DNA of 64,000 nt from an uncultured virus (IMG/VR IMGVR_UViG_3300025617_000008) (taxonomy: Duplodnaviria; Heunggongvirae; Uroviricota; Caudoviricetes): IMG/VR virus record IMGVR_UViG_3300025617_000008; one strand, written 5' to 3'. Positions 1 through 64,000 of this stretch are shown here, in pieces. The notes below the pieces were generated by a model, which was not told where the DNA came from, did not search any database, and saw only the letters and a program-made list of their open reading frames with translations. How positions within the stretch are numbered: position 1 is the first letter of the stretch; each line of letters begins with the position of its first letter. Both the position numbers and the translations under genes were made by a program.

Positions 1-153
1 TCAAACATATCCGTAACTGGAACAGAAAAAAGAAAAATAGAAAAAGAGAAGAATTTGCGTCCTGGAGACAACGACTGGTTTAAACTTTGGTTTAGTCGTC
101 CGTACTGGAAAGGACAAGAATATCCTCCCGGACTAAGAGGACGTAAACAATGA
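1..153 (+). CDS. 3' end of a hypothetical phage protein (partial)
   Basis: Frame 1 is open from base 1 (SNISVTGTEKRKIEKEKNLRPGDNDWFKLWFSRPYW...) to TGA at 151-153, overlapping the next ATG (ATGA). Confidence 0.7.
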   Translation, partial: SNISVTGTEKRKIEKEKNLRPGDNDWFKLWFSRPYWKGQEYPPGLRGRKQ

Positions 154-479
154 TTACCTTGACTGACTCTGCTAAAGAAAAGATTACCAGCTTATTACAA
201 GATGAAAATGAGCCTGGTTTAGCTGTCAGAACTTTTGTTGAGGGCGGAGGCTGTCAAGGTTTTCAATATGGCTTTACCCTTGATAAAGACATTGAAGAAA
301 CTGATACAGTAATTACTATTAATGAAAATGCTAGTATGGTAATAGATAACATGAGTTTGTTATATCTTTCAGGATCAACAATTGACTACAACAACGATTT
401 AATGAGTAGTGGATTTAATATTACCAATCCTAATGCTCAAAGTTCATGTAGTTGTGGTAGTAGTTTTGCGTGTGGATAA
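150..479 (+). CDS. iscA: A-type Fe-S cluster carrier (IscA/ErpA/HesB family)
   Basis: ITLTDSA start, GGGCQGFQY, C-terminal NPNAQSSCSCGSSF; the three conserved Cys are present. Confidence 0.93.
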   Translation: MITLTDSAKEKITSLLQDENEPGLAVRTFVEGGGCQGFQYGFTLDKDIEETDTVITINENASMVIDNMSLLYLSGSTIDYNNDLMSSGFNITNPNAQSSCSCGSSFACG

Positions 480-482
480 ACG

Positions 483-2165
483 ATGAGAGCAAGTGAGTTT
501 GGATTACCAGAAGGAATGAAAGTCTATTTAGATATGGACGGCGTCATTGCCAATTTCTTTGAAGAGTATGCTAAACTTGCCGGGGTAAAAAGTTACAGAG
601 ATGTTCCTGCCGCTAAAGTAGATCCCACACTAGACAAAATGATAGGAACAGACTTTTTTAATAAACTTCCTAAATTTCCAGTATCGGATAAGATTGTTAG
701 TATTGCTATACAAGCCGGCGGCGGATATGGTATTATTTCAAGTCCGTTACGTAATGATTTTAAGAATTCAGAAAGATGGAAACGTGAATGGATTAAAAGA
801 GAATTAAACCCACAACCAGAAGAAATTTTTATTACACCAAACAAAGCCGTACATGCTGTTACAAATGGCGTTCCTAATGTATTGATTGATGACAGAGGGG
901 ACAATATCAGTAAGTGGGAGGCTGCTGGCGGAATTGGTATTAAGTTCCAAGCAGATGAGGATTCACTTAAAGTAATACTTGATGGATTGAAAAGAGCAAG
1001 ACGTATCGGCGATGGTGATGAGAAATTAGAGCCGCAAAAATTAAAAAGTCGTAACTTGGGTAGTATGATTGCTACAGATAAAGAAGAAAGCATTAACAAC
1101 GAAAGTAATTTAGTATTACCCGTAAGTTCTGTTAGAGGGGTTGTTGTTGATCTTATTAAAGATAAAATTGAAAAAGAAAGAGATCTACAAAAAGTTTCAA
1201 CCTGGTTAAAATTTATCGTAGGAAAAACTATTAAAGCCAGAGGAGATCGATATACGATCACAAGTGAAGATGTACTACAAGCATTAACAGTAATCAAAGA
1301 AAGCATCGACGAAGATTTTGAAAATGTAGCAGATATTGATTTGACTAAAGCACTTGATACAATGGCTCAAAACGCAGTTAGCGGAGAACGATTAAAAGAT
1401 GTTTTTATTATGCGTAACAAACATAATATGACATTTAAACAAATTGGGGATGAGATTGGTACAGGACTTGATCGTGCTAGACAAATTTATCAAAGAGCAT
1501 TACGTAACCTAAGATTTCTTTTAAAAGACTATGTAAAAGAAAACTTTGCTGATGGTAAAGTAAATGAGGTTTTAGACAAGCCTGCGCCTTATACTTGGAG
1601 TAAAGATGAATTTGGATTTCCAACAGCAACAGCCAAAGACCTAGGATTACATATTGCGTTCGATGGCAGGAATCAACCGGATTGGGAAGTATCGTTTTAT
1701 AGAGAACAAGATAACGGCAATGTTGTTATGAATCGTCCAACAGGACAAGGACGAGAATTTCAAGTGTTTGCTACAGTTAATGCCGCGATTAAAGATTTTA
1801 TAAAAATGCACCCTGATGCAGAGGGTCTTACGCTTGATGCTAGAAAAGACGGTGGCGTAGATGGCCAGGGCAGAGTAAGTTTATACAGAAGAATGATGGA
1901 CAGCTATGCTAAAAAACTAGGTTGGGAATTTAAAGAATGGGACCAAGGACAAATGGTTATGATGGGAATATACAAGCCTAGAACTAACGAAAACTTTGCT
2001 GATGGTAAAGTAAAAGGCAAAAGCAGACCAGGGCGTGTAAAACGTTCAGGTGCTAGTTGTAACGGTAGTGTGACAGATTTACGCAAACGTGCTAAGAACG
2101 CAAGTGGGGAAAAGGCCAAAATGTATCACTGGTGTGCGAACATGAAGTCGGGGAAGAAAAAGTAA
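483..2165 (+). CDS. Multidomain protein: N-terminal HAD 5'(3')-deoxyribonucleotidase-like domain, sigma70 region-4-like HTH and further modules; probable processed internal virion protein
   Basis: YLDMDGVIANF and VLIDDRGDNISKWEAAGGIGI (HAD motifs I and IV); TFKQIGDEIGTGLDRARQIYQRALRNLR resembles sigma region 4.2; modules are separated by [VI][KN]E-type motifs. Confidence 0.75.
   Translation: MRASEFGLPEGMKVYLDMDGVIANFFEEYAKLAGVKSYRDVPAAKVDPTLDKMIGTDFFNKLPKFPVSDKIVSIAIQAGGGYGIISSPLRNDFKNSERWKREWIKRELNPQPEEIFITPNKAVHAVTNGVPNVLIDDRGDNISKWEAAGGIGIKFQADEDSLKVILDGLKRARRIGDGDEKLEPQKLKSRNLGSMIATDKEESINNESNLVLPVSSVRGVVVDLIKDKIEKERDLQKVSTWLKFIVGKTIKARGDRYTITSEDVLQALTVIKESIDEDFENVADIDLTKALDTMAQNAVSGERLKDVFIMRNKHNMTFKQIGDEIGTGLDRARQIYQRALRNLRFLLKDYVKENFADGKVNEVLDKPAPYTWSKDEFGFPTATAKDLGLHIAFDGRNQPDWEVSFYREQDNGNVVMNRPTGQGREFQVFATVNAAIKDFIKMHPDAEGLTLDARKDGGVDGQGRVSLYRRMMDSYAKKLGWEFKEWDQGQMVMMGIYKPRTNENFADGKVKGKSRPGRVKRSGASCNGSVTDLRKRAKNASGEKAKMYHWCANMKSGKKK
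1539..2014 (+). repeat. 26-bp exact direct repeat GAAAACTTTGCTGATGGTAAAGTAAA at 1539-1564 and 1989-2014
   Basis: Read directly; copies are 450 bp (150 codons) apart, both encoding ENFADGKV. Confidence 0.95.
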
Positions 2166-2171
2166 AACTAT

Positions 2172-2372
2172 ATGAACCCATTTGTAGAAGCAGAATTTTA
2201 TGTACAAGGAGTAATGTCAATGATTGGAACTGAAAGATACTGTAATAAATGTGGTCATCGTTGTCATTGTTATCAACCCGATTGTGATGAGTGTGTTAAT
2301 GATGTATGTACAAATTGCCAATGTAAGAACGAAAAAGATATACCTTCATCGTTTACAAAAGAGAATGTATAA
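2172..2372 (+). CDS. Small Cys-rich hypothetical protein (putative metal-binding)
   Basis: CNKCGHRCHCYQPDCDECVNDVCTNCQC; stop overlaps the next start (TAATG). Confidence 0.65.
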   Translation: MNPFVEAEFYVQGVMSMIGTERYCNKCGHRCHCYQPDCDECVNDVCTNCQCKNEKDIPSSFTKENV

Positions 2373-2692
2373 TGAAAATTAGAGATATTATAACCGAAAA
2401 AGCAGTAAGCAAAAAGCAACAGCAGTTCTTTGGTATAGTACGTGCTATGCAGAAAGGTGACATGCCTAAAGACGGCGAAGCTGGTAAAGTTGCTAAAGAT
2501 ATGAAAAAGTCTGATGTTAAAGATTTTGCCAGTACCAAACATAAAGGTTTGCCGAAGAAAAAGAAAACAGAAGCCGCAGGTGTTGGTATAGTAACTAAAC
2601 AAAATGCTACTGCTGATGTTCCTGTAGGCGGCGAGTATAATAACGTTTCAAAAATGTTTCCAAAGAAAAAGCGTAAAGCTAAAAAGAAATAA
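2372..2692 (+). CDS. Basic protein with DUF3008-like domain; probable internal head protein
   Basis: MKIRDIITE leader, then AVSKKQQQFFG...DVKDFASTKHKGLP resembling DUF3008. Confidence 0.6.
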   Translation: MKIRDIITEKAVSKKQQQFFGIVRAMQKGDMPKDGEAGKVAKDMKKSDVKDFASTKHKGLPKKKKTEAAGVGIVTKQNATADVPVGGEYNNVSKMFPKKKRKAKKK

Positions 2693-2695
2693 ATA
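2690..2695 (+). promoter_or_regulatory. T4-like late promoter core TAAATA
   Basis: ATAAATA 4 nt upstream of ATG 2700; the motif recurs at many gene starts in the window. Confidence 0.6.
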
Positions 2696-2699
2696 CATT

Positions 2700-2885
2700 A
2701 TGAAGTACAAAGAGCTAATAAAAGGTTTTAAACTTTGGAAGGTAGGCGTTAAAGTAAATCTACCAAGTTACAGTCAAGTGATTGATACTACTGTGATAGC
2801 AAAGAATCAAGAAATGGCTCGTAGACTAGTAATAGCGCAATATGGCAAGAAAAGTATCATTAGACGTGTACAGGAAATAAAATGA
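2700..2885 (+). CDS. Small basic hypothetical protein
   Basis: 61-aa ORF, MKYKELIK leader, ATGA overlap with the next gene. Confidence 0.7.
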   Translation: MKYKELIKGFKLWKVGVKVNLPSYSQVIDTTVIAKNQEMARRLVIAQYGKKSIIRRVQEIK

Positions 2886-3124
2886 AAATTAGAGATATTG
2901 TATTAGAGTATGCTTCAGAAGGATCTATCAATGCAGCTTCGGTTGGTTCAACAACTCCTGTTGCTAATCACAGCAAAGATAAATCCTATACAGGATCGCC
3001 TGGTAAGAGTGGCACAAAAGCACCAAAACAGCAAAAACCTAAATTTCACAAAGGTAAAGTTGGACCAAACGCTTTAGATGACGATAAATTGATGGCGGGC
3101 CAGGGTGTTCTTAAAAGAGGCTGA
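2882..3124 (+). CDS. Low-complexity basic protein; probable internal head protein
   Basis: MKIRDIVLE leader; the first 18 nt are identical to the start of 2372. Confidence 0.65.
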   Translation: MKIRDIVLEYASEGSINAASVGSTTPVANHSKDKSYTGSPGKSGTKAPKQQKPKFHKGKVGPNALDDDKLMAGQGVLKRG

Positions 3125-3130
3125 GAAAGA

Positions 3131-3136
3131 TAAATA
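3131..3136 (+). promoter_or_regulatory. T4-like late promoter core TAAATA
   Basis: GATAAATA-CTAAC-ATG(3142). Confidence 0.65.
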
Positions 3137-3141
3137 CTAAC

Positions 3142-3477
3142 ATGAAACATAGTAAGATTATTCACGAAGGATCAGATGACGGTAGACCAGATCATGAAGC
3201 AGATATGGCTCGTTCGGAGTTGTATAGGCTAGCAGAATACTCTGTTAAACTGTTCAAAATGATTGAACCAGGAAGTAATTTAGAGGGCTGGACCGCATCA
3301 AAAATTACTAAAGCCGCTGATTATATTGGAAGCGTATATCATTATATGAAATATGAATCTAAATTCGGTGATGAGGATCAAGACGTTGATCGAGACGAAA
3401 TGGATTATGACGAATCTATTAAAAAGGATCTTACCAATAAGTTAGCCGAGCAATGGCAAAACCGTAAACAAGGATAA
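3142..3477 (+). CDS. Hypothetical protein; probable internal head protein
   Basis: MKHSKIIHE leader; helical core DHEADMARSELYRLAEYSVKLF...WTASKITKAADYI. Confidence 0.75.
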   Translation: MKHSKIIHEGSDDGRPDHEADMARSELYRLAEYSVKLFKMIEPGSNLEGWTASKITKAADYIGSVYHYMKYESKFGDEDQDVDRDEMDYDESIKKDLTNKLAEQWQNRKQG

Positions 3478-3481
3478 AACA

Positions 3482-4627
3482 ATGGACTTTAACGCAATCG
3501 TAAACAAACTAAGAGAAATTGAGCCTACAGATATTGCTAATCCCAATGCTGAAGCGCCAAAAGCAGACACTAAAGCACCAGTAGTACTAAGTGAAGCGGC
3601 ACAACTACGTGTCAAAGCTGGTATTTCAACTGTACTTGCTGAATCAGCAAAAATTGAAGAAGCAAAAGGTTATTGCTCAGATAAATGCTGTGGTTCAGAT
3701 GTAAAGTCAGAAGATTGTTCATGTGATCCATCTTGTAGTCATTGCGATTGTAACAACGTTAAAGAATCAGTAGAAGAAGCCGTTGACGATGCAACATTGA
3801 TTGCTCAAGAATTGAAAAAGATGGGTGTATCATCTAATGCATCAGAAGACGAAATTTACGGCATGATTCCTAAAGCATTAAAAAGCCTAAATTTAGGAAG
3901 TGTTTTAAGACAGATGAATATATCAAAAGGTTATCGACAAGATATGGTCAATGATGTAATCGTTGCTTTTAGTGGCATGAAAGAATCAGTAGAAGAAGGC
4001 AAAATGCCACAAGCGGCACTTGATGCGTTAGCAAAGAAAAAAGGTAAAAAGGCTAAGAAAACTGGTGACGATCAGAAAGACGAGTCTACAGAAACAAAAA
4101 CAAAGTCCAAAAAATTCGATGAAGAAGTTGAAGATATCCTAAGAACAGCAGAAGCAAAACTTGTTAAAGAAGCTAAGAAGAAGATGCCTATGGATGATAA
4201 CGGTACGCCAAATGACAAGTCAGACGATAAGCCAGCTTTCCTTAAAGGAAAGAAAGACACTAGCAAAAAAGGCGCAGACAGCAAAGATAACAAGCCAGCA
4301 AAAGGGTTAAGTGCTAAACAAAAGAAATTACCAGCAGGATTACAAAAAGCTATTGCTAAAAAGAAAGGTGCTAAGACTGAATCAACAAAGACTACTAAAA
4401 AAGCAGTTGCTGAATCAATGAGCTTCTTAGATGCTATTAAGATTGTAAAAGAAAGCAATGGCGAAATGAAAGTTAATGCTGTAGACACTGCTATTTGGAA
4501 TTGGGCAAAACGTGTTGCCGCTAGTACTGTAACCGAAGGCGGAATTAAGCAAGAAGCATACGCCGCTAAAGTTTACGAATCACGTGGCGGAGAGTGGGAC
4601 GTTACTAAAAACATTATCTCAGAATAA
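3482..4627 (+). CDS. Lys/Glu-rich modular protein; probable prohead core/internal protein
   Basis: Many LxE/VxE motifs (LSE, LAE, VKESVEE, MKESVEE, VKE, VAE, VTE, VYE), Lys-rich linkers and a Cys-rich segment. Confidence 0.7.
   Translation: MDFNAIVNKLREIEPTDIANPNAEAPKADTKAPVVLSEAAQLRVKAGISTVLAESAKIEEAKGYCSDKCCGSDVKSEDCSCDPSCSHCDCNNVKESVEEAVDDATLIAQELKKMGVSSNASEDEIYGMIPKALKSLNLGSVLRQMNISKGYRQDMVNDVIVAFSGMKESVEEGKMPQAALDALAKKKGKKAKKTGDDQKDESTETKTKSKKFDEEVEDILRTAEAKLVKEAKKKMPMDDNGTPNDKSDDKPAFLKGKKDTSKKGADSKDNKPAKGLSAKQKKLPAGLQKAIAKKKGAKTESTKTTKKAVAESMSFLDAIKIVKESNGEMKVNAVDTAIWNWAKRVAASTVTEGGIKQEAYAAKVYESRGGEWDVTKNIISE
3761..3998 (+). repeat. 19-bp exact direct repeat AAAGAATCAGTAGAAGAAG at 3761-3779 and 3980-3998
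   Basis: Read directly; 219 bp (73 codons) apart, both encoding KESVEE. Confidence 0.9.
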
Positions 4628-4651
4628 TACAAACCACATATTGGTAAAATT

Positions 4652-4682
4652 AGGCAGTTAAAATACTTGACTGCCTTTTTTT
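4652..4682 (+). terminator. Rho-independent terminator
   Basis: AGGCAGT...ACTGCCT inverted repeat followed by a T run, just after the 381-aa gene. Confidence 0.8.
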
Positions 4683-4695
4683 ATGACTATATAAT
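4667..4695 (+). promoter_or_regulatory. sigma70-type promoter
   Basis: TTGACT-17 nt-TATAAT; the -35 lies in the 3' arm of the terminator. Confidence 0.8.
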
Positions 4696-4720
4696 ACATA
4701 CATTAACTAGGAGAAAATCT

Positions 4721-5002
4721 ATGCCAAGATCACATTATGGTCCAGAAGAAAAAGCAAAATTAGATCGTTTGATTAAAGAAGGAGCAACTGTCTTACAAGA
4801 AGTTGAAGACCTAACAGCCGGTCTTAAAGATACTGTAAAAGCAGTAGCAGAAGAATTAGAAGTAAAACCAAGCACAATTAATAAAGCAATTAAAATTGCG
4901 TTTAAAGATGAGTGGGCTAAACACGAAGAAGAATGGGAAGAAATTGAAGGCATTCTTGGCATTACTAACAACTTGCCAATGAAAGACGATACTACTTCAT
5001 GA
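4721..5002 (+). CDS. T4 DsbA-like/GapR-like double-stranded DNA-binding protein
   Basis: AGGAGA RBS before ATG 4721; KLDRLIKEG...LKDTVKAVAEELEVKPSTINKAIKIAFK matches the DsbA pattern. Confidence 0.65.
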   Translation: MPRSHYGPEEKAKLDRLIKEGATVLQEVEDLTAGLKDTVKAVAEELEVKPSTINKAIKIAFKDEWAKHEEEWEEIEGILGITNNLPMKDDTTS

Positions 5003-5283
5003 AACAAACCATATCAGACTTTTGGTTAAACAGTTACAACTCTGATAAAACAGCGTTCTACTTTGAGCTTGTTAGTTTTATATTTACAGTTGGTGCTAGT
5101 TTGACCTTAGCAGTTAACGCAAAGAACCCTAATATGCTAATAGTGTATCCGGGATTCTTTGTAGGAAGTCTTACACAAGCATACGCAAGTTATCGCAGAG
5201 GTTCAGCATGGGTTATGTTGCTAACTATGTACTTTGCTATTGTAAATGTATTCGGATTCGGCGTTGCTTCCAATTGGTGGTAA
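4999..5283 (+). CDS. Small integral membrane protein
   Basis: Three hydrophobic segments in 94 aa; ATGA-coupled. Confidence 0.7.
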   Translation: MKQTISDFWLNSYNSDKTAFYFELVSFIFTVGASLTLAVNAKNPNMLIVYPGFFVGSLTQAYASYRRGSAWVMLLTMYFAIVNVFGFGVASNWW

Positions 5284-5358
5284 TAAATAGTTTTGAGTAA
5301 GGTTTAATCAGCCATAAATGATTACTAGGTATTTGTCAACCGGAAATGACATAGGAGA
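5284..5358 (+). promoter_or_regulatory. Late promoter core plus structured 5' leader (two tandem hairpins/pseudoknots) and RBS of the polymerase
   Basis: TAAATA 5284-5289; TAATCA/TGATTA and TGTCA/TGACA stems; AGGAGA 5353-5358. Confidence 0.5.
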
Positions 5359-5364
5359 AAATAT

Positions 5365-8034
5365 ATGAGTTATGTAGATGCTTTCTACAATCGTGATACC
5401 GATATTATTAATGTAGTCGAACGAGACACTAACGGTAAACGTCAATTTAAAGAATACCCCGCAAGATATCTATTTTATTATGCTGACCCTAGAGGTAAGT
5501 ATCAAAGCATTTATGGTGATGCTCTTAATCGAGTAACTTGTAAAAATGTAAAAGATTTCCATAAAGAACAAAAAATCTATAGTAACAAAAAACTATTTGA
5601 AAGTGACATTAATCCTATTTTTAGATGTTTAGAGGACAATTATCTTAACCAAGATCCGCCTAAACTAAATGTTGCGTTTTTCGATATTGAGGTCGACTTT
5701 GATCCTGAGCGTGGCTATGCTAGTCCGGAAGATGCGTTTATGCCTATCACTTCTATTGCTATTCATTTACAATGGCTAGATACTTTGGTATGTTTTGCTA
5801 TTCCGCCTAAGACTATGAATATGGAAGAAGCACAGAAAGCAATTGAAGGAATCCCTGATACTTATTTGTTCGACTCAGAAGCAGACTTGTTGGATGCGTT
5901 TTTAGATTTGATTCAAGATGCTGATATCTTAACTGGTTGGAACAGCGAAGGCTTTGATATTCCATATACTGTTAACCGTGTTATCAAAGTATTAAGCAAA
6001 GAAGATACAAGACGTTTCTGCTTATGGGATCAATTACCTAAGAAACGTGAGTTTGAAAAGTTCGGACGTAAGAGTGTTACTTACGACTTTATAGGTCGTG
6101 TACACTTAGACAGTTTAGAACTGTATCGCAAATATACTTATGAAGAACGTCACACATATCGATTAGACGCTATTGGCGAGCAAGAGATTGGTGAGAATAA
6201 AACTGTATATGAGGGTACCCTTGATCAGCTATACAACAACGACTTTAGAACATTTATTGAATATAACAGACAAGATACTGCTCTGCTAGATAAACTAGAT
6301 AAAAAACTAAAATTCCTCGATCTTGCTAATACTGTTGCGCATGAAAACACTGTACTACTACAGACCACAATGGGTGCTGTTGCTGTGACAGAGCAAGGTA
6401 TTATTAACGAAGCACACAGACGTGGTTTTATTGTTCCTAACCGTATTAGGCGAGAGCCTGGCAGTGAGCCTGCGGCAGGTGCGTATGTTGCGTATCCTAA
6501 AAAAGGCATTCACGAATGGATTGGATCCGTTGATATTAACTCACTGTATCCTAGTGCTATTCGTGCGCTGAATATGGGGCCTGAAACTATTGTAGGGCAA
6601 CTACGTCAAGACTATACAAAGAACTTTATTGACGAGCAGATGGTTCGTAATAAGAAATCCTTTGCCGCGGCATGGGAAGGACAGTTCGGAAGTTTAGAAT
6701 ATGAACTGGTCATGGAAAAGAATGTCGCTAAAGAAATTATTATCGATTGGGAAGATGGAAATACTGATACACTTACAGGAGCACAAATCTATGATCTAAT
6801 CTTTGAAAGTAATCAGCCGTGGATGCTTAGTGCTAACGGTACTATCTTTACCTATGAAAAAGAAGGTATTATTCCAGGTCTGCTAAAGCGTTGGTATGCT
6901 GAACGTAAAGAGATGCAAGCTAAACTTAAAGAAGCAAAAGATGCTGAGAATAACATTCAAATTGAGTACTGGGATAAGCGACAGCTGGTTAAAAAGATTA
7001 ACTTGAACAGTTTGTATGGTGCTATTCTAAATCCAGGTTGTAGGTTCTTTGATAATAGAATTGGGCAGAGTACTACACTAACAGGTAGAACTATTGTAAA
7101 GCATATGGCTAGTAAGATTAATGAAATCATTACTGGTGAATATGATTACAAAGGTAAAGCAGTTATCTATGGTGATACTGACTCTTGCTACTTTAGTGCT
7201 TATAATATCCTAAAATCCGAAATTGAAAAAGGACAACTGCCTTGGGACAAAGACAGCGTTGTTAAATTGTATGATCAGATTGCTGATGATGCGTCAGCAA
7301 GTTTTCCTAAAATGATGCTAGACAAGTTTCATTGTCCAAAAACAAGAGGCGATGTTATTGCGGCTGGCCGTGAAGTTGTAGCGTCAAGTGGATTGTTTAT
7401 TACTAAAAAACGTTATGCTGTTCTTTATTATGATATGGAGGGTTTCCGTGTTGACGTAGATGGTAAGCCAGGTAAAATTAAAGCAATGGGTTTGGATCTA
7501 AAACGTTCAGATACACCTGTTGTTATTCAAGATTTTCTAAAAGAAGTTTTAGAAAAAGTACTAGACGGTAAGCCAAAAGAAGAAGTACTAGATTACATTA
7601 GCGAATTTAGAACTGAGTTTCACGGGCGAGCTGGTTGGGAGAAAGGTTCTCCAAAACGTGCTAATAAGATTACTGAATATCAAGCAAAGGAAAAGAAATT
7701 AGGAAAAGCAAATATGCCGGGACACGTTCGTGCTTCTATTAATTGGAATACACTAAAACGTATGAACGGTGACAAATACTCGCAAACTATTACAGACGGT
7801 GCTAAGGTTATTGTTTGTAAAGTTAAAGATAATCCTATGGGATTTACTAGTGTTGCGTATCCGGTAGATGAACTAAGATTGCCGGAATGGTTTAAAGATT
7901 TACCATTCGATGACGCTACTATGGAAACTACTGTTATCGATGAAAAACTTGGAAACTTAATCGGTGTTTTGGATTGGGATATTTCATCCACAAGACAAGA
8001 CAATACTTTCAACAATTTGTTTGATTTTGAATAA
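5365..8034 (+). CDS. Family B DNA polymerase (T4 gp43-like)
   Basis: Exo I FFDIEV, Exo II GWNSEGFDIPY, Exo III YNRQD; pol motifs SVDINSLYPS, KKINLNSLYG, YGDTDS, KKRY. Confidence 0.97.
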   Translation: MSYVDAFYNRDTDIINVVERDTNGKRQFKEYPARYLFYYADPRGKYQSIYGDALNRVTCKNVKDFHKEQKIYSNKKLFESDINPIFRCLEDNYLNQDPPKLNVAFFDIEVDFDPERGYASPEDAFMPITSIAIHLQWLDTLVCFAIPPKTMNMEEAQKAIEGIPDTYLFDSEADLLDAFLDLIQDADILTGWNSEGFDIPYTVNRVIKVLSKEDTRRFCLWDQLPKKREFEKFGRKSVTYDFIGRVHLDSLELYRKYTYEERHTYRLDAIGEQEIGENKTVYEGTLDQLYNNDFRTFIEYNRQDTALLDKLDKKLKFLDLANTVAHENTVLLQTTMGAVAVTEQGIINEAHRRGFIVPNRIRREPGSEPAAGAYVAYPKKGIHEWIGSVDINSLYPSAIRALNMGPETIVGQLRQDYTKNFIDEQMVRNKKSFAAAWEGQFGSLEYELVMEKNVAKEIIIDWEDGNTDTLTGAQIYDLIFESNQPWMLSANGTIFTYEKEGIIPGLLKRWYAERKEMQAKLKEAKDAENNIQIEYWDKRQLVKKINLNSLYGAILNPGCRFFDNRIGQSTTLTGRTIVKHMASKINEIITGEYDYKGKAVIYGDTDSCYFSAYNILKSEIEKGQLPWDKDSVVKLYDQIADDASASFPKMMLDKFHCPKTRGDVIAAGREVVASSGLFITKKRYAVLYYDMEGFRVDVDGKPGKIKAMGLDLKRSDTPVVIQDFLKEVLEKVLDGKPKEEVLDYISEFRTEFHGRAGWEKGSPKRANKITEYQAKEKKLGKANMPGHVRASINWNTLKRMNGDKYSQTITDGAKVIVCKVKDNPMGFTSVAYPVDELRLPEWFKDLPFDDATMETTVIDEKLGNLIGVLDWDISSTRQDNTFNNLFDFE

Positions 8035-8041
8035 TAAAGTG

Positions 8042-8070
8042 TTGACAAACCTAAATAAACGTACTATAAT
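8042..8070 (+). promoter_or_regulatory. Perfect sigma70 consensus promoter with a late core in its spacer
   Basis: TTGACA-17 nt-TATAAT; TAAATA at 8052-8057. Confidence 0.88.
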
Positions 8071-8097
8071 GTATATTAGAACTATGGAGATACCCAG

Positions 8098-8835
8098 ATG
8101 AAAGACATCCTACAAGACATTGTAAGCCATACACAGAACCTCGGCTTTCTAACAACCGTAAAGGTTACAGGTGAAGAAGAAAGTACTGCTATTTTTTCAA
8201 TGGCAGATGACCGTTCAGTGATCATGGAAGCAACAACTCATAATCCTTATCCGGATATGATTGGCATTTTTGGAATGCCGCAACTTAATAAACTAAAGTA
8301 TTTGTTAGACGGTAGCGAATACAAAGAAGATGCTAAAATTAATATTACAACAGCAGACCGCAACGGCGAAACTATGCCAGTTGGTATTCACTTTGAAAAT
8401 AAAAACGGAGACTTTAAAAACGATTATCGTTTCATGAATATGGAAATTATTAATGAAAAGATGAAAACTGTAAAGTTCCGTGGTGCTAACTGGAACGTAA
8501 CTATTGTTCCTACACTTGCTGGTGTACAACGTATGAACTTCCAAGCAGGTGCTAACCCAGAGCATCCGACATTCCTTGCTAAAACTGATCAAGGTAATCT
8601 TAAATTTATCTTCGGTGACGCAAGTTCACACGCAGGTGAGTTTATTTTTGCTACTGACGTTGAAGGTACATTGGATCGTGGTTGGACTTGGCCTGTTGCT
8701 CCTATCCTTGCTATTCTTAAGATTGCTGATGTTAATAATACTAAGATGAGCTTGAGCAACGATGGTGCTATCCAGATTGAACTAGACAGTGGATTAGCAA
8801 ATTACAAATATATCATTCCAGCACAGGCGGCCTAA
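8098..8835 (+). CDS. Probable DNA sliding clamp (gp45/PCNA-like)
   Basis: 245 aa, directly after the polymerase; alternating beta/alpha pattern and PCNA-like C-terminus GAIQIELDSGLANYKYIIPAQ. Confidence 0.6.
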   Translation: MKDILQDIVSHTQNLGFLTTVKVTGEEESTAIFSMADDRSVIMEATTHNPYPDMIGIFGMPQLNKLKYLLDGSEYKEDAKINITTADRNGETMPVGIHFENKNGDFKNDYRFMNMEIINEKMKTVKFRGANWNVTIVPTLAGVQRMNFQAGANPEHPTFLAKTDQGNLKFIFGDASSHAGEFIFATDVEGTLDRGWTWPVAPILAILKIADVNNTKMSLSNDGAIQIELDSGLANYKYIIPAQAA

Positions 8836-8838
8836 ATA
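8833..8838 (+). promoter_or_regulatory. T4-like late promoter core TAAATA
   Basis: Overlaps the clamp stop codon; 5 nt upstream of ATG 8844, no SD in between. Confidence 0.55.
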
Positions 8839-8843
8839 ATATT

Positions 8844-10358
8844 ATGAAAGCACCAGTTAACTTAACAAAATTACAGAAAGACTACGCAGTGTATTTGCCT
8901 GCTATTAGTACTTTCTATTCAACGTACATATCTAAACAAAGGTATGGAGAATTTGTTCCAGCGGACAGACTACCTAAAGGGTTCGATCGCGGCATTGAAG
9001 GAATGAACTTTTTAAACGCAGAGCAAGGATATTTTGATTACAAATATGGTTTGTATTCTGCGGGACATGCGCAACTTGATCTCGACAAAACTATTAAACA
9101 AGACAGCATGGTTCAAGAACGTGATAGAGAGAATACTGTTATTGTAGGTGACTCAGGTGGTTATCAGATTGGTAAAGGTGTCCTTAAGTTTGACTGGCAT
9201 AATTTTGAAGGGCCTGCGGCTGATAAAACCCGTAGCAACATTCTTAACTGGCTAGAGCTAACAGCAGATTGGTCAATGCTACTTGATGTTCCGACTTGGG
9301 CTAGTGACCATATTCACTCTCCTAAAACAGGACTAAAAAGTTTTGATGATTGTTTAGAAAAAACACTACACAACAACAAATACTTTATTGACAATAGATT
9401 AGGCAACACAAAGTTCTTAAACGTTTTACAAGGTAGCGACTGGGAAACTGCTGATGCTTGGTATCAAGCAGTTAAACATTTACCAACAGAAGGTTGGGCT
9501 ATGGGTGGTAAAAACATGTGTGACATGGAAATTGCCCTAAAACGTATTATTACACTACGTGATGAAAAACTATTAGAAGACCGAGACTGGATGCACTTCT
9601 TGGGTACAGCACAACTAGATTGGAGTTGTTACTTAACTAGCATTCAGCGTCAAGTACGTAAAACAGTTAACGAAAACTTTACAGCATCATTTGACTGTGC
9701 TTCGCCTTTTATTGCTACTGCTCACGGACTTGTGTATACTAACGCACAACATACAAACAAACGCTGGTCAGTTATTATGGACAAAGCACCTGATAATAAA
9801 GGCATTAGTCAACGTTTTGATATTCCGTTTCCATTCGAAAGCGAGATTGGTCGTAGAATGACACAGGGCGATGTATGTTGGTATAAGCCCGGCATGCTTA
9901 ATAAAATAGGTAAGGAAGGTAAAACTTCTTGGGATAGTTTTAGTTACGCATTAATGATGGCACACAATACATATTGTCATATTGTTGCTGTACAACGTGC
10001 TAACAACTTGTCAGATATCGAAACAGCACGTTTTAAACCAGACTGGAAAGCATGGCGTAAGATTAAAGACTCGGACATGAGTGACGAATTTAGTGATTGG
10101 GTACCTCGTAATGTATTGTACTTTGATCGCTTTGTAGAAGAGTTGTTTGCTAGTGAAAAACCGTTTGATATGATTGAGCAAGCAAAACCTATGTTAAACA
10201 ACATGATGGGTATGCGACTCAAAGGCGGTGTAGCGAATAACACATTTAATAACTTGTTCGACGAAGAACAAAAAACAGGTGGTATTGAAGACTTCAACGA
10301 TCCAAACGATGAAGCATTGGCTGAGTTAGAGGAACTATATCACGAACAGGAGGCATAA
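8844..10358 (+). CDS. dpdA: TGT-fold 7-deazaguanine DNA transglycosylase (DpdA-like)
   Basis: DSGGYQ, LDVP, VLQG, GWAMGG, HFLG and SFDCAS motifs in TGT order; clustered with folE, queE and a QueD-paralog. Confidence 0.8.
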   Translation: MKAPVNLTKLQKDYAVYLPAISTFYSTYISKQRYGEFVPADRLPKGFDRGIEGMNFLNAEQGYFDYKYGLYSAGHAQLDLDKTIKQDSMVQERDRENTVIVGDSGGYQIGKGVLKFDWHNFEGPAADKTRSNILNWLELTADWSMLLDVPTWASDHIHSPKTGLKSFDDCLEKTLHNNKYFIDNRLGNTKFLNVLQGSDWETADAWYQAVKHLPTEGWAMGGKNMCDMEIALKRIITLRDEKLLEDRDWMHFLGTAQLDWSCYLTSIQRQVRKTVNENFTASFDCASPFIATAHGLVYTNAQHTNKRWSVIMDKAPDNKGISQRFDIPFPFESEIGRRMTQGDVCWYKPGMLNKIGKEGKTSWDSFSYALMMAHNTYCHIVAVQRANNLSDIETARFKPDWKAWRKIKDSDMSDEFSDWVPRNVLYFDRFVEELFASEKPFDMIEQAKPMLNNMMGMRLKGGVANNTFNNLFDEEQKTGGIEDFNDPNDEALAELEELYHEQEA

Positions 10359-10534
10359 TGTCTAATAAAGATAATTTAGCATATCTTAAACAGAAACATT
10401 TAGAACTCGATAGTAAAATTGATCGTTTATCTAATCCTTACTTAGGTACAGATCCTATAAAGTTAACAGAGTTAAAAAAAGAAAAACTACTAATCAAAGA
10501 ACACATCGTGAGAATAGAAGAAGCAAACTTATGA
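10358..10534 (+). CDS. DUF465/YdcH-like small coiled-coil protein (not in ORF track)
   Basis: AGGAGG RBS; MSNKDNLAYLKQKHLELDSKIDRL...LTELKKEKLLIKEHIVRIE (58 aa); TAATG and ATGA overlaps at the two ends. Confidence 0.75.
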   Translation: MSNKDNLAYLKQKHLELDSKIDRLSNPYLGTDPIKLTELKKEKLLIKEHIVRIEEANL

Positions 10535-11064
10535 AAAGAGATTACCAAACAGGTGTAGCAGAAGATATTATATTCTTTACAGGCGTAGAAGTTGAAAAGA
10601 CTCCTGCTATTGGAAAGAAAACTTTGTTTGTAACTGGTATAAACCCTTGTGATGTTATACAAAAGCATTACGATGAAAAGCAGTGCGAACACATCTTCTT
10701 TGGTGCTAATCATAGTTTTAATCCGGGCGTCAACTTTCCAAAGGATGCTGATGCTTGGGAAGAGTGGGACGACATGATTATGTACTTTCTAAACAAAGGC
10801 ATCTTATGTAGTCTTGACTTACCTTACAATCACGCAGAAGCATTATTAGAAAGCGGAATGATTGAGCAAAATAACTTTATTCCGCAGATTCGTATTCCCC
10901 TTCCTTACATTAAACAGTATAATTATAACACCATGATTAAACTAGATGATAAGGATTTCAACGCAACCAATCCAGGTGTTTGGTGTCATAGACTTCATAA
11001 TCTAATGGACGATGAAAAGTTTACAGATTGGACAAAATATACTCTTGACAAACCAGTAGAATAA
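10531..11064 (+). CDS. Hypothetical protein in the deazaguanine cluster
   Basis: 177-aa ORF with enzyme-like motifs (KTLFVTG, HIFFGANHSF, KLDDKDF, NPGVWCH); no family recognised. Confidence 0.75.
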   Translation: MKRDYQTGVAEDIIFFTGVEVEKTPAIGKKTLFVTGINPCDVIQKHYDEKQCEHIFFGANHSFNPGVNFPKDADAWEEWDDMIMYFLNKGILCSLDLPYNHAEALLESGMIEQNNFIPQIRIPLPYIKQYNYNTMIKLDDKDFNATNPGVWCHRLHNLMDDEKFTDWTKYTLDKPVE

Positions 11065-11073
11065 TGGTATACT
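11045..11073 (+). promoter_or_regulatory. sigma70-type promoter
   Basis: TTGACA-17 nt-TATACT with a TG extended -10. Confidence 0.75.
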
Positions 11074-11076
11074 ATA

Positions 11077-11586
11077 ATGGAACAACAAGAAAGTTATCAC
11101 AACTATATGATGAGAAAAATGAAAGAAGACGATTACAAAACTTATATGAGATCAAAGGTAAATAGATCCATATGGGTTACATTCAAAAAAGAGGGAATTC
11201 ACAAATACCCTGCGGCTCTAACAGATCCGAAATTAGCAACAGGAGGTTGGGATGATGTATCGTTTCTTGGTCATCCTCACCGTCATATTTTCCATTTCCG
11301 GGTGCGCATCGAAGTGCGTCACAACGATAGAGATATCGAATTCATCCAGTTCAAAAGATGGCTCGAACGACTCTACTCCGGAGCCAATACAGGACAGGAT
11401 ACTGGAGGAAGTGCGGAACAAGGCACAACCGACAGTGAAGTGCTCCTTTTAGATTACAAATCTTGCGAAATGATCGCTGACGAATTGTATGAAAAGATTT
11501 CAGCAAAATACCCAGGCCGATTTGTTGAAATTGAAGTTGCCGAAGACGGCGAAAACGGCTGTAATATTTTTTACCCTAAACAGTGA
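11077..11586 (+). CDS. QueD/PTPS-fold paralog with LxxxHRHxF motif (DpdL-like)
   Basis: EGIH...FLGHPHRHIFHFRV, DIEF, SCEMIA and VAEDGENG are T-fold hallmarks; lacks the CxxxHGH of canonical QueD. Exact start uncertain. Confidence 0.75.
   Translation: MEQQESYHNYMMRKMKEDDYKTYMRSKVNRSIWVTFKKEGIHKYPAALTDPKLATGGWDDVSFLGHPHRHIFHFRVRIEVRHNDRDIEFIQFKRWLERLYSGANTGQDTGGSAEQGTTDSEVLLLDYKSCEMIADELYEKISAKYPGRFVEIEVAEDGENGCNIFYPKQ
11252..11452 (+). CDS. Putative lipoprotein nested in the +1 frame of the QueD-paralog
   Basis: AGGAGG at 11241-11246; signal peptide MMYRFLVILTVIFSISG-C with lipobox. Confidence 0.55.
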   Translation: MMYRFLVILTVIFSISGCASKCVTTIEISNSSSSKDGSNDSTPEPIQDRILEEVRNKAQPTVKCSF

Positions 11587-11602
11587 TAAGAGGATTGATA
11601 AA

Positions 11603-11815
11603 ATGGCAATCAAGTTTAATCGTGATGCGTATACCCGAGTCTTTAATGAATTGGATGCGTACTTGGATTTTTGCCGCTTTGAACTCCGTGAGTTCAACCC
11701 TGCACACCTTTTCAATAAGTCCAACGAAAATTGGCGGGCTTATTTGGCAAGTAAGCGGAGTAACTACCGTCCACGGAGACCAAGATATAATAACAATTAT
11801 AAAAGGAAACACTAA
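11603..11815 (+). CDS. Small hypothetical protein with basic tail
   Basis: AGAGGA RBS; MAIKFNRDAYTRVFNELDAYLDFCRFELREFNP...; stop abuts the next ATG. Confidence 0.65.
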   Translation: MAIKFNRDAYTRVFNELDAYLDFCRFELREFNPAHLFNKSNENWRAYLASKRSNYRPRRPRYNNNYKRKH

Positions 11816-12862
11816 ATGACTATCTTTATCGTTGACATTGAAGCAGTTGATACACGTTATACTAAACAGTGGAAGGAACATGTTCCTAATCTGCTACGCA
11901 ATGCTACCGGTAAAGAAGTTGTAGTAGTGAGTGGGGGAGAGACGCCTCAGGCTACGACACCTGGGGCGTTCCTCAACTTTGGCGGAACTAATGTTTATAA
12001 ATCAAAACAACTAGAGCAGATCGGTGAAATGTTCTGTAAAGGAGAAGTAAAGGATGGAGATTATTTCCTATATACGGATGCGTGGAACCCAACTGTTATC
12101 CAACTTAAATACATGGCTGAGTTATTGGGCGTTGACATTAGAATCGGTGGCTTATGGCATGCTGGTTCTTATGATCCTGCTGATTTCCTCGGCAGACTAA
12201 TTGGTGATAAACCTTGGGTACGCAATGCTGAACGTTCAATGTATGAATGTTATGATCATAACTTTTTTGCTACAGACTTCCATATTGATCTATTTGAAGA
12301 ATCATTCCGTGAAATTATGGTAGAGCATGAACCTGTAAGAACAGGCTGGCCTATGGAATATTTGCCCGACACACTGGCAATGTATACCGGAATGAAAAAG
12401 AGAGACCTTATTTTATTTCCACATAGAATTGCTCCTGAAAAACAAGTAGACATTTTTCGCGACTTAGCAGAACAACTTCCAGAGTATGAGTTCGTGATAT
12501 GCCAAGAACAACAACTTACAAAGAACGAATATCACAACTTGTTAGGTGAAGCAAAGATGGTGTTCTCAGCTAATCTACAGGAAACACTCGGTATTAGTTG
12601 GTACGAAGGCGCCCTTGTAGATGCTATTCCTATGGTACCTGATAGATTAAGTTATAGCGAAATGGCTATAGATGAATTTAAGTATCCAAGTGAATGGACT
12701 GAATCGTTTGAATCTTACAAAAAAAATAGATCTAAAGTAGTTACTGCTGTAAAAGAGTATATGGAAAATTATGAAAAGTATCTACCTAGCCTAAATAAAC
12801 AAGTAAAACAACTGAAAGATGAATTTTTCGGTTGCTCTAATATGATAAAAGTGTTAAAATAA
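11816..12862 (+). CDS. GT-B fold glycosyltransferase (GT4-like)
   Basis: FPHRIAPEKQ and ETLGISWYEG (Ex7E signature), followed by PMVPDRLSYSEM. Confidence 0.82.
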   Translation: MTIFIVDIEAVDTRYTKQWKEHVPNLLRNATGKEVVVVSGGETPQATTPGAFLNFGGTNVYKSKQLEQIGEMFCKGEVKDGDYFLYTDAWNPTVIQLKYMAELLGVDIRIGGLWHAGSYDPADFLGRLIGDKPWVRNAERSMYECYDHNFFATDFHIDLFEESFREIMVEHEPVRTGWPMEYLPDTLAMYTGMKKRDLILFPHRIAPEKQVDIFRDLAEQLPEYEFVICQEQQLTKNEYHNLLGEAKMVFSANLQETLGISWYEGALVDAIPMVPDRLSYSEMAIDEFKYPSEWTESFESYKKNRSKVVTAVKEYMENYEKYLPSLNKQVKQLKDEFFGCSNMIKVLK

Positions 12863-12871
12863 TATTATGAT

Positions 12872-12900
12872 GAGAGACATCCTCGTCTATAACTCGGAGA
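12872..12900 (+). promoter_or_regulatory. Candidate RBS-sequestering pseudoknot upstream of folE
   Basis: AGAC/GTCT stem with loop ATCCTC; loop TCC is complementary to GGA of the SD. Confidence 0.35.
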
Positions 12901-12906
12901 AATAAA

Positions 12907-13593
12907 TTGACTAAGTCGACACAAATTAAACAAAAACTAGATGATGCCGGTATCCGTTATTGGGCTGGCGATAACATTTCAGAAGTACTACAAACAGGCG
13001 ATAAAGAAGCACTTATCGAAGAACTTACAGGTAAGTTTGAAAGTGTACTAGATAGCCTTGTTATTGATCGTCACAATGATCCTAACAGCATGGATACAGG
13101 CCGACGTCTTGCTAAAATGTATGTAAACGAGATCATGAGCGGACGCTATGATCCTATTCCAAAAGCAACAGCATTTCCAAACGAAGGCGAAGAAGCATAC
13201 ACAGGCATGCTAGTAGTTCGATCTGAATTACGTAGTGTTTGTTCACATCACCATCAGCCAGTAACAGGGGTAGCATATATTGGTATTATTCCTAATGGTA
13301 AAGTTATAGGACTTTCTAAGTATACACGCATCGCACAATGGTGTGCTAGACGTGGTACACTACAAGAAGAACTTGCCAATGATATTGCTCGAGAAATTGA
13401 AAAGGCAACAGGTGCTAAAAATTTAGGCGTTTATATACAAGCAACACACGGTTGTTGCGAAAATAGAGGTATTATGGCGCATTCAAGTTTAACACAGACC
13501 ACTGTGTTAAAAGGTAGTTTCAAAGAAGACAGTGGAACTAAAAAAGAGTTTATGGATAATATTAAATTACAACAGGAGTTTGCGCCACGATGA
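12907..13593 (+). CDS. folE: GTP cyclohydrolase I
   Basis: SVCSHHHQP, VIGLSKYTR, LQEEL, HGCCENRG; TTG start after GGAGA. Confidence 0.95.
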   Translation: MTKSTQIKQKLDDAGIRYWAGDNISEVLQTGDKEALIEELTGKFESVLDSLVIDRHNDPNSMDTGRRLAKMYVNEIMSGRYDPIPKATAFPNEGEEAYTGMLVVRSELRSVCSHHHQPVTGVAYIGIIPNGKVIGLSKYTRIAQWCARRGTLQEELANDIAREIEKATGAKNLGVYIQATHGCCENRGIMAHSSLTQTTVLKGSFKEDSGTKKEFMDNIKLQQEFAPR

Positions 13594-13778
13594 TGAAAGA
13601 AGGACCATTGCTAACAGCATTGCAAGCACCCGATGATGGTGTACTGAAGCAAGAATTTATTACTTACAGGCTAAAAGAAGATATGCTTGTTAAAGAAGTA
13701 GTAACACGCAAGTTTAAAGAAGATGGAGATTACTATGATTCTTCAACTTCTGAACCATTACTAAAGGTGGTAAGATAA
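13590..13778 (+). CDS. Hypothetical protein
   Basis: 62 aa, AGGAG RBS, overlaps both neighbours. Confidence 0.65.
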   Translation: MMKEGPLLTALQAPDDGVLKQEFITYRLKEDMLVKEVVTRKFKEDGDYYDSSTSEPLLKVVR

Positions 13779-13987
13779 TGCCTATACCAGAAAAAATTAT
13801 AATCCCGGCTTCGAAAGATCCCGGCAAAGGACATTTTTATGTTAGTCTTGTAAAAAGCGTTATTCGTTTAGCCGGAGCAAGTTGTTTTATTGCTCTAGGT
13901 TATGCGTTAGAAATGCCTTTGATGTTAGCAGGTGGTGTACTACTATTTGCCGCAGAAGTCTTAGGAATCGCAGAAGAGATTGTATAA
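13778..13987 (+). CDS. Small membrane protein
   Basis: Two hydrophobic helices; TAATG overlaps. Confidence 0.65.
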   Translation: MPIPEKIIIPASKDPGKGHFYVSLVKSVIRLAGASCFIALGYALEMPLMLAGGVLLFAAEVLGIAEEIV

Positions 13988-14190
13988 TGGGACCTTATTC
14001 AAAATCATTACAAGAAAAACGTAGAAAAAATCTAGAGCGAGTAATGTCTGACAAAAGAATTGGAGAAGACATGAAAAGGATCTGGAAGCAACACTACAAC
14101 AATCTTGCTGTTAATGAAGATGAATATTTAAAAAGAGTTCGAGAACTATACAGTAATAGATATAACAAATATGTGAAAGATTGGTTATAA
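13987..14190 (+). CDS. Hypothetical protein
   Basis: TAATG-coupled start at 13987 (MGPYSKSLQEKRRKN...). Confidence 0.6.
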   Translation: MGPYSKSLQEKRRKNLERVMSDKRIGEDMKRIWKQHYNNLAVNEDEYLKRVRELYSNRYNKYVKDWL

Positions 14191-14191
14191 A

Positions 14192-14695
14192 ATGTTTCTT
14201 AAATTACTTGAAAAATTAGGTCGTAAACGTGTAATTACAGATAGAGACGGAAAGGTACCTTATCTTATCCGTTACTATTTGTTTTTAAAAGAACGTAAGA
14301 ACTTTCCTTTTAACATTACACTACATAAAGTTCTTGTAAGCGATGAACCTACACTACATGATCATCCATGGGGTTATGCTACATTTATACTCAAAGGCGG
14401 ATATTGGGAACACATTCCAATCATTTCGCAAGAAGGTAACGTATGCGGTAGCACGAAAGTTTGGAGAGGTCCTGGACATTTTAGAATTAGAAGTGCAAAA
14501 GATTTACATTGGCTGGAGTTAGCAAAAGATGAAAATGGAAATGAAATACCTTGTTGGAGTTTGTTCTTCATGGGCACAAAAAGTCAAGAATGGGGCTTTA
14601 TGCCTTTTGTCAGCAAAGGCAGAATTGAAGAGCGTGGATACCAATGGATACACAACGAAGAATACTTGTCTAGATTTAAAATGGACAATTCATGA
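14192..14695 (+). CDS. Cupin-fold metalloprotein
   Basis: LHDHPW...ILKGGYWE and a downstream H (DLHWLEL), typical cupin motifs. Confidence 0.7.
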   Translation: MFLKLLEKLGRKRVITDRDGKVPYLIRYYLFLKERKNFPFNITLHKVLVSDEPTLHDHPWGYATFILKGGYWEHIPIISQEGNVCGSTKVWRGPGHFRIRSAKDLHWLELAKDENGNEIPCWSLFFMGTKSQEWGFMPFVSKGRIEERGYQWIHNEEYLSRFKMDNS

Positions 14696-14755
14696 TTATT
14701 ACGATTATCTTGTCGGAGAAGTAGATGAGAGAGGCGTACCACTCGGAGACAAAAA

Positions 14756-15304
14756 GTGAATATTAAAAAGAAATATTACAGTTGGGCAGATGTAGAACGT
14801 ATGTGTGTCAATATTGTAAATCAAATGTATAAGGATGGTTGGCGTCCTGATTACATTGTAGGCATTACACGAGGCGGTAATGTACCTGCTACTATTATTA
14901 GTAACATGACCGGCATTCGTTGCGAAGCACTTAAGGTAAGTTTGCGTGACGATGATAGCGAAAGCGAAACTAACTGTTGGATGAGCGAAGATGCCTTTGG
15001 TTATGTTCCGAAAGATGAAGATCGTGTTACTGGTGGTCCACTAGAAAAGAAAATACTTATTGTAGACGATATCAACGACACTGGTGCTACGTTTAACTGG
15101 ATTAAGGAAGATTGGCAAAGCATTTGCTTGCCTAATGATCCTAAATGGGGGAACGTGTGGGGCAACAATGTTCGTTTCGCAGTGTTAACAGATAACTTAT
15201 CAAGTGAATTTGATCAATGTGTTAATTATTGTTGCGACACAGTTAACAAAGCCGAGGAAGATGTTTGGCTTGTATACCCTTGGGAAAATGTAGGAGAATA
15301 CTAA
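14756..15304 (+). CDS. Type I phosphoribosyltransferase (xanthine/guanine PRT-like)
   Basis: IVGITRGG, PRPP-binding loop ILIVDDINDTGAT, C-terminal WLVYPWE. Confidence 0.88.
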   Translation: MNIKKKYYSWADVERMCVNIVNQMYKDGWRPDYIVGITRGGNVPATIISNMTGIRCEALKVSLRDDDSESETNCWMSEDAFGYVPKDEDRVTGGPLEKKILIVDDINDTGATFNWIKEDWQSICLPNDPKWGNVWGNNVRFAVLTDNLSSEFDQCVNYCCDTVNKAEEDVWLVYPWENVGEY

Positions 15305-15531
15305 TGTTTGAGTGGGGCAGAATTCACAAATGGGAAGAAAACTACGAGCGTGATATTACAGAAGATGTTCGTACATATATTTGTGAACATTATAGCGTAG
15401 AAGAAATCACAGAACTTACTGAAGAACAAATTACTGAAGTACAAGCATTTCGTGATGAACTAAATGAATATTCAGTAATGCAATGGGGTTTTAGCAATAT
15501 CTATTCAGAATGGGAAATGGAAAATGCGTGA
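15304..15531 (+). CDS. Acidic hypothetical protein
   Basis: AGGAGA RBS and TAATG-coupled start at 15304. Confidence 0.65.
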   Translation: MFEWGRIHKWEENYERDITEDVRTYICEHYSVEEITELTEEQITEVQAFRDELNEYSVMQWGFSNIYSEWEMENA

Positions 15532-15919
15532 CGACTTAATGGTACAACAGCAAGTATCTACTGTATGGCAACATATGGTAGGTGTTATCTGTTTAAATCT
15601 TGTTAACAGGCGTCAAACAAAACCTGTACTTACAGAGTTTTTTAAACGCTGGTCGACACCTGAATCATTACTGTATGCTACACGCAACGAGATTGAAGAT
15701 ATGCTAAAGCCTTTAGGAATGCAACGTGTAAGAGCACAAAGAATCTATCGCATGAGTGAACAGTTTAATGACTGGGATGGTGTTGATGCTACTGACTTAT
15801 GTGGTATTGGTAAGTATGGTAGTGATAGTTATAGGATCTTTTATAAAAATGATATTCCATCAGATGTAGAAGATAAAGAGTTAAAACGTTATATTGAGGA
15901 TAAATTAAATGTCGCATAA
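15524..15919 (+). CDS. HhH-GPD DNA glycosylase, MBD4-like catalytic domain
   Basis: LKPLG, HhH LCGIGKYGSDSYRIF and VEDKELKRY closely follow the MBD4 glycosylase pattern. Confidence 0.82.
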   Translation: MRDDLMVQQQVSTVWQHMVGVICLNLVNRRQTKPVLTEFFKRWSTPESLLYATRNEIEDMLKPLGMQRVRAQRIYRMSEQFNDWDGVDATDLCGIGKYGSDSYRIFYKNDIPSDVEDKELKRYIEDKLNVA

Positions 15920-16160
15920 TATGATTGATCAAATGGTTCCTGTACATTGTACAAACAACGATAAAGAGACAAACGGATATATTGTAAACGTTCGGCTCGA
16001 AAAGTTTATTGATGTAAGTATGAATACAGTAAAAGTACATTTTGATTATGTTGCTAAACACAAACATTATGTAGGAAGAATGGCCGGTTTAGAGTTTACA
16101 GTCAAAGCAAGCGACTTACCAGACGACCCTAATATTAAAACATTTCGGAGAACACGTTAA
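15909..16160 (+). CDS. Hypothetical protein
   Basis: 83 aa, GAGGA RBS, overlaps both neighbours. Confidence 0.65.
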   Translation: MSHNMIDQMVPVHCTNNDKETNGYIVNVRLEKFIDVSMNTVKVHFDYVAKHKHYVGRMAGLEFTVKASDLPDDPNIKTFRRTR

Positions 16161-16525
16161 TGGAATTTAAAGATGTACCGTGGAATGATGTTCTTATTGA
16201 TACTAGAGAGTTCACTGTATTTAAAGACGGCTTCCCAGTAACAGAAGGACATATTCTTTTTGTTCCTAAGTTAGAAGACTGGGATCACTTAGCAAAATGT
16301 TATAAAGCCGCATACGCTTGGGGATACGATTGGGTACAAAAAGGGTATTGCGATGCTTATAATATTGGTCAAAACATTGGCACAGAAGCAGGGCAAACTG
16401 TAGAGTACGCTCATGTACATCTTATTCCCCGTCGCAAAGGCGACATGGATGATCCACGTGGCGGTGTACGTCACGTAATACCAGAAAAAGGCAACTATAG
16501 AAAAGGAGATAGTAATGGCTTATAG
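16160..16525 (+). CDS. HIT family nucleotide hydrolase
   Basis: FPVTEGHILFVPK; AGQTVEYAHVHLIPRRKGD (first triad His replaced by Tyr). Confidence 0.85.
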   Translation: MEFKDVPWNDVLIDTREFTVFKDGFPVTEGHILFVPKLEDWDHLAKCYKAAYAWGYDWVQKGYCDAYNIGQNIGTEAGQTVEYAHVHLIPRRKGDMDDPRGGVRHVIPEKGNYRKGDSNGL

Positions 16526-16721
16526 TAAAGAAATGATAATTGAAGCAATGATTAAACACGCAGAAGGACATATTGCTAAACACAAAGCAAACGTTGAAGT
16601 GTACTTCCATAATGCGGCAGGTGTTGGTGAACATCCTGATATTCTTGAAGCAATTGAAAAAGAACTAAACATCGTAGCAGAATACGATGATCAAATTGAA
16701 ATGCTTAAGAAATATTTTTAA
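16515..16721 (+). CDS. Small helical hypothetical phage protein
   Basis: AGGAGA RBS; AGVGEHPDILEAIEKEL. Confidence 0.75.
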   Translation: MAYSKEMIIEAMIKHAEGHIAKHKANVEVYFHNAAGVGEHPDILEAIEKELNIVAEYDDQIEMLKKYF

Positions 16722-16722
16722 T

Positions 16723-17544
16723 ATGGGTACTACTGTTTTTTTAGGCGACAGTCATACCTGCGGATATGATTCCATACCAGGGAAAGTTGGTCCTGGTAGT
16801 TATTCCATGTGGAATGACAATAATTACGCAGAACTATATGGCCTAGAACATAACAAAAAAACAGCTATATACGCTGTTCCAGGATCTTGTAATAGAGTTT
16901 ATCCAGACTGGCTTAAATCTATGTTTGATAGATATCCAGATACTGATGAAGTATTTGTATTGCTATCATCATGGAATAGATTTTTACTGGCAGGAAATAA
17001 AACATTATCTCCTGATACATTACCAGTAGATTATTTTACTAAAAAAGTTACTGAAAAACACAACGGTTTAATTGATATCTATCAAGATGAACTTTTTAAA
17101 GATGATAGATTTCAATTGTATAATAAACCGCACCAAGGCGATTTTCAACAAGGTGTTGGTGTTCAGTTTAGTTATGATAATGCTCTATTAGATCCTGATA
17201 TTAGAAAAGATAGTTTTATGAAAGTAAAACTATTCTTTGATCTAAATACACACCTAGAACAAAGAGATTTTTTCAAAGATATATATGTTATGGATAGAAT
17301 GTGTGCTGAACGTAACTGTGCGTTATACTTTTTTAATATGACTGATAGAATGACATTTCCTGAGAACTTTAACTTCTACGGTGATTTAAAAGTAACTTCA
17401 GTTTCTCCAGTTACAGTTGAACAATATTTTAAAAAGAAATTTATTGATCATAAAAAATATTTTTTGGCAGACGGAGAACACTACAATAAAGAGTATCACA
17501 AATTAATTGGAGAGGATTTCTTAGAGTGGCTGAAAAATTACTAA
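16723..17544 (+). CDS. SGNH/GDSL hydrolase-like protein
   Basis: FLGDSHTCG at the N-terminus and DGEHYN at the C-terminus. Confidence 0.65.
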   Translation: MGTTVFLGDSHTCGYDSIPGKVGPGSYSMWNDNNYAELYGLEHNKKTAIYAVPGSCNRVYPDWLKSMFDRYPDTDEVFVLLSSWNRFLLAGNKTLSPDTLPVDYFTKKVTEKHNGLIDIYQDELFKDDRFQLYNKPHQGDFQQGVGVQFSYDNALLDPDIRKDSFMKVKLFFDLNTHLEQRDFFKDIYVMDRMCAERNCALYFFNMTDRMTFPENFNFYGDLKVTSVSPVTVEQYFKKKFIDHKKYFLADGEHYNKEYHKLIGEDFLEWLKNY

Positions 17545-18119
17545 TTGCTGGAGATAGTTTTGCCGCTAGATATCCAGATGATACAGGTAAAGGATGGCCT
17601 TTACTGCTTCGCGAACAATACGAAGTTACTAATGTAGCACAAGCAGGCGTTAGCGAATATAAAATTCTAAAACAACTAAAAAACTTTACTACTGTTGGTC
17701 AATTTAAGGCTGTGGTTATATGTCATACTAGTCCTTATAGAGTACATACAAGAAAAAGTATACATTCAACAGAACTACATAAAGATTGTGATTTACTACT
17801 ATCAGATGTAGAAGCAAAGAAATTTACATTAAGTCCAGCAATATTATCAGCAAAAGGTTATTTTAAACATCATTTTGATCCTGATTACTACGATGATATG
17901 TATAGATTAATTAGACAAGAAATAAATTATATCACTAGATATGTTCCTACGCTACACATTGATCATTTTGACACAGCATTAAAACATGCGCAAGAAAAAA
18001 ATTGTCTTGACTTATCAGCGATGTGGCCGTATTATAAAGGCAACATCAATCATTATACCGGCGAAGGAAATCAAATAGTGTGTGCTAGAGTAACAGAAAA
18101 ATTAAAGGATTTAAAATGA
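17526..18119 (+). CDS. SGNH/GDSL hydrolase-like protein
   Basis: IAGDSFA, NVAQAGVS, NHYTGEGN. Confidence 0.65.
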   Translation: MAEKLLIAGDSFAARYPDDTGKGWPLLLREQYEVTNVAQAGVSEYKILKQLKNFTTVGQFKAVVICHTSPYRVHTRKSIHSTELHKDCDLLLSDVEAKKFTLSPAILSAKGYFKHHFDPDYYDDMYRLIRQEINYITRYVPTLHIDHFDTALKHAQEKNCLDLSAMWPYYKGNINHYTGEGNQIVCARVTEKLKDLK

Positions 18120-18313
18120 GTGAATATCCAAAAAAGACCGGTGACAATAGTTGGGTTATTGAAGTTAAAGAAGACGGCAAAACCAAAGAATTGTATATTG
18201 AATTTCCTCCAGGAGCTCTTGATCAAGTGGGTTGGGACATCGGTGACGATTTAATTTGGGAAGAATTAGATGATAAGCGATGGCAAATATCTAAAAAAGA
18301 ACTTGACAAATAA
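18116..18313 (+). CDS. AbrB/MazE-like DNA-binding protein
   Basis: LYIEFPPGALDQVGWDIGDDLIW swapped-hairpin pattern. Confidence 0.65.
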   Translation: MSEYPKKTGDNSWVIEVKEDGKTKELYIEFPPGALDQVGWDIGDDLIWEELDDKRWQISKKELDK

Positions 18314-18331
18314 GCACAAAAAAGGTATAAT
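18303..18331 (+). promoter_or_regulatory. Perfect sigma70 consensus promoter
   Basis: TTGACA-17 nt-TATAAT, 6 nt upstream of the queE ATG. Confidence 0.88.
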
Positions 18332-18337
18332 AGTATA

Positions 18338-19258
18338 ATGACAATAGCAACTGATAAGAAATATTACTTTAGCGAAATCTTTCACAGTATTCAAGGTGAA
18401 GGACACTATACAGGTGTGCCCACTGCGTGGATACGTTTCTTCTTGTGTAATTTACAGTGTAACGGCTTTGGACAGATCGATCCTACTAATCCTGATACTT
18501 ATGATTTGCCATTTGAGCAATTTGACACAAGCACAGTGAAACGTGTTGAAGATTTGCCTGTATGGGACAAAGGTTGCGATAGTAGTTATACTTGGTCAAA
18601 GAAGTTTAAACACCTGATGGGGCAGAAGACTGCTGTTGAACTATCACATCAAATTATTGATACAATTAGAACAGACAGTAATCCAGATGGGTTGTTTCTA
18701 CATCCTGTTACAGGACAAAGACAGCACTTCTGTGTAACAGGTGGTGAACCTCTAATGAAACACGGTCAAGAAGCATTCATTGGTATCATGACTGAATTTA
18801 AGCGTCTTGGTAATATGCCTGCTAGTGTTACATTTGAAACTAACGGTACACAAGTACTTACACAAGAGTTTAAGGACTTTTGGCACGTTGATAACGAAGT
18901 TACTAAAGATGTTGAGTTGTTCTTTAGTGTATCACCTAAGTTGTGGAGTGTGGCAGGTGAACAGGCAAAGAAAGCAATCAAGCCTGAAACTGTAGCACAG
19001 TACAGAAGTTTAAGTGATAAAGGACAACTAAAATTTGTTGTAGGCAGTGAACAAGAACAATGGGATGAGATGGAAAGTGTTATCTCACAATTTAAGGAGC
19101 ACGATGTGGATTATCCTGTATGGGTTATGCCTGTTGGTGCTAGAGAAGAAGAACAAACAGCAACAGCCGGTGCTGTGGCTAAGATGGCATTTGAACGTGG
19201 ATACAATGTAGCCGCAAGGGTACACGTATACTTGTTTGGTAATGCTATCGGAACATAA
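18338..19258 (+). CDS. queE: 7-carboxy-7-deazaguanine synthase (radical SAM)
   Basis: EIFHSIQGEG, CNLQC...GCDS, VTGGEPL, ETNGT, SVSPKL, LKFVV, RVH. Confidence 0.9.
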   Translation: MTIATDKKYYFSEIFHSIQGEGHYTGVPTAWIRFFLCNLQCNGFGQIDPTNPDTYDLPFEQFDTSTVKRVEDLPVWDKGCDSSYTWSKKFKHLMGQKTAVELSHQIIDTIRTDSNPDGLFLHPVTGQRQHFCVTGGEPLMKHGQEAFIGIMTEFKRLGNMPASVTFETNGTQVLTQEFKDFWHVDNEVTKDVELFFSVSPKLWSVAGEQAKKAIKPETVAQYRSLSDKGQLKFVVGSEQEQWDEMESVISQFKEHDVDYPVWVMPVGAREEEQTATAGAVAKMAFERGYNVAARVHVYLFGNAIGT

Positions 19259-19267
19259 GGAATAGGT

Positions 19268-19651
19268 ATGGACTTTATAAAGAAAATATTTAAAAAAGAA
19301 GAAGCTAAAAAGACTAATAAGTCGCCGCAGGATGAACATCGTGAACTGTTAGAAAAGCAAAAGAAAGCGGCAACTAAAAAGAAAGAACCTTGGGTTGCTG
19401 TACTTGACACACAGGTAAATCCAGAAAATATTAAAAATGGATTCTTTGAGCTTGACTGGAACGAGTTTTTCGTGTTAAAATTAAGACAAGAGGGTTACGG
19501 TTATGATGGAGACCCCGAAGAAGAAATTGTAGATAGATGGTTTAAAGATCTTGCTCGAAACATCCTTGAAGATCAAGGCGAAGAAACAAAAGTAGACGCA
19601 GGATTTATAAATGTTGTACCAATAGAGAAAGGTAAATCGGAAGTATCATGA
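19268..19651 (+). CDS. Hypothetical protein
   Basis: 127 aa; FFELDWNEFFV...EEIVDRWF. Confidence 0.75.
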   Translation: MDFIKKIFKKEEAKKTNKSPQDEHRELLEKQKKAATKKKEPWVAVLDTQVNPENIKNGFFELDWNEFFVLKLRQEGYGYDGDPEEEIVDRWFKDLARNILEDQGEETKVDAGFINVVPIEKGKSEVS

Positions 19652-20637
19652 GCACATATATTCTAGTAGACACAGCAAACACATTTTTTCGTGCTAGGCA
19701 TGTAGTAAGAGGAGATGCTGATATTAAAATTGGCATGGCTTTTCATATTACATTAAACAGTATTCGTAAAGCATGGAAAGACTTTAATGGCGATCACGTT
19801 GTGTTCTGTCTAGAAGGGCGAAGCTGGCGTAAAGATCATTACGAGCCGTATAAACGCAATCGTAGTGAAGCAAGAGCCGCACTAACTGAAAAAGAACAAG
19901 AAGAAGATAAACTGTTTTGGGAAGCCTTTGATACATTCAAAGACTTTATTAACGAAAAGACAAACTGTAGTGTCTTACAAAATTCGCAATTAGAAGCAGA
20001 CGATTTAATTGCTGGATGGACTCAAAGTCATCCTAATGATGATCATGTTATTATTAGTACAGACAGTGACTTTGAGCAACTTATCGCTCCGAATGTTAAA
20101 CAGTATAACGGTGTTAGCGAAACAACTATAACCCATGAAGGATATTTTGATGCCAAAGGACAACCAGTCAAAGACAAAAAAACAGGAGAGCCTAAAAAAG
20201 CCCCAAACCCAGAGTGGCTACTCTTCCAAAAGTGTATGCGAGGAGACACAAGTGACAACGTTTTCTCAGCTTATCCGGGAGTTAGAACGAAGGGATCAAG
20301 AAACAAAGTCGGACTAACTGAAGCGTTTGAAGATCGTGCTTCTAAAGGTTTTAACTGGAATAACTTAATGTTACAACGCTGGACTGATCACAATGGAGAA
20401 GAACATCGTGTACTTGAAGACTATGAACGCAATCAAGTACTTATTGATCTTACACGTCAACCCGATAACATTAAAGAAATTATAGCAAACACTATTGCTG
20501 AAAATATTGAAGAAAATAAAAACATTAGTCAAGTAGGTATTAGACTTATGAAGTTTTGTAACTTGTTTGATCTACAAAAAATTGCCGATCAAGCACAGAG
20601 TTATGCTGAACCATTAAATGCGAGGTATCCACAATGA
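19648..20637 (+). CDS. rnh: T4 RNase H-like 5'-3' exonuclease (FEN family)
   Basis: ILVD, WRKDHYEPYKRNR, EADDLIA, IISTDSDF, GDTSDNV. Confidence 0.9.
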   Translation: MSTYILVDTANTFFRARHVVRGDADIKIGMAFHITLNSIRKAWKDFNGDHVVFCLEGRSWRKDHYEPYKRNRSEARAALTEKEQEEDKLFWEAFDTFKDFINEKTNCSVLQNSQLEADDLIAGWTQSHPNDDHVIISTDSDFEQLIAPNVKQYNGVSETTITHEGYFDAKGQPVKDKKTGEPKKAPNPEWLLFQKCMRGDTSDNVFSAYPGVRTKGSRNKVGLTEAFEDRASKGFNWNNLMLQRWTDHNGEEHRVLEDYERNQVLIDLTRQPDNIKEIIANTIAENIEENKNISQVGIRLMKFCNLFDLQKIADQAQSYAEPLNARYPQ

Positions 20638-21107
20638 CAACATTGATTGCTAAACCAATTATTGAAAACAAATTTTGGATTGTTGAACAAGACGGTGAAA
20701 AATTTGCTACACTTAGAAAAGACGAAACACGGTTTGTAATGAGTAATGAAAACGGTGTACAGTTTTTTCCAAACCGTAAAAGTGTTTTACAACAATTTGG
20801 AAAAGACTTTTTTGTTGTAAAAATTAAAAAAGAAGCAGATGATGCTCAGCCTAACGAAGTTCATGGGTATTCAACTAGCACTTCTCCGCACAACAGTATG
20901 TTTGATATTAAAAAGAAACTTCCGCTCTTTACAAAAAGTAAAGATTCAAAGAGTTTGTATTGTGCTGGTTATTACACTATTAGATTCGATAAAGGCTGGG
21001 TTAAATCATTTTGTCCTAAACTAATTACACTACAACGCTATGACTACAAAGGTCCATATAAAACAGAAATGGAAATGCGTTCAGTATTATCAAAGGTTTC
21101 TAAATGA
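20634..21107 (+). CDS. Hypothetical protein
   Basis: 157 aa, ATGA-coupled. Confidence 0.75.
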   Translation: MTTLIAKPIIENKFWIVEQDGEKFATLRKDETRFVMSNENGVQFFPNRKSVLQQFGKDFFVVKIKKEADDAQPNEVHGYSTSTSPHNSMFDIKKKLPLFTKSKDSKSLYCAGYYTIRFDKGWVKSFCPKLITLQRYDYKGPYKTEMEMRSVLSKVSK

Positions 21108-21346
21108 GTAACTTACCAGACAGGATGCCTAGTATTGAAAAACTAGTTCAGCGTATTAGAACAGCTGAAAAAGCAAATCAAAAAGAAATCAAAATTTTAC
21201 TTCAAGAAGGTAAAGAGCTAGTATACGATTTAGCACTTATTTCTTCTAAATTATCACAAACTGTTAATGAAATAAACACTAAATTAAACAGTTTATCTGT
21301 AGCAGAACAATCTATAGATGTCAAGATGGACGGCGGCGAGTTTTAA
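21104..21346 (+). CDS. Hypothetical coiled-coil protein
   Basis: 80 aa, ATGA-coupled. Confidence 0.7.
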   Translation: MSNLPDRMPSIEKLVQRIRTAEKANQKEIKILLQEGKELVYDLALISSKLSQTVNEINTKLNSLSVAEQSIDVKMDGGEF

Positions 21347-21351
21347 AAAGA

Positions 21352-21390
21352 TAAATATATGCGTAGTTAATTAAAAGGATTACGTATATA
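21352..21390 (+). promoter_or_regulatory. Late promoter core within a hairpin over the initiation region
   Basis: TAAATA 21352-21357; TATATGCGTAG (21356-21366) pairs with TTACGTATATA (21380-21390). Confidence 0.55.
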
Positions 21391-21392
21391 AA

Positions 21393-21695
21393 ATGAGTAG
21401 ACCAAAGCCAAAAGTCTTGTTAGAATTTGCTAATAAAGACAATTATAAAGTAGAACAGATTCTCGAAGCAGAAGCAATCTGGGCAGTGTTTTATCAAGGT
21501 TCTCCTTTCAATTTAAAGAGCGGCAGTCTAGTTACAAGCTATCCAGGACCAAAGTATAAAAAAGTTAGTTTTTCTAATCCCGGACACGCACATAACTTGG
21601 CTAGAAAATTGAATAGAATGTTTAAAACAGAAAGCTTCGAAGTTGTAAGATTGACCAAAGGCGAAGTGCTTAAAAGTGATGATCAACAAAGATGA
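21393..21695 (+). CDS. Hypothetical protein
   Basis: 100 aa (MSRPKPKVLLE...GPKYKKVSFSNPGHAHNLARKLN). Confidence 0.75.
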   Translation: MSRPKPKVLLEFANKDNYKVEQILEAEAIWAVFYQGSPFNLKSGSLVTSYPGPKYKKVSFSNPGHAHNLARKLNRMFKTESFEVVRLTKGEVLKSDDQQR

Positions 21696-22068
21696 TTATA
21701 CTAAAAAATTTTTACAAGCCGCTGATATTACTCCCGACGAAAATCTAGTTAAAGAGAAAACTGTTGAATGGTGGTACAATCTTCGATCTAAAGAGTCTGG
21801 TGGATTACGTTTGACAAAATTAGGTCTTGACTTTGTTATAAAAGATGCTAAACTTAAATCATATAACATTAAGTTTCCAGGAAAGTTTACCGTCACGCCT
21901 CAAATCTTAGTTTGGTTAGATAAATTTATCGAAACACCATACTTTATAACCAAAAAGGATATTACTGTTTTTTCAGAAAGAGCCGCATTTGAACTGTACT
22001 TATTCAGTGGAGATGTAAAGAAATTCGGTTATACACGAGCATTACGACAACGAATGATCCAGGATTAA
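21676..22068 (+). CDS. Hypothetical protein
   Basis: 130-aa ORF in the operon. Confidence 0.7.
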   Translation: MMINKDDYTKKFLQAADITPDENLVKEKTVEWWYNLRSKESGGLRLTKLGLDFVIKDAKLKSYNIKFPGKFTVTPQILVWLDKFIETPYFITKKDITVFSERAAFELYLFSGDVKKFGYTRALRQRMIQD

Positions 22069-22103
22069 ACAATCATTAACTACTATTATTTAAATACAAT
22101 ACT

Positions 22104-22361
22104 ATGTTAGACATATCGCCATTAAGTATATTGAAAAGACGTAGGCTCCAATGGGCGCCTAAAACTTTTCACATGTTTGATCTAGGTAACAATGAGTATC
22201 TTTGGGATACTACTGTGTCAGATTGGATAGACTATAAACTTAAAGGACGATATTGTCTAGTCCACTTAGAAGGTTCAACAGGTACAAGTACTTTTGTTGG
22301 ATTCGAAGATGAAAAAGAGTTAACATATTTTATGTTAGCCTGTCCATATACAAGGAGATAA
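22104..22361 (+). CDS. Hypothetical protein
   Basis: 85 aa; TAAATA at 22091-22096. Confidence 0.7.
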   Translation: MLDISPLSILKRRRLQWAPKTFHMFDLGNNEYLWDTTVSDWIDYKLKGRYCLVHLEGSTGTSTFVGFEDEKELTYFMLACPYTRR

Positions 22362-22364
22362 ACT

Positions 22365-22649
22365 ATGACAGATGAAGCAAAAACCGCAGAAGCCGCTCAA
22401 CAAGCTCAGCCAGCCGCTGAAGGTCAGGCACCTGCTGAATTAACTATTAATGACCTTAATGCTATTAAAACAATTATTGACGTAGCATCTACACGTGGCG
22501 CTTTTAGAGCAAACGAAATGGAATCTGTTGGTAAAGTGTTTAATAAACTGAATTCATTTTTAGAATCAGTTACACCAAAACAACCAGCTGAAGGTGAAGC
22601 ACCAGCTCAAGCACCAGCAGAACAACCAGCGGCTAAACCAGCGCAATAA
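22365..22649 (+). CDS. Hypothetical protein with Ala/Pro/Gln-rich termini
   Basis: AGGAGA RBS; core ELTINDLNAIKTIIDVASTRGAFRANEM. Confidence 0.75.
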   Translation: MTDEAKTAEAAQQAQPAAEGQAPAELTINDLNAIKTIIDVASTRGAFRANEMESVGKVFNKLNSFLESVTPKQPAEGEAPAQAPAEQPAAKPAQ

Positions 22650-22659
22650 GGAGAAACTT

Positions 22660-23283
22660 ATGGCTAAAAATTTAAAGCATACAGGTAAAATGAATAACAA
22701 CGGTGCTAAATGTTTAATAGCATACCGTACACTACCTGGTGAATCAGACCAAGCACTAGTTGTTGACGTTGCTCGTTTAACAGACGCACAACACGACGAA
22801 CTAATGAAAGTTGTAGAAAGTAATCAAGCACAATCAGCAAATGAACTTGCTGATGTTCTTTCAAGACGTTATTTTCCAGACGGTAGACAAATGCTTATGG
22901 CATTACATACAGATGGTAGATTGAAAAAAGTTGGAACTAGTCAAGTTACTGTAACTCCAACTCCTTCTGATACAGTTGTACTAAGCGAACTTAATCAAAT
23001 GATTGCTGAACAAAAAGGCGTTACAGTTGATCAATTAGCAGTAACTGAAACAGAAGAAACAGTTGCTACTGCTCAAGATGTAAAGTCTACAGCTGAACAA
23101 GCACCAACACAAGTACAGCAAGATCCTAATCAGCCATTAAGTGATGAAGATTTAGCAAAGTCTTATCGTTCACAAGCAGATAGACTAAGCAAAGAAGCCG
23201 CGGCACTAAGACGCCAAGCTGAAGAGCTAGTACCAACAAAGAAGAAAACTGTTACAAAGAAAAAAGAAGATGTAAGTGCGTAA
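22660..23283 (+). CDS. Hypothetical protein
   Basis: AGGAGA RBS before ATG 22660 (MAKNLKHTG...). Confidence 0.75.
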   Translation: MAKNLKHTGKMNNNGAKCLIAYRTLPGESDQALVVDVARLTDAQHDELMKVVESNQAQSANELADVLSRRYFPDGRQMLMALHTDGRLKKVGTSQVTVTPTPSDTVVLSELNQMIAEQKGVTVDQLAVTETEETVATAQDVKSTAEQAPTQVQQDPNQPLSDEDLAKSYRSQADRLSKEAAALRRQAEELVPTKKKTVTKKKEDVSA

Positions 23284-23590
23284 AAAAAGTATCCGACCGC
23301 CTAAAAATTTAATTGAAGAATGGCCGGAAGTTTTCGAACACATCTACATGAACAGCATGCCTATTAGGTATATTCACGGTGTTGAGTTAAAGTTTAAAGA
23401 CGGACGTATATGGGAGGTTGACATTACTGAGCAATTACCTTTTGCTGAAGAAAAGGATATAGTTGCTAAGTTAATGTCGGCCCTTAAAGAAGTATCACAA
23501 GAAGTCGAACAAGTAAACTTTAATATTAATGTCAAAAAACTAAAAAACGATATAGAAGATCAAACAAAAAATATTATGAGGGACGCATGA
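23276..23590 (+). CDS. Hypothetical protein
   Basis: 104 aa, GTG start overlapping the upstream gene. Confidence 0.65.
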   Translation: MRKKSIRPPKNLIEEWPEVFEHIYMNSMPIRYIHGVELKFKDGRIWEVDITEQLPFAEEKDIVAKLMSALKEVSQEVEQVNFNINVKKLKNDIEDQTKNIMRDA

Positions 23591-24270
23591 CCAACGTAAA
23601 ACTAGTATCATATTCAAAGCCATCACAAGAGTTTATGGATGACGGTATCATAAACGCACAAGAACTAATTGCGTTTTGTGCTAGAGTAAGTAATCCTAGC
23701 AACCAAATGAACAAGGAAACTAGTGAAAAACTAATCAAATACTTGATCAAACACGCACACTGGTCACCACTTGAAATGGTCAGTGCTTGTTTAGAAATTG
23801 ATACTACTCGCGACATTGCTCATCAAATTGTACGCCATCGTAGTTTTAGTTTCCAAGAGTTTAGTCAGCGTTATGCTGATCCAGCAGAATTTGGTGACCA
23901 ATTTGTGCTACGTGAAGCAAGATTACAAGATACAAAGAATAGACAAAACTCAATTGAATTAGGTACTACACAACAAGAAATGAATCTAATTAACGATTGG
24001 GAATCACAACAACAAAAAGTCATTGATGCCGCAAAAGAAGCATATGAATGGGCCATTGAAAACGGTATTGCTAAAGAACAAGCCCGCGCTGTACTACCAG
24101 AAGGTTGTACTAAAACACGTTTGTATATGAATGGTACACTACGAAGTTGGGTACACTACATCGAACTACGTGGTGCTAATGGTACACAAAAAGAGCATAT
24201 GGACATTGCTCATGCTTGTGCTAATGTTATTTCTGAGATATTTCCATTGGCAAAGGATTTGACTCTTTAA
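23587..24270 (+). CDS. thyX: Flavin-dependent thymidylate synthase
   Basis: HWSPLEM, RHRSFSFQEFSQRY (RHRx7S), EQARAVLP. Confidence 0.96.
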   Translation: MTNVKLVSYSKPSQEFMDDGIINAQELIAFCARVSNPSNQMNKETSEKLIKYLIKHAHWSPLEMVSACLEIDTTRDIAHQIVRHRSFSFQEFSQRYADPAEFGDQFVLREARLQDTKNRQNSIELGTTQQEMNLINDWESQQQKVIDAAKEAYEWAIENGIAKEQARAVLPEGCTKTRLYMNGTLRSWVHYIELRGANGTQKEHMDIAHACANVISEIFPLAKDLTL

Positions 24271-25642
24271 TACAAGTATTATAAAAATCTGTCAATTCGG
24301 GGAACGTTTCTAAAAAATTCGTTCCTCGTCTTTTATCATATTCATCAACAAACTTCCAAAAATCAACTCTGTTTTCCTTTAACCGTTCGCCTGTAAAACG
24401 ATTAGTCTCTACCCATTTAATAACACGCTCCCATTTTGTAACGTCTGTGTCATCGAAATAATGTGTATTGTAATTACGCTTATTCTTTTTTATAAAATCC
24501 AAGCTGTCATACATCACATCCAGGTGCTTATCTTCAAGGATCTGTAAACTTAAATGTTCAGGCTCTAATAAGTACGGAGTGTCTATTGTAAAGCGTTTGT
24601 GTGTAAGGGTGTTGTATTTGCGCTTCCACTCTAAGATCCGCGCTAGTAGACCCTTAAAACGGTGCACAGACATGAAATTAACGGTGATCATGAGTCCGCA
24701 TTGTGCGCTAGGTATCGCTTTCATAAATGTATCAACGTTCCTTTCCCAAAGTTCAATATCCATTCCGCCTCTGATATATTCTGCTTGCTTGCCCCATGTA
24801 TCAATGCTTGTAAATAATTGGAATCGGCCAATCTTTTTCTGCTGTGTTAATACAGTAACTTTGTCAATAAATTTATTAAGATTTCGTTGAGGGACACACA
24901 TATTGGTATTCACACTAAATTCTAAATTTGGATTTGGATTGTTTTCAATATATTCCATTACTTTAAAAACATTACTGCTTAATAGAGGTTCACCTCCTGT
25001 AATTCTAAAAGTACTTAAATTTGGATATACTTCAGGAAACCATTTCCAAAATGCTTCAATGTACGGATTGTCTTTTTCTTTATAAATCCAATCTTTTCTA
25101 TTCTTGTTATTAGCATGATACTGTCTATGATTACGTCTTTGCTGTAATGGATAATCACCAAACTTATTAAACTCGTTTTCCCAAGCACTACTAATACTTG
25201 GAGTACAGTAAGCACATTTCATCTGGCATTCGTTTCCAAAACTAACTTCTAAATACTTAGGAGCAACATTTGCGTCCCACGGCATTGACTTAATTTTTTT
25301 TACTGTACCTTTTTCAATTTCTTCAAATTCAGCACTGCGGAAATGTCTATCACTAAGTTCGCCTACATCTTCCAATGCCCAGCAATAACTACACTCAGGC
25401 GGGCGTTCGTCATTAAGCATCATTTTACGTTGTTCTTTTTTATATTTGCTATTATGTAACGCACTTGGGTTTTCTTTTAATTCTTCTAAACTAACTTTGT
25501 GCATACCTGGATGATAACAACTATGGTTATCACCTGTATGTAAATGAATACTTACATGATTCCACTTTGCTGTACAAAAACCTTTTCCGATTTCTGTAGC
25601 AATTTTTTTATATTTTTTGTTAGGATTAGGTTTCCAGAACAC
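24227..25642 (-). CDS. Radical SAM protein with N-terminal SPASM/twitch-like Cys region
   Basis: CQMKCAYC, ITGGEPLL, NTN, SID; N-terminal CTAKW...SCYH...ECSYCW. Confidence 0.85.
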   Translation of the reverse strand: MFWKPNPNKKYKKIATEIGKGFCTAKWNHVSIHLHTGDNHSCYHPGMHKVSLEELKENPSALHNSKYKKEQRKMMLNDERPPECSYCWALEDVGELSDRHFRSAEFEEIEKGTVKKIKSMPWDANVAPKYLEVSFGNECQMKCAYCTPSISSAWENEFNKFGDYPLQQRRNHRQYHANNKNRKDWIYKEKDNPYIEAFWKWFPEVYPNLSTFRITGGEPLLSSNVFKVMEYIENNPNPNLEFSVNTNMCVPQRNLNKFIDKVTVLTQQKKIGRFQLFTSIDTWGKQAEYIRGGMDIELWERNVDTFMKAIPSAQCGLMITVNFMSVHRFKGLLARILEWKRKYNTLTHKRFTIDTPYLLEPEHLSLQILEDKHLDVMYDSLDFIKKNKRNYNTHYFDDTDVTKWERVIKWVETNRFTGERLKENRVDFWKFVDEYDKRRGTNFLETFPELTDFYNTCIKESNPLPMEISQK

Positions 25643-26298
25643 TATTTTATTTCCTCAAACTTATTTTTAAGCCAATTAAAATTATTAATATTACTTAACT
25701 CTTTATTATTGTATCCATACTCTCTTCCGGCTAACGCACCAAGTTTAGCAAATTCACTAAACTCTACATTATTAAATTTCTCACACCAAGTAGTTAATCT
25801 ATATTCGTCATCTTGTTTATTTCTTAACTTTACTGTTCCGCTTGAAAGTTTTACACATTCTCTAAAAGCAGTTCTCCACGTATGAAAAGCAGTACTATTA
25901 AATCTATGTATATTGGTTACATAATTAATAGGTTCTATTTCAAATGCTGTAGTCATATCAATCGCACTATTATTAACAAACAATCTTCTATCAAAGATTT
26001 TGATGCCGCCGTGACCATATACTAAATCGTTAATAGGATTAATTGCTCTAAAAACAAATACTTTCTTTTCATCAGAAAGACTATCCAATACAGTTGAATA
26101 GGAGAAGTTATCTAATAATTTACAATCAGCATCTAATATCATAAATCGGTCAGTTAAACTTTTATTAGCACAAGTTGTATGACTTTCATGTATTCCGGCA
26201 GATGTTGTAAACTTTTTTAATGTTACAAGTTGTTCCTTAGCTATTTTAAAGTTTTCATTAGCATAAGGATCATCGTATACTAAGAACCATTTATCCAT
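25642..26298 (-). CDS. Glycosyltransferase-like protein (GT-A)
   Basis: ILDADC DxD; YGHGGIKIF and TWRTAFRECVKL shared with the upstream paralog. Confidence 0.6.
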   Translation of the reverse strand: MDKWFLVYDDPYANENFKIAKEQLVTLKKFTTSAGIHESHTTCANKSLTDRFMILDADCKLLDNFSYSTVLDSLSDEKKVFVFRAINPINDLVYGHGGIKIFDRRLFVNNSAIDMTTAFEIEPINYVTNIHRFNSTAFHTWRTAFRECVKLSSGTVKLRNKQDDEYRLTTWCEKFNNVEFSEFAKLGALAGREYGYNNKELSNINNFNWLKNKFEEIK

Positions 26299-27188
26299 AT
26301 CGGTTCCTTATTGTAATATGTATTTCCTAAATGAATTGCTTCGTCATATAACTCAATCATATGTAAACTTTGGTCAGCATCAAAATATGCCCAATGTAAT
26401 CCTAACTGTTGTTTAAGTTGACGACCATAACTATTGATCATTTCAACAATATCGTATTCATTTAAATCTTTTACTTTGTTATTATAAATTTTATCTAATT
26501 CTGAGAAATCACGTACATTAATATAATCCCAATCACTATACGACATACACGCTCCCATCCTTGCTCCTAATATAGCATAATTTCCATTATCAACATGACT
26601 GCCAACTGAACACCAAACTCTTAACCTATGTAAATTTTGCCAGTTTACTTTATTTTTAATTTCATTAACAGGTGGTAATATTCCTCTTACTGTTAGCATT
26701 TTAACACCTTCTCTAAATCCTGCTCTCCAGGCTTGGTGTGGTGTTTTGTTTATTACCGATGTACTAAATGCCTGTGGAAAGTTTTTATAGCCATTTTCCC
26801 AACAAAAGTCTACCTGTGCTGTATCATCTTCGGCCTGCTCATGTGTTTTCATATTAAGAACAAAATCTTTATTCCATATTTTCAATCCGCCGTTGCCGTA
26901 AGTTAAATTATTAACACTGTTCCTTCCACACCAACTATAACATGTTGTACCGGGAACATCTTTAATAGTAATATCTAAAAAATCTTGATCAACAATATTA
27001 TCGCCGTCTACACCTACAAACCATTCAGTATCACTTTGACGGGCGGCTTCTTTGTGAGCATTGTCGCTACCTTTTACACCATGTACACGTTTTGACCAAG
27101 GAACCAATTTTTTTAGTCTTGCCCAATTTTCTTCTGCGTTTGGCTCATCGTAGCTGATAAAAATAATATCTATGTCTTTAATTTTCAT
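26280..27188 (-). CDS. Glycosyltransferase-like protein (GT-A)
   Basis: IIFISYDEP, VDGDN DxD, YGNGGLKIW, AWRAGFREGVKM. Confidence 0.6.
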   Translation of the reverse strand: MKIKDIDIIFISYDEPNAEENWARLKKLVPWSKRVHGVKGSDNAHKEAARQSDTEWFVGVDGDNIVDQDFLDITIKDVPGTTCYSWCGRNSVNNLTYGNGGLKIWNKDFVLNMKTHEQAEDDTAQVDFCWENGYKNFPQAFSTSVINKTPHQAWRAGFREGVKMLTVRGILPPVNEIKNKVNWQNLHRLRVWCSVGSHVDNGNYAILGARMGACMSYSDWDYINVRDFSELDKIYNNKVKDLNEYDIVEMINSYGRQLKQQLGLHWAYFDADQSLHMIELYDEAIHLGNTYYNKEPIWINGS

Positions 27189-27712
27189 TGTATTGTATAT
27201 CCTGCTGAATTAAATATTTTCTTATAGTATAAAGAAAAATCAGTACTAAACAACTTTCTATAATCAATTTGATCAATCTCAAATACATTTTCTACATTTG
27301 TGTCACATTCAAAACTTTGATACAAATAATTTATGTTTGACTTTCTAGTTAGATATAAAAAGAATTTCCTTTCATCACTGTGTGACGAGTTAACTATTAA
27401 ATGAGGTCTACTATCAATACTTTTAATTATTATGTTAAGTTCACATTCTCGTTTCTTTGAAGGTATGCTAACTAGTTTTCCTCTAGTAGGATCTGTTTGT
27501 TTTTCTCTTTTAGCTAAATTAATTAAAGAAAGATCTTTACTTTCTACGTCTACCTTAATATGTGCTAACGCAAGTTTGCCGTTATCTACCATCTCAAATA
27601 GATAAGTAAATTCTTGTGTAACAGTTGCCGAATTGAGAGCAGGGTTACTATGCGACATAACTTTCGTGTATTCAAATATATTGCCAGCATCGTCATACAT
27701 AATTTTATACAT
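27185..27712 (-). CDS. Hypothetical protein
   Basis: 175 aa, overlaps both neighbours. Confidence 0.7.
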   Translation of the reverse strand: MYKIMYDDAGNIFEYTKVMSHSNPALNSATVTQEFTYLFEMVDNGKLALAHIKVDVESKDLSLINLAKREKQTDPTRGKLVSIPSKKRECELNIIIKSIDSRPHLIVNSSHSDERKFFLYLTRKSNINYLYQSFECDTNVENVFEIDQIDYRKLFSTDFSLYYKKIFNSAGYTIQ

Positions 27713-28550
27713 TTTTTATACCTTGTAAAAATAAAGAATCATAAATTTGAATCAATTCTTGTATTGGTAAATTCTTCTCAGAATAATGTACTATATCGTT
27801 TTGAGGGAATGTACCTACAGTAATATTACCCTTACTATCAAAATAATAACCTAAATCTGTTTCTATTGATTGTATATCAATATCTTGTAATTCAGATTTT
27901 AAGTGTACAAACTTTGGAAATGAAGTAATTGATGAGACTTCGTTCTCAATGCCTAATATTTTTACAGCAATGCTAAAAACTTCATCAGTACCTATGTCCT
28001 TGGGATATTTCTTATCCATATATAAATTCTTAAAGATATCTTTATTTGCTGTTATATGAGAAACTATCTTAAAAAAGTTTTGTGTTACATGACTGGATTT
28101 ATCAAAATATGTAAATCCACTATATAGTATTGGTAGATTATTTTCTTTATACCCAGGGCGACATTTTAAACTAGTAATCGGATTACCATTAAATTTTAAT
28201 ACATTTGTAGTAATAACTAGTCCGCTAGATTTATTAACAAAATAATCAATCCAATGACTAATGTCTCTTGTCATAATCATGTCAACATCTAAACATACTG
28301 TATACTCAAATGGAGATAAATTTAACATATTATTACGCTGATCCCACCCTTTAGTGTCATCTACATATTGTATTTTGTCATATATTAAAGTTCTACCAGT
28401 ATTGTACTTCTCATTATCAGTTATTAAACAAATCTGATCATACCCTGCTGGTTGCGTCTTCTTAATACTAGTGGCAAGAATATGTGCCATAGAATGGTAT
28501 AATCCATCTTTGTCATTATTAACAATTAACAAGTATCCAAAATTTTTCAT
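27705..28550 (-). CDS. Glycosyltransferase-like protein (GT-A, GT8-like)
   Basis: ICLITD, LSPFEYTVCLDVDM, YSGFTYF, TDEVFSIA, VHY. Confidence 0.65.
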   Translation of the reverse strand: MKNFGYLLIVNNDKDGLYHSMAHILATSIKKTQPAGYDQICLITDNEKYNTGRTLIYDKIQYVDDTKGWDQRNNMLNLSPFEYTVCLDVDMIMTRDISHWIDYFVNKSSGLVITTNVLKFNGNPITSLKCRPGYKENNLPILYSGFTYFDKSSHVTQNFFKIVSHITANKDIFKNLYMDKKYPKDIGTDEVFSIAVKILGIENEVSSITSFPKFVHLKSELQDIDIQSIETDLGYYFDSKGNITVGTFPQNDIVHYSEKNLPIQELIQIYDSLFLQGIKNV

Positions 28551-29308
28551 ACTAAATCCTTTTCGAAATCTAGTATAGTCTGTTTATTAAAAAAATGTAA
28601 GTCTGTGCCTTTAAACACACACGGAACATTATTAACAATACAAGTTATGCTATCATTATTAACTTTTATAATTTCGTCTTGCGGCAACACTAAAAAATTT
28701 ATCAAAGGTAAAGAATTTGATGTTTTAGCACCCTTTACAATATGTTCTGCTATAGTAAACGCATAGTCATTTCTAAAATTTCCTACTTTAAACCCATACA
28801 ATTCTTTATAAAAATTATAATTTTCTTTAACTAATTTTGCTTGATTAAAAATTGCTTGAGATATATCATCTTTCTTAAAATAAATTGTAGTTGCCCATTT
28901 CATTTGAAAGCCTGGCAATCTATCATAATTCGCACTTTCATGTAAATTAACAACATCAGAAGCCATTAGAAAACTATCGTCATTATCAAAGAATTGATTA
29001 AGCAAATTGCTATTAACAATATAATCAACATCGATTATAATAGTTTGGTCAAAAGGAGTAACTCGAAAAGCATCTAGTCTAGATGTATTATGAAAGTACT
29101 GTATCTTATTGTTTAAATTTCTTTTGTTGTCTTTTTCAATATCTATTTGAATTACATAATCAAATTCTGGCGAAGTAACAGGAGTATCAGTTACAAGAGC
29201 AACTGGTTTATTTAGATATTTCCTAATACGTTTTGCGCAAATTGATGCTAATCTAATGTAGTCAATTTCAGAGTTATTATGAGCAAACAGTAAGAATCCT
29301 TTAGACAT
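28547..29308 (-). CDS. Glycosyltransferase-like protein (GT-A, GT8-like)
   Basis: VALVTD, TPFDQTIIIDVDY, FRNDYAFTIA, LHFFNK. Confidence 0.65.
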   Translation of the reverse strand: MSKGFLLFAHNNSEIDYIRLASICAKRIRKYLNKPVALVTDTPVTSPEFDYVIQIDIEKDNKRNLNNKIQYFHNTSRLDAFRVTPFDQTIIIDVDYIVNSNLLNQFFDNDDSFLMASDVVNLHESANYDRLPGFQMKWATTIYFKKDDISQAIFNQAKLVKENYNFYKELYGFKVGNFRNDYAFTIAEHIVKGAKTSNSLPLINFLVLPQDEIIKVNNDSITCIVNNVPCVFKGTDLHFFNKQTILDFEKDLV

Positions 29309-29670
29309 CAGGACCCCAGATCTATATAATTTGCTACACTTCTTTTTAATCTGTTAAGTTCAGTAATATCAGTGTGGTAAACATCTAAAGCAGTATAGTA
29401 TGTATCTTGGATTTTTTTATGGAATTCATTTACATTGCTAATCAGTGTTGGTAAATTATTAGAATCTAAAACAACTTCATCTGAAGTCTTGCCAATTTGT
29501 AAAAGATAATTGATGTATGTTAAAAACGTCGAGTCTACTTTAAACAAGCCGCCGTTGTGTCCAATTATAGTATTGGATTCAAACCGCTCTTGTGCTCTAA
29601 GTTTTTGTACATTAAGTACTTTTAATTTATCTGAAACATCGATAATTTGTTGTACAGACTCTTTATTCAT
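29308..29670 (-). CDS. Hypothetical protein (possibly tail-assembly-chaperone-like)
   Basis: 120 aa, AAGGA RBS; HNGGLFKVD...LDSNNLP. Confidence 0.65.
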   Translation of the reverse strand: MNKESVQQIIDVSDKLKVLNVQKLRAQERFESNTIIGHNGGLFKVDSTFLTYINYLLQIGKTSDEVVLDSNNLPTLISNVNEFHKKIQDTYYTALDVYHTDITELNRLKRSVANYIDLGS

Positions 29671-29678
29671 AATAATAA

Positions 29679-29709
29679 TCCTTTAGCATATACTATTAGT
29701 TATGCTAAA
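29679..29709 (-). promoter_or_regulatory. Hairpin overlapping the RBS, with variant late core TAACTA
   Basis: Perfect 9-bp inverted repeat TTTAGCATA (29682-29690)/TATGCTAAA (29701-29709); SD AAGGA at 29679-29683 on the - strand. Confidence 0.5.
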
Positions 29710-29738
29710 AATATGCTACTATTATGATTATTGGCTTA

Positions 29739-30998
29739 TTATGTCCAGCCGGTCTGTCTTGTTAATACATATTGATTAGGATTAGTGGCAAGCGGTACTG
29801 ATCCTGTTGAATATATAAACGAAATTTGAAGTGTTCTATCAATGTCAACCCTATTAGCAAATGTGTTAGCAGTAGAACTATCACTTAGTGATATTTTAAT
29901 ATACATGTCTTTCTGAAGTTGAACTTGTCTTGCTTGGATACGGATAGTGTGATCATCGTAAGAGGTATCATAAGGATTTGTTCCATATTCTTGATAGAAT
30001 ATTTCAGTGTTAGTGCCGTTAAGATCAAATGCTCCGATATCTGAAAAACTTCTTGGATCGGCTGCCAGACCCATCTGTGTTTTACCTTTAGCTCCCATAT
30101 AAATTGGAAAAACATCTGACATAAAATCTTTCCAAGCATCGTTAAGAGCGGCATTATTCTGACCTCCTGAGTTTCCAGGGTCAGAAGTAGTTATGTTAAG
30201 CATATCAATTTTAATCAACCCGCCTGTATTAAAATACTGTACAAAATCGTAACCGTCGGCGCTCGGCCATTGAATTCTAATTTCCAATTCTGTTAAGCCG
30301 TTCCAGACGCCTGTGGCAGATGTCGAGGCTGGCATAGGATAATCTAACTGAGCACTTTCGTTGTTGATATACTTGTATGTGTTTGCGTTTGTAGAAACTT
30401 CATAAAACGGATCAAATACACTGTAATAAATTTGATCTCCTCGTACCGGAACAGGGAGCTTAGTTGATTCTCCTCCCGGAAAAAATACTGTATCAAACGG
30501 TGGTGACCCTGTAATATGTGTTACCACTTTCGATAAATCTGCTCTTAAGTTGTTAAATTGATTAGCACTAATATAGTATTGAACTGCTTCTGCCGTATCG
30601 CCAAGTTGCCATGCTGGATAACTAAATGTATTAAAATCTACAATTACCCGATCGGAAACAGTAGCATCAATCACTGTCGCAAAATTATTTAGAATACCTT
30701 CTCCGGCCCACGCATTACTAAAATTAGTAAAGAAGATAACTTCGCCCTGAGTCAAATAGTGGTCGCTTGAGAATGTAACTGTTGCCTGTGCGGAAGAAGT
30801 AATGCTGATGATGTCTCGTGTAAATGGATAAGGTTTGCTTTGTACATCTTCTGCGGCAAGACCGTATCCTGTGCCCAGAACAAACACACCAGGACTTCCG
30901 GCAAATTCTTGAAGTGGTCCTAACTGTGCTTCGATTATCTGTTGAATCGTATCCCAGTCTGAATATAATATTGGGTCGTTTACTGCTGGTTTTGCCAT
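29739..30998 (-). CDS. Probable virion structural protein
   Basis: 419 aa, beta-rich, GAGGA RBS, late core upstream (31023-31028), adjacent to tail fibres. Confidence 0.65.
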   Translation of the reverse strand: MAKPAVNDPILYSDWDTIQQIIEAQLGPLQEFAGSPGVFVLGTGYGLAAEDVQSKPYPFTRDIISITSSAQATVTFSSDHYLTQGEVIFFTNFSNAWAGEGILNNFATVIDATVSDRVIVDFNTFSYPAWQLGDTAEAVQYYISANQFNNLRADLSKVVTHITGSPPFDTVFFPGGESTKLPVPVRGDQIYYSVFDPFYEVSTNANTYKYINNESAQLDYPMPASTSATGVWNGLTELEIRIQWPSADGYDFVQYFNTGGLIKIDMLNITTSDPGNSGGQNNAALNDAWKDFMSDVFPIYMGAKGKTQMGLAADPRSFSDIGAFDLNGTNTEIFYQEYGTNPYDTSYDDHTIRIQARQVQLQKDMYIKISLSDSSTANTFANRVDIDRTLQISFIYSTGSVPLATNPNQYVLTRQTGWT

Positions 30999-31025
30999 TA
31001 ATTATTCCTCGTTATATGCGTATAT

Positions 31026-32831
31026 TTATACCTTAAGTACACACTCAACTAATTTTTCATTTTCATTAGAATCGCTTTCTAATGCTATGCCAACCATTTG
31101 ATAATGTAATAACACTGAAGAATACTTTGCAGTGCCATTTCCAGCTACATACACAGGTTGACCTTTTGTTACTGGTCCAATGATGCGCACCGGAACCCGG
31201 CCTTTTAGACCAATTGCTTGGCCGTCTATTTCACTGTTCATTAAGTATGCTGGTTCAGCTGATATAACACCTATCGGAAAACCATTTTCGATACATGATT
31301 CTGCTTCGTGACTTTCTTTTCCAATCATCATTACTGTTCCAATTGGATATTCTTGATCAGTAGTATACTTTTCCGCTAAGTCAGCATAGCGTGCAGCAGT
31401 TGCTACACCATTAAAAAATCTAGCATCAACATCTCCGCCGGCACCTCGAAGCACAATAGTATTTGGTGTTTTATTAACATCTAATACTTTTCCGTTTACG
31501 CTTTGTGTATCTGTTGATTGACCATCAAAAATTACAGCACTAATAGTACCTGTTGCCGATCTAATTGGAATAGTAGCAAATCCAGGCAAGTGTGTATTAG
31601 TTGGATCTAAGTTAGTTAATTTATTAGCAGAAATTGCTTCTCTAGACTGTCCATCAAGTGAACCAACAAACTGTCCTGTAAATTTCTGTGCTGTAAATTC
31701 TCTCGTTGCTTGATCAAAAATCTTAATAGATGTTGACGGACTTGTTTGAGCATACAGATCACCTGTAACATTACCAATTAAGTCGCCGTGTACATCTCCT
31801 ACTAGTTCGCCTTTCAAATTTTCAGCCCAAACAGTTTTAAATTTACGTGATTCAAGTCCTAAATTGACTAGTCCTGTTGTTCCTGGATAGATAGTATTGA
31901 AACTATCAGCATCTGTTACAAACGCTTGTTCTCTACTAAATGTTAAAAAATCTAATCTATCACTAGGCTGACTTGGATTGCTTGACGAAATAGTAATTTT
32001 ACCATTAACTTGGTTTTCAATCGCAGGGTTTTGATCACTATTAATATAAATTTTTAATGCTTTAATTGGATTTCCAACAGTAAAGCCTAAGTCAGCAAAT
32101 GATTGCTCTGTAGTAAATCCTTCTGTACCGTCTGTTCTTACAAATCTTGTTTGATCTAGGCCGCCAAGTTTTTCTGCGTTACTGGCTGTACCAAAAAATC
32201 TAAATCCAGCACTATCACTAATACCAGTTGTTCCATTAACACTGTTTAGTGTAATACCTTTCTTAATTTGTCTACCGGCTTCACTGAAACCTGCTAGTGT
32301 ATTATCATTACTTAAAGTAAAATCATCATCATTACTGAAAACGGCTGTAGTAATACCGCCAACCACAGCACGTAGAATAACATGTGATGTATTATTACTG
32401 TCTTTTACTACTTCGGTAACAATCTGAGAAGTACCAAATCCCGGTGCGCTTTGCGGTCCAATTAGAACAAAGTTAGAACCATTCCAAGCACTTAACTGAT
32501 TTGTTTGGCTATCAAACCAAAGATCACCTTGTGACAATCCTGTCGGTGGACTGGTGCCAATTTCAGCTCCACTTGCTGATCTAAAACGTCTACCATCATA
32601 AAATTTAAGTTTTAAGTTATCTGTATCAAACCAAACTTGACCAGTAATAGGTCTTTCAGGTTGAACACTGTTAGCAAAACTTTCAAGTAGATGTAAAAAG
32701 TTCTCGTTCTGTACTTCGCCATAGCCGCTATAGTTCCTTCCAACTAATTTAATATCAGTTGTAGTATCAATAGTACCGTCTGCTACGCTTACTAAAAATG
32801 TTCCGTTATATTTGTCTACTTGATATGCCAT
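31026..32831 (-). CDS. Tail fibre protein with C-terminal autoproteolytic chaperone-like domain
   Basis: Shared fibre N-terminus (LVGRNYSGYGEVQNENFL); ARYADLAEKY...GVISAEPAYLMN...GRVPVRIIG (peptidase G2-like). Confidence 0.8.
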   Translation of the reverse strand: MAYQVDKYNGTFLVSVADGTIDTTTDIKLVGRNYSGYGEVQNENFLHLLESFANSVQPERPITGQVWFDTDNLKLKFYDGRRFRSASGAEIGTSPPTGLSQGDLWFDSQTNQLSAWNGSNFVLIGPQSAPGFGTSQIVTEVVKDSNNTSHVILRAVVGGITTAVFSNDDDFTLSNDNTLAGFSEAGRQIKKGITLNSVNGTTGISDSAGFRFFGTASNAEKLGGLDQTRFVRTDGTEGFTTEQSFADLGFTVGNPIKALKIYINSDQNPAIENQVNGKITISSSNPSQPSDRLDFLTFSREQAFVTDADSFNTIYPGTTGLVNLGLESRKFKTVWAENLKGELVGDVHGDLIGNVTGDLYAQTSPSTSIKIFDQATREFTAQKFTGQFVGSLDGQSREAISANKLTNLDPTNTHLPGFATIPIRSATGTISAVIFDGQSTDTQSVNGKVLDVNKTPNTIVLRGAGGDVDARFFNGVATAARYADLAEKYTTDQEYPIGTVMMIGKESHEAESCIENGFPIGVISAEPAYLMNSEIDGQAIGLKGRVPVRIIGPVTKGQPVYVAGNGTAKYSSVLLHYQMVGIALESDSNENEKLVECVLKV

Positions 32832-32853
32832 GTTTTTCCCGCTCTATACGTAT

Positions 32854-33324
32854 TTATTCAAACGTCTTAACTGCGTTTGCTTGAACATCATCGTCTGCTT
32901 GTGATACAAATGTATATGCTTCACTATTTGAAGAATATGCTGTTACTTTCTCATCTAAATTTGCTTTTGCAGCATCAATAAATGCTTTCATTGCTGTAAA
33001 TGCTTCAGTATTAGTAATGTCTGATGCGTCTAACATTTCAATAATAATGTTTAACTGTTTATGAATAGGGTATTCTTCAAGTATCTTAACATTTGTATTA
33101 TATTTGAGTGTAGACTCAACAACTAGCGGTTTTTCAGTTTTGCTTTGAACACTGCCTGTATTGTAATCGCCTTGCCAATAATCGCCATTATCACTATCCA
33201 TAGTGACTGTTCTAATTTGGAACTTGTCACTGTCAATATAAGATGTATCTTGATCTTGATCCATCATGGCAACAAGAACACCATTAGACGTCATAAAGAT
33301 TAATTTTTTAGTTTCTACTGCCAT
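32854..33324 (-). CDS. Hypothetical protein, possible tail fibre assembly chaperone
   Basis: 156 aa between fibre genes; KILEEYPIHKQLNII. Confidence 0.6.
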   Translation of the reverse strand: MAVETKKLIFMTSNGVLVAMMDQDQDTSYIDSDKFQIRTVTMDSDNGDYWQGDYNTGSVQSKTEKPLVVESTLKYNTNVKILEEYPIHKQLNIIIEMLDASDITNTEAFTAMKAFIDAAKANLDEKVTAYSSNSEAYTFVSQADDDVQANAVKTFE

Positions 33325-33325
33325 A

Positions 33326-33817
33326 TTATACTCCCCAAGCCAGTACTAAACTGTACTTCGGCTTCTCATCTTTTCCTATTTCTGTTACTTCATGTTCTAA
33401 ATCAATTGGCATATCAACAACAGCACCCGGTTTTTCTTCAACCAAGTAACCATTTCCGTTATTGTCATACCATTTAAAGTGAGGTTTATCACTTTGTAGG
33501 AACACTAATTTAAATTTCCAATAACTGCCGATTGAATCTTTATGTCTTGGTAAAGAATCGCCCGGATCATATCTATTAAGTGTTATGCTTTCTACAAACG
33601 TTTTATCTTCTGGAATTGTTTTCCATATAGCGTCCATTAACTCATCTGGCATGTGAGTATGAAACATACTTTTCATATTGCTTATGCCGTACTTTGTTTT
33701 AAACTCAAACGCATCACCGTCAGCTCTCATTGAAAACTTGTCTGAATATTTTTCAGCCAACGCGACTATTTCATCTGGATTCGTACAATAATTTTCTATG
33801 AGACTAACCTGAGACAT
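33326..33817 (-). CDS. 2OG-Fe(II) oxygenase
   Basis: LNRYDPGDSLPRHKD (HxD), LEHEVTEI (distal H), KYSLV. Confidence 0.8.
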   Translation of the reverse strand: MSQVSLIENYCTNPDEIVALAEKYSDKFSMRADGDAFEFKTKYGISNMKSMFHTHMPDELMDAIWKTIPEDKTFVESITLNRYDPGDSLPRHKDSIGSYWKFKLVFLQSDKPHFKWYDNNGNGYLVEEKPGAVVDMPIDLEHEVTEIGKDEKPKYSLVLAWGV

Positions 33818-35588
33818 ATAGCCAACTATTCCCCGCTTGATTAACTTCGTAAATTAAATTATTATTTCTTGTAGGATCTTGAACTGTTGTTGTAACAGTT
33901 ACATTACTAACAAATGTTCTACCAATCCAGCTACTCCTTGAAACGTTAGCCGCTGTTGTAACATTTTGTCTAGTACTTGCAACGTGTGCTCTAGTTCCAG
34001 GTTCAAAATTACTTACTGGTGCCAATGTGTTTAGCATGTAAGCTACTGATCCTGGTCCTGATGAAGTTTCATTTAATCCTCTAGTATCTAAACTTAAAAA
34101 TATTGTTCTGCTTCTAATTGCTGTATTAACATAACCTACTGTTGCCGCATGGTCATTTAGAGTTGGCTGAGCTGTAATTGTTAAATTACCTACCATTGTG
34201 TCGCCTGTTTTAGCAACTCTCGAACTATCTATTACTGTAACATTTTGACTGCCATCAAATACAACACCATTAATTTGTGGCGTTCCTGCTAATCTTGTAG
34301 CAGTATCGGCATTACCATTAAATGTACCATACCAATCTTTTGTATTACTATTATAAGCAAGGCTAGCATCATTAGCATATACATCACCAATAATATCGCC
34401 TGTTAGTCTATTAACAAGTGTAATACTATCGGCATTAATATTTGTTATAGTTGCGTTTGTTCCGGTAAATGTCTTTGTACTTGCTTCATATACAAAATTA
34501 TTAGAGCTATCTAAAATATCTCCTTTTAAACTGCCAATCAACGTACCATTAAGTTCATCAGTTAACGCATCGATCATTGTAAGACCACTATCACTAACTA
34601 CATTACCGTTTAGTATACCTTCAAATCGTTGGGCATAAATTTCTTTTGAATATAATTTATTATACTGCTCTGTTGCTGATCCAATATTATATCTTTGGTG
34701 TGCTCCTGGTAAAATTCCCACACTAGAAAAAATACTAATATCATCTTCAACTGGACCTGTTTTAATTCTAACTCTTAATGTATTACCTAAACTATTTTCA
34801 ATAACACCTTCATTACCATTGTCAACAGCAATTCTTAGATCGCCATCTGTACCAATAGTTAATCCAGCATCGTCATAGGTAGAACCTCCCGGTGATCTAA
34901 GTACAAAATTACTAATATCTAGCCCGGTAAATTTTAATGTGTCGCTAGCAGTTCCCCAAAATCTGTGATCACTAGACGTTACACCCGAAACAGGTGTGTT
35001 TACTAAAGTAATACCTTTTTTAATTGTGGTAAAACCAGCAATATTTTCAATAACACCAATTACAAACTCATCATCTGAAATTACACCAATTACTGTATCA
35101 TCAATAGTAAGTTTTACAATAGCATGAGCAATGTTACTGTCATCTCTAATTACAGCAGAAGTCAGTTTCGATTCGCCAAAACCAGTTGCTCTTTCAGGAC
35201 CAATTAATTCAAAATCAGTTCCGTTCCATACGCTAATTTGTCCATTAGCATTATCATACCAAAAGTTACCAATATCTTTAGATTGTAGACCAGTAGGTGG
35301 TGTTAAACTTACATCAGCAATAGCAATGCTTCGCCAAGTATTATCTGAGGATCTAAATTTAATTTTGTTGTTTAGATCGTCATACCATATTTGACCAGGT
35401 ATACTCTTGCGTGGCTGTGTGTCACCTCTGAAATGTTCTAGTAAAGCAAGAAAGTTTTCGTTAAGGATTTCACCATAGCCGGCGTAGTTTTTACCTACAA
35501 ACCTTAGGTCAGTGGATGAAGTATCTACTGTTTGATCTGGTACTGTTGTTTGTAGTACACCGTTGTATCTGTTTACGTTATATGGCAT
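33804..35588 (-). CDS. Tail fibre protein
   Basis: Shared fibre N-terminus; GNADTATRLA...INGVVFDGS; KTGDTMVGNL...HAATVGYV. Confidence 0.82.
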   Translation of the reverse strand: MPYNVNRYNGVLQTTVPDQTVDTSSTDLRFVGKNYAGYGEILNENFLALLEHFRGDTQPRKSIPGQIWYDDLNNKIKFRSSDNTWRSIAIADVSLTPPTGLQSKDIGNFWYDNANGQISVWNGTDFELIGPERATGFGESKLTSAVIRDDSNIAHAIVKLTIDDTVIGVISDDEFVIGVIENIAGFTTIKKGITLVNTPVSGVTSSDHRFWGTASDTLKFTGLDISNFVLRSPGGSTYDDAGLTIGTDGDLRIAVDNGNEGVIENSLGNTLRVRIKTGPVEDDISIFSSVGILPGAHQRYNIGSATEQYNKLYSKEIYAQRFEGILNGNVVSDSGLTMIDALTDELNGTLIGSLKGDILDSSNNFVYEASTKTFTGTNATITNINADSITLVNRLTGDIIGDVYANDASLAYNSNTKDWYGTFNGNADTATRLAGTPQINGVVFDGSQNVTVIDSSRVAKTGDTMVGNLTITAQPTLNDHAATVGYVNTAIRSRTIFLSLDTRGLNETSSGPGSVAYMLNTLAPVSNFEPGTRAHVASTRQNVTTAANVSRSSWIGRTFVSNVTVTTTVQDPTRNNNLIYEVNQAGNSWLYVSG

Positions 35589-35599
35589 CCTTCGCTCCG

Positions 35600-35956
35600 T
35601 TACCTAATTGCCCTAGCGGCATTTTCTCTTTCTTGTTCTAATTCTAAATACTGTTCTTCAGTTAAACTAGTAACAACACCTAATGCTTTTTCTCTAGTGT
35701 GTCTAAGCACTTTCCAATCAGTACTTGTTAAAAATTCTAAATGTTCAATGTTTGCTTTAGCATCAGCTTCGTCTTGTAACTCGCTAGCAGGTCTTAGAGA
35801 AACTGTCTTTGTAGCAGTATCAAAATGATATTTTCCGCCTTCGATAAGATTCATTTCTTCTTGTGTAATTTCAATAACTTCAACAGTGGCCGGAACATTA
35901 GGCCTGTAATTTAAAATTGCTGATACTGTGTTATCTTCTATACAAACGTAATACAT
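35600..35956 (-). CDS. Tail fibre assembly chaperone-like protein
   Basis: FLTSTDWKVLRH...ERENAARAI; follows a fibre gene. Confidence 0.65.
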   Translation of the reverse strand: MYYVCIEDNTVSAILNYRPNVPATVEVIEITQEEMNLIEGGKYHFDTATKTVSLRPASELQDEADAKANIEHLEFLTSTDWKVLRHTREKALGVVTSLTEEQYLELEQERENAARAIR

Positions 35957-35957
35957 A

Positions 35958-37580
35958 TTAACTCCAAATTGCTAGCCAGTTTGCGGCTGGTGTGCTTCGC
36001 TGTTCTGTGTTTTGTACCCATACTCTAATTCTATCACTTAAACTAGACCACGTACATCTAATACTGTCATTGCCATCAACTCCGCCAGCATAATGTACCA
36101 TAGCAATGCTAGGTATAAACGCTTTTAGATCGGCCATTGTCTTTCCTGCCGGAGGAAAAACATCGAAATTGTTTCTACTGTTATTAAAACTTCCTACTTG
36201 GTTTGTATAACCAGTTGTACTGTATTGTGTATTGCCGTAAGTAATTGTATATTGTGCTGGTATTTGAGCAATAATACTTTGTGCGTTTGCGGTATCTCTA
36301 GCATCAACATACTGCTTTGTTGCAGCTTGTAAATTTTGTGTAGGATCTTGATGTAATACCAACGATCCTGTAAGAATTCCTCCGCTTAAAGGCAACTTAG
36401 TTATATCAGCAACTGTGATAGGACCACTACCGTCAAACGGAACATTATTAATAGTTGTAGGCGATGTTAGTTTATTTGCTGTTGATGCGTTACCAGTTAG
36501 TGAACCAGTAAACACTCTCGTTACTTCATCGTAAGCAACACTGGTGTCTGTATTTTGAATACTACCCACAAGTGTACCTGTAACATTACCTATCACAAAT
36601 CCTGTAACATTACCCGAAACATTACCTGTAACATTACCAACAACAGGGCCTGTATGTGTTCCTGTTACATTACCTGTTACATTACCAACAACTGGTCCGT
36701 TGTGTGTTCCTTGTGTATTTCCTGTTAAATCAGCATTAATTGTATTAGCACTAAAGTTACCAGCGGCATCTCTAGCAACTATAGCATCACTTACGTCATT
36801 TGCTGTAGCATTTACAGACCAACTAGTTTGATTTGTTCCATCGAAATTATTACCTACAATATAATTTCCAGCAACTAGCTGATTAGTAGTACTAGCTTTT
36901 AGTGTAATATTAGTTGACCCGTCAAACGCTACACCGTTAATGTTTCTTGGTGTTTCTAGAGCCGATGCTGTATCAGCATTTCCATGTAAGTCGCCATTAA
37001 TAAATGTTGAAGCATTTAAATTAATTCCTGCGTCTAAACTACTAAATCCTGGAATAGTATTAATAGTGTAAGGACTATCTGTTACCATCGCAATTACAGT
37101 TCCATTGACTGTTATTTTGATAGCAGGATGATCTGTGCCAAGCGAGTCAGTAACACTTTCACTAATAGCTCTAGTAGTACCACTAAATCCTGGTACATTC
37201 TCAGCACCTACAAATACAAACTGTGTTCCATCATATACATGAAACTTTTTGCTTGTTGAGTCTAACCACGTGTCTCCAATCGAAGGCGTTGATGGTGCTG
37301 TAGCACTAACTTCTGTTCCGCCTACAAGTAACCAAGAATTAGCATTATAAACTTTTAATCTATCAACATCGCTATCATACCATAGCTGTCCTTTGATTGC
37401 TTTCGGTGGAGCGCCAACACCGGCAAAGTTTTCCAGCATCCAAAGGAAATTTTCATTTTGAATTTCTCCATAGCCAGCAAAGTTTTTACCGACAAGTCCT
37501 ATGCTTGTAGTCGAGTCTAGTGTACCATCCTGTAGTACTACTAATTGATCTCCATTAAATTTGTTTATCTGGTATGGCAT
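35958..37580 (-). CDS. Tail fibre protein
   Basis: Shared fibre N-terminus; GNVT repeats; two INxVxFDGS units; AATKQYVD. Confidence 0.82.
   Translation of the reverse strand: MPYQINKFNGDQLVVLQDGTLDSTTSIGLVGKNFAGYGEIQNENFLWMLENFAGVGAPPKAIKGQLWYDSDVDRLKVYNANSWLLVGGTEVSATAPSTPSIGDTWLDSTSKKFHVYDGTQFVFVGAENVPGFSGTTRAISESVTDSLGTDHPAIKITVNGTVIAMVTDSPYTINTIPGFSSLDAGINLNASTFINGDLHGNADTASALETPRNINGVAFDGSTNITLKASTTNQLVAGNYIVGNNFDGTNQTSWSVNATANDVSDAIVARDAAGNFSANTINADLTGNTQGTHNGPVVGNVTGNVTGTHTGPVVGNVTGNVSGNVTGFVIGNVTGTLVGSIQNTDTSVAYDEVTRVFTGSLTGNASTANKLTSPTTINNVPFDGSGPITVADITKLPLSGGILTGSLVLHQDPTQNLQAATKQYVDARDTANAQSIIAQIPAQYTITYGNTQYSTTGYTNQVGSFNNSRNNFDVFPPAGKTMADLKAFIPSIAMVHYAGGVDGNDSIRCTWSSLSDRIRVWVQNTEQRSTPAANWLAIWS
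36555..36722 (-). repeat. Degenerate 12-bp coding repeats (G-N-V-T tetrapeptide)
   Basis: GNTQGTHNGPVVGNVTGNVTGTHTGPVVGNVTGNVSGNVTGFVIGNVTGTLVGSIQ. Confidence 0.85.
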
Positions 37581-37612
37581 GTTTTTTCTTCCATTATATC
37601 ATATTTACCGTA

Positions 37613-39616
37613 TTATGGCCTTATAAAGTTTACTAGCCCAGTTAATGGGTCTGTTGGGTTTGTTTGATCTTCTACTAGGCCGCCGCCTGGTGAAACTACC
37701 CAAGAAGTTTTAGTTATATCAAGTTCGTAGGTTGTAATTCCTCTGATAGTGAATAATCTAGGTGGCGCTTTAGCACTGATACTGTCAGCATCAACTTCTC
37801 TAATAACACCGTATGTTGCTGTTGGGCCACTTGGTGTTTCACTACCTTCAACATCATATAATGTTGTGGTTGTCAGTGTCGGTGTTACTGAATTAATATT
37901 ACCTAAAATTTGTCTAAATGTACTAATTCTTATTTTTGTACCAGCTTCGTATTCTGCCGGAGGACACATTCTTAAAAGTTCTGTAGCAATTTCACTAGCA
38001 GTCATTGGGTCATTTTCGTTTGGATAATAACCTGTAATGTTCATGTTAAACGGTATGCTTCGTGTTCTTACATAATTTGTAACATAAGTTTTTGTTGTTG
38101 CTTGCGATCTTTCTGTAACACTTAAATTATCAAATGCTTCTGTAGTTTGTACAATATTAGTTTGATTTGTTGTAAATAATCCAGAAATTTTAGGATTAGT
38201 ACCAACTAGTACAATATCGCCTCTTGGCTCAATTTTTAAATCTGTCGGATGAGCTGGATCACCGTTTGAATATGGAGCAGTTACACCGTTGTTAGAAATA
38301 ATATTATCATTAAGTGTAATATTATCAGCAGTAAGACTTACTTGATTACCAAAAGAGGTTAACCCTGGAGCACTATTTACAGCGGCCGCTAATTCAATAC
38401 CAGCGCCTGTATCAAATAATACATTTGCTCCATTAATTTGATATCCTTTCAATGCTGGAATATTAATATTTTCACTGAAATTCCACGTGTCTGTAGCATT
38501 GTCCCAAGTAATAGTATGATCAGTATCTCCTTTAAGAGCAATACCTCCGCCATCTGCTAATAAATCTGTAGCTATTCCTGCGCTTGGGACTGCTAATTCA
38601 ATTAGTTTATCTTCAACTTGTACGTTTGTTGATTGTACTTCTAGCACAGATCCTGTTACAACAAAGTTACCGTTTACTTGTAAGTCTCCGCCTACAACAG
38701 TTAAACTGTTTGGATAGCTTTCTAAAAGTTTTAAAGTGTCTTTTCCTGATTCAGTAGCATCATTAGGTGTTGCTACAATAAAGTCTAAATTGGCGCCGCT
38801 CTTTCTGCCTCTAACTGTTAATCTTTGATTATTAGTACTGTTAAGTAAGAAAATATCTCCAGAGCCTTCTGAACCTAATTGTCCGTTTGTTGCTTCGCCA
38901 AAACGTAATCCGCCGGATTGCTGAATTGTAACTACTTCTGTAAACACATTTGCTTGATTCTTTTTAGCAAAAATATCAGCACTTAGTCCGCCAAGTGCTT
39001 CAGCATTAGTAGCAACACCTTGGAATTTGTAACTTTGCTTAATAGGATTAAAACCAACTTTGACTGACTGTTGATCATAACCAGGAATAGCAATTCTTGG
39101 TGAAAATTCTTGCTTACTGTAAAACCCTACCCTATCTCCGCCTACATAAACTGTTGTAATTGTTCTGTTTGTACTATTTGAATCTTCAATGTCCTCAACT
39201 ACAACTCCACTTACGCCTTGCGAGATTTTATAATCAGGGCCAATTAAGTAGTCTCTTGTACCGTCATAAAAGAATAATTGTCTTGTAACAATATTAAACC
39301 AAAAATCTCCAGAGCTAATGTCTAGTGGTCGTTCGTCACTTAATGCTGATGTACCAACTGCTTTCCACTCTGTTCCAGAATATACTTTAATTCTATTTTC
39401 AGTTATGTCAAACCAAAGTTGGCCTGTTAAAGGAGCAGTTGGTGACGAATCGCCCGCAAAATTTTCAAGCATTTTAACAAGATTTTCGTTAATATACTCT
39501 CCATACCCACTGAAGTTTTTACCAACCAGTGTAATATCAGTTGATGCTTGATCTATTTGGCCATCTGATACTGTTGCTATTGCTGTTCCGTCTGTTCTGT
39601 TAATTGTATATGCCAT
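37613..39616 (-). CDS. Tail fibre protein
   Basis: Shared fibre N-terminus (LVGKNFSGYGEYINENL); STNVQVEDKLIELA...ADGGGIALKG. Confidence 0.8.
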   Translation of the reverse strand: MAYTINRTDGTAIATVSDGQIDQASTDITLVGKNFSGYGEYINENLVKMLENFAGDSSPTAPLTGQLWFDITENRIKVYSGTEWKAVGTSALSDERPLDISSGDFWFNIVTRQLFFYDGTRDYLIGPDYKISQGVSGVVVEDIEDSNSTNRTITTVYVGGDRVGFYSKQEFSPRIAIPGYDQQSVKVGFNPIKQSYKFQGVATNAEALGGLSADIFAKKNQANVFTEVVTIQQSGGLRFGEATNGQLGSEGSGDIFLLNSTNNQRLTVRGRKSGANLDFIVATPNDATESGKDTLKLLESYPNSLTVVGGDLQVNGNFVVTGSVLEVQSTNVQVEDKLIELAVPSAGIATDLLADGGGIALKGDTDHTITWDNATDTWNFSENINIPALKGYQINGANVLFDTGAGIELAAAVNSAPGLTSFGNQVSLTADNITLNDNIISNNGVTAPYSNGDPAHPTDLKIEPRGDIVLVGTNPKISGLFTTNQTNIVQTTEAFDNLSVTERSQATTKTYVTNYVRTRSIPFNMNITGYYPNENDPMTASEIATELLRMCPPAEYEAGTKIRISTFRQILGNINSVTPTLTTTTLYDVEGSETPSGPTATYGVIREVDADSISAKAPPRLFTIRGITTYELDITKTSWVVSPGGGLVEDQTNPTDPLTGLVNFIRP

Positions 39617-39631
39617 TTATACTGCGCTCCG

Positions 39632-41824
39632 TTAAGTTGGTAAACCACTTCGAATAATATAATTCAATGTAAGGTATGGATTCATTACACCAAATGGTCT
39701 TCCTACAAGTGAATCTGGTTGTCCTGGTGTTCGTTTATTCTCGTTCGCTATTCTTACTAAACCACTGGATGACATTTTCTGTCCGCCGTTAGTTACTGAA
39801 CCTGCTTTAATTCTAGTATTTGCTTGGCCTGTTCCGCCGATTTGCGTTGTTGGTCCAAAGTCGTTAGGTGCGTTTGTAACTTCATTAAATGCGTAAAACT
39901 GAGCACCACTAACAGTGTTTGTATTTGAACGACCTTTCATATCGTGATCGTGATCTGGAATATTATACTGTTCAATTATGTAAGCATCATCGCCTTCGTA
40001 TGCTCCTAATAAACTCGACTCTGCTTGATCAACTCTAGATGTTGCTAAGTCTCGTATAGCATCGTATTGTCCTGTTGGATGAGGTATTTTTGCTCCACTA
40101 TTCATATTTTCTTTACCTAGTGGAAAACGACCTCTCATGTCCGGAACTCTAAATGATGGTTGTATTGTACTGTCGATTGTTGATTGTAAACTTCCTTTAC
40201 CTTGAATATCATTATAAGTGTCGCCAATAGCATCATATAAATCTCTAAATCTATATTGCTCGTATTCAGATCCGTCACATAACAAATATCCATCTGGTAG
40301 ATTAGTTTCTGGACCAGCATAAGGAAGTACTGTTCCAATAGGAACGCCAGCATCGCCTAAAAATACTTCTCTGGTTACTTTTCTTAATCCTGCTGTTCTA
40401 CTGTAAAATAGAATCTCATCATTTAGTCCGACACTACCAGCACTGGGTTTAGTTGAAATAATATCCGAAGTTAATTCTGTTTGGAAAGTTTTATTTAGGT
40501 TTCCTGTACCATTAAACGATATTACGTTGGATGATACATCACCTTCTAATTTAAAATTAGTAGCACTTGCTAATGATGTTGCTGAGTTAGAGTTACCATC
40601 AATGTTACCTCTAAGTGTTCCTTCCACTTCGTTAGCAATAATTTTATTTGCGTAGATTGTACTGTACTTGTTATTTGCTTCGCCAATTGTTTCTGACCCG
40701 GTAAGCGGTGATATTGATTTAGTGATCAATGTACCACTATTCATCGTAAGGTCGCCGCCAACATTAATATTTTTTGCTACGCTTAGGCCGCCTTCGGTTC
40801 TGATACTACCATTTTGTAAATTTGTACTTTGTGTTTCAGATGTAAATTGTACATCACCAGTTGCTTTTACAGATCCAACAATATCCAATGTTGAGCTAGG
40901 ATTTAGATTGTTAATACCAACCTTAGTTTCGATAACCCTTAATACTGTAGACGGAACTCCAAACGATCCTGTTCTACTAGATTGTAAATCAATACTAGCT
41001 CCAGGTGTACTATTGTAAACAACAGCGTTGGCATTTTGTACTCGTAAGTTCATGTTACCATTTGTACCTACAAATACACCAGAATCATCTCTTACGTTCA
41101 ACTGTTTTTGGATTGTGCCAACAACATCTGTTCTAATAAAACTTGTCGAAGGAATAGTATCTCCAGCAACAACTAATCCGTCTGCCGCACTAGCTGTTCC
41201 GATTAGTTTTGGAAATACTTGTTCTTCTGAAATATCAGTACGTGCTGTAATATTAATACCAGCTTCGATACTGTTAAACCCTTGAATTACAACTTTAGGT
41301 GTAAAGCTGTCTTTTGAAATAATTGTTACAGGAATATCCTGCGAATAAAATATAATAACTGTTCTCGATACGTTATCAATATCAAAAATGTTTTCAACTA
41401 GCGGTCCTGACTTAGTACCTTCACTAAATTGAGGTCCTACTAATACCCAAGTAACGCCTGACCATAGATATAATTGCTGTGTTGATGTGTTTACCCAAAG
41501 ATCGCCAAGGGCGGCACCTTGCGGTTCGTCAACTCCGGTTCTAATATTTGACGTAGTTTTCCAACTAATGCCATCGTATACAAAAAGTTTATTTTCTACA
41601 CTATTAAACCATAACTGACCTGTTACTGCTTGTGAATCGCTTGGTGCTACATCACTAGCAAAATTTTCTAATAGATGCAGAAAGTTTTCAGCAATAATTT
41701 TTCCATAGCCGGTTTGATTACGACCTGGTATAGTAACACTAGTGTCAACATTTGAAGTATTATCAAATATTTCTAATGGTTCTGGATGTAGTGTATCATC
41801 TGTAAAATAAACTTTGTACGACAT
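39632..41824 (-). CDS. Tail fibre protein with tail-collar domain (gp12-like)
   Basis: PIGTVLPYAG, GYLLCDGS, FRVPDMRGRFPLG, NIPDHDH, MNPYLTLNYII. Confidence 0.85.
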   Translation of the reverse strand: MSYKVYFTDDTLHPEPLEIFDNTSNVDTSVTIPGRNQTGYGKIIAENFLHLLENFASDVAPSDSQAVTGQLWFNSVENKLFVYDGISWKTTSNIRTGVDEPQGAALGDLWVNTSTQQLYLWSGVTWVLVGPQFSEGTKSGPLVENIFDIDNVSRTVIIFYSQDIPVTIISKDSFTPKVVIQGFNSIEAGINITARTDISEEQVFPKLIGTASAADGLVVAGDTIPSTSFIRTDVVGTIQKQLNVRDDSGVFVGTNGNMNLRVQNANAVVYNSTPGASIDLQSSRTGSFGVPSTVLRVIETKVGINNLNPSSTLDIVGSVKATGDVQFTSETQSTNLQNGSIRTEGGLSVAKNINVGGDLTMNSGTLITKSISPLTGSETIGEANNKYSTIYANKIIANEVEGTLRGNIDGNSNSATSLASATNFKLEGDVSSNVISFNGTGNLNKTFQTELTSDIISTKPSAGSVGLNDEILFYSRTAGLRKVTREVFLGDAGVPIGTVLPYAGPETNLPDGYLLCDGSEYEQYRFRDLYDAIGDTYNDIQGKGSLQSTIDSTIQPSFRVPDMRGRFPLGKENMNSGAKIPHPTGQYDAIRDLATSRVDQAESSLLGAYEGDDAYIIEQYNIPDHDHDMKGRSNTNTVSGAQFYAFNEVTNAPNDFGPTTQIGGTGQANTRIKAGSVTNGGQKMSSSGLVRIANENKRTPGQPDSLVGRPFGVMNPYLTLNYIIRSGLPT

Positions 41825-41826
41825 TA

Positions 41827-42456
41827 TTATACCTCAGTAAATCCAGTTAGACTCTGTATTCTAACTGTGTAATCAATTTGTATTAGTCTGTTAAGTGACT
41901 TTTGTACAGGATGAAAAACAACATGTGTTAGTAACTTTCCTGTTGATGCTTTAAGCCCAAGTTCATCAAATACATATTCGCCATCCATATCAACTGAATT
42001 GTCAAATGCTTCCTGGCCTTCTGGTTCACCGTAATCTAATAAACACGAAACAACAATATCACTGTATGTTGCTCCAGTAACATGACGGACTTCCATTTTA
42101 TTTCTAGTGTTGTCAGTATTTGTGGCAGAATTTTGATCAACAACTTTTGTATATGTTTGATTATATAGACTCGAGTCTGTACCATTTGTGTTTGGTGTTA
42201 GGTATGTAATAAGCCCTGTTGGATCTACTACCGTACCTCCATTACCAAAACTCATTTCTGAGATCCAGCCTTCGCCTTGATTGGATAAACTTTGTGCCAT
42301 CGCAACACTAATATTTTCATAGTGTATAGCATTCCGTTTATCTACATAAACTTCATTTGTTTTAGGGTCAAAAATCTTAATATGCCCTTCAATTTGAAAC
42401 CCGCTTTGCTCGTCGGGCTTCTTGTTTTCTGTTTGATTTTGTTTGTTTTCTGCCAT
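41827..42456 (-). CDS. Baseplate/tail structural protein
   Basis: EGHIKIFD, FGNGG, YVFDELGL...THVVFHPVQKS...IDYTVRI; start placed at MAENK because TAAATA (42489-42494) is only 2 nt from the upstream ATG. Confidence 0.65.
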   Translation of the reverse strand: MAENKQNQTENKKPDEQSGFQIEGHIKIFDPKTNEVYVDKRNAIHYENISVAMAQSLSNQGEGWISEMSFGNGGTVVDPTGLITYLTPNTNGTDSSLYNQTYTKVVDQNSATNTDNTRNKMEVRHVTGATYSDIVVSCLLDYGEPEGQEAFDNSVDMDGEYVFDELGLKASTGKLLTHVVFHPVQKSLNRLIQIDYTVRIQSLTGFTEV

Positions 42457-42491
42457 ATCCGTCTCTTTGAGTTTGTTATCTCTCATTGTAT

Positions 42492-45400
42492 TTATTCGGG
42501 TAGTTCTGTGCTACTATTTTGTAAGAATCTTGCTATAGCGGTAGTTGCTTCGCCTAATGAATTTCCATTAGAAACCGTTGATTCCCCTCGATCGTACCAA
42601 GTTCTGCCTGTTCTCCTAATTACGGTAATACGTGTTCCTGGTGCTACAGGATCTGTTAACCTTATATACTCATTTATGCCATCTACACTAAATTCCGCAT
42701 CGTACTGGACATCACCGTCTGGACTATATGCGGCTTTAGTTGTATCATACATTGTAAACTGATCTTTTCTTAGTCTGCGGCCACCAACAAATAGTTCAAC
42801 GTTATCGCAACGGCCATATCCTTCTGGTATATTGCTATCTGTAAATTCTCCGCCTTTTACTGGAACATATTCTAATGGTCCAATTAATAAACTAGTACCG
42901 TCTGATACAAAATCAACTTTATCTTGTTCATCGTTGTACGGTACTTGTTCAGTAAATCCAGTATCAATTACTTGTGTTCCAGCACTGTGTATTGGTCTAA
43001 TACTTGTGCCCTGGAAACCACGTCTTATATTTTGAAGTTCGTTTCCGGATTTATTTAGATACTGTATTTTCTCTCCATTAATAGTAACAATTCCTGGCTG
43101 TCCTGATCCTGGTGTTGGTAATTTAGAAGCATCGCTGAGATTAATTACAGTGTCGTAATAGTTTAAGTCAGTAGCAAGTGTTACATCAATAATTTGATAT
43201 CTAGAATAATTGTTTCTACTCAATACATCTCTATAAATTTCATAACTTAAAGGAGTATTATACACTTTATTACTATAGACTATTGTTTCGATGATATCTG
43301 ACACAACAGTTGTTTGCTTTATGTACACAGAATCTCCTGCTGGGCCAACATAAAAGTCAATATTTGGTGTTAACCTAGTTCCATTTACATAAACCCAAAC
43401 GCTAGAAATATCTGTAACACTTCTTTGAAGTTTATAGCTGTTTTGATTACCTTGATAAACATCTCTTAAGATATCTACTTCAGTGTATTGTGTAAACCAT
43501 ATAACATCAATATAATCACCATTGGTAATATTAAACAAAGAACTAAATGTAACGTTTCCGTCAATAATTTGATAGTTAATATCTGCTAGATTTTCAATTA
43601 ATACAGTATCTCCAACATTAATATCTTTTGTAATTTCAATTTCATTATCGGCACCGTTAAAAATATAATCAATAGCATTTTCTAATAGTGTACCGTTAAC
43701 AAAAACTCTAATCTGTGTAGGAATAATAGTTCCGCTACTTAATTTTGGATCATCATTTAACTTAATAACAGGTTCGCCATCATAAATTTTATATGTACTG
43801 TCGATAGTTTTAAGTAATGAACCATTATATTCAACAATGACATTAGAATTATCCGACGATCCTAATTGATCATAGAATGAAATTGGATATTCAGTTGTTC
43901 CTGGTGTAAGATTAATTCTTTCCTGATTAATTCTAACAATACTTTCTGATTGTCCGCTTTCTTGTGATAGAACAACAATTTGAATTAGGTCGCCGTTGCC
44001 TGGCGCAACACCAAACTCAACTAAAGTATTATTAGATTCGTTAACAACTCCGTTACTGTTAATAAAGCCAACTGTTGTAGGTTCTCCATTAACTGTAGCA
44101 AACACTCTGCCAGTGTCACTAAACGGAGCTCCTGTTAAGAAATAACGTGTTTGATTATCTCCTGTAAACTCTCTTACATCTAGTAGTTCAACACCGCCAA
44201 CACCTAACGAGAATACTTCAATAATTTCATTAAATCCAGGCGGATTAATAAATCTAACCAAGTTATTTTGATAATCAACTGTATAATCTACTTGATCAAC
44301 TTGTTGTTGTTTGTTAACAAACACAAGTAAACTTGCGTTTTCTAAAATGTGCTGATCAATAGCAAACGTTGAAGTATTATTGTCACCAGTGTAAATTCTT
44401 GAAAGCACAGCTGGAGCACCAAATCTGTCTGTATGGAATACTTTAATGCTCAATGTTTCTAATACTTGCCCAGGCACATTTTCTTCTGGTGCTGGAACTT
44501 GATCAGGACTAATAAATTTCTCGCCATCAATGACAATTTCTTCTGGTAAAATTCCTGTTGCTGTACTATATGGATTAGAACCAAGTAACGTTCCGCCACT
44601 TACTTCAGCGTCAATATAGTTTGCTGACTGTATATCAATAGATCCGTCACTGTCAACAGGACGGAATATTAATGTATCACCGTCAAATATTTCAATGCCT
44701 TCGTCTGGATATGGAATAGTAATAACATTAGTGCTTCCATCTCCAATAAACGTTGGCATAATAGCATTTTCGTTTGTAACCAATGACGGTGTTCCAAAGT
44801 TTGGATCATCCAATCTTGTTGTTGTAGTTTCGCCTTTCCTTCTGATATAGATGTTATATATTTTTCCGCTTTCTGGAACTTCAGGCAATACAAATTCATG
44901 TGTGCTGTCATCAGCGGCAATATAAAAATCTTTAGTATTACTTTCTGCGCTATCCCAACCTTCAGTAAACCAAGGCAACGCATCCCACCCGGCACCAATG
45001 TCAAATGTAGCACCTTGGACAATTACTCCGCCGTAATCCATACCAGTTACTAGTTGTGAGTAATCTGTTGAAATTTCACTGCCATCATCTGGAATTTCTT
45101 TGTCAATACCTAACATTCCGTCAGTTGGCTTATAATATTTGTCTATTCTATTAAGGCTGTCTAGTACTTCATCGTTCTTTTCATATACAACTTTTACTAC
45201 TGAACCTTCAGGTGCCGCAACTAACAGTGTTAAGCGTCCTTTTAGTACAGTAATATCGTTAATTACTTTTGTAAACAACGTAACGGTATAATCACTGCTG
45301 AATAGTTGTTCATCGTCAATAGTAATAACAATAGAACCTTTATCTAGTGTACTTGGATATTTTAAATCAAATGTAGTTGTTCTACCTGTTCCTGTAAATG

Positions 45401-48400
45401 TTTCTGTTTCAATAAATTTCTCAGTATCACTAAACGCCTTAAATGTTGGAGTTTTGCTATATCTGTCAAACTTAATTTTACTATTAAACATTCTAGCTTT
45501 ACTATTGCCGATTGTAGCAACAGCACTAGCACTAAATTGTGTTTGTGTACCGACTCCGCCTACAAGTTCAATAGTAGGAGTGCTTGTATATCCACTACCG
45601 CCATCAAGTAAAACAATTTTAGTAACTTTTCTATTTGAAACGTAAGCTCTAGCTTTTGCTCCAGAGCCGCCACCGCCATTAAATATTACTTGTGGTGGAG
45701 TTGAATATGTGCTACCACTATCAGTCAATGTAATAGCAGTAACTTCATATGTGTAATTGTTAAACCAATTATTCCACGGTTGTAAATCAACTTCTGAATC
45801 ACCTAATTTAACAGGATTAATTGTATTAGTAACAACATCATATTTTGGAGGTAAATCAAAATCAGACACAGTAGTATTTGTGTTATCAAGATTTAGATAC
45901 CTACTGGTATAATTTCTAATCTTTGTTCTATATGGTTTAACTTCTTCAATATATTTTTGATAAGCAGACAAGTTATCATTACGGAAATTTAATTTTTGTT
46001 CTAAGTTTCCTACATTGTGGATAGCATTTAAGAAACTTGTTTTAAATACCCAGTCCACATATAACTGTTCGCTTAATACATAATGAATATTTACAAAGAA
46101 CAGTTTATTCCAATATCCGTCAAGTTCGTCAACAAATACATTATATTTTACAGCATTTAAAATGTTTCTAAATTCTTTAGATGCACTTGTATCATACCTA
46201 TTACTATCGTATGTTTGTGTTTTGTCATAACCTACAGATTCTGTTTCTGTATTATAAAACTTGTTAATAATTTGTATAGTTCCGTTGTTTCTTCCTACAA
46301 GTCTATATTTGTTAACAATAGTAGCTGAACTATCAGAAACACGTTCTAATACTGCCCATCCACCAGAGCCATAATCATCAAGTCTTAATAACTCTCCGTC
46401 ATTAAGTGTAACTTCAGGTTCTGCGTATAAACCAGGCAATGATTGACTAATTCTTGATTCTTCTGAATAACCAATCTCCCACCAGTCTACTGTTTCCCAA
46501 TACTTAGTTGTATCAAATTCCTGTGTTGCTGTTCTATAGAACTGTTGTTCTCTAACGCTCCAAGCATAGATACTCCAGAAACCATTAACTGTACTATCAC
46601 TTTCAACTAGAACGCTGTAAGGTCTAACAATTGGTGTAGCATTTAAATATTTTTTACCTTGATTTGTAACAGTTACGCTGGTAATTCTACCAAAACTATC
46701 AATAGTTGCTTCGGCAGTTGCGCCTTCTCCATCACCTGTAATTGTAATTAACGGCGCTCTTTTATAACCAAAACCACTTTTTACAATTTCAATAGTATTA
46801 ATATGACCGTTAATAATATTAGCAATCAGTGTTGCTTCCTGAATATTAGCTGTTGTTTGAAATACTAATTCTGCTTCAGTATCAATTGTAACATCATAAA
46901 GATTTTTTACAGAACTTGGTTTTTCGTCAATTAAGTTTAGATATTCATAATCAATTTCATCGGCCAACGGAAGTGTAGCAAGAGCATCGTTAATAAATGT
47001 AATAGTTTGTTCTACTGCTACATTTCTATTAACAAAAATAGTCTGTCTTGGACGACTAGCAATTCCGTACTTGTTTTTGTCTGAGAGAGCAGGATCTGGA
47101 ATTTGATTTCCTAGTATATCACTTCCGACTAAACTGTCAATCCATTTTCTTTCTAGATCTTCGTTTGGATCATTTTTGCTTGATTCTGTTGCTAACAAAT
47201 ATTCATTGTGAATTAAATTTAAATTATCATCTGTTTTATAATATTGTATGTTAACGCTAAATTCATCTGAACTTAACAGTGTTTTAAGATTACTAATTGT
47301 AATTTTATCCTTGTCAACAATATAAGCAAACGGTACACCAGCATTCTGTGGATTTTCAATATAATCAGAAACTTGTGATGCCGCTAATGTTTTATCACTA
47401 TTAGCTTCTTGATCAAACTTGTCTTTAACCCAGAAATAATATTTTGTACTAGATATATTTCCTGTTATTGGATTTATATTTTGCTTGACACTATAAACAG
47501 TATCATCGTAAAGAGGAGTTCCTGTTATACTAGGATCATCTTTATTTGTTTTCTGAGCATAGTTACTTGGTGTTAATGTTGATTCTACCCACTGATAAAC
47601 ATCAATAGAGCTTCCTTGGGCATAACTGTTCCAATTGCCATTTCTAAATACAACATCGCCTTGTTCATAAACAAGATATTTTACTTTAGAAGTATCCCAC
47701 CAAATTTGGCCTACTTGTTTTTCGCCCCAGTGTTGGCCTTCATCTTGAGTTGTAAATTCTTCGTTCTCAGACTTACTATAAACAGCAGGATCAAAAGGTG
47801 TTTTATAATCAATATTTTGTTCTACTATTCCTAACAATTTGCCTTTGTAATAATCAATTACATCAATATCAGCAATTTTTGTATAGATATCTTTTTCGTA
47901 TGCCGCTAAGTTTTTAAGTTTAGAAATATCAACTTGAGGAAGTTGTGTTCTAATCGCTTCCCAAGGTTTAACATTTTCTTGCTTTTCAAACTTTTGAATT
48001 CTTCCAATAACAACTTCAGTAAACGCAGGATCAGTCGAAAGATACTTAGGTGAACCTACAATAATAGTGTTATTACTTGTTGCTAGTGATCTACCAAAAT
48101 CTTCATTGTTATTAAGCCCATCTTCAAATACTTCACCTAGTACCCACTTTCCTCCGTATTCATTGAATACAAATACTTTACCTGTAGTGCCCAACGGATC
48201 AGCAAATGTAGTTGTGTATCTGTCAAACTTAGTTTGATCAATATCAAATGTTGCTACATCAAATGTTTGAGCACCTTCAGCGGAAACTGCTAATGTTTTT
48301 CCGTCTGGAGAAATACTAAGATTCGAGCCGAAGCGTTCATCATAGTCATTTGTATTTGATTGTAGCTTTTGCTTAAACACATAACTATTTCCACTCCAAG

Positions 48401-51400
48401 CAAATACAAAAACCGATCCCTGATCTTTTTCGTTTTTGTCAGCGTTTGGAGCGCCAATAAACAATGTTTGTGCATCATTAGAAATTATAACATTTTCACC
48501 AAATCTATCACCTGGGTTTAAAGACGGAATAGAAGTTTTATTAATTTCTTGTATAAAGTTAAACACTTTATTTTCATTTTTCTTGTAGACAAATACGACA
48601 CCAGTTTTTGGATTACTGGTATTTTGTATCTTAACCCATTTGTTATCAATTTCAGGAGCATCGTCGATACTTGTTAAACTAGAATCGCTATCAAGCTCGT
48701 AGTATTCGTCGTTTCTTCTTACAATATCACCTTGGATGTACGTTTCGGTAGTTCTCCATACTCCTCTGTAGTTTTCAAAGTTGTTTGTATCAGCATAAGG
48801 AGCCGAAGATATTAATATATTTCCGTCTTGGCTCATTGCTGTACTTGTTCCAAACTTATCGCCAATATCTAAATTTTCAATTTCATCGTCAAAGGTTCCT
48901 TGCTCAAGCGATGACCCGTCGTTGATATAAGCATTAATGTTTGGAAGAATATTTTTGTTAATAGTATTTGTTGCTTCCCACACACCGCTAGTTGCCGGAG
49001 TTGTTACTCCATCGGATGTAAAGAATGAAGTTGCTTTGTAGTAGGAATTTTCAAACCAAACAATGCTGTTTTCAACATAACTTCTGTTAATGTTGAAAAT
49101 TCCTACAAATTCTTTATCTTGTAAAAATGTCCACTTCGTGCCATTAAATTGATATAGATAAACTCTACCTCTATTGTCTCTACTACCCGGAGCTGATATT
49201 GACATAAAGTAACTTTCATCTGTTGCTCCAAGATCAGTACCAAGAATTTTAATTTGATCGCCGACGACATATCCCGATCCTGCTACACTAATAGTAGCAC
49301 TATACGCACCGTCTTTTCTTTCAACATCAAAAATTGCTCCAGTGCCAGGATTAGAAACATCCTCTGGAGAAACATCTAAGAACGTGCCACTTCCAGGACC
49401 TGGAATACCAGCATATTCAATACCTAGTGCCGCTGTACCTGTGTAACTAAAGTTTTGTATGTTACCTTCACGCTTTGTTGGGTAAGGACCAACTTGTCCA
49501 TCATCACCAACTTGATTCAATCTAATAGTAATATCGTTTACTGGAGATTTACCGCCAACTAAATTACCAGGTATAACAATAATTGTTCCAGAAGTGTACT
49601 TAATTAAGTTGCCGCTATTGTCTTTTTCGTCCCACGCAACCCAGTTACCTGTTCCGTATGTTGGCGAAGTTGGATTAGCATCGTACTGAACATTAAACGG
49701 AAAGCCTGATACTCTTTCCCAATAATCTGGTGATGTGTTAGGGAATAATGTTTGATAAGCTGAATACGCTGTTCCATCTGTACCAGGTATTACATTTGTA
49801 ACAGTCTTTAATACATTCCAATACTGTGAACTGTTAGCAGGATATTTTATAACATCTCCTTTGTCGTATGTATCTGTAGCCGACCATACTCCTTTATCAA
49901 TCCCTGTATCTTTAATACAAGCATAAAAGAATCCGGCATATTGAACAATGCTACGTGATTTATAGCCGTCGCCGTCTTGTACCGGTACAGCAGGACTTAC
50001 AGTAGTATCTTGTCTCAGTCTTACATTATAAACATCTTTATTTTTAGTAACTGTAAATAGAGCCAGTTCTGATACCGAGCCGCTTACAAGTCCAGTGATG
50101 TTATTAAACGTGTCTGCTCCTAAAATTGTGCCATTTTCGTCAACTTGTTTTACTTCAATAATAATATCGTTATTTGAAGTTCCTGTTGCTGGTTGGCCAC
50201 CAACCCTAGTACCTTGAATATATAACTTATCTCCTACAGCATATCCTGTACCGCCTGATCTTACTTCAATGTCATAGTTAGGTGTTCCTGAAGATCTTGT
50301 TACATCAAATGTAGCATTTTGACCATCACTGCTTATATCAAAGCCACTTACATTTTCAAATACTTCATCGTTTAAACCACTTGCTCCGGCGGCTTTTACA
50401 GACACAATGCCTCCGGCGTTATCAATTTCATTTACAGTTAATGTTACATCGCCGCTTGTGCCTTCAATGCCTTCAAGTTTACCAATAGTGATAGAAGAAC
50501 CAAAAAGTTCTCCGTGACCTTGTCTAGGACTTACTAAACTATTTTTAAGACTCCATTGACCATTTGAATATTCGTAAATATCAACTGCGCCTTGTTTTGT
50601 ATACCCCTTATTTGCTAAAAATAATTCTGCTCCAAGTGGGTTTGCTTCTAGCAATTCCACAGGTTGCCAATCTTCGCTTCCTAAGTCAATCGAGCTTCCA
50701 TCGCCGAAAATTCTTTTAGTTGCTTTGTATAGCTTTCCAGCGTATAATACTGTGTCGCCTGGTTCGTAATCTGCTGTTGGGTTAAATTGTTCTTGATAGT
50801 TACTAGGAACTTTACTTGCTTTAGGCGAACCTACAACTAGCCATCTTCCATCGTCACTAACAGTTAGAACTTCGGCATAAGATCCAAGATAAGATGGTTG
50901 AAGTCCATTTTTAGGTGTTAAAATCTGTAAAGGAATAAGTCCTGTTTCTCCATCGGAATAAACAATAACAGCCGAATCTCTAACTACATCACCGCCTTTA
51001 ACTGCGGCTCCCGGGTTACCAACAATAGTTTGATTAAGTTGAGGAGCAAATGTTACAGCACTACCTGTTCCGGTTGGAAACGCAATACCGTATTCTGAAA
51101 TTTGTGTTACGCTATACTGCTTATTTCTTTGAACAACTTCCCAGCCATTTGTTTCTTCGTTGTTATCAACAAATACTTTTGATCCTACTGGAAGTTTAGC
51201 AAAGCCTTTGTCTACTAACTCTGAATAAGACGCTACCCTAACACTTTCAAAGTAACTTACATAGCTAAATGTGCTCTCATCAATACTAGGTGCTTCTTTA
51301 AAACCGGCAATAGCAATAATAATTTTTTTAGGTTCAACTGCGGCAATTTGATAAAACCCAGTTAACCCGCTAATATTATTAATACCGACAATTTGGCCTA

Positions 51401-54400
51401 CTTTAAAATTATGTACTTTATTGGTTATTAATTCAATTCTGTCAACATCTGGAGTTTCAAGGTTGTAAATTAAAACATTACTAATAACATATCTATAAAC
51501 ATTCCAAGAACCAGGCTCAAATGTCGTCCACACATTATCGTTATTTTTTATATCTTCTATCGAAACAGTATTATCTAGGAAATCAGTTAGATCATTTTTA
51601 ATCCATTCAACGTCACTGTTAAAGATATATCCTGCTGAATTTTCAGCAACTGGATATACTTTTTGCGGTAAGCTAAAACTGGTATTGTTAAGTTGGTAAT
51701 CAGAATCATTTAACAAAATATAATTTTGATATTCATCTGAGTTAACTGTTGTACCATTAAACAAAATTGGTTGCGGATTAAGTTTAAAACTGTTGGCTTG
51801 TAAATCAAACTCTGCTTCGTCAATTTGATCTGTTCCGCCGACAGATCCCATTCTGAATGCCCATTCTTCGTCTAATACAATCTTGTCATCATCAACTGTG
51901 CTTACTTTATCAAACACTTTCTTGATAGCGTTGTTTGTGCCTTTTTCTCTACTAAACCCTTGGAATAGTTTAAATTGTGCTACATCATCTTCAGCAATTT
52001 CTTGTAGGTAATCTCTTTGTTGAAAACCAACAGTATGCTTTGCTAATGTTTTTTGTGTAGAATTTATTCCGTCAACTGATAATTCATAATAATCTTCAAT
52101 TTGATTAACTCTGAAGTCAAAGTTAGGAACCAATCCACTAGTTGGATTACTATCAAGTATAGACCAGTTTTCTTCCTTAAACGTTTCTTCGCCTTTTTGG
52201 AATACTTTACTTACATAATTGTACTGTTTGTATTGTACAATATCTCCAAGTTTATAATCTTGATACTGTTTCCACGATTGGATATTAACGTTATCAAATA
52301 TAAATCCAGGACTTGTATAATCGCCGTCCCAGTCAACAGTCCTAAACCCTTTACTCTTAATTCTCTCTTGTCTGTATCCAGGACCTTTATCAAATATTAC
52401 ATCATTGAAAACTGTCTTATCATCAAAGATAGTTACGTGTTCTTTTTGAACATAATTAATTTCAGCGAAATAAATGCCTTCGTTATTTTCTTCTGGAGAT
52501 ATTAATAATTCATTTTCGCCTCTAAAAATATCAATATCTTCAGCATCAATTTTTGTACCATCGGCTCTTAAAATATTATAATCATAAAAACTATCTAAAA
52601 TATTATCTGCTACAGAGCCAATGTTTTGAAATTTAAGTAATGTGGCTCCCGGGCTTAATGAAAGTATACTGCCTTCTGCCCAGTTATGTGTTGTCCAGAA
52701 TAAAAATTCTTTAACTGCTGTTTCCCAGTTTTGTACTACTCCTAAATCTTTGTTAAAGACATCAAATACCATGCCCTCATTTTCTAAGAATTTTCCGTAC
52801 CCTAGTAAGAAATCTACAACACTTTGTACTGTTTCAATTACTGTATCATAATTAAATGTAACTGCTGTTGTTTTATCAAACCTAGATCGTTTAATTGCCT
52901 TGGCGCCGCCAACTGTTGGTACGTTTTCTATTGATTTCCACTTACTCGAATCAAACGTAGATTCTGCTTCGTGTGCTAAAATTGATCTATAAAATTTATT
53001 TTGATATTTGATTAAGGTTCCTTTAATATAAAAAGAACCAGGATTCCATTCTACAAATGCTTCACTAACTCCGCCAACATCTAATACAGGATCATTTTGT
53101 TGAGAAAAGAAATTATAATATTTGAAAATAGCATTTAGTTGATCGTATCCACTAATTCTGAATCCGCCATTTACTTTTTCAATTAGCACTCCGCTATATC
53201 TTGTTGTAAACTGAGGTGAACTAGTGTTAAAGAAAACTTGATAGTTTTCCTTAGGAAGAAATACACCTGTTTGTGTACTTTGTGGATTTTTACTATCTAA
53301 AAGATATTGCTGTTGTTCTTTATCAATAAATCCTTTGATTCTAGTGCTTAACTTAATATCAAGGTTACTATACAAGTTATACAAATTTTCTTTTGTCTTG
53401 GCGTTAGACTTTAGATAGTTAATAACAAATGCCAATAAACCATCTGGTCTAGTATTACTAGCAAGACTACTAATAATATCTGAATTATTAATAAACGTAT
53501 CGGTATTTTTGCTAACAAACTGATTTACTTTATTTTTCTTAATAAATGTTCTATCAAGATTGATACTAATAGTTTCAAAAGGTCTAAGTAAACAAGCGGC
53601 AATAATTAATGAGTAAGGGTAAACACTACTACGTCTCCATGCGTGTTCACTAGGTGAAATGTCACCAAATTTAAATTTATCTTGATAGTCTGTGCTAAAG
53701 TCGATAAACACATCGCTTGCTAACGGAGATAACAGTCCACCGTCGGCGTCAACAGGCAAGTAATCTAAAAGTTGCTCTCTTTTATACCTAGCATAAGTTC
53801 CTTTTCTTTCACCATCTTTAATAATACCGTCACGTAGATCTTCCCAAAGTATTAAGTTATTTGATGTATATGGTGCGGCACCGTATTCGTCTTCCCACCA
53901 ATCTGGCTTTGACGTAAATCCTAGCATTTCCCATGGAGTTAGATGCGGTGTGTTAGTATCAAACAAATATTGATAAACGCCTCTCCAAAATCTTGGCATC
54001 TGTTGTTCACGCTTAACATCTAATGTTTTATTAAATGTCCATGTAAACTGATTATCAGCATCGTAGTATAAATTTTCGTATAAATCAATGCCTTTAATTA
54101 AGGGCCATCTTAAAAATTCTAATTCTAAAATATTATCAACTTGTTCTTTTGTAAATACTCCGCTATTATCATAACCGCCAAACAAGTTATCAATGTCTAA
54201 TATATCTGTGTTGTATTTTTGTTTGATATTATTATAGATTCTTTTTTCAAATTCTAATAATAAATCATCTCTGAAGTCGCCATAAGCAATAGTAATACTT
54301 CCATCATGGCCTCTAATAACTTTCTTAGGTCTAGCAAAAGAAGTATCAGTATAAATTTCTGGAATCCAAGACTTGTATAATCCTAAACTAGATGGTGTTT

Positions 54401-57311
54401 CAGGAATAAAATTATATGATGTTGAATAGTACTCTTTAATTTCAAGCTCTTGGCCTTCTACTAAGTCTCTAATAATTCTAACAAATCCAAACTCGCTATC
54501 AAACTCATAATCAACTCCGTGAATTAATTGAGTTCCATCTAGATAAAGATATACTGCTTTAGTAGATGGTGTGTTTAAGTCAAATGTTTCTGTTAAAGAA
54601 AACGTCTTAATTCCTTCATCTTCTACAGTATATTTGAGTACTTTATTAGCACCTGTGCCTAACATATCTGTGTTAGAAAATGCGCTGGTATCTGGCTTAG
54701 AACTACTAATACCATTTAAGATGTCGTCTAATAAAGAAACTACATCTTCGCCACCAAACGGAATAGTAATTGCTTGTTTTAATATATTACTTTTATAGTT
54801 TTCGTATTGTTTAGCAGAATATCTAAGTGATTTAATAATGTTATTTTCTTTATCACATAATAACGGCAATGCTGTGGCTGCCACAGAACTATACTTTACA
54901 AAACGCTGTCCTTTATTTTGATAACCCTTTAAATCTCTTAGATTACTAGTGCCTGGAAAACTACCTTGGAATTCATCTGTATAGTTTACCATCGATCTTA
55001 AATGATCTGTTGCTTGACCTAGTGTAAAACTAGTAATAGCAGTATTCAGTGGATTACGCTCTAAACTTTTGGGGAATTCATAAAATCCTAAATTAGGTTC
55101 GTCATCTGAAAATACTTTAAGCGTTATAGCATCATCTTTATTAAATTCTTTGTTTGTAAAACTAAATGTTCTTAATCCTTCAACAGTCGAAACAACTGTA
55201 TACTCTTCTTTTATAAATTCACCGTTAAGGTAAAAATATAATTTAGGTTGTACACTAGTGTTCCAGTCAACATTTGAAAACACAACTTCAGAACCATTTG
55301 CTGGCATTGTATATGTTTGTAGTATTGCTTGATCAAAATCAGGATCAGAAAGAATATACAAGTTATGATAACTGTAATCTGTAAGTGTATTATTAGTTTT
55401 AATATATCCTGTATTAATGCTTTTGTTTAAATTGTTGGCATTAACTTGATATGTAAAATTATCAGTATCCCAGTTTGATTCAAAAACAATATCTCCGCTA
55501 TTGTTTAAATTCTGATAAGCGATTGGAAATCCTAATTCTGTATCGTTAGTTCCTGTACCTACTTTATAAGATACTAAACTAGAGCCTACAAAACTAGATG
55601 TTTCATACTTAATGTTATCTGAAAAACTTATGCCGTCTTCGTCAAAAATATCAAACTTAGGTGACAAATTAACTGATGTTTTTGTTTGGCTTTTAATCCA
55701 ATTCTCACCATCAAAGTGATACATCAATCCAGCATTAACTTTACCAAACTTTACAATAACACCTTCACCGGCTTGTGTTAATGTGTCATCAGCTTCTACT
55801 AACGCAATTTGAAGATTGTTAGCAATGTTATTATCTTGAATAGCAATTTTCTTAACTACAAAAATTTTATTTTTTACTAGCGGATCTTCGTCTTTAGTGA
55901 ATAATATTCTAGCGCCTTCAAAAATATCAACATTATCAATATTATAACCTGCTGTTCCTTCAATTGTAGAAAAAACATCTTTAGTAAAATCATCAATAAA
56001 ATCAATACTTTGTTTAGCAATAGAACAGTGATTGATCAATTGAAGATTAGAATTAAATTCGATAATCGGTCTTTTAGCTCTAGTAAGTTCACTAATTTTT
56101 GACGCAACATTATTAACATTAGCACTATAATCAATTACATCTCTATGAAACCACTTATTATATCGACTCCAAGGATTTCTATCCTTGCTTGACCTATTAA
56201 TAGTAATATAATCTTTATTAGATGGAAAACTTACAGCGTCATCAAACGGTAAGTTATCCCAACCGCCGTCATCAAATAACACATCAACATCGTCATTTGG
56301 TACTGGTGGTAAATCTAAATCTTGGAAACTAATTAGTTTAATAGATTCGCCTACACCGTCTACTAGCCAATCTCCGCTAGCATATATTTCAGGTTCTACA
56401 TTTCCTGAAAATGATACTTTTAGACCGTTTGTAAATTTAATATCATTAGAACTAGTATACTGTGCTTTTCCAATAATTTCTGTTTCAACATTAATTTTAG
56501 TATTTTCATCAATAGACGAAATTCTAAACATGCCTACTCTATCAATATTATTACCACTTTGATAATAAAGCACATCAGGACTATTAATCGGAACTTGAAT
56601 TGTTACTGTTCCAACTTCAATTCCATTATTCTGTACACCTGTATTATAATTGGCAATATCGCCTTCTGTTGGATTTCTTCTAATATAAAAAGGATCTCCA
56701 GGAGTATTAACATTAAAAGTGTATGTTTGCCCTCTATAAAGAGTTAATCCAGGATTAGGTGTTAAGCCATCTGGAAAGAAAATAAATTCGTTTTCGCCTT
56801 GGCTTCTTACTCTGTATTCGGATTCGACACCAAGTGCTTGACCGCTTACACTAACAGTATCAGGGCCTTGCGGTAGCCAATAGTATTCTCTATAATTAAT
56901 AAACTTATCCCAGTCAATTGGAGGATTCCAAGCGTAACTTTTTAATCCAGTTGTTAGATCATCACGCTCGTTGTTATTATTAAAAAATTCTAATTGACTT
57001 TTTACATCAAGATAATCATAAAAATCTGTAACACTTCCGTTATTAGAATCAGTTACCACAACGCCAGGTTCTAGTTGATAAGCATGTCTTAGTGATTCTT
57101 CTTTATCAATGTAGATATCTTTACTGTTGTAAGTTCTACCATAATTTCTTCCAATGTATCCAGAAATCCTGTCCAGTGTTCCTGGTTGAACAAGTGGATC
57201 TAAAGTAGCACTTAAAAACTTCCTATTAGTAGGACTTTTAAAAATTTCCGGAAGTAACTCATATGTCTCTCTTACCGGCAATTCACTTTGTTTGAATATC
57301 TTTTTGCTCAT
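42492..57311 (-). CDS. Giant (4939 aa) baseplate/virion structural protein (gp7-position wedge protein)
   Basis: Uninterrupted 14.8-kb ORF right after gp6; FG-GAP-like repeats, CBM5/12-like WxxxxxYxxGDxV repeats, GxGYxxxP repeats. Confidence 0.8.
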   Translation of the reverse strand: MSKKIFKQSELPVRETYELLPEIFKSPTNRKFLSATLDPLVQPGTLDRISGYIGRNYGRTYNSKDIYIDKEESLRHAYQLEPGVVVTDSNNGSVTDFYDYLDVKSQLEFFNNNNERDDLTTGLKSYAWNPPIDWDKFINYREYYWLPQGPDTVSVSGQALGVESEYRVRSQGENEFIFFPDGLTPNPGLTLYRGQTYTFNVNTPGDPFYIRRNPTEGDIANYNTGVQNNGIEVGTVTIQVPINSPDVLYYQSGNNIDRVGMFRISSIDENTKINVETEIIGKAQYTSSNDIKFTNGLKVSFSGNVEPEIYASGDWLVDGVGESIKLISFQDLDLPPVPNDDVDVLFDDGGWDNLPFDDAVSFPSNKDYITINRSSKDRNPWSRYNKWFHRDVIDYSANVNNVASKISELTRAKRPIIEFNSNLQLINHCSIAKQSIDFIDDFTKDVFSTIEGTAGYNIDNVDIFEGARILFTKDEDPLVKNKIFVVKKIAIQDNNIANNLQIALVEADDTLTQAGEGVIVKFGKVNAGLMYHFDGENWIKSQTKTSVNLSPKFDIFDEDGISFSDNIKYETSSFVGSSLVSYKVGTGTNDTELGFPIAYQNLNNSGDIVFESNWDTDNFTYQVNANNLNKSINTGYIKTNNTLTDYSYHNLYILSDPDFDQAILQTYTMPANGSEVVFSNVDWNTSVQPKLYFYLNGEFIKEEYTVVSTVEGLRTFSFTNKEFNKDDAITLKVFSDDEPNLGFYEFPKSLERNPLNTAITSFTLGQATDHLRSMVNYTDEFQGSFPGTSNLRDLKGYQNKGQRFVKYSSVAATALPLLCDKENNIIKSLRYSAKQYENYKSNILKQAITIPFGGEDVVSLLDDILNGISSSKPDTSAFSNTDMLGTGANKVLKYTVEDEGIKTFSLTETFDLNTPSTKAVYLYLDGTQLIHGVDYEFDSEFGFVRIIRDLVEGQELEIKEYYSTSYNFIPETPSSLGLYKSWIPEIYTDTSFARPKKVIRGHDGSITIAYGDFRDDLLLEFEKRIYNNIKQKYNTDILDIDNLFGGYDNSGVFTKEQVDNILELEFLRWPLIKGIDLYENLYYDADNQFTWTFNKTLDVKREQQMPRFWRGVYQYLFDTNTPHLTPWEMLGFTSKPDWWEDEYGAAPYTSNNLILWEDLRDGIIKDGERKGTYARYKREQLLDYLPVDADGGLLSPLASDVFIDFSTDYQDKFKFGDISPSEHAWRRSSVYPYSLIIAACLLRPFETISINLDRTFIKKNKVNQFVSKNTDTFINNSDIISSLASNTRPDGLLAFVINYLKSNAKTKENLYNLYSNLDIKLSTRIKGFIDKEQQQYLLDSKNPQSTQTGVFLPKENYQVFFNTSSPQFTTRYSGVLIEKVNGGFRISGYDQLNAIFKYYNFFSQQNDPVLDVGGVSEAFVEWNPGSFYIKGTLIKYQNKFYRSILAHEAESTFDSSKWKSIENVPTVGGAKAIKRSRFDKTTAVTFNYDTVIETVQSVVDFLLGYGKFLENEGMVFDVFNKDLGVVQNWETAVKEFLFWTTHNWAEGSILSLSPGATLLKFQNIGSVADNILDSFYDYNILRADGTKIDAEDIDIFRGENELLISPEENNEGIYFAEINYVQKEHVTIFDDKTVFNDVIFDKGPGYRQERIKSKGFRTVDWDGDYTSPGFIFDNVNIQSWKQYQDYKLGDIVQYKQYNYVSKVFQKGEETFKEENWSILDSNPTSGLVPNFDFRVNQIEDYYELSVDGINSTQKTLAKHTVGFQQRDYLQEIAEDDVAQFKLFQGFSREKGTNNAIKKVFDKVSTVDDDKIVLDEEWAFRMGSVGGTDQIDEAEFDLQANSFKLNPQPILFNGTTVNSDEYQNYILLNDSDYQLNNTSFSLPQKVYPVAENSAGYIFNSDVEWIKNDLTDFLDNTVSIEDIKNNDNVWTTFEPGSWNVYRYVISNVLIYNLETPDVDRIELITNKVHNFKVGQIVGINNISGLTGFYQIAAVEPKKIIIAIAGFKEAPSIDESTFSYVSYFESVRVASYSELVDKGFAKLPVGSKVFVDNNEETNGWEVVQRNKQYSVTQISEYGIAFPTGTGSAVTFAPQLNQTIVGNPGAAVKGGDVVRDSAVIVYSDGETGLIPLQILTPKNGLQPSYLGSYAEVLTVSDDGRWLVVGSPKASKVPSNYQEQFNPTADYEPGDTVLYAGKLYKATKRIFGDGSSIDLGSEDWQPVELLEANPLGAELFLANKGYTKQGAVDIYEYSNGQWSLKNSLVSPRQGHGELFGSSITIGKLEGIEGTSGDVTLTVNEIDNAGGIVSVKAAGASGLNDEVFENVSGFDISSDGQNATFDVTRSSGTPNYDIEVRSGGTGYAVGDKLYIQGTRVGGQPATGTSNNDIIIEVKQVDENGTILGADTFNNITGLVSGSVSELALFTVTKNKDVYNVRLRQDTTVSPAVPVQDGDGYKSRSIVQYAGFFYACIKDTGIDKGVWSATDTYDKGDVIKYPANSSQYWNVLKTVTNVIPGTDGTAYSAYQTLFPNTSPDYWERVSGFPFNVQYDANPTSPTYGTGNWVAWDEKDNSGNLIKYTSGTIIVIPGNLVGGKSPVNDITIRLNQVGDDGQVGPYPTKREGNIQNFSYTGTAALGIEYAGIPGPGSGTFLDVSPEDVSNPGTGAIFDVERKDGAYSATISVAGSGYVVGDQIKILGTDLGATDESYFMSISAPGSRDNRGRVYLYQFNGTKWTFLQDKEFVGIFNINRSYVENSIVWFENSYYKATSFFTSDGVTTPATSGVWEATNTINKNILPNINAYINDGSSLEQGTFDDEIENLDIGDKFGTSTAMSQDGNILISSAPYADTNNFENYRGVWRTTETYIQGDIVRRNDEYYELDSDSSLTSIDDAPEIDNKWVKIQNTSNPKTGVVFVYKKNENKVFNFIQEINKTSIPSLNPGDRFGENVIISNDAQTLFIGAPNADKNEKDQGSVFVFAWSGNSYVFKQKLQSNTNDYDERFGSNLSISPDGKTLAVSAEGAQTFDVATFDIDQTKFDRYTTTFADPLGTTGKVFVFNEYGGKWVLGEVFEDGLNNNEDFGRSLATSNNTIIVGSPKYLSTDPAFTEVVIGRIQKFEKQENVKPWEAIRTQLPQVDISKLKNLAAYEKDIYTKIADIDVIDYYKGKLLGIVEQNIDYKTPFDPAVYSKSENEEFTTQDEGQHWGEKQVGQIWWDTSKVKYLVYEQGDVVFRNGNWNSYAQGSSIDVYQWVESTLTPSNYAQKTNKDDPSITGTPLYDDTVYSVKQNINPITGNISSTKYYFWVKDKFDQEANSDKTLAASQVSDYIENPQNAGVPFAYIVDKDKITISNLKTLLSSDEFSVNIQYYKTDDNLNLIHNEYLLATESSKNDPNEDLERKWIDSLVGSDILGNQIPDPALSDKNKYGIASRPRQTIFVNRNVAVEQTITFINDALATLPLADEIDYEYLNLIDEKPSSVKNLYDVTIDTEAELVFQTTANIQEATLIANIINGHINTIEIVKSGFGYKRAPLITITGDGEGATAEATIDSFGRITSVTVTNQGKKYLNATPIVRPYSVLVESDSTVNGFWSIYAWSVREQQFYRTATQEFDTTKYWETVDWWEIGYSEESRISQSLPGLYAEPEVTLNDGELLRLDDYGSGGWAVLERVSDSSATIVNKYRLVGRNNGTIQIINKFYNTETESVGYDKTQTYDSNRYDTSASKEFRNILNAVKYNVFVDELDGYWNKLFFVNIHYVLSEQLYVDWVFKTSFLNAIHNVGNLEQKLNFRNDNLSAYQKYIEEVKPYRTKIRNYTSRYLNLDNTNTTVSDFDLPPKYDVVTNTINPVKLGDSEVDLQPWNNWFNNYTYEVTAITLTDSGSTYSTPPQVIFNGGGGSGAKARAYVSNRKVTKIVLLDGGSGYTSTPTIELVGGVGTQTQFSASAVATIGNSKARMFNSKIKFDRYSKTPTFKAFSDTEKFIETETFTGTGRTTTFDLKYPSTLDKGSIVITIDDEQLFSSDYTVTLFTKVINDITVLKGRLTLLVAAPEGSVVKVVYEKNDEVLDSLNRIDKYYKPTDGMLGIDKEIPDDGSEISTDYSQLVTGMDYGGVIVQGATFDIGAGWDALPWFTEGWDSAESNTKDFYIAADDSTHEFVLPEVPESGKIYNIYIRRKGETTTTRLDDPNFGTPSLVTNENAIMPTFIGDGSTNVITIPYPDEGIEIFDGDTLIFRPVDSDGSIDIQSANYIDAEVSGGTLLGSNPYSTATGILPEEIVIDGEKFISPDQVPAPEENVPGQVLETLSIKVFHTDRFGAPAVLSRIYTGDNNTSTFAIDQHILENASLLVFVNKQQQVDQVDYTVDYQNNLVRFINPPGFNEIIEVFSLGVGGVELLDVREFTGDNQTRYFLTGAPFSDTGRVFATVNGEPTTVGFINSNGVVNESNNTLVEFGVAPGNGDLIQIVVLSQESGQSESIVRINQERINLTPGTTEYPISFYDQLGSSDNSNVIVEYNGSLLKTIDSTYKIYDGEPVIKLNDDPKLSSGTIIPTQIRVFVNGTLLENAIDYIFNGADNEIEITKDINVGDTVLIENLADINYQIIDGNVTFSSLFNITNGDYIDVIWFTQYTEVDILRDVYQGNQNSYKLQRSVTDISSVWVYVNGTRLTPNIDFYVGPAGDSVYIKQTTVVSDIIETIVYSNKVYNTPLSYEIYRDVLSRNNYSRYQIIDVTLATDLNYYDTVINLSDASKLPTPGSGQPGIVTINGEKIQYLNKSGNELQNIRRGFQGTSIRPIHSAGTQVIDTGFTEQVPYNDEQDKVDFVSDGTSLLIGPLEYVPVKGGEFTDSNIPEGYGRCDNVELFVGGRRLRKDQFTMYDTTKAAYSPDGDVQYDAEFSVDGINEYIRLTDPVAPGTRITVIRRTGRTWYDRGESTVSNGNSLGEATTAIARFLQNSSTELPE

Positions 57312-60300
57312 TAACTGTTACTCGTCTTGGTTATAACTTGCGATTTTAACAAGTTCAATTCAGTTGCTGTGATAGTATCAACAATTTGTACATCGTCAAC
57401 AGTTGCCGCACTAACAAGAATCTCATCTGGTTTTGATTGTATCTCAACTAAACTTCCGTATGCTTGGCTTTCTTGTTTAGGAACCATTACAACATTACTA
57501 ATCTCTGGGGAATTATCTTGAATAATATATGCTAAAAGTTCACTAGCATAAAACTTGTCTCCAAAATCCCAATTTTCGATAGCAAAATAGTTTGTAATGC
57601 TTCTGATAATTTTTACCTTTAAATCATTATCATTAATTGTCATGTTTTTGTTTTTAACAACTTTAAATGTTGATTGGAAATCTGTATTTGCTTTTGTTCC
57701 AAATAGCGGAAAGTATGTCACTGGATGATATACTATTTCATCGCTAATAGTTTTTAAGTCTGCTAATGGAGAACCAAACTGTATTCTTAAACTTTCTGGT
57801 GTTGGTTCTTGTGGTGCTGTGCTTGTTGCTCCAATTAAATATTTTCTATAGTTAATATCATACGATCTTACTAACAAATATATGTCAATAATGTTACTAA
57901 CACTAGGATCAATTCGTCTATCACTACTAGCGTTATGAATGTATTGGAATTTTAATCCGCTTCGACCGACATAAGCAACATACGATGGTTCTAAAATAAA
58001 TGTTCTTGTAATTAGATCAACACGCTTAATAAAGTTTTCTGCCTGATCATAAAAATAAATTAATTGATTATGATCATAATCGTTAACGCTTGTATTAACT
58101 TCTTTATCTTTAACTAAGATTGTGTTATTATCATTTTGAATAAATTCAAAATTTGTAAATCCAAAATTGTCTGTAGACTTTTTAAAGAACAAATACTTGT
58201 CTGTTAAGTCTGTTCCAACAACATCATCAAAGCTGTCGGGGTTGTCAATTACGCCATCGTCATCAGTGTCGTAAAATGTTACCTTTACACTTTCTGTACT
58301 TTGATAACCGTCTTCAAATCTTACACTGTCAGCAATTTCAAACTTAATATCGTTCTTTAACGTTCTGTCTTGATCAATAATTGTTGTAACATCTGTTACT
58401 GTAAAGTCTGGATTTGTGTTTTTAAGTTCAATAATCTTATTAGCAATATCTTCTGGAGAAAGTTCTTTGCCTTCTGGAATACTGTTAATATCCAAGATAT
58501 TAATTTGATCTTTAATAACTGTTCGATTTTTACTGTCATAGATTTTTTCTGATCTATCAAAGTAAAATCTATTTTGCTGAACACTTGAAAACACATAGTT
58601 TGTGCCTCGTACTCTTACTCTAAATTCATCACCATCATAAACAAACGCTAACAACCAACTAGCATCAGCATTTGTATTTGAATTGTCTCCGGCTTGTCCT
58701 AAACTAAAGTCACTAGCTAAATCAATATTATTACTTGAAATAACTTTCCATGTTCTTGTTTCGATATTATATCTTAATCCAAATGTTTGACTAGCAAAAC
58801 TTAAATTTAAAATTTCAGTTTCAATATCAACTGGTAAGTTACTAATAAACTTAGGAACAACCTGTGACGGAATAGCATTTGATGGTACAGGATCAGAAAG
58901 TGTAATCGGTCCAACGCCACTAGAAAGATTTCCTTGTCCAGCATTTGTACCATCGCCAACTGCTCTTACTACTTTAGACCAAATATACTTCTTGTGTGTT
59001 TTATCTGTAGGATCATAAGTTACAAGTGTTCCATCTTTAAATGCTTGTGTGCTAAGAGGAGGTAAAAACTTAATTAAACTACCTGCTTCAACAAATCTTA
59101 AGTTACTAGAAGTGTACACACCAACCTTAATTGGAAATTCATCAAAAATGTTACCAAAGTATCCTGTACTTTCATTTACATCTGATGTTGATTGTAACCA
59201 CTTAACACTAACATCACTTGTAAAAATTTTATCAAAGTTAGTTAGGTAAAAATTGTATGTTTGAAAATCCTCAATCGCTGGTTCTATTGTATTTCTAATA
59301 TAATTTAGTACAATATTTTTATTTGTATAGCGATAACTAAATGCTCTTTCTGTATTTGTTCTATAAATTAAACCATCATCAGCAAAAACATTTACCATTG
59401 AATATTTTCCGCTAGCATCAATAATATCAAAGTTTCTACTAATGCCGCTTGCTGTTCTGTTTATTGCTTTTACTTTTAATATTTCTTGTGAACTGCCTAA
59501 CGGAGCAAGATTATAATCTTCGCCAGTTACCATTCTGTTTTGTGTATAGTATTGAGCTGGCGCTTTTGTTCTAATTGATTCTATTGTTTCAGACGCTGCA
59601 CTATTATCAACTGTATATTGTAAAGACAGTGTAATTGTTAGTGTTTGACTTGAGCCTGTTCTACTATTGTAAGGAACTGAAATTGTAACATTGCGCATAT
59701 CTCTTGGAGAAATACTGTATGTTGTTCCTACTGAAGTTCTGTAGAACGCTCTAAACGATCCTTGCGGTAAATTTCCAAATACACCATCTGAGAATAGCAA
59801 GTCAACAGCATCATTTTCTTGTGTGATCACAGTATAGATGTTTTTCTCTTGGCTTGTTAAACTATTATAGATAATGTTGTTGCCTTCTACAGAATCTACT
59901 TTTGTCCAAAGTGTATCTAGTTCACCTTGAGCGTCAAGTCTGTACAACCAAACATCATCATTATTAATACCTTGTGATGTAATAGATACTTGTTCATTAA
60001 CTGTCGGCTGTGTTACTTCAAAGTCAGCACTTTGTAGTGAGCCTTGTTTAAACATCATAAAGAATCCAGTGTTAGCACTGGCATTTCCTTTGCCGTCTTG
60101 TCTATAAATGAAACCGTAATTTCTTCCAGGTTGTGGAGCATCTTCATAGATATAATCTTCATCAATAATAGAAGTGCTAGGAATTTCAAATCTTAAGTTT
60201 CTATCACCGGCAGACTTTGAAAAATTAAACAAAGGAGATGTAGTATTTGAACTGTTAAAACTATACTGCTCTGTAAAAATACCGTTAATAGTTTTTTGTC

Positions 60301-60823
60301 CTTGGTTCTTTCCAAATTCTGTATTTGGAACCATTGCCGAATTTAGTACAGTAATAAACTGTTCGTACCAATTTGGATTGGTAGGATCATTCCAGTTAAT
60401 TGTTTGTCCAGTTAAGTTAATACCCGCACTATCTGTAAGTTGCTCGTCTGTTTCTACTGAAGTAAATTTAAGTAATCCGCTAGCAGATACATTTCTTTTA
60501 GCATTGTAAGAAAGCATACGTGCTATACGTAATACACTTTCTTTTCTGCTTGCTAATTCAATGAAGTTTTCTCTACTGTTTAGATCCATTCTAAACGAAA
60601 GACTTTGTCCTAAGAAAGCAATAAGATCTATAAGGGCAACATATTCCGAGCTTTCAATAAAATCGTTAAAGTCTTCTGGATAATTTTCTCTTAGATACTC
60701 AACCATCACACGACGAAGATTTTCAAAGTCGTATGATTTAAAGTCAGCATTGCGGAAGGTCTGGTATATACGTGTCCAGTCCTCAGCAAGTATTAAATTG
60801 TTTTGTCTAGTTGTTGTTGTCAT
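57311..60823 (-). CDS. Baseplate wedge subunit (gp6-like)
   Basis: YDFENLR...FNDFIESS...LIDLIAF...ENFIELA...ARMLSY; ETIESIRTKAPAQYYTQNRMVTGEDY. Confidence 0.9.
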   Translation of the reverse strand: MTTTTRQNNLILAEDWTRIYQTFRNADFKSYDFENLRRVMVEYLRENYPEDFNDFIESSEYVALIDLIAFLGQSLSFRMDLNSRENFIELASRKESVLRIARMLSYNAKRNVSASGLLKFTSVETDEQLTDSAGINLTGQTINWNDPTNPNWYEQFITVLNSAMVPNTEFGKNQGQKTINGIFTEQYSFNSSNTTSPLFNFSKSAGDRNLRFEIPSTSIIDEDYIYEDAPQPGRNYGFIYRQDGKGNASANTGFFMMFKQGSLQSADFEVTQPTVNEQVSITSQGINNDDVWLYRLDAQGELDTLWTKVDSVEGNNIIYNSLTSQEKNIYTVITQENDAVDLLFSDGVFGNLPQGSFRAFYRTSVGTTYSISPRDMRNVTISVPYNSRTGSSQTLTITLSLQYTVDNSAASETIESIRTKAPAQYYTQNRMVTGEDYNLAPLGSSQEILKVKAINRTASGISRNFDIIDASGKYSMVNVFADDGLIYRTNTERAFSYRYTNKNIVLNYIRNTIEPAIEDFQTYNFYLTNFDKIFTSDVSVKWLQSTSDVNESTGYFGNIFDEFPIKVGVYTSSNLRFVEAGSLIKFLPPLSTQAFKDGTLVTYDPTDKTHKKYIWSKVVRAVGDGTNAGQGNLSSGVGPITLSDPVPSNAIPSQVVPKFISNLPVDIETEILNLSFASQTFGLRYNIETRTWKVISSNNIDLASDFSLGQAGDNSNTNADASWLLAFVYDGDEFRVRVRGTNYVFSSVQQNRFYFDRSEKIYDSKNRTVIKDQINILDINSIPEGKELSPEDIANKIIELKNTNPDFTVTDVTTIIDQDRTLKNDIKFEIADSVRFEDGYQSTESVKVTFYDTDDDGVIDNPDSFDDVVGTDLTDKYLFFKKSTDNFGFTNFEFIQNDNNTILVKDKEVNTSVNDYDHNQLIYFYDQAENFIKRVDLITRTFILEPSYVAYVGRSGLKFQYIHNASSDRRIDPSVSNIIDIYLLVRSYDINYRKYLIGATSTAPQEPTPESLRIQFGSPLADLKTISDEIVYHPVTYFPLFGTKANTDFQSTFKVVKNKNMTINDNDLKVKIIRSITNYFAIENWDFGDKFYASELLAYIIQDNSPEISNVVMVPKQESQAYGSLVEIQSKPDEILVSAATVDDVQIVDTITATELNLLKSQVITKTSNS

Positions 60824-60844
60824 CTTTGTCTATGCCCTATATGC

Positions 60845-60850
60845 TATTTA
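60845..60850 (-). promoter_or_regulatory. T4-like late promoter core TAAATA
   Basis: Upstream of gp6; the same - strand motif occurs at 31023-31028, 32851-32856, 37602-37607 and 42489-42494. Confidence 0.6.
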
Positions 60851-60877
60851 CCGTATCTAAAAAACTGCGCATTTTAT

Positions 60878-61315
60878 TTAGACGTCAGACTTATTAAAGT
60901 CTAACACTAGTCTTTCAGTTAAGTTTAATTGTACATACTGTAAATCGACTTCAACTTGTATACCATATTCAGTAGCATCAACGCTTATATTAGATGGATT
61001 TACACGTGGATCTCTGTTAATAATGTCTTCAACATCGTCGGCAACTTTTTGTATGTTTTCTTCTGTCATTGGTTCGAATACCATTGACCATATTATAGTT
61101 CCAAAATCAGGCTGTTCTAGCTTCTCGCCTTTTCTAATATGGAAGTGATTAAGGAGATCTTGCTTTATTAGTGCTAGATCGTTTTCTTTAAAGTGATTTT
61201 TCTTTTTTCTAGAGTTAAATCCCTTATAAACCATTGGGCCAGCATCAACAGAGGTAGCACCTAGATTTGCTTCGCTAGATTCAACCTTTTGCTGATTATA
61301 AATTCTTCTAACCAT
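60878..61315 (-). CDS. Baseplate wedge subunit (gp25-like)
   Basis: IKQDLLNHFHIRKGEKLEQPDFGT...FEP...DPRV. Confidence 0.9.
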   Translation of the reverse strand: MVRRIYNQQKVESSEANLGATSVDAGPMVYKGFNSRKKKNHFKENDLALIKQDLLNHFHIRKGEKLEQPDFGTIIWSMVFEPMTEENIQKVADDVEDIINRDPRVNPSNISVDATEYGIQVEVDLQYVQLNLTERLVLDFNKSDV

Positions 61316-61317
61316 TA

Positions 61318-62979
61318 TTATTCCTCATCATTATCCCTGTTTGTTTTAATAGGCGAAACACTTAAAGGATCATTGTTCTCATGTTCTTTCCACGGTTCGT
61401 GCTGTGGAATACGCTTCATAATGCTTTCTAGGCCTTCATCGCTTTGATATTCTTTGTTAGCCCAAGGAAGTTTTATATCTGTAACACTATTTAAGTGAGT
61501 TGAAAGTTGCTGTGCAACTGTTACAGATGCTACTGCTCCTGGCTCTGCTACTTGAGCAGGATCGCAATTCATTTCAATCTTATCAGCAGTTTCTCTATGG
61601 AAGTTTTTACTGCTTATATTTGTACTATCGTTAGATCTAATTCTTGTATTTTTCACTGATGTTGTGTTAACGTTATCTGCTTTAAGTTTATAATCTTTCT
61701 CAACAGTAACTTCCGTATTACCTTTAACATGATGTCTATCGGATCCGTCAATTACTGTGCTAACATCTTCAGTAACTTTTGTTGTCTTGAATCCGCCAAC
61801 AATAGTAGTTAGGTTTCCTGCGGCGTCAACATGTATGCGGCCTACCGTTGAAGGTGTTCCTGTATCTCCTGTTGGACTTTCTGTATTTGTTCCGCTTGCT
61901 TTAATATTGATATTTCTTTGTGCTTCCATATTGATATCTCTACCAGCATGAAAATTAAAATCTTGTTGTGTATGAACGCTTATACTGTCTTGAGCAAAGA
62001 TATCTATCTTTCCATCTGAGCTTAGTTCAATCCAGGCTGTTCCCCTGCTGTTACCAATATAAATTAAATCTTCTGAATTGTGTAACAGTATTTGATGTCC
62101 TGTTCTAGTTCGTAATCTAAAACTTTCACCATATGGTATTCTAACATCACCATCAGTTTCACCTTCTAGAACACTGGCATATTCTGGCGGCCCAGCATCT
62201 GCTGTTGTTTTCCTTAAAAATCGCTCGTCGCCGTCGTCCATGACAAACTGATGTCCGCCTAAGCGACTTACAAACTCTGTATTTCGTATTTCTTCTGTCG
62301 TCCCAACATCAGCTGTTTTTGCTCCGGGTCTTTTATCAATTGGACCAGGAGTACTAATACCATAAACATTAGAAATAGCAGTTCTAACCATTGTACTAGT
62401 ATGACTTCCTCTGATTGGATCTCCTATTAGTCCACTATCTAACAAAAATCCTGCTAATGGATGTACTGGTCTTTTATTTCTTTCAGCAAAACTATTTGCT
62501 TCAGTACTTTCTAACGCTGTGTTTACTTCTGCTACCGGTAATACTGTCGTTTGTCCATAATCTGCTTGTTGTTCCGGAGTAAGGTCAGCATTTGCGGCAG
62601 CCGCGATTCCTGGCACCATGTGATTTACACCAACTTGCGGTATAACGCCAATCCAGTACCAAGTTTTTGTGTCTTCTGTTTGGACTACTAATACTTGAGT
62701 TCCAATATCTGGCGGAACAAAACTCATACCATATGACTTTTGAGTATCATTATACGCTTTAGCATTGCCTGTGTTTTGTCCATTAAAGTCGCTGTTGGTA
62801 TAACCAAAGAACGGTGGAGCATAGTAAGCAGGAACATAGCTAGTCTCACTGCCATAAACGGCAGGGTCGTAACCTTCAATAGTTACAAATAGTGTGCCTG
62901 CTCCTTGTCCAACATCGTGTCCAATGACTCTAGCAGTTTTTGGACCTGAATATCCTACCTCTTGTTTACTAATACTCAT
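61318..62979 (-). CDS. Baseplate hub/central spike (gp5/VgrG-like)
   Basis: SYGMSFVPPDIGTQVLV (gp5 OB fold), GHQFVMDD, RTRTGHQILLHNSE, beta-helix repeats; no lysozyme domain seen. Confidence 0.82.
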   Translation of the reverse strand: MSISKQEVGYSGPKTARVIGHDVGQGAGTLFVTIEGYDPAVYGSETSYVPAYYAPPFFGYTNSDFNGQNTGNAKAYNDTQKSYGMSFVPPDIGTQVLVVQTEDTKTWYWIGVIPQVGVNHMVPGIAAAANADLTPEQQADYGQTTVLPVAEVNTALESTEANSFAERNKRPVHPLAGFLLDSGLIGDPIRGSHTSTMVRTAISNVYGISTPGPIDKRPGAKTADVGTTEEIRNTEFVSRLGGHQFVMDDGDERFLRKTTADAGPPEYASVLEGETDGDVRIPYGESFRLRTRTGHQILLHNSEDLIYIGNSRGTAWIELSSDGKIDIFAQDSISVHTQQDFNFHAGRDINMEAQRNINIKASGTNTESPTGDTGTPSTVGRIHVDAAGNLTTIVGGFKTTKVTEDVSTVIDGSDRHHVKGNTEVTVEKDYKLKADNVNTTSVKNTRIRSNDSTNISSKNFHRETADKIEMNCDPAQVAEPGAVASVTVAQQLSTHLNSVTDIKLPWANKEYQSDEGLESIMKRIPQHEPWKEHENNDPLSVSPIKTNRDNDEE

Positions 62980-64000
62980 TCCGAACCACCTTTTTTATAC
63001 ATATTTTTAACTGTGTATGTTCCTAGATCTGATCGTGATTGGAAATCACTTCCTAATAAACTCTGTGTTCTACCAGCGGCAGCAGATTGAGCTCCTGTGT
63101 TTAAAATCTCCGGGTCAACAGTAAGATCTTTAATTAAAGTAAGATTCTGTGTAAACACACCTTCTTCAAAATGATTTCTTATTAGTAATGCTCTATACAC
63201 TCCACTAAACGGATGATCTATTCCAGCATCTGGTGCTATAGGCAAGTTACTTCCAGGATATGGATAGTCTTGTATTGTTCTAAATCGAACATAGACTCTT
63301 ATTTCATGGCCTTCCCAAGCCATTGAACTAGGCAAGTAAGTTTGATTTCCTAGCCCGCCTGTAGGAATAAAATATGGATCTCCAAGTATTTTTAATTTGA
63401 GTTGAATTTGATATAAATTGTCAGCATCGTCTTCTTTGTTTGTTTGTCCTGTAACATTAGCGGCGACCCATCTAGCAACACTTAATTCAGCGGCATCAAT
63501 ACCTAAGCCGCCTGGCACAGCCGGAAAAGACTTTTTATCAGGTTCTGTTGGATATGCGCCTGGTGCTAGAAATGAAAATACATCGCTTCGGCCTTGTACT
63601 GGTTTAACCCAAGTATACTCTCCCTTGGCCAGTGTGTTGCTTTGCCTCTCAGCAAGAGTTTCAAACGAAGCATGATTTCCAGCAAGGAAAAATGCCGCAT
63701 TAAATTCTAGATTATAGTCTATAATGTCATCATTTTCGCCAGTATATAGATAAGAATAAACTTTTCTAATCACTTCAGTAGTTTTTTCAGTCATTTGAAC
63801 TTCAGTTGTTGACTGTTTTATTTGATCTAATTTTTTCTTAAAAGGCTTTACAGTGTAAATTAATTTTTTAGGAAACTTACCTGTTAATGGGTCAACTGGT
63901 CCTTCTGGGTCTAAAAATTCAGCTCTTTTTTCTACAGTAAAATAAATTGTGTCGCCGTCTTCGTCCGCTTCTTGAGCGGCTCTGGTGCCTACTGTAGTGT
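62976..64000 (-). CDS. Baseplate hub/tail protein (gp27-like), 5'-partial
   Basis: Frame stays open from the window end; LKILGDP and FSGVYRALLIRNHFEEGVFTQNLTL; immediately upstream of gp5. Confidence 0.65.
   Translation of the reverse strand, partial: TTVGTRAAQEADEDGDTIYFTVEKRAEFLDPEGPVDPLTGKFPKKLIYTVKPFKKKLDQIKQSTTEVQMTEKTTEVIRKVYSYLYTGENDDIIDYNLEFNAAFFLAGNHASFETLAERQSNTLAKGEYTWVKPVQGRSDVFSFLAPGAYPTEPDKKSFPAVPGGLGIDAAELSVARWVAANVTGQTNKEDDADNLYQIQLKLKILGDPYFIPTGGLGNQTYLPSSMAWEGHEIRVYVRFRTIQDYPYPGSNLPIAPDAGIDHPFSGVYRALLIRNHFEEGVFTQNLTLIKDLTVDPEILNTGAQSAAAGRTQSLLGSDFQSRSDLGTYTVKNMYKKGGSE

Follow-up and report, generated by a model that had tools for sequence, protein, structure and literature searches.

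Eukaryotic and archaeal PCNA-interacting (PIP-box) modifying and repair enzymes, such as DNMT1 and UNG2, use clamp-binding peptides in disordered regions, and these peptides bring DNA-modifying enzymes to newly replicated DNA. In phage T4 the DNA polymerase gp43 ends in SLDFLFG, a tail described as a known ligand of the gp45 clamp (PMC2988020). The same source describes the tails of T4 clamp clients as interchangeable, cites a co-crystal of the RB69 clamp with a peptide and presents clamps of this fold as trimers whose three sites can hold several clients at once. A second line of background concerns 7-deazaguanine modification of phage DNA. Phages with a DpdA3 enzyme are reported to have all their guanine replaced, and in phiST the dpdA3 gene is flanked by the synthesis genes on one side and the polymerase genes on the other (PMC10516641). 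A literature search found no link between DpdA and a sliding clamp, and the passages of PMC10516641 consulted on DpdA3 mention neither a clamp nor a docking peptide.

The window analysed here, a 64,000-nucleotide stretch of the uncultured virus record IMGVR_UViG_3300025617_000008, contains part of the region for replication and DNA modification in a jumbo phage that is a relative of Pseudomonas phage PA5oct. It encodes a T4-type polymerase, a PCNA-like clamp and a long DpdA3-type transglycosylase, in that order, followed by genes for 7-deazaguanine synthesis. The transglycosylase carries a copy of the polymerase's C-terminal peptide, and probably docks through it on the phage clamp, which would let it modify DNA in step with replication.

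Replication and modification genes

The polymerase (5365..8034, + strand, 889 aa) is a family B enzyme of the T4/RB69 gp43 type. It matches Pfam DNA_pol_B (9.4e-36) and DNA_pol_B_exo1 (2.4e-19), phrog_262 (5.3e-201) and, in the PDB, chains of RB69 gp43 (E about 1e-62, with the alignment reaching residue 845 of 889). The open reading frame closes with the hydrophobic and acidic peptide NTFNNLFDFE (8002..8031, + strand) followed directly by the stop codon. The pattern N.F..[LF]F[DS]F[EDG] is present in 77/77 polymerases of the window clade whose C-terminal end lies inside the locus. By homology with T4 and RB69 this peptide is presumed to be the clamp-binding epitope.

The next gene (8098..8835, + strand) encodes a two-domain protein of 245 aa that the first-pass annotation took for a probable clamp, and structure prediction upholds this. 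The AlphaFold2 model (pLDDT 93.4, pTM 0.90) has at least 500 Foldseek matches at E<=0.001, and the 47 PDB matches listed (ranks to 50) are without exception PCNA or other sliding clamps (E down to 6.6e-11, TM-scores 0.6-0.72). Sequence is far less telling: the sole match is phrog_12062, annotated 'unknown', Pfam and PDB sequence searches gave none, and BLASTP finds no similarity to T4 gp45 (best E 0.54), so the T4 mode of binding is carried over to this clamp from its fold and the polymerase homology only. The gene is present in 78/80 loci of the window clade and adjoins the polymerase gene in five other clades. The PA5oct orthologue of the clamp is annotated as 'structural protein' from virion mass spectrometry; the RNase H gene of the same PA5oct locus also bears an ESI-MS/MS note and is still named RNaseH.

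The third gene (8844..10358, + strand, 504 aa) encodes a long DpdA3-type candidate DNA guanine transglycosylase of the tRNA-guanine transglycosylase (TGT) fold. Searches of Pfam, including its TGT family, and of NCBIfam and PHROG gave no match, which sets the protein apart from bacterial TGT. The AlphaFold2 model (pLDDT 91.6) shows a folded TGT-like core and a predicted disordered C-terminal tail, and all 50 PDB matches listed by Foldseek are tRNA-guanine transglycosylases (E 4e-8, prob 1.00). The core is best matched by the Zymomonas mobilis enzyme (e.g. PDB 5utj, 1pud), from which it differs in its low sequence identity (14-17%) and moderate TM-score (TMq 0.40, TMt 0.52). It also differs from bacterial TGT in its predicted DNA substrate and in the helical region and tail added at its C-terminal end. 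The two share DSGG[FY]Q and, set within FDC, an invariant Asp; in an alignment of 106 sequences GDSGGYQ is near-invariant and D284 invariant. We take these to correspond to the catalytic residues of TGT. The protein is 42% identical to PA5oct QCG76197.1, which supplement DS1 of a 2023 Nucleic Acids Res paper lists as DpdA3 (PMC10516641). Fold, motifs and orthologue thus agree with the earlier reading of the protein as DpdA-like. We infer that it acts on DNA and, likewise, the identity of the base that it inserts.

The genes downstream fit this assignment, the first four described here being on the + strand. A DpdL-like protein (11077..11586; phrog_17812), a predicted 7-carboxy-7-deazaguanine decarboxylase, is 54% identical (E 2e-46) to PA5oct QCG76199.1, listed as DpdL in DS1, where FolE, QueD, QueE and DpdL are all given beside DpdA3 for PA5oct (PMC10516641). 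It is followed by a conserved protein of 348 aa (11816..12862) that gave no match in family searches and is 46% identical (E 5e-99) to the product of the gene that immediately follows dpdA3 in PA5oct. GTP cyclohydrolase I (FolE), the first step of 7-deazaguanine synthesis, is encoded at 12907..13593 (Pfam GTP_cyclohydroI 2.6e-40, phrog_2197 3.8e-46) and a QueE-like 7-carboxy-7-deazaguanine synthase at 18338..19258 (phrog_2076, 'QueE-like radical SAM domain', 1.1e-54). Interspersed with these are genes for a phosphoribosyltransferase (14756-15304) and for a HIT-domain protein (16160-16525).

The shared tail peptide

Residues 466-473 of the transglycosylase (10239..10262, + strand) read NTFNNLFD, identical over eight residues to the polymerase peptide. 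Seven of the eight codons differ, all at the third base, leaving 17/24 nucleotides identical, so the match is one of protein and not a recent copy of DNA. Translation and codon comparison thus confirm what was first noticed, including the Gly-flanked, acidic character of the tail (RLKGGVANNTFNNLFDEEQKTGGIEDFNDPNDEALAELEELYHEQEA). Its description as a C-terminal peptide needs amending: it does lie in the tail, but 31 residues before the C-terminus and not at the end. In the AlphaFold2 model residues 467-472 form a short helix between flanks (459-466 and 473-487) of pLDDT <50, and F472 is near-invariant in alignment A3. A second conserved element, an acidic C-terminal helix (residues 487-503, ..DEALAELEELYHEQE..; 10302..10352, + strand), has an invariant L492 and a near-invariant L495 in the same alignment. 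This helix is present in the window and PA5oct clades, where the peptide is internal (at least 31 residues before the end, against the C-terminal position of the T4 epitopes), and is missing from the three other clades in which the LF peptide forms the very C-terminus.

The expectation that the motif is kept among DpdA orthologues is borne out. It is found in 80/80 orthologues of the window clade, as counted with a regular expression fitted after the sequences were seen, and LF-type tails recur in five further clades, the clades sharing them being only 25-40% identical overall. The polymerase and DpdA-like tails read FDSLFGW and FNSLFDV (the latter internal) in PA5oct, NNTDLFDW and NNNDLFGW in Vibrio phage 2.275.O, both at the very end, DDLFDF and NNLFDFS in the P0130 clade, AMKLFNY and AKSLFEF in the P0143 clade, and NDLFTF and VEGLF in Phosso, where the DpdA-like gene lies ~175 kb away from the polymerase-clamp pair. 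The two tails also resemble each other phage by phage. Matched pairs score 79, permuted pairings average 25.8 (sd 20.5), and the observed similarity is reached by 5/720 pairings of six clades and 1/120 of five. The PA5oct pair scores only 5, below the score of PA5oct against the Vibrio tail. Covariation at a finer scale, inside the window clade, is weak. The pairing seen most often, NTFAKLFDFE in the polymerase with NISNDLF in the DpdA-like protein, occurs at 17 loci, five loci have HF instead of LF, and one locus (L080) has changed LF to FF in both proteins. Across the wider family, [LMF]F falls within the last 7 residues of 29/113 full-length representatives, where control 7-residue windows give 3.4%, an enrichment of about 8-fold, and within the last 45 residues of 61/113, where controls give 20.7%.

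The motif is also largely confined to these two proteins. It occurs among the real open reading frames of the window only in the polymerase and the DpdA-like protein, and among the 456 ORFs of a related genome that is complete (G002) the same two alone have N.[FY]..[LMFH]F in their last 60 residues. A stricter scan of PA5oct at the DNA level gave four matches; two are the polymerase and DpdA-like genes, one contains an in-frame stop and one falls in an ORF on the strand opposite an annotated gene. Other expected clamp clients carrying the motif were not found in G002, and the SKLFG end of its clamp loader is kept in 0/5 other genomes checked (PA5oct, Vibrio phage 2.275.O, G005, G006 and Phosso), so a multi-client 'toolbelt' motif is not demonstrated.

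Proposed clamp tethering and its alternatives

The DpdA3-type copy of the peptide presumably binds the clamp as the polymerase's own would. The phage clamp loader would place the clamp on replicating phage DNA and the polymerase would grip one clamp subunit by its C-terminal peptide. The transglycosylase could then dock, through its matching peptide, on a further subunit of that ring or alternatively on clamps left behind the fork, and would swap the guanines of the freshly made duplex for the deazaguanine base. Held on the clamp in this way, the enzyme would be locally more concentrated at phage DNA and would act on replicating phage DNA in preference to that of the host, which would help to explain the complete replacement of guanine reported for DpdA3 phages. 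PA5oct DNA is described as resistant to five restriction enzymes with G-containing sites (PMC12191111). Tethering is not required for complete replacement, since in phiST a 259-aa DpdA3 that lacks the tail achieves full modification of the genome. Judged from this minimal prototype, the polymerase-like tail characterises the long jumbo-phage branch, not DpdA as a whole.

The shared peptide might instead dock both proteins on another part of the replisome, such as the single-strand-binding protein, the helicase/primase or the clamp loader, and modification would still be coupled to replication, though not via the clamp. The clamp's lack of sequence similarity to gp45 leaves room for this reading, the second conserved acidic helix in the window clade points to more than one partner, and in Phosso the DpdA-like gene adjoins those for a primase and a DnaB-like helicase. 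It is nonetheless unlikely: the polymerase is a homologue of gp43, whose tail is a clamp ligand in T4 and RB69 (PMC2988020), its own tail resembles that of T4 in being a hydrophobic, acidic LF peptide, and the clamp gene is the immediate neighbour of the polymerase gene in the clades examined.

The tail similarity would have little bearing on bulk modification if most of the deazaguanine were built in as a nucleotide made ahead of replication and incorporated by the polymerase, with the TGT-like protein acting on another substrate such as tRNA or in proofreading only. The phosphoribosyltransferase and HIT-domain protein could conceivably make such a nucleotide from the free base, and the ADG nucleoside is reported from cells infected by the DpdA3 phage CP220 (PMC10516641). 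The same source states that every phage with 7-deazaguanine DNA encodes DpdA and proposes insertion after replication, and a tRNA enzyme has no evident use for a polymerase-like peptide conserved in six clades, which makes this route improbable.

It is similarly improbable that the peptide binds the clamp as a regulator, the DpdA3-type protein competing with the polymerase, perhaps to dislodge it or to set the timing of late events, or its tail folding back to inhibit the enzyme itself. Competition is physically plausible between identical peptides, the acidic helix could in principle mask a DNA-binding surface, and the Lys-rich tails of distant phage TGT-like proteins indicate that tails serve different uses within the superfamily. 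Trimeric clamps with three sites, however, carry several clients simultaneously (PMC2988020), and the conserved catalytic residues and base-synthesis neighbours fit a working modification enzyme. A functionless likeness, whether a chance match between short tails rich in N, D, F and L or the trace of old copying between genes that are neighbours in most clades, is already disfavoured and highly improbable, given the codon differences, the persistence of the motif in all 80 orthologues, across divergent clades and in Phosso despite the distance between the genes, the enrichment of terminal LF and the permutation result.

Comparison with known systems

The window protein resembles the DpdA3 subfamily in being a distant enzyme of the TGT superfamily encoded near FolE, QueD, QueE and DpdL genes (PMC10516641). 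It is about twice the length of the phiST prototype (504 vs 259 aa), which lacks its disordered tail and the polymerase-like peptide within it. A profile built for the DpdA-like family of the window had no matches in phiST or CP220.

As in the T4/RB69 clients of gp45 (gp43, gp55 and gp33), an acidic LF peptide on a flexible linker ends a gp43-type polymerase, the polymerase's tail peptide is copied onto a second, unrelated protein and the clamp fold is PCNA-like. Unlike in T4/RB69, the second putative client is a DNA-modifying enzyme and not a transcription factor, the clamp is without detectable sequence similarity to gp45 and in two clades the peptide lies within the tail and not at its end. 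The logic is that of the PIP-box enzymes, with a short, here putative, clamp-binding peptide recruiting an enzyme that modifies DNA. The differences lie in the chemistry, which is base exchange instead of methylation or excision, in the enzyme class and motif consensus, and in the viral/bacterial setting.

The shared peptide, the polymerase and the clamp

The polymerase of the window (5365-8034, 889 aa) ends in ..QDNTFNNLFDFE, and the 504-aa DpdA-like protein (8844-10358), a DpdA3-type transglycosylase, includes ..GGVANNTFNNLFDEEQKTGG.. in its tail. The peptide shared by the two proteins had been noticed in the first-pass annotation, and its coordinates, 8002-8031 in the polymerase and 10239-10262 in the DpdA-like gene, were verified. 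The two copies use a different codon at seven of the eight positions (17 of 24 nucleotides are identical), and the identity of the peptide is therefore kept at the protein level. Its position was described less exactly: it does lie in the tail of the DpdA-like protein but it is not C-terminal, occupying residues 466-473 of 504, 31 residues before the end. Among the real genes of the window the motif occurs in the polymerase and the DpdA-like protein only. With the gene identities upheld by fold or homology and the tail conserved across clades, the original reading still provides the best explanation and is probably correct, namely that the DpdA-like enzyme docks on the phage clamp through a polymerase-type peptide, both the binding and the enzyme activity being predicted.

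Pfam and PHROG matches identify 5365-8034 as a family B polymerase. It is homologous to RB69 gp43 (E about 1e-62) in an alignment reaching residue 845; the 44 residues beyond it form a tail similar in length to that of RB69. The last part of this tail is a short hydrophobic and acidic peptide, here on a gp43-type polymerase; T4 gp43 ends in ..EEKASLDFLFG. The clamp epitopes of T4 and RB69 are borne by flexible linkers and are mutually interchangeable, and the crystal structure of the RB69 clamp includes the last 11 residues of the polymerase (PMC2988020). Because the window peptide is of the T4 type and is carried by a gp43 homologue, it is read here as a putative clamp ligand. The polymerase gene of Pseudomonas phage PA5oct (locus L001, 605-5831) is interrupted by a Hef-like homing-endonuclease gene, its C-terminal part being EST35_0313, and the metagenomic relatives L093 and L102 likewise have the gene in two pieces; in these split genes it is the second piece that carries the C-terminal peptide.

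Searches of Pfam and of PDB sequences gave no informative match for 8098-8835, the only hit being phrog_12062 'unknown', and BLASTP detected no similarity to T4 gp45 (best E 0.54). The earlier proposal that this gene encodes the clamp is borne out by its AlphaFold2 model (pLDDT 93.4), built from an alignment of 127 relatives, which has a two-domain fold of the class of about 230-260 residues. All 47 of the Foldseek PDB matches listed are PCNA or other sliding clamps (TM 0.6-0.72), including yeast, archaeal and ASFV PCNA (prob 1.00). By its modelled fold, 8098-8835 is a clamp. Its neighbour in the window is the polymerase gene, and a clamp loader is present in the complete related genome G002 (phrog_168, 1.2e-74) as well as in 5 further genomes. 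In PA5oct the orthologous clamp gene (EST35_0314; L001 5912-6658) is annotated as a 'structural protein' from ESI-MS/MS; the RNase H gene of the same locus carries an ESI-MS/MS note too.

The DpdA-like enzyme and its tail across clades

Family models are silent on the DpdA-like protein and three orthologues, with no match in Pfam at E<=10 (TGT PF01702 included) or in NCBIfam at E<=1; PHROG gave none for the DpdA-like protein itself, and the tblastn matches, to phage genes that bear the label 'TGT domain-containing protein', were weak throughout (E 0.03-0.07). Its AlphaFold2 model (pLDDT 91.6) is a TGT-type (beta/alpha)8 barrel. All 50 of the Foldseek PDB matches listed are tRNA-guanine transglycosylases (E 4e-8, prob 1.00; TMq 0.40, TMt 0.52, rmsd about 7.6 A), and 189 matches reach E<=0.001. 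Exhaustive searching turned up 959 relatives; across the 106 of these that were aligned, GDSGG[FY]Q is near-invariant, D103, S104, G105, G106 and Q108 are conserved in at least 90% of sequences, D284 is invariant, and H374 and N375 are near-invariant. The Asp of GDSGG[FY]Q and D284 (in an FDC-type motif) presumably correspond to the TGT catalytic residues.

Its nearest relatives with a name come from PA5oct-like Pseudomonas jumbo phages (42% identity), Vibrio phage 2.275.O and Sinorhizobium phage Phosso, all annotated as 'hypothetical proteins'. The PA5oct protein (EST35_0316 / QCG76197.1) is 42% identical to that of the window across 96% of the length, and synteny is conserved. Supplement DS1 of PMC10516641 lists QCG76197.1 under DpdA3, together with PA5oct FolE, QueD, QueE and DpdL. 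The name 'DpdA-like' is thus justified by the TGT fold, the conserved catalytic-type motifs and orthology to a listed DpdA3. A profile of 106 family members found no match in the DpdA3 prototype phages phiST (E<=10) and CP220 (E<=1), which is weak negative evidence from a loose first look; the CP220 DpdA gene was missed by this profile and by Pfam TGT. In PMC10516641 these proteins were connected through psiBLAST and HHpred. The DpdA-like protein of the window is a member of a long and divergent branch. No close relatives of the DpdA-like protein of Vibrio phage 2.275.O were found in the scan. Distant TGT-like proteins in Vibrio phage GR11A (L084 4629-6218), Pseudomonas phage Lauda (L085 4857-6227) and Xanthomonas phage PhiXhv-12 (L086 4626-6332) have long Lys-rich basic tails in place of the LF peptide, and in all three phages a sigma-factor gene follows two or three genes downstream.

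The model of the DpdA-like protein shows the motif as a short helix (467-472) flanked by segments with pLDDT <50 (459-466 and 473-487), and the linkers around it vary between orthologues. Modelled in this way, the region looks as short linear docking motifs usually do. The motif is followed by a second conserved element of the tail, an acidic helix at residues 487-503 (10302-10352, + strand) with the pattern D-x-x-L-x-E-L-E, in which L492 is invariant and L495 near-invariant. This helix is restricted to clades with an internal LF peptide.

A scan of viral contigs yielded 464 relatives, of which 80 loci with 67-100% identity were retained as the window clade. The clamp gene is present in 78 of these, and the polymerase C-terminal end, found in 77, fits N.F..[LF]F[DS]F[EDG] every time (77/77). 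Conservation of the motif in DpdA-like orthologues, on which the first-pass proposal depended, is seen at all 80 loci as N.[FYSMVN][NSKTF].[LMHF][FY] within the last 55 residues; this expression was written after inspection of the data, and what is solid in it is the [LM]F pair together with the upstream Asn. Among the DpdA-like variants, HF replaces LF in five loci and LY does so in one. Exactly identical peptides, such as those of the window, are exceptional within the clade, the commonest pairing (17 loci) being polymerase NTFAKLFDFE with DpdA-like NISNDLF. In L080, a locus of this clade, FF replaces LF in both proteins.

Other clades present their own pairs. In PA5oct a polymerase ending in ..AAHFDSLFGW accompanies ..NSFNSLFDV plus an acidic tail in the DpdA-like protein. 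In Vibrio phage 2.275.O the polymerase end ..NNTDLFDW is paired with ..NNNDLFGW at the extreme C-terminus, and the same location is used in the nine loci of the P0130 clade, where ..TTF[DN]DLFDF is paired with ..NNLFDFS, ..SNLFDFD and similar. The P0143 clade has ..SKAMKLFNY with ..DKAKSLFEF, and Phosso has ..TTFNDLFTF with ..KIVEGLF; in Phosso the clamp gene adjoins the polymerase gene and the DpdA-like gene is about 175 kb off. For a comparison of tails, sequences were anchored on the LF pair, which was itself left out of the score. The covariation of polymerase and DpdA-like tails raised at first pass is supported across clades (matched score 79 vs a permuted mean of 25.8, sd 20.5) but is weak for the PA5oct pair (score 5). 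The observed score was reached by 5 of 720 permutations, and by 1 of 120 in a five-clade version. Across the family, [LMF]F falls in the last 7 residues of 29 of 113 full-length representatives vs 3.4% of control windows, and for the last 45 residues the figures are 61 of 113 vs 20.7% of controls. Two representatives, P0129 and P0134, have two LF-type peptides per tail, an internal copy and another at the extreme C-terminus. On the genomic context of tail-less family members, viral-contig scans with P0167 and with P0158, which has a terminal LF, found no loci, nor did a genome-contig scan with P0174.

Other candidate clients and the deazaguanine genes

The record nearest to the window (G001) is a 47.6-kb fragment, and specificity was assessed in G002, a record of 363,943 bp with a completeness rating of 100%; the DpdA-like proteins of G002 and the window share 83% identity. 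Of the 456 ORFs in G002, none but those of the polymerase and the DpdA-like protein contain N.[FY]..[LMFH]F in their last 60 residues. The clamp loader of G002 ends in SKLFG, an end absent in PA5oct, Vibrio phage 2.275.O, the genomes G005 and G006, and Phosso; since it is not kept in these five genomes, it is taken as a coincidence. A 304-aa protein ending in ..SLGLFNFLKN has no family, and a search of five other genomes gave no homologue of it. A 339-aa protein ending in ..TASLFRGK, also without a family, has matches in two of five, in the genome G003 (48% identity) and weakly in PA5oct, both with interrupting stop codons. Neither protein was retained as a candidate client. The proteins ending in WSFDF (tail-sheath-like) and KIFDEIK (spanin-like) are unrelated. 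Extra DNA-pattern matches in PA5oct, G002 and G003 are frames of 19 to 44 codons or an antisense ORF, and the remaining G002 ORFs with LF-like ends encode structural or lysis proteins, or proteins that are unassigned or poorly conserved. G002 yielded no other clamp client.

The deazaguanine genes of the window encode FolE, a QueE-like protein and a protein 54% identical to PA5oct DpdL; the ORFs of the window that were scanned include no QueC. The base made would be a 7-deazaguanine, possibly in a decarboxylated form. According to a preprint, PA5oct DNA is resistant to five restriction enzymes whose sites contain G (PMC12191111). Within the same gene block, 15524-15919 (+) encodes a 131-aa protein that matches HhH-GPD, the base-excision glycosylase superfamily (3.6e-7). 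END nucleases target PA5oct-like phages and sense modified bases via an inactive EndoIII/HhH domain (PMC12191111), and it is conceivable that the 131-aa protein is a decoy or an accessory. Between FolE and the QueE-like gene lie a phosphoribosyltransferase-domain gene (14756-15304, +) and a HIT-domain gene (16160-16525, +), whose products could jointly turn a free deazapurine base into a nucleotide.

A conserved 348-aa protein is encoded 1.5 kb downstream of the DpdA3-type gene (11816-12862, +). Its PA5oct homologue (L001 8617-9678, 46% identity) immediately follows the PA5oct DpdA3 gene, and Vibrio phage 2.275.O has a 371-aa gene at this position, matched by position alone. The 348-aa protein has no family match; its ETLGISWYEGAL segment is perhaps reminiscent of GT-B glycosyltransferases. 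At the edge of the nucleotide-metabolism block are a 471-aa radical-SAM protein (24227-25642, -; Pfam 1.3e-8) and a thymidylate-synthase-like protein (23587-24270, +; phrog_85, 4.2e-74). A giant ORF of 4939 aa (42492-57311, -) lies amid tail-fibre and baseplate genes, and PA5oct has a comparably long gene at 49627-61200 in a baseplate context.

Proposed clamp docking and known modification systems

In phage DNA, 7-deazaguanine protects from restriction. DpdA3 phages are reported to have all their guanines replaced (PMC10516641). The available parts of PMC12191111, PMC10516641 and PMC7824862 hold no account of how a base-exchange enzyme reaches every phage G while sparing or ignoring host DNA. 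A clamp-docking peptide on the enzyme would be a simple and directly testable answer to both. Such docking would also suggest a reason why DpdA3 failed in the heterologous E. coli tests reported in PMC10516641, in that the enzyme may require its own clamp. PA5oct, which is cultured and has the same gene arrangement, offers a tractable system, and a terminal LF peptide matching the polymerase tail could serve as a sequence handle for predicting clamp clients in uncultured phages. A broader scheme is possible, if rather unlikely in full: in jumbo phages with T4-type replisomes the PCNA-like clamp would be a platform for hypermodification, on which a DpdA3-type enzyme trails the polymerase and exchanges every nascent phage G as it is made. 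Self and non-self would then be set by the clamp loaded and not by DNA sequence, and the acidic helix would recruit a further partner, such as base-supplying enzymes, to form a replication-coupled 'modification factory'.

The DpdA3 prototype of phiST differs in having 259 aa and no LF tail, and the polymerase of phiST is Pol III-alpha-like. The DNA of phiST is reported as fully modified (PMC10516641) without the tail; therefore, tethering is neither universal in DpdA3 nor required for full replacement. For DpdA3, PMC10516641 proposes post-replicative insertion, and a clamp is absent from its text and DS1 in the parts available. A full-text literature search, judged partly from listings, found no link between DpdA or deazaguanine transglycosylases and a sliding clamp or replisome, and PMC7824862, in its accessible parts, makes none. 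The window system would be the viral counterpart of eukaryotic PCNA-coupled DNA modification. DpdA3 enzymes and T4-type clamp-docking peptides are both of kinds already known, and it is their combination that would be new.

Follow-up and report, generated by a model that had tools for sequence, protein, structure and literature searches.

In phage lambda, the o-spanin lipoprotein gene Rz1 is embedded within Rz, and in phiX174 gene E lies within gene D and is an overprinted virus gene that arose de novo. The llp gene of phage T5 adjoins the gene for the receptor-binding protein. The Llp protein carries a disulfide, C11-C58, which joins its N-terminal region to its C-terminus (PDB 7QJF and 8A60), and is produced shortly after infection; Rtp45, which likewise acts in exclusion, is also a lipoprotein containing a disulfide. 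DpdL, a QueD paralogue, has been proposed to be the 7-carboxy-7-deazaguanine (CDG) decarboxylase and carries the motif LxxxHRHxF as against the CxxxHGH of QueD; the dpdL genes of phages ACP17 and phiST have been named, and the authors report that neither yielded product in E. coli (PMC10516641).

We analysed a DNA stretch of 64,000 nucleotides from an uncultured virus of the Caudoviricetes (IMG/VR record IMGVR_UViG_3300025617_000008), the whole of which is called the window below. In it, an open reading frame with the features of a lipoprotein precursor lies entirely inside a dpdL gene. The features of the locus are as follows.

11045..11073, plus strand: sigma70-like promoter (TTGACA, 17-nt spacer, TATACT, with TG ahead of the -10), ending 3 nt ahead of the host ATG
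11077..11586, plus strand: host gene dpdL, 169 aa, a QueD paralogue that is extended at its N-terminus and carries an inserted loop
11241..11246, plus strand: Shine-Dalgarno sequence AGGAGG, 5 nt upstream of ATG 11252
11252..11452 (stop codon included), plus strand: putative overprinted lipoprotein precursor gene, 66 aa, in the +1 frame of ORF 11077-11586
11252..11302, plus strand: predicted signal peptide, residues 1-17 (MM, a Y-R n-region, the h-region FLVILTVIFS, then I-S-G)
11266..11292, plus strand: DpdL signature LxxxHRHxF (L64-F72), the same bases giving the signal-peptide hydrophobic core in the +1 frame
11294..11305, plus strand: lipobox I-S-G-C, with Cys18 as the predicted lipidated residue (present in 40/40 peptides)
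11315..11317, plus strand: Cys22 (mature +5), predicted disulfide partner of Cys64
11377..11439, plus strand: host loop insert S101-E121, which encodes the C-terminal part of the lipoprotein in the +1 frame
11441..11443, plus strand: Cys64, residue 3 from the C-terminus, predicted disulfide partner of Cys22

By its sequence and predicted fold the host gene is dpdL, coding for the proposed decarboxylase. The protein matches phrog_17812 (E=9e-32) and finds ACP17 (7e-32) and phiST (5e-8) by tblastn; its predicted structure is a T-fold of the order beta-beta-alpha-alpha-beta-beta (pLDDT 79.6), the leading Foldseek matches of which are all QueD/PTPS, and a search of PDB sequences gave nothing significant (best E 0.32). 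Residues L64, H68, R69, H70 and F72 of the signature are invariant across 46 orthologs. The label of QueD paralogue given by the sequence-only reading was therefore right, as judged by motif, tblastn and Foldseek. The window also holds FolE and a QueE-like gene, and the gene resembles those of phiST and ACP17 in its signature, its T-fold, its tblastn similarity and its clustering with these two genes. Its neighbours are replication and modification genes, and one neighbour of 504 aa had no family match in Pfam or PHROGs. In contrast with the DpdL proteins of named phages, those of this marine clade have an extra N-terminal helix of ~27 aa and a variable loop, and in the named phages Phosso and PA5oct the +1 frame of dpdL is closed.

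Direct translation of 11252..11452 in the window gives MMYRFLVILTVIFSISGCASKCVTTIEISNSSSSKDGSNDSTPEPIQDRILEEVRNKAQPTVKCSF, in which the signal peptide, the lipobox and the two further Cys residues previously claimed for the +1 frame are all present. The codon of Cys18 occupies 11303-05, a second ATG of the nested frame follows at 11255, and the AGGAGG said to stand 5 nt ahead of ATG 11252 was found at 11241-11246. The peptide was assessed with a PROSITE PS51257-type lipoprotein rule, coded for this analysis, which asks for Met at the N-terminus, a K or R in the n-region, a hydrophobic core free of charged residues, the motif [LVI..][ASTVI..][GAS]C and a Cys at position 15-35. By this rule the window peptide has an SPII-type signal, and the nested frame is the sole ATG-started ORF of at least 40 aa in the six frames of the 64 kb to pass it. 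When the host gene was resampled synonymously 20,000 times, the 66 codons of the +1 frame stayed open in 2.9% of cases, and a lipobox-like motif together with an open start arose in 0.015%. The nested ORF is more than chance. Among the 40 distinct nested peptides that we compared (mature length 31-51 aa), R4, L6, L9, S16 and G17 are each at least 90% conserved, and the n-region contains R or K in 37 and neither in 3.

To examine its distribution, we used 80 IMG/VR sequences retrieved with the host protein alone (IMG/VR contains more than 600 dpdL orthologs overall) and counted the nested gene as intact when it had a start and a lipobox and stayed open for at least 40 codons. Such a gene is present in 24/80, at host identities down to 54%, whereas the +1 frame is broken or without a lipobox in 55/80 and has no start in 1/80. 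A search with the peptide added 20 further distinct loci, and all 31 of its 31 matches were nested in dpdL. It follows that the nested gene is lineage-restricted and dispensable and has probably been lost repeatedly. The lipobox-bearing hosts are dispersed over the tree. The sequence-only reading had proposed a real dual-coding gene and named its conservation in orthologs as the test: the start, the open frame, the lipobox Cys and a suppressed synonymous variation are kept in the 24 orthologs and the 20 additional loci, which supports the proposal, but AGGAGG is not kept and most of the 80 orthologs are without an intact lipobox frame.

The codons of the host gene at the lipobox, CGG GTG CGC, had been singled out as unusual, and they are indeed rare in the genes of the window, where CGG makes up 0.7% of Arg, CGC 5.2% of Arg and GTG 6.2% of Val codons. 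Across the lipobox, host codons are confined to TTC, CGG/AGG, GTG and CGN, the host Arg of lipobox-bearing sequences being always CGG or AGG. At the two Cys sites the host Val is GTG in 23/23 lipobox-bearing sequences, as against 6/49 and, at the Cys22 site, 11/50 of the others; the host Ile is likewise ATC in 23/23, and the host Ser is TCG, on which the nested Arg depends, in 20/21; like GTG and CGG, the codons AGG, TCG and ATC are rare in this genome. Where the lipobox is lost, the host codons revert to the common GTT, GTA, CGT and ATT. Only the choice of rare synonymous codons by the host gene allows a hydrophobic core over LxxxHRHxF and a lipobox over F-R-V-R.

This constraint extends along the overlap. 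The difference in synonymous-codon entropy between lipobox-bearing sequences and the others was -0.49 inside the overlap and -0.06 outside it (one-sided MWU p=3e-4), and it held when the start and lipobox columns (p=3e-4) or the stop-risk columns (p=0.005) were removed, which partly controls for the lipobox group being defined by the trait itself; phylogeny is not fully corrected in this or our other tests. Over host residues 60-84, pS was 0.458 in the lipobox-bearing group and 0.758 in the others, and at the nested C-terminal end it was 0.291 and 0.715 respectively, whereas outside the overlap both groups were alike at 0.61-0.66, near saturation. In a sliding window, the ratio falls to 0.43-0.72 only within nt 11239-11440. 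The synonymous dip is thus confined to the overlap, and the lipobox-less orthologs, an internal control, have no dip. An OLGenie-like estimate of dNN/dNS for the +1 frame was 0.67, but with a bootstrap interval of 0.46-1.11 that includes 1, compared with 0.87 outside the overlap, 1.46 in the +2 frame and 1.17 in the lipobox-less group. Taken as comparative sequence evidence, the fixed codons and the synonymous dip support the view that evolution protects both readings, dpdL and the nested lipoprotein.

The peptides also show a regular pattern of cysteines. Of the 40 distinct peptides, 36 contain two non-lipid Cys residues, three contain none and one contains four, in six position patterns, so that the count is even in 40/40, as compared with a single Cys in 11/16 lipobox-less open frames. 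From this even count and the conserved pair Cys+5 and Cys(C-3), we infer an intramolecular disulfide, Cys22-Cys64 in the window peptide. The C-terminal part of the peptide is encoded by the host loop, residues 101-121 of which are an insertion that the ~115-aa homologs in named phages lack and of which residues 103-119 are disordered in the model (pLDDT <50). This agrees with the earlier description of a loop insert opposite a +1 helix, except that the helix is predicted at low confidence only, in the +1 stretch IQDRILEEVRNK (residues 46-57, 11387-11422). The host loop has a median of 10 residues where the nested gene is intact and 4-5 elsewhere (p=4e-10, phylogeny not corrected). Identity within the loop was 0.61 in the +1, 0.58 in the host and 0.52 in the +2 frame, and the first two values are too close for us to call the +1 frame better conserved there than the host frame.

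As for expression, the promoter scores 11/12 against the consensus, and sites of the TTGACA-N17-TATAMT type scoring at least 11/12 lie 0-9 nt upstream of, or overlap, the host ATG in most orthologs. By its sequence the promoter is sigma70-like and conserved, and since it adjoins the host ATG we infer an early, nearly leaderless expression of the dpdL mRNA. The duplex energy of AGGAGG (-11.0) is the strongest of 46 starts scored in the window. We nevertheless rejected the Shine-Dalgarno sequence as a conserved feature of the nested gene, AGGAGG being absent even from a relative (L082) that is 97.6% identical; lipobox-bearing sequences and the others have median duplex energies of -3.8 and -3.4 respectively, and many sequences carry just GGTGA or GGCGA. 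Identical metatranscriptome contigs cover 10856-12082 in one of four studies (X1) and parts of it in the other three (X2, X3 and X4), such RNA-library contigs indicating presence only, and neither transcription nor its start or strand.

Given that third positions in this AT-rich genome are T-rich and make the +1 frame hydrophobic, the ORF might be a by-product, its frame and lipobox inherited without selection. Hydrophobic +1 peptides do occur in lipobox-less orthologs, for example MMYHSLVFHIVIFSTFVFVLKY..., and the unconserved Shine-Dalgarno sequence, the many orthologs without an intact frame and the dNN/dNS interval reaching past 1 all fit such an origin. What makes it improbable is that the codons for Arg4, Gly17, Cys18 and both other Cys residues are fixed despite the near-saturated synonymous sites outside the overlap, and that each resampled lineage would have a probability of only 0.029 of staying open and of 0.00015 of a lipobox-like motif; the Cys count, moreover, is always even, an intact frame goes with a longer loop and the codons revert where the lipobox is lost.

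Searches for relatives of the peptide gave little. The window peptide matched nothing in Pfam or PHROGs, and the 40 peptides gave only sub-threshold contacts in Pfam with LptM_cons for 7 of them (best E 0.05) and with O_Spanin_T7 for 3 (best E 0.015), both of which we read as a generic likeness of lipoprotein signals. Against PDB sequences the peptide found nothing significant (best E 0.088, an SLT-domain protein), and the 40-peptide profile, compared with every PDB sequence, matched neither Llp nor Rtp45 at E<=10 and had no significant similarity to any solved lipoprotein. AF2 models the peptide poorly (pLDDT 55.8), and the best ESM Atlas score, 0.89, was to clusters without names, which serve as leads only. 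Among 5.8 billion proteins we found no free-standing homolog; four singleton JGI proteins from that search were set aside as homologs, since they start in one frame and continue in the other and are read as frameshifted or mis-called copies of the same locus.

Lambda Rz1 is also a small lipoprotein gene wholly inside another, read in the +1 frame from a start of its own and with extra Cys, and this formal likeness, together with the three peptides that touch O_Spanin_T7 below threshold, might suggest an o-spanin or lysis accessory whose partner lies elsewhere. The present host, in contrast, encodes a soluble, cytoplasmic T-fold DNA-modification enzyme and not an i-spanin, the nested gene does not lie in a lysis cassette, and the peptide does not belong to a spanin family by sequence; the promoter type and the replication and modification neighbours point to early, not late, expression. 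In G004, a complete relative of 328 kb, the nested ORF occurs together with a separate, canonical lysis cassette, in which an endolysin of the lysozyme type (phrog_7) is accompanied by an Rz-like i-spanin (phrog_739, 1e-5) and by a lipoprotein gene that overlaps it (phrog_812, 'Rz-like spanin', 7.7e-13). As this relative has its own endolysin and overlapped Rz/Rz1-like pair, the 'orphan spanin' suggested earlier is disfavoured and we consider an o-spanin role very unlikely. The G004 o-spanin had no match in G001, G002 or G005, fragments that are 13-75% complete and so uninformative on absence. Least probable of all is a synonymous constraint on RNA or DNA, such as an mRNA structure, internal signal or binding site, for although suppressed synonymous variation alone names no cause and the region lies ~175 nt into an apparently leaderless mRNA, the changes follow the logic of a protein, with an invariant lipobox Cys, even Cys numbers at shifting positions, a hydrophobic core of changing residues, S/N/T swaps in the linker, indels that leave the frame open, and changes synonymous in both frames (CGG/AGG; CTA/TTA at the stop).

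A real overprinted lipoprotein gene, with the whole pathway that follows, is the best explanation and in our judgement a likely one. DpdL would be the T-fold QueD paralogue of the phage's putatively QueC-less 7-deazaguanine DNA-modification cluster, transcribed from the conserved sigma70-like promoter a few bases ahead of its ATG. On the same mRNA, ribosomes would also initiate at ATG 11252/11255 in the +1 frame, helped in this phage by AGGAGG, and would produce a 66-aa prolipoprotein with its core over LxxxHRHxF and its lipobox over F-R-V-R. By general lipoprotein biology, Sec export would be followed by Lgt lipidation at Cys18 and LspA cleavage after ISG. In E. coli, lipoproteins without Asp at +2 are sorted to the outer membrane, and because the peptide has no Asp at that position the same destination would be expected here. 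The mature 49-aa peptide would form a Ser-rich tether closed by the Cys+5 to Cys(C-3) disulfide, and a lengthening of the disordered inter-helix loop of the host would have supplied its variable C-terminal part.

What such a protein might do is more tentative. By analogy with T5 Llp and Rtp45, its most likely role, though at somewhat less than even odds, would be that of a small, early, disulfide-locked lipoprotein that attaches to the periplasmic side of an envelope protein and so prevents superinfection or the loss of progeny. Superinfection exclusion, one of the roles suggested by the sequence-only reading, is thus a plausible one. The likeness to Llp lies in the lipid anchor, in the N-to-C disulfide, predicted here, in early production there and an early-type promoter here, and in a similar size class (~62 aa for soluble Llp, 31-51 aa for the mature nested peptides). 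There is, in contrast, no sequence similarity to Llp or Rtp45, whose genes are free-standing and not nested in an enzyme gene, and the present gene does not adjoin a receptor-binding-protein gene as llp does in T5.

Compared with phiX174 E/D, the locus likewise has a younger, lineage-restricted frame over an older, widespread one, lower synonymous rates in the old frame and a short, composition-biased, partly disordered new product; it differs in that the new product is a putative lipoprotein precursor, the signal peptide of which reuses catalytic-motif codons, and in that the genomes exceed 300 kb, so that space saving is no reason for the overprinting. More doubtfully still, a lipoprotein may have been born de novo over the catalytic-motif codons of the DNA-hypermodification enzyme DpdL and long retained by a large clade of marine jumbo phages, all uncultured, as a convergent, Llp-like outer-membrane protein, made early and locked by a disulfide, that shuts the phage's own receptor, with the loop lengthened for a variable binding end; DNA protection and superinfection exclusion would then both stem from a single early and nearly leaderless transcript.

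Because gene callers discard fully nested ORFs, no annotation of these phages shows the gene, and it would be destroyed if dpdL were recoded synonymously for heterologous expression. The locus would be a clean natural case of gene birth by overprinting in a genome of more than 300 kb, with a mechanism that the sequence itself reveals: the T-richness of third positions predisposes the +1 frame to hydrophobicity, a few rare synonymous codons contribute the Arg, the Gly-Cys of the lipobox and the Cys pair, the invariant enzyme motif stabilises the signal peptide and the free enzyme loop provides an evolvable end, while lineages from which the lipobox has disappeared act as natural controls. Should the product prove to be an exclusion factor, it would be a pointer to the receptor that these uncultured marine phages, an abundant group, use.

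The sequence-only reading had placed a lipoprotein gene in the +1 frame of a gene that it called a QueD-paralog, and both the gene and its ribosome-binding site can be read directly from the sequence:

11252..11452, +: nested ORF of 66 aa, in the +1 frame of the host ORF 11077..11586 (+, 169 aa)
11241-46, +: AGGAGG Shine–Dalgarno sequence, 5 nt upstream of the first of two ATGs

The nested peptide runs from an n-region (MMYR) through a hydrophobic core (FLVILTVIFS) to a lipobox (ISG-C, Cys18), followed by a Ser-rich stretch, a predicted helix and two further cysteines (C22 and C64). When a PROSITE-type lipoprotein rule, coded by ourselves, was applied to ATG-started ORFs of at least 40 aa in all six frames of the 64 kb, this ORF was the only one to satisfy it. 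The host codons at the overlap are as unusual as had been claimed: in the window's genes CGG accounts for 0.7% of Arg, GTG for 6.2% of Val, CTC for 1.2% of Leu and TCG for 5.9% of Ser, and despite this rarity the host frame employs precisely these four across the overlap. Synonymous resampling of the host gene (n=20,000) left the 66 +1 codons open in 2.9% of cases; a lipobox-like motif together with an open start arose in 0.015%.

The host protein had no match in Pfam; against PHROGs it matched phrog_17812 (E=9e-32) and, faintly, the QueD-like phrog_2389 (E=0.007), and tblastn found the gene in 28 phage records, including Acidovorax phage ACP17 (7e-32) and Cellulophaga phage phiST (5e-8). DpdL was described from phiST and ACP17, in the passages of Cui et al. 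(NAR 2023, PMC10516641) that concern it, as a QueD paralogue and proposed 7-carboxy-7-deazaguanine decarboxylase in which LxxxHRHxF replaces QueD's CxxxHGH. Host residues L64-GHP-HRH-I-F72 fit this motif, and L64, H68, R69, H70 and F72 are invariant across 46 orthologues. In the AlphaFold model (pLDDT 79.6) strands and helices follow one another as in a T-fold, beta-beta-alpha-alpha-beta-beta, and the model's best Foldseek matches were all QueD/PTPS (E about 2e-3, probability 1.0, TM 0.65–0.74 on the target). These matches, the motif and the fold together indicate that 'QueD-paralog' was correct, the predicted product being a QueD paralogue of the DpdL type with a proposed decarboxylase role. 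Residues 103–119 form a disordered loop in the same model.

As judged from its genes, the window is a portion of a marine jumbo myophage genome. T4-type polymerase and baseplate genes are present, and the polymerase is 44–48% identical to those of Phosso, Atu_ph07 and Asteriusvirus-like coliphages (350–490-kb phages); the nearest record is 47.6 kb long and estimated to be 13% complete. The gene order around dpdL is:

5365-13593, +: polymerase, 245-aa ORF, 504-aa ORF, 58-aa ORF, 177-aa ORF, dpdL, 70-aa basic ORF, 348-aa ORF, FolE
18338-19258, +: QueE-like gene, further along from FolE

The 504-aa ORF had no family match. Phage Phosso has the same order, annotated as DNA polymerase, glycosylase, hypothetical (the dpdL orthologue), glycosyltransferase and folE-like. 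A single 4939-aa ORF lies at 42492-57311 (-), amid tail-fibre and baseplate genes.

An IMG/VR scan with the host protein gave 80 dpdL loci at 58–88% identity, out of more than 600. The check for conservation in orthologues that had been proposed succeeded in part: at the homologous place, 24 of the 80 have a lipobox in a +1 frame that has a start and stays open for 40 codons or more, and the remainder lack the full set, the +1 frame stopping within 2–28 codons in 40, staying open for at least 40 codons with FVFVLKY replacing the lipobox segment ISGCASKC in 15, and having no start in one. The +1 frame is also closed in the orthologues of phages Phosso and PA5oct. A second scan, biased towards positives because the nested peptide itself was the query, gave 31 loci, every one nested in dpdL orthologues and including divergent 'DEY' forms (host identity 61–69%); 22 sequences were new, 20 of them with the lipoprotein frame. 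The sequences with a lipobox do not form a single shallow clade, since their host proteins can be as little as 54% identical to one another, and lipobox state takes 10 parsimony changes on a tree whose detail, coming from a short alignment, is not to be trusted. A profile of 40 peptides found no free-standing homologue among 5.8 billion proteins, as de novo overprinting predicts, and matched just four singletons, frame-hybrid calls of the same dpdL locus. In each of these JGI called proteins (P0001–P0004) one part is read in the dpdL frame and another in the +1 frame, the probable cause being indel errors or naturally occurring frameshifts. The window has six consecutive A at about 11186-11191.

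The lipobox-less open frames are a nested group containing members with early stops, and look like a remnant decaying after loss; alternatively, they may encode a small membrane peptide. One such frame of 44–48 codons (MMYHSLVFHIVIFSTFVFVLKYF...) occurs in loci L014, L019, L030-L032, L034-L036, L040-L043, L045 and L047; it is homologous to window 11252-11400, and sister sequences stop after 2–5 codons.

Because each +1 codon has a host third base in its middle position, every host-silent change alters the nested protein. Codons were compared between 23 distinct lipobox-bearing and 50 other distinct sequences of the host-protein-query set. In the former, Arg4 derives from the rare host Ser TCG (20/21), Gly17-Cys18 from host Arg CGG or AGG only, Val GTG (23/23) and Arg CGN, Cys22 from Val GTG (23/23) and Cys64 again from Val GTG, whereas the 50 others have the common GTT, GTA, CGT and ATT at the same conserved host amino acids. 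Across amino-acid-conserved columns the codon entropy difference (lipobox-bearing minus others) was -0.49 inside the overlap and -0.06 outside. As the group had been defined by the trait, the comparison was repeated; it gave p=3e-4 (one-sided MWU) once the start and lipobox columns were dropped, and p=0.005 when columns in which stop avoidance could limit codons were dropped too. Nei-Gojobori pS, lipobox-bearing versus others, was 0.458 versus 0.758 over host residues 60–84 and 0.291 versus 0.715 at the C-terminal end of the overlap, with 0.61–0.66 versus 0.60–0.72 in the flanks. In a sliding window the ratio of synonymous differences, lipobox-bearing to others, falls to 0.43–0.72 at nt 11239-11440; it is about 0.9–1.3 in the windows 5' of this and in the earliest ones 3' of it, and 0.74–0.91 towards the 3' gene end. 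In the lipobox-bearing group synonymous variation is thus suppressed across the overlap, as a dual-coding gene had been expected to show. A simplified OLGenie-type dNN/dNS was 0.67 for the +1 frame, with a bootstrap interval (0.46–1.11) that spans 1; as controls, the region outside the overlap gave 0.87, the +2 frame 1.46 and the lipobox-less group 1.17.

At the protein level, Cys18 is invariant in 40/40 distinct peptides, with G17, S16, R4, L6 and L9 each conserved to 90% or more. The number of cysteines after the lipid Cys is even in all 40 (two in 36, none in 3, four in 1) over six position patterns ([5, C-3], [24, 40], [5, 21, 24, 40], [5, 24], [24, 32] and none), an even count being expected of an oxidised periplasmic protein that forms intramolecular disulfides; 11/16 lipobox-less open frames have a single Cys. 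Variable host third positions become S/N, I/T and F/S swaps in the nested linker. Between its two T-fold helices the host protein has a loop whose median length is 10 residues (range 7–22) for the 23 lipobox-bearing sequences, as against 5 for 11 that are open but lipobox-less and 4 for 24 short ones (p=4e-10 by MWU, a statistic that ignores kinship); the comparison left out 15 non-lipobox sequences that did not fit the pattern, whose loops are short by eye. It would thus appear that the enzyme's freest segment grew longer and so made room for the nested protein's C-terminal part. Within the long-loop subgroup, the degree of conservation is about the same for the two frames. In a co-occurring relative (contigs of metatranscriptome runs X1 and X2; window 11375-11425) 13 bases replace 49, so that the loop is 36 nt (12 codons) shorter, a length variant in-frame for both reading frames.

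Two promoters bear on expression:

11045-11073, +: sigma70-like promoter, TTGACA-17 nt-TATACT with TG (11/12 consensus match), ending 3 nt before the host ATG
18303-18331, +: promoter (12/12), ending 6 nt ahead of the QueE-like gene's ATG

Besides that of dpdL, only three sites in the window score at least 11/12, one of them being that of the QueE-like gene. Most of the 80 orthologous loci share the dpdL promoter, usually 6–7 nt ahead of the start codon, and the final codons (L-D-K) of the preceding gene supply its -35 element. So short a distance suggests an early dpdL mRNA with little or no leader, and the two promoters together suggest leaderless early mRNAs for deazaguanine-pathway genes. 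Shine–Dalgarno sequences with a duplex energy of -4 or lower precede about 69% of 45 window gene starts, the strongest being that of the nested start (-11.0). Its conservation in orthologues did not hold up: the median is -3.8 in lipobox-bearing sequences versus -3.4 in others, and the closest relative (97.6% identical) has GGCGGC at this position. Marine metatranscriptome libraries from four studies contain contigs whose sequence is identical to that of the window, which speaks for presence in RNA libraries only.

An orphan-spanin role, one of those suggested for the nested lipoprotein, is unlikely, because a complete relative (G004; 328,292 bp with terminal repeats) that has the nested ORF at 98823..99020 (-) also carries a canonical spanin cassette, 30 kb away:

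within L121 8542-9716, -: lysozyme-type endolysin, 150 aa (phrog_7, 1e-15)
within L121 8542-9716, -: Rz-like i-spanin, 166 aa (phrog_739, 1e-5)
within L121 8542-9716, -: lipoprotein, 134 aa, overlapping the i-spanin 3' end (phrog_812 'Rz-like spanin', 7.7e-13)

This spanin pair has the overlapped architecture. Two larger free-standing lipoprotein candidates lie at 177745-178515 and 197058-199418 of the same genome.

The remaining picture would be of a small lipoprotein with an early-type transcript, a tether and a disulfide joining residue +5 to the C-terminus. According to a published abstract and a 2026 preprint (bioRxiv 10.64898/2026.03.26.714494), the small lipoprotein Llp of T5 resides in the outer membrane's inner leaflet and blocks FhuA; the abstract has it made shortly after infection, and the preprint describes a C11-C58 disulfide that joins its N- and C-termini. 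The nested peptide would resemble Llp as a small early lipoprotein with an N-to-C-terminal disulfide, here predicted, and would share this design also with Rtp45, an LptD-binding exclusion lipoprotein as presented in PMC12685063. The nested lipoprotein may work like Llp, the likeliest of the functions considered, though one that we propose tentatively and with a confidence somewhat short of even. As the nested peptides have no sequence similarity to Llp or Rtp45, and the peptide's structure model is too poor for a fold comparison with them, the likeness is put as one of working and not of family membership.

The titles and abstracts returned by full-text literature searching gave no description of a gene inside dpdL or of a lipoprotein overprinted on a jumbo-phage enzyme gene. 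Nested lipoprotein genes are familiar from spanins, and overprinting is familiar from small viruses.
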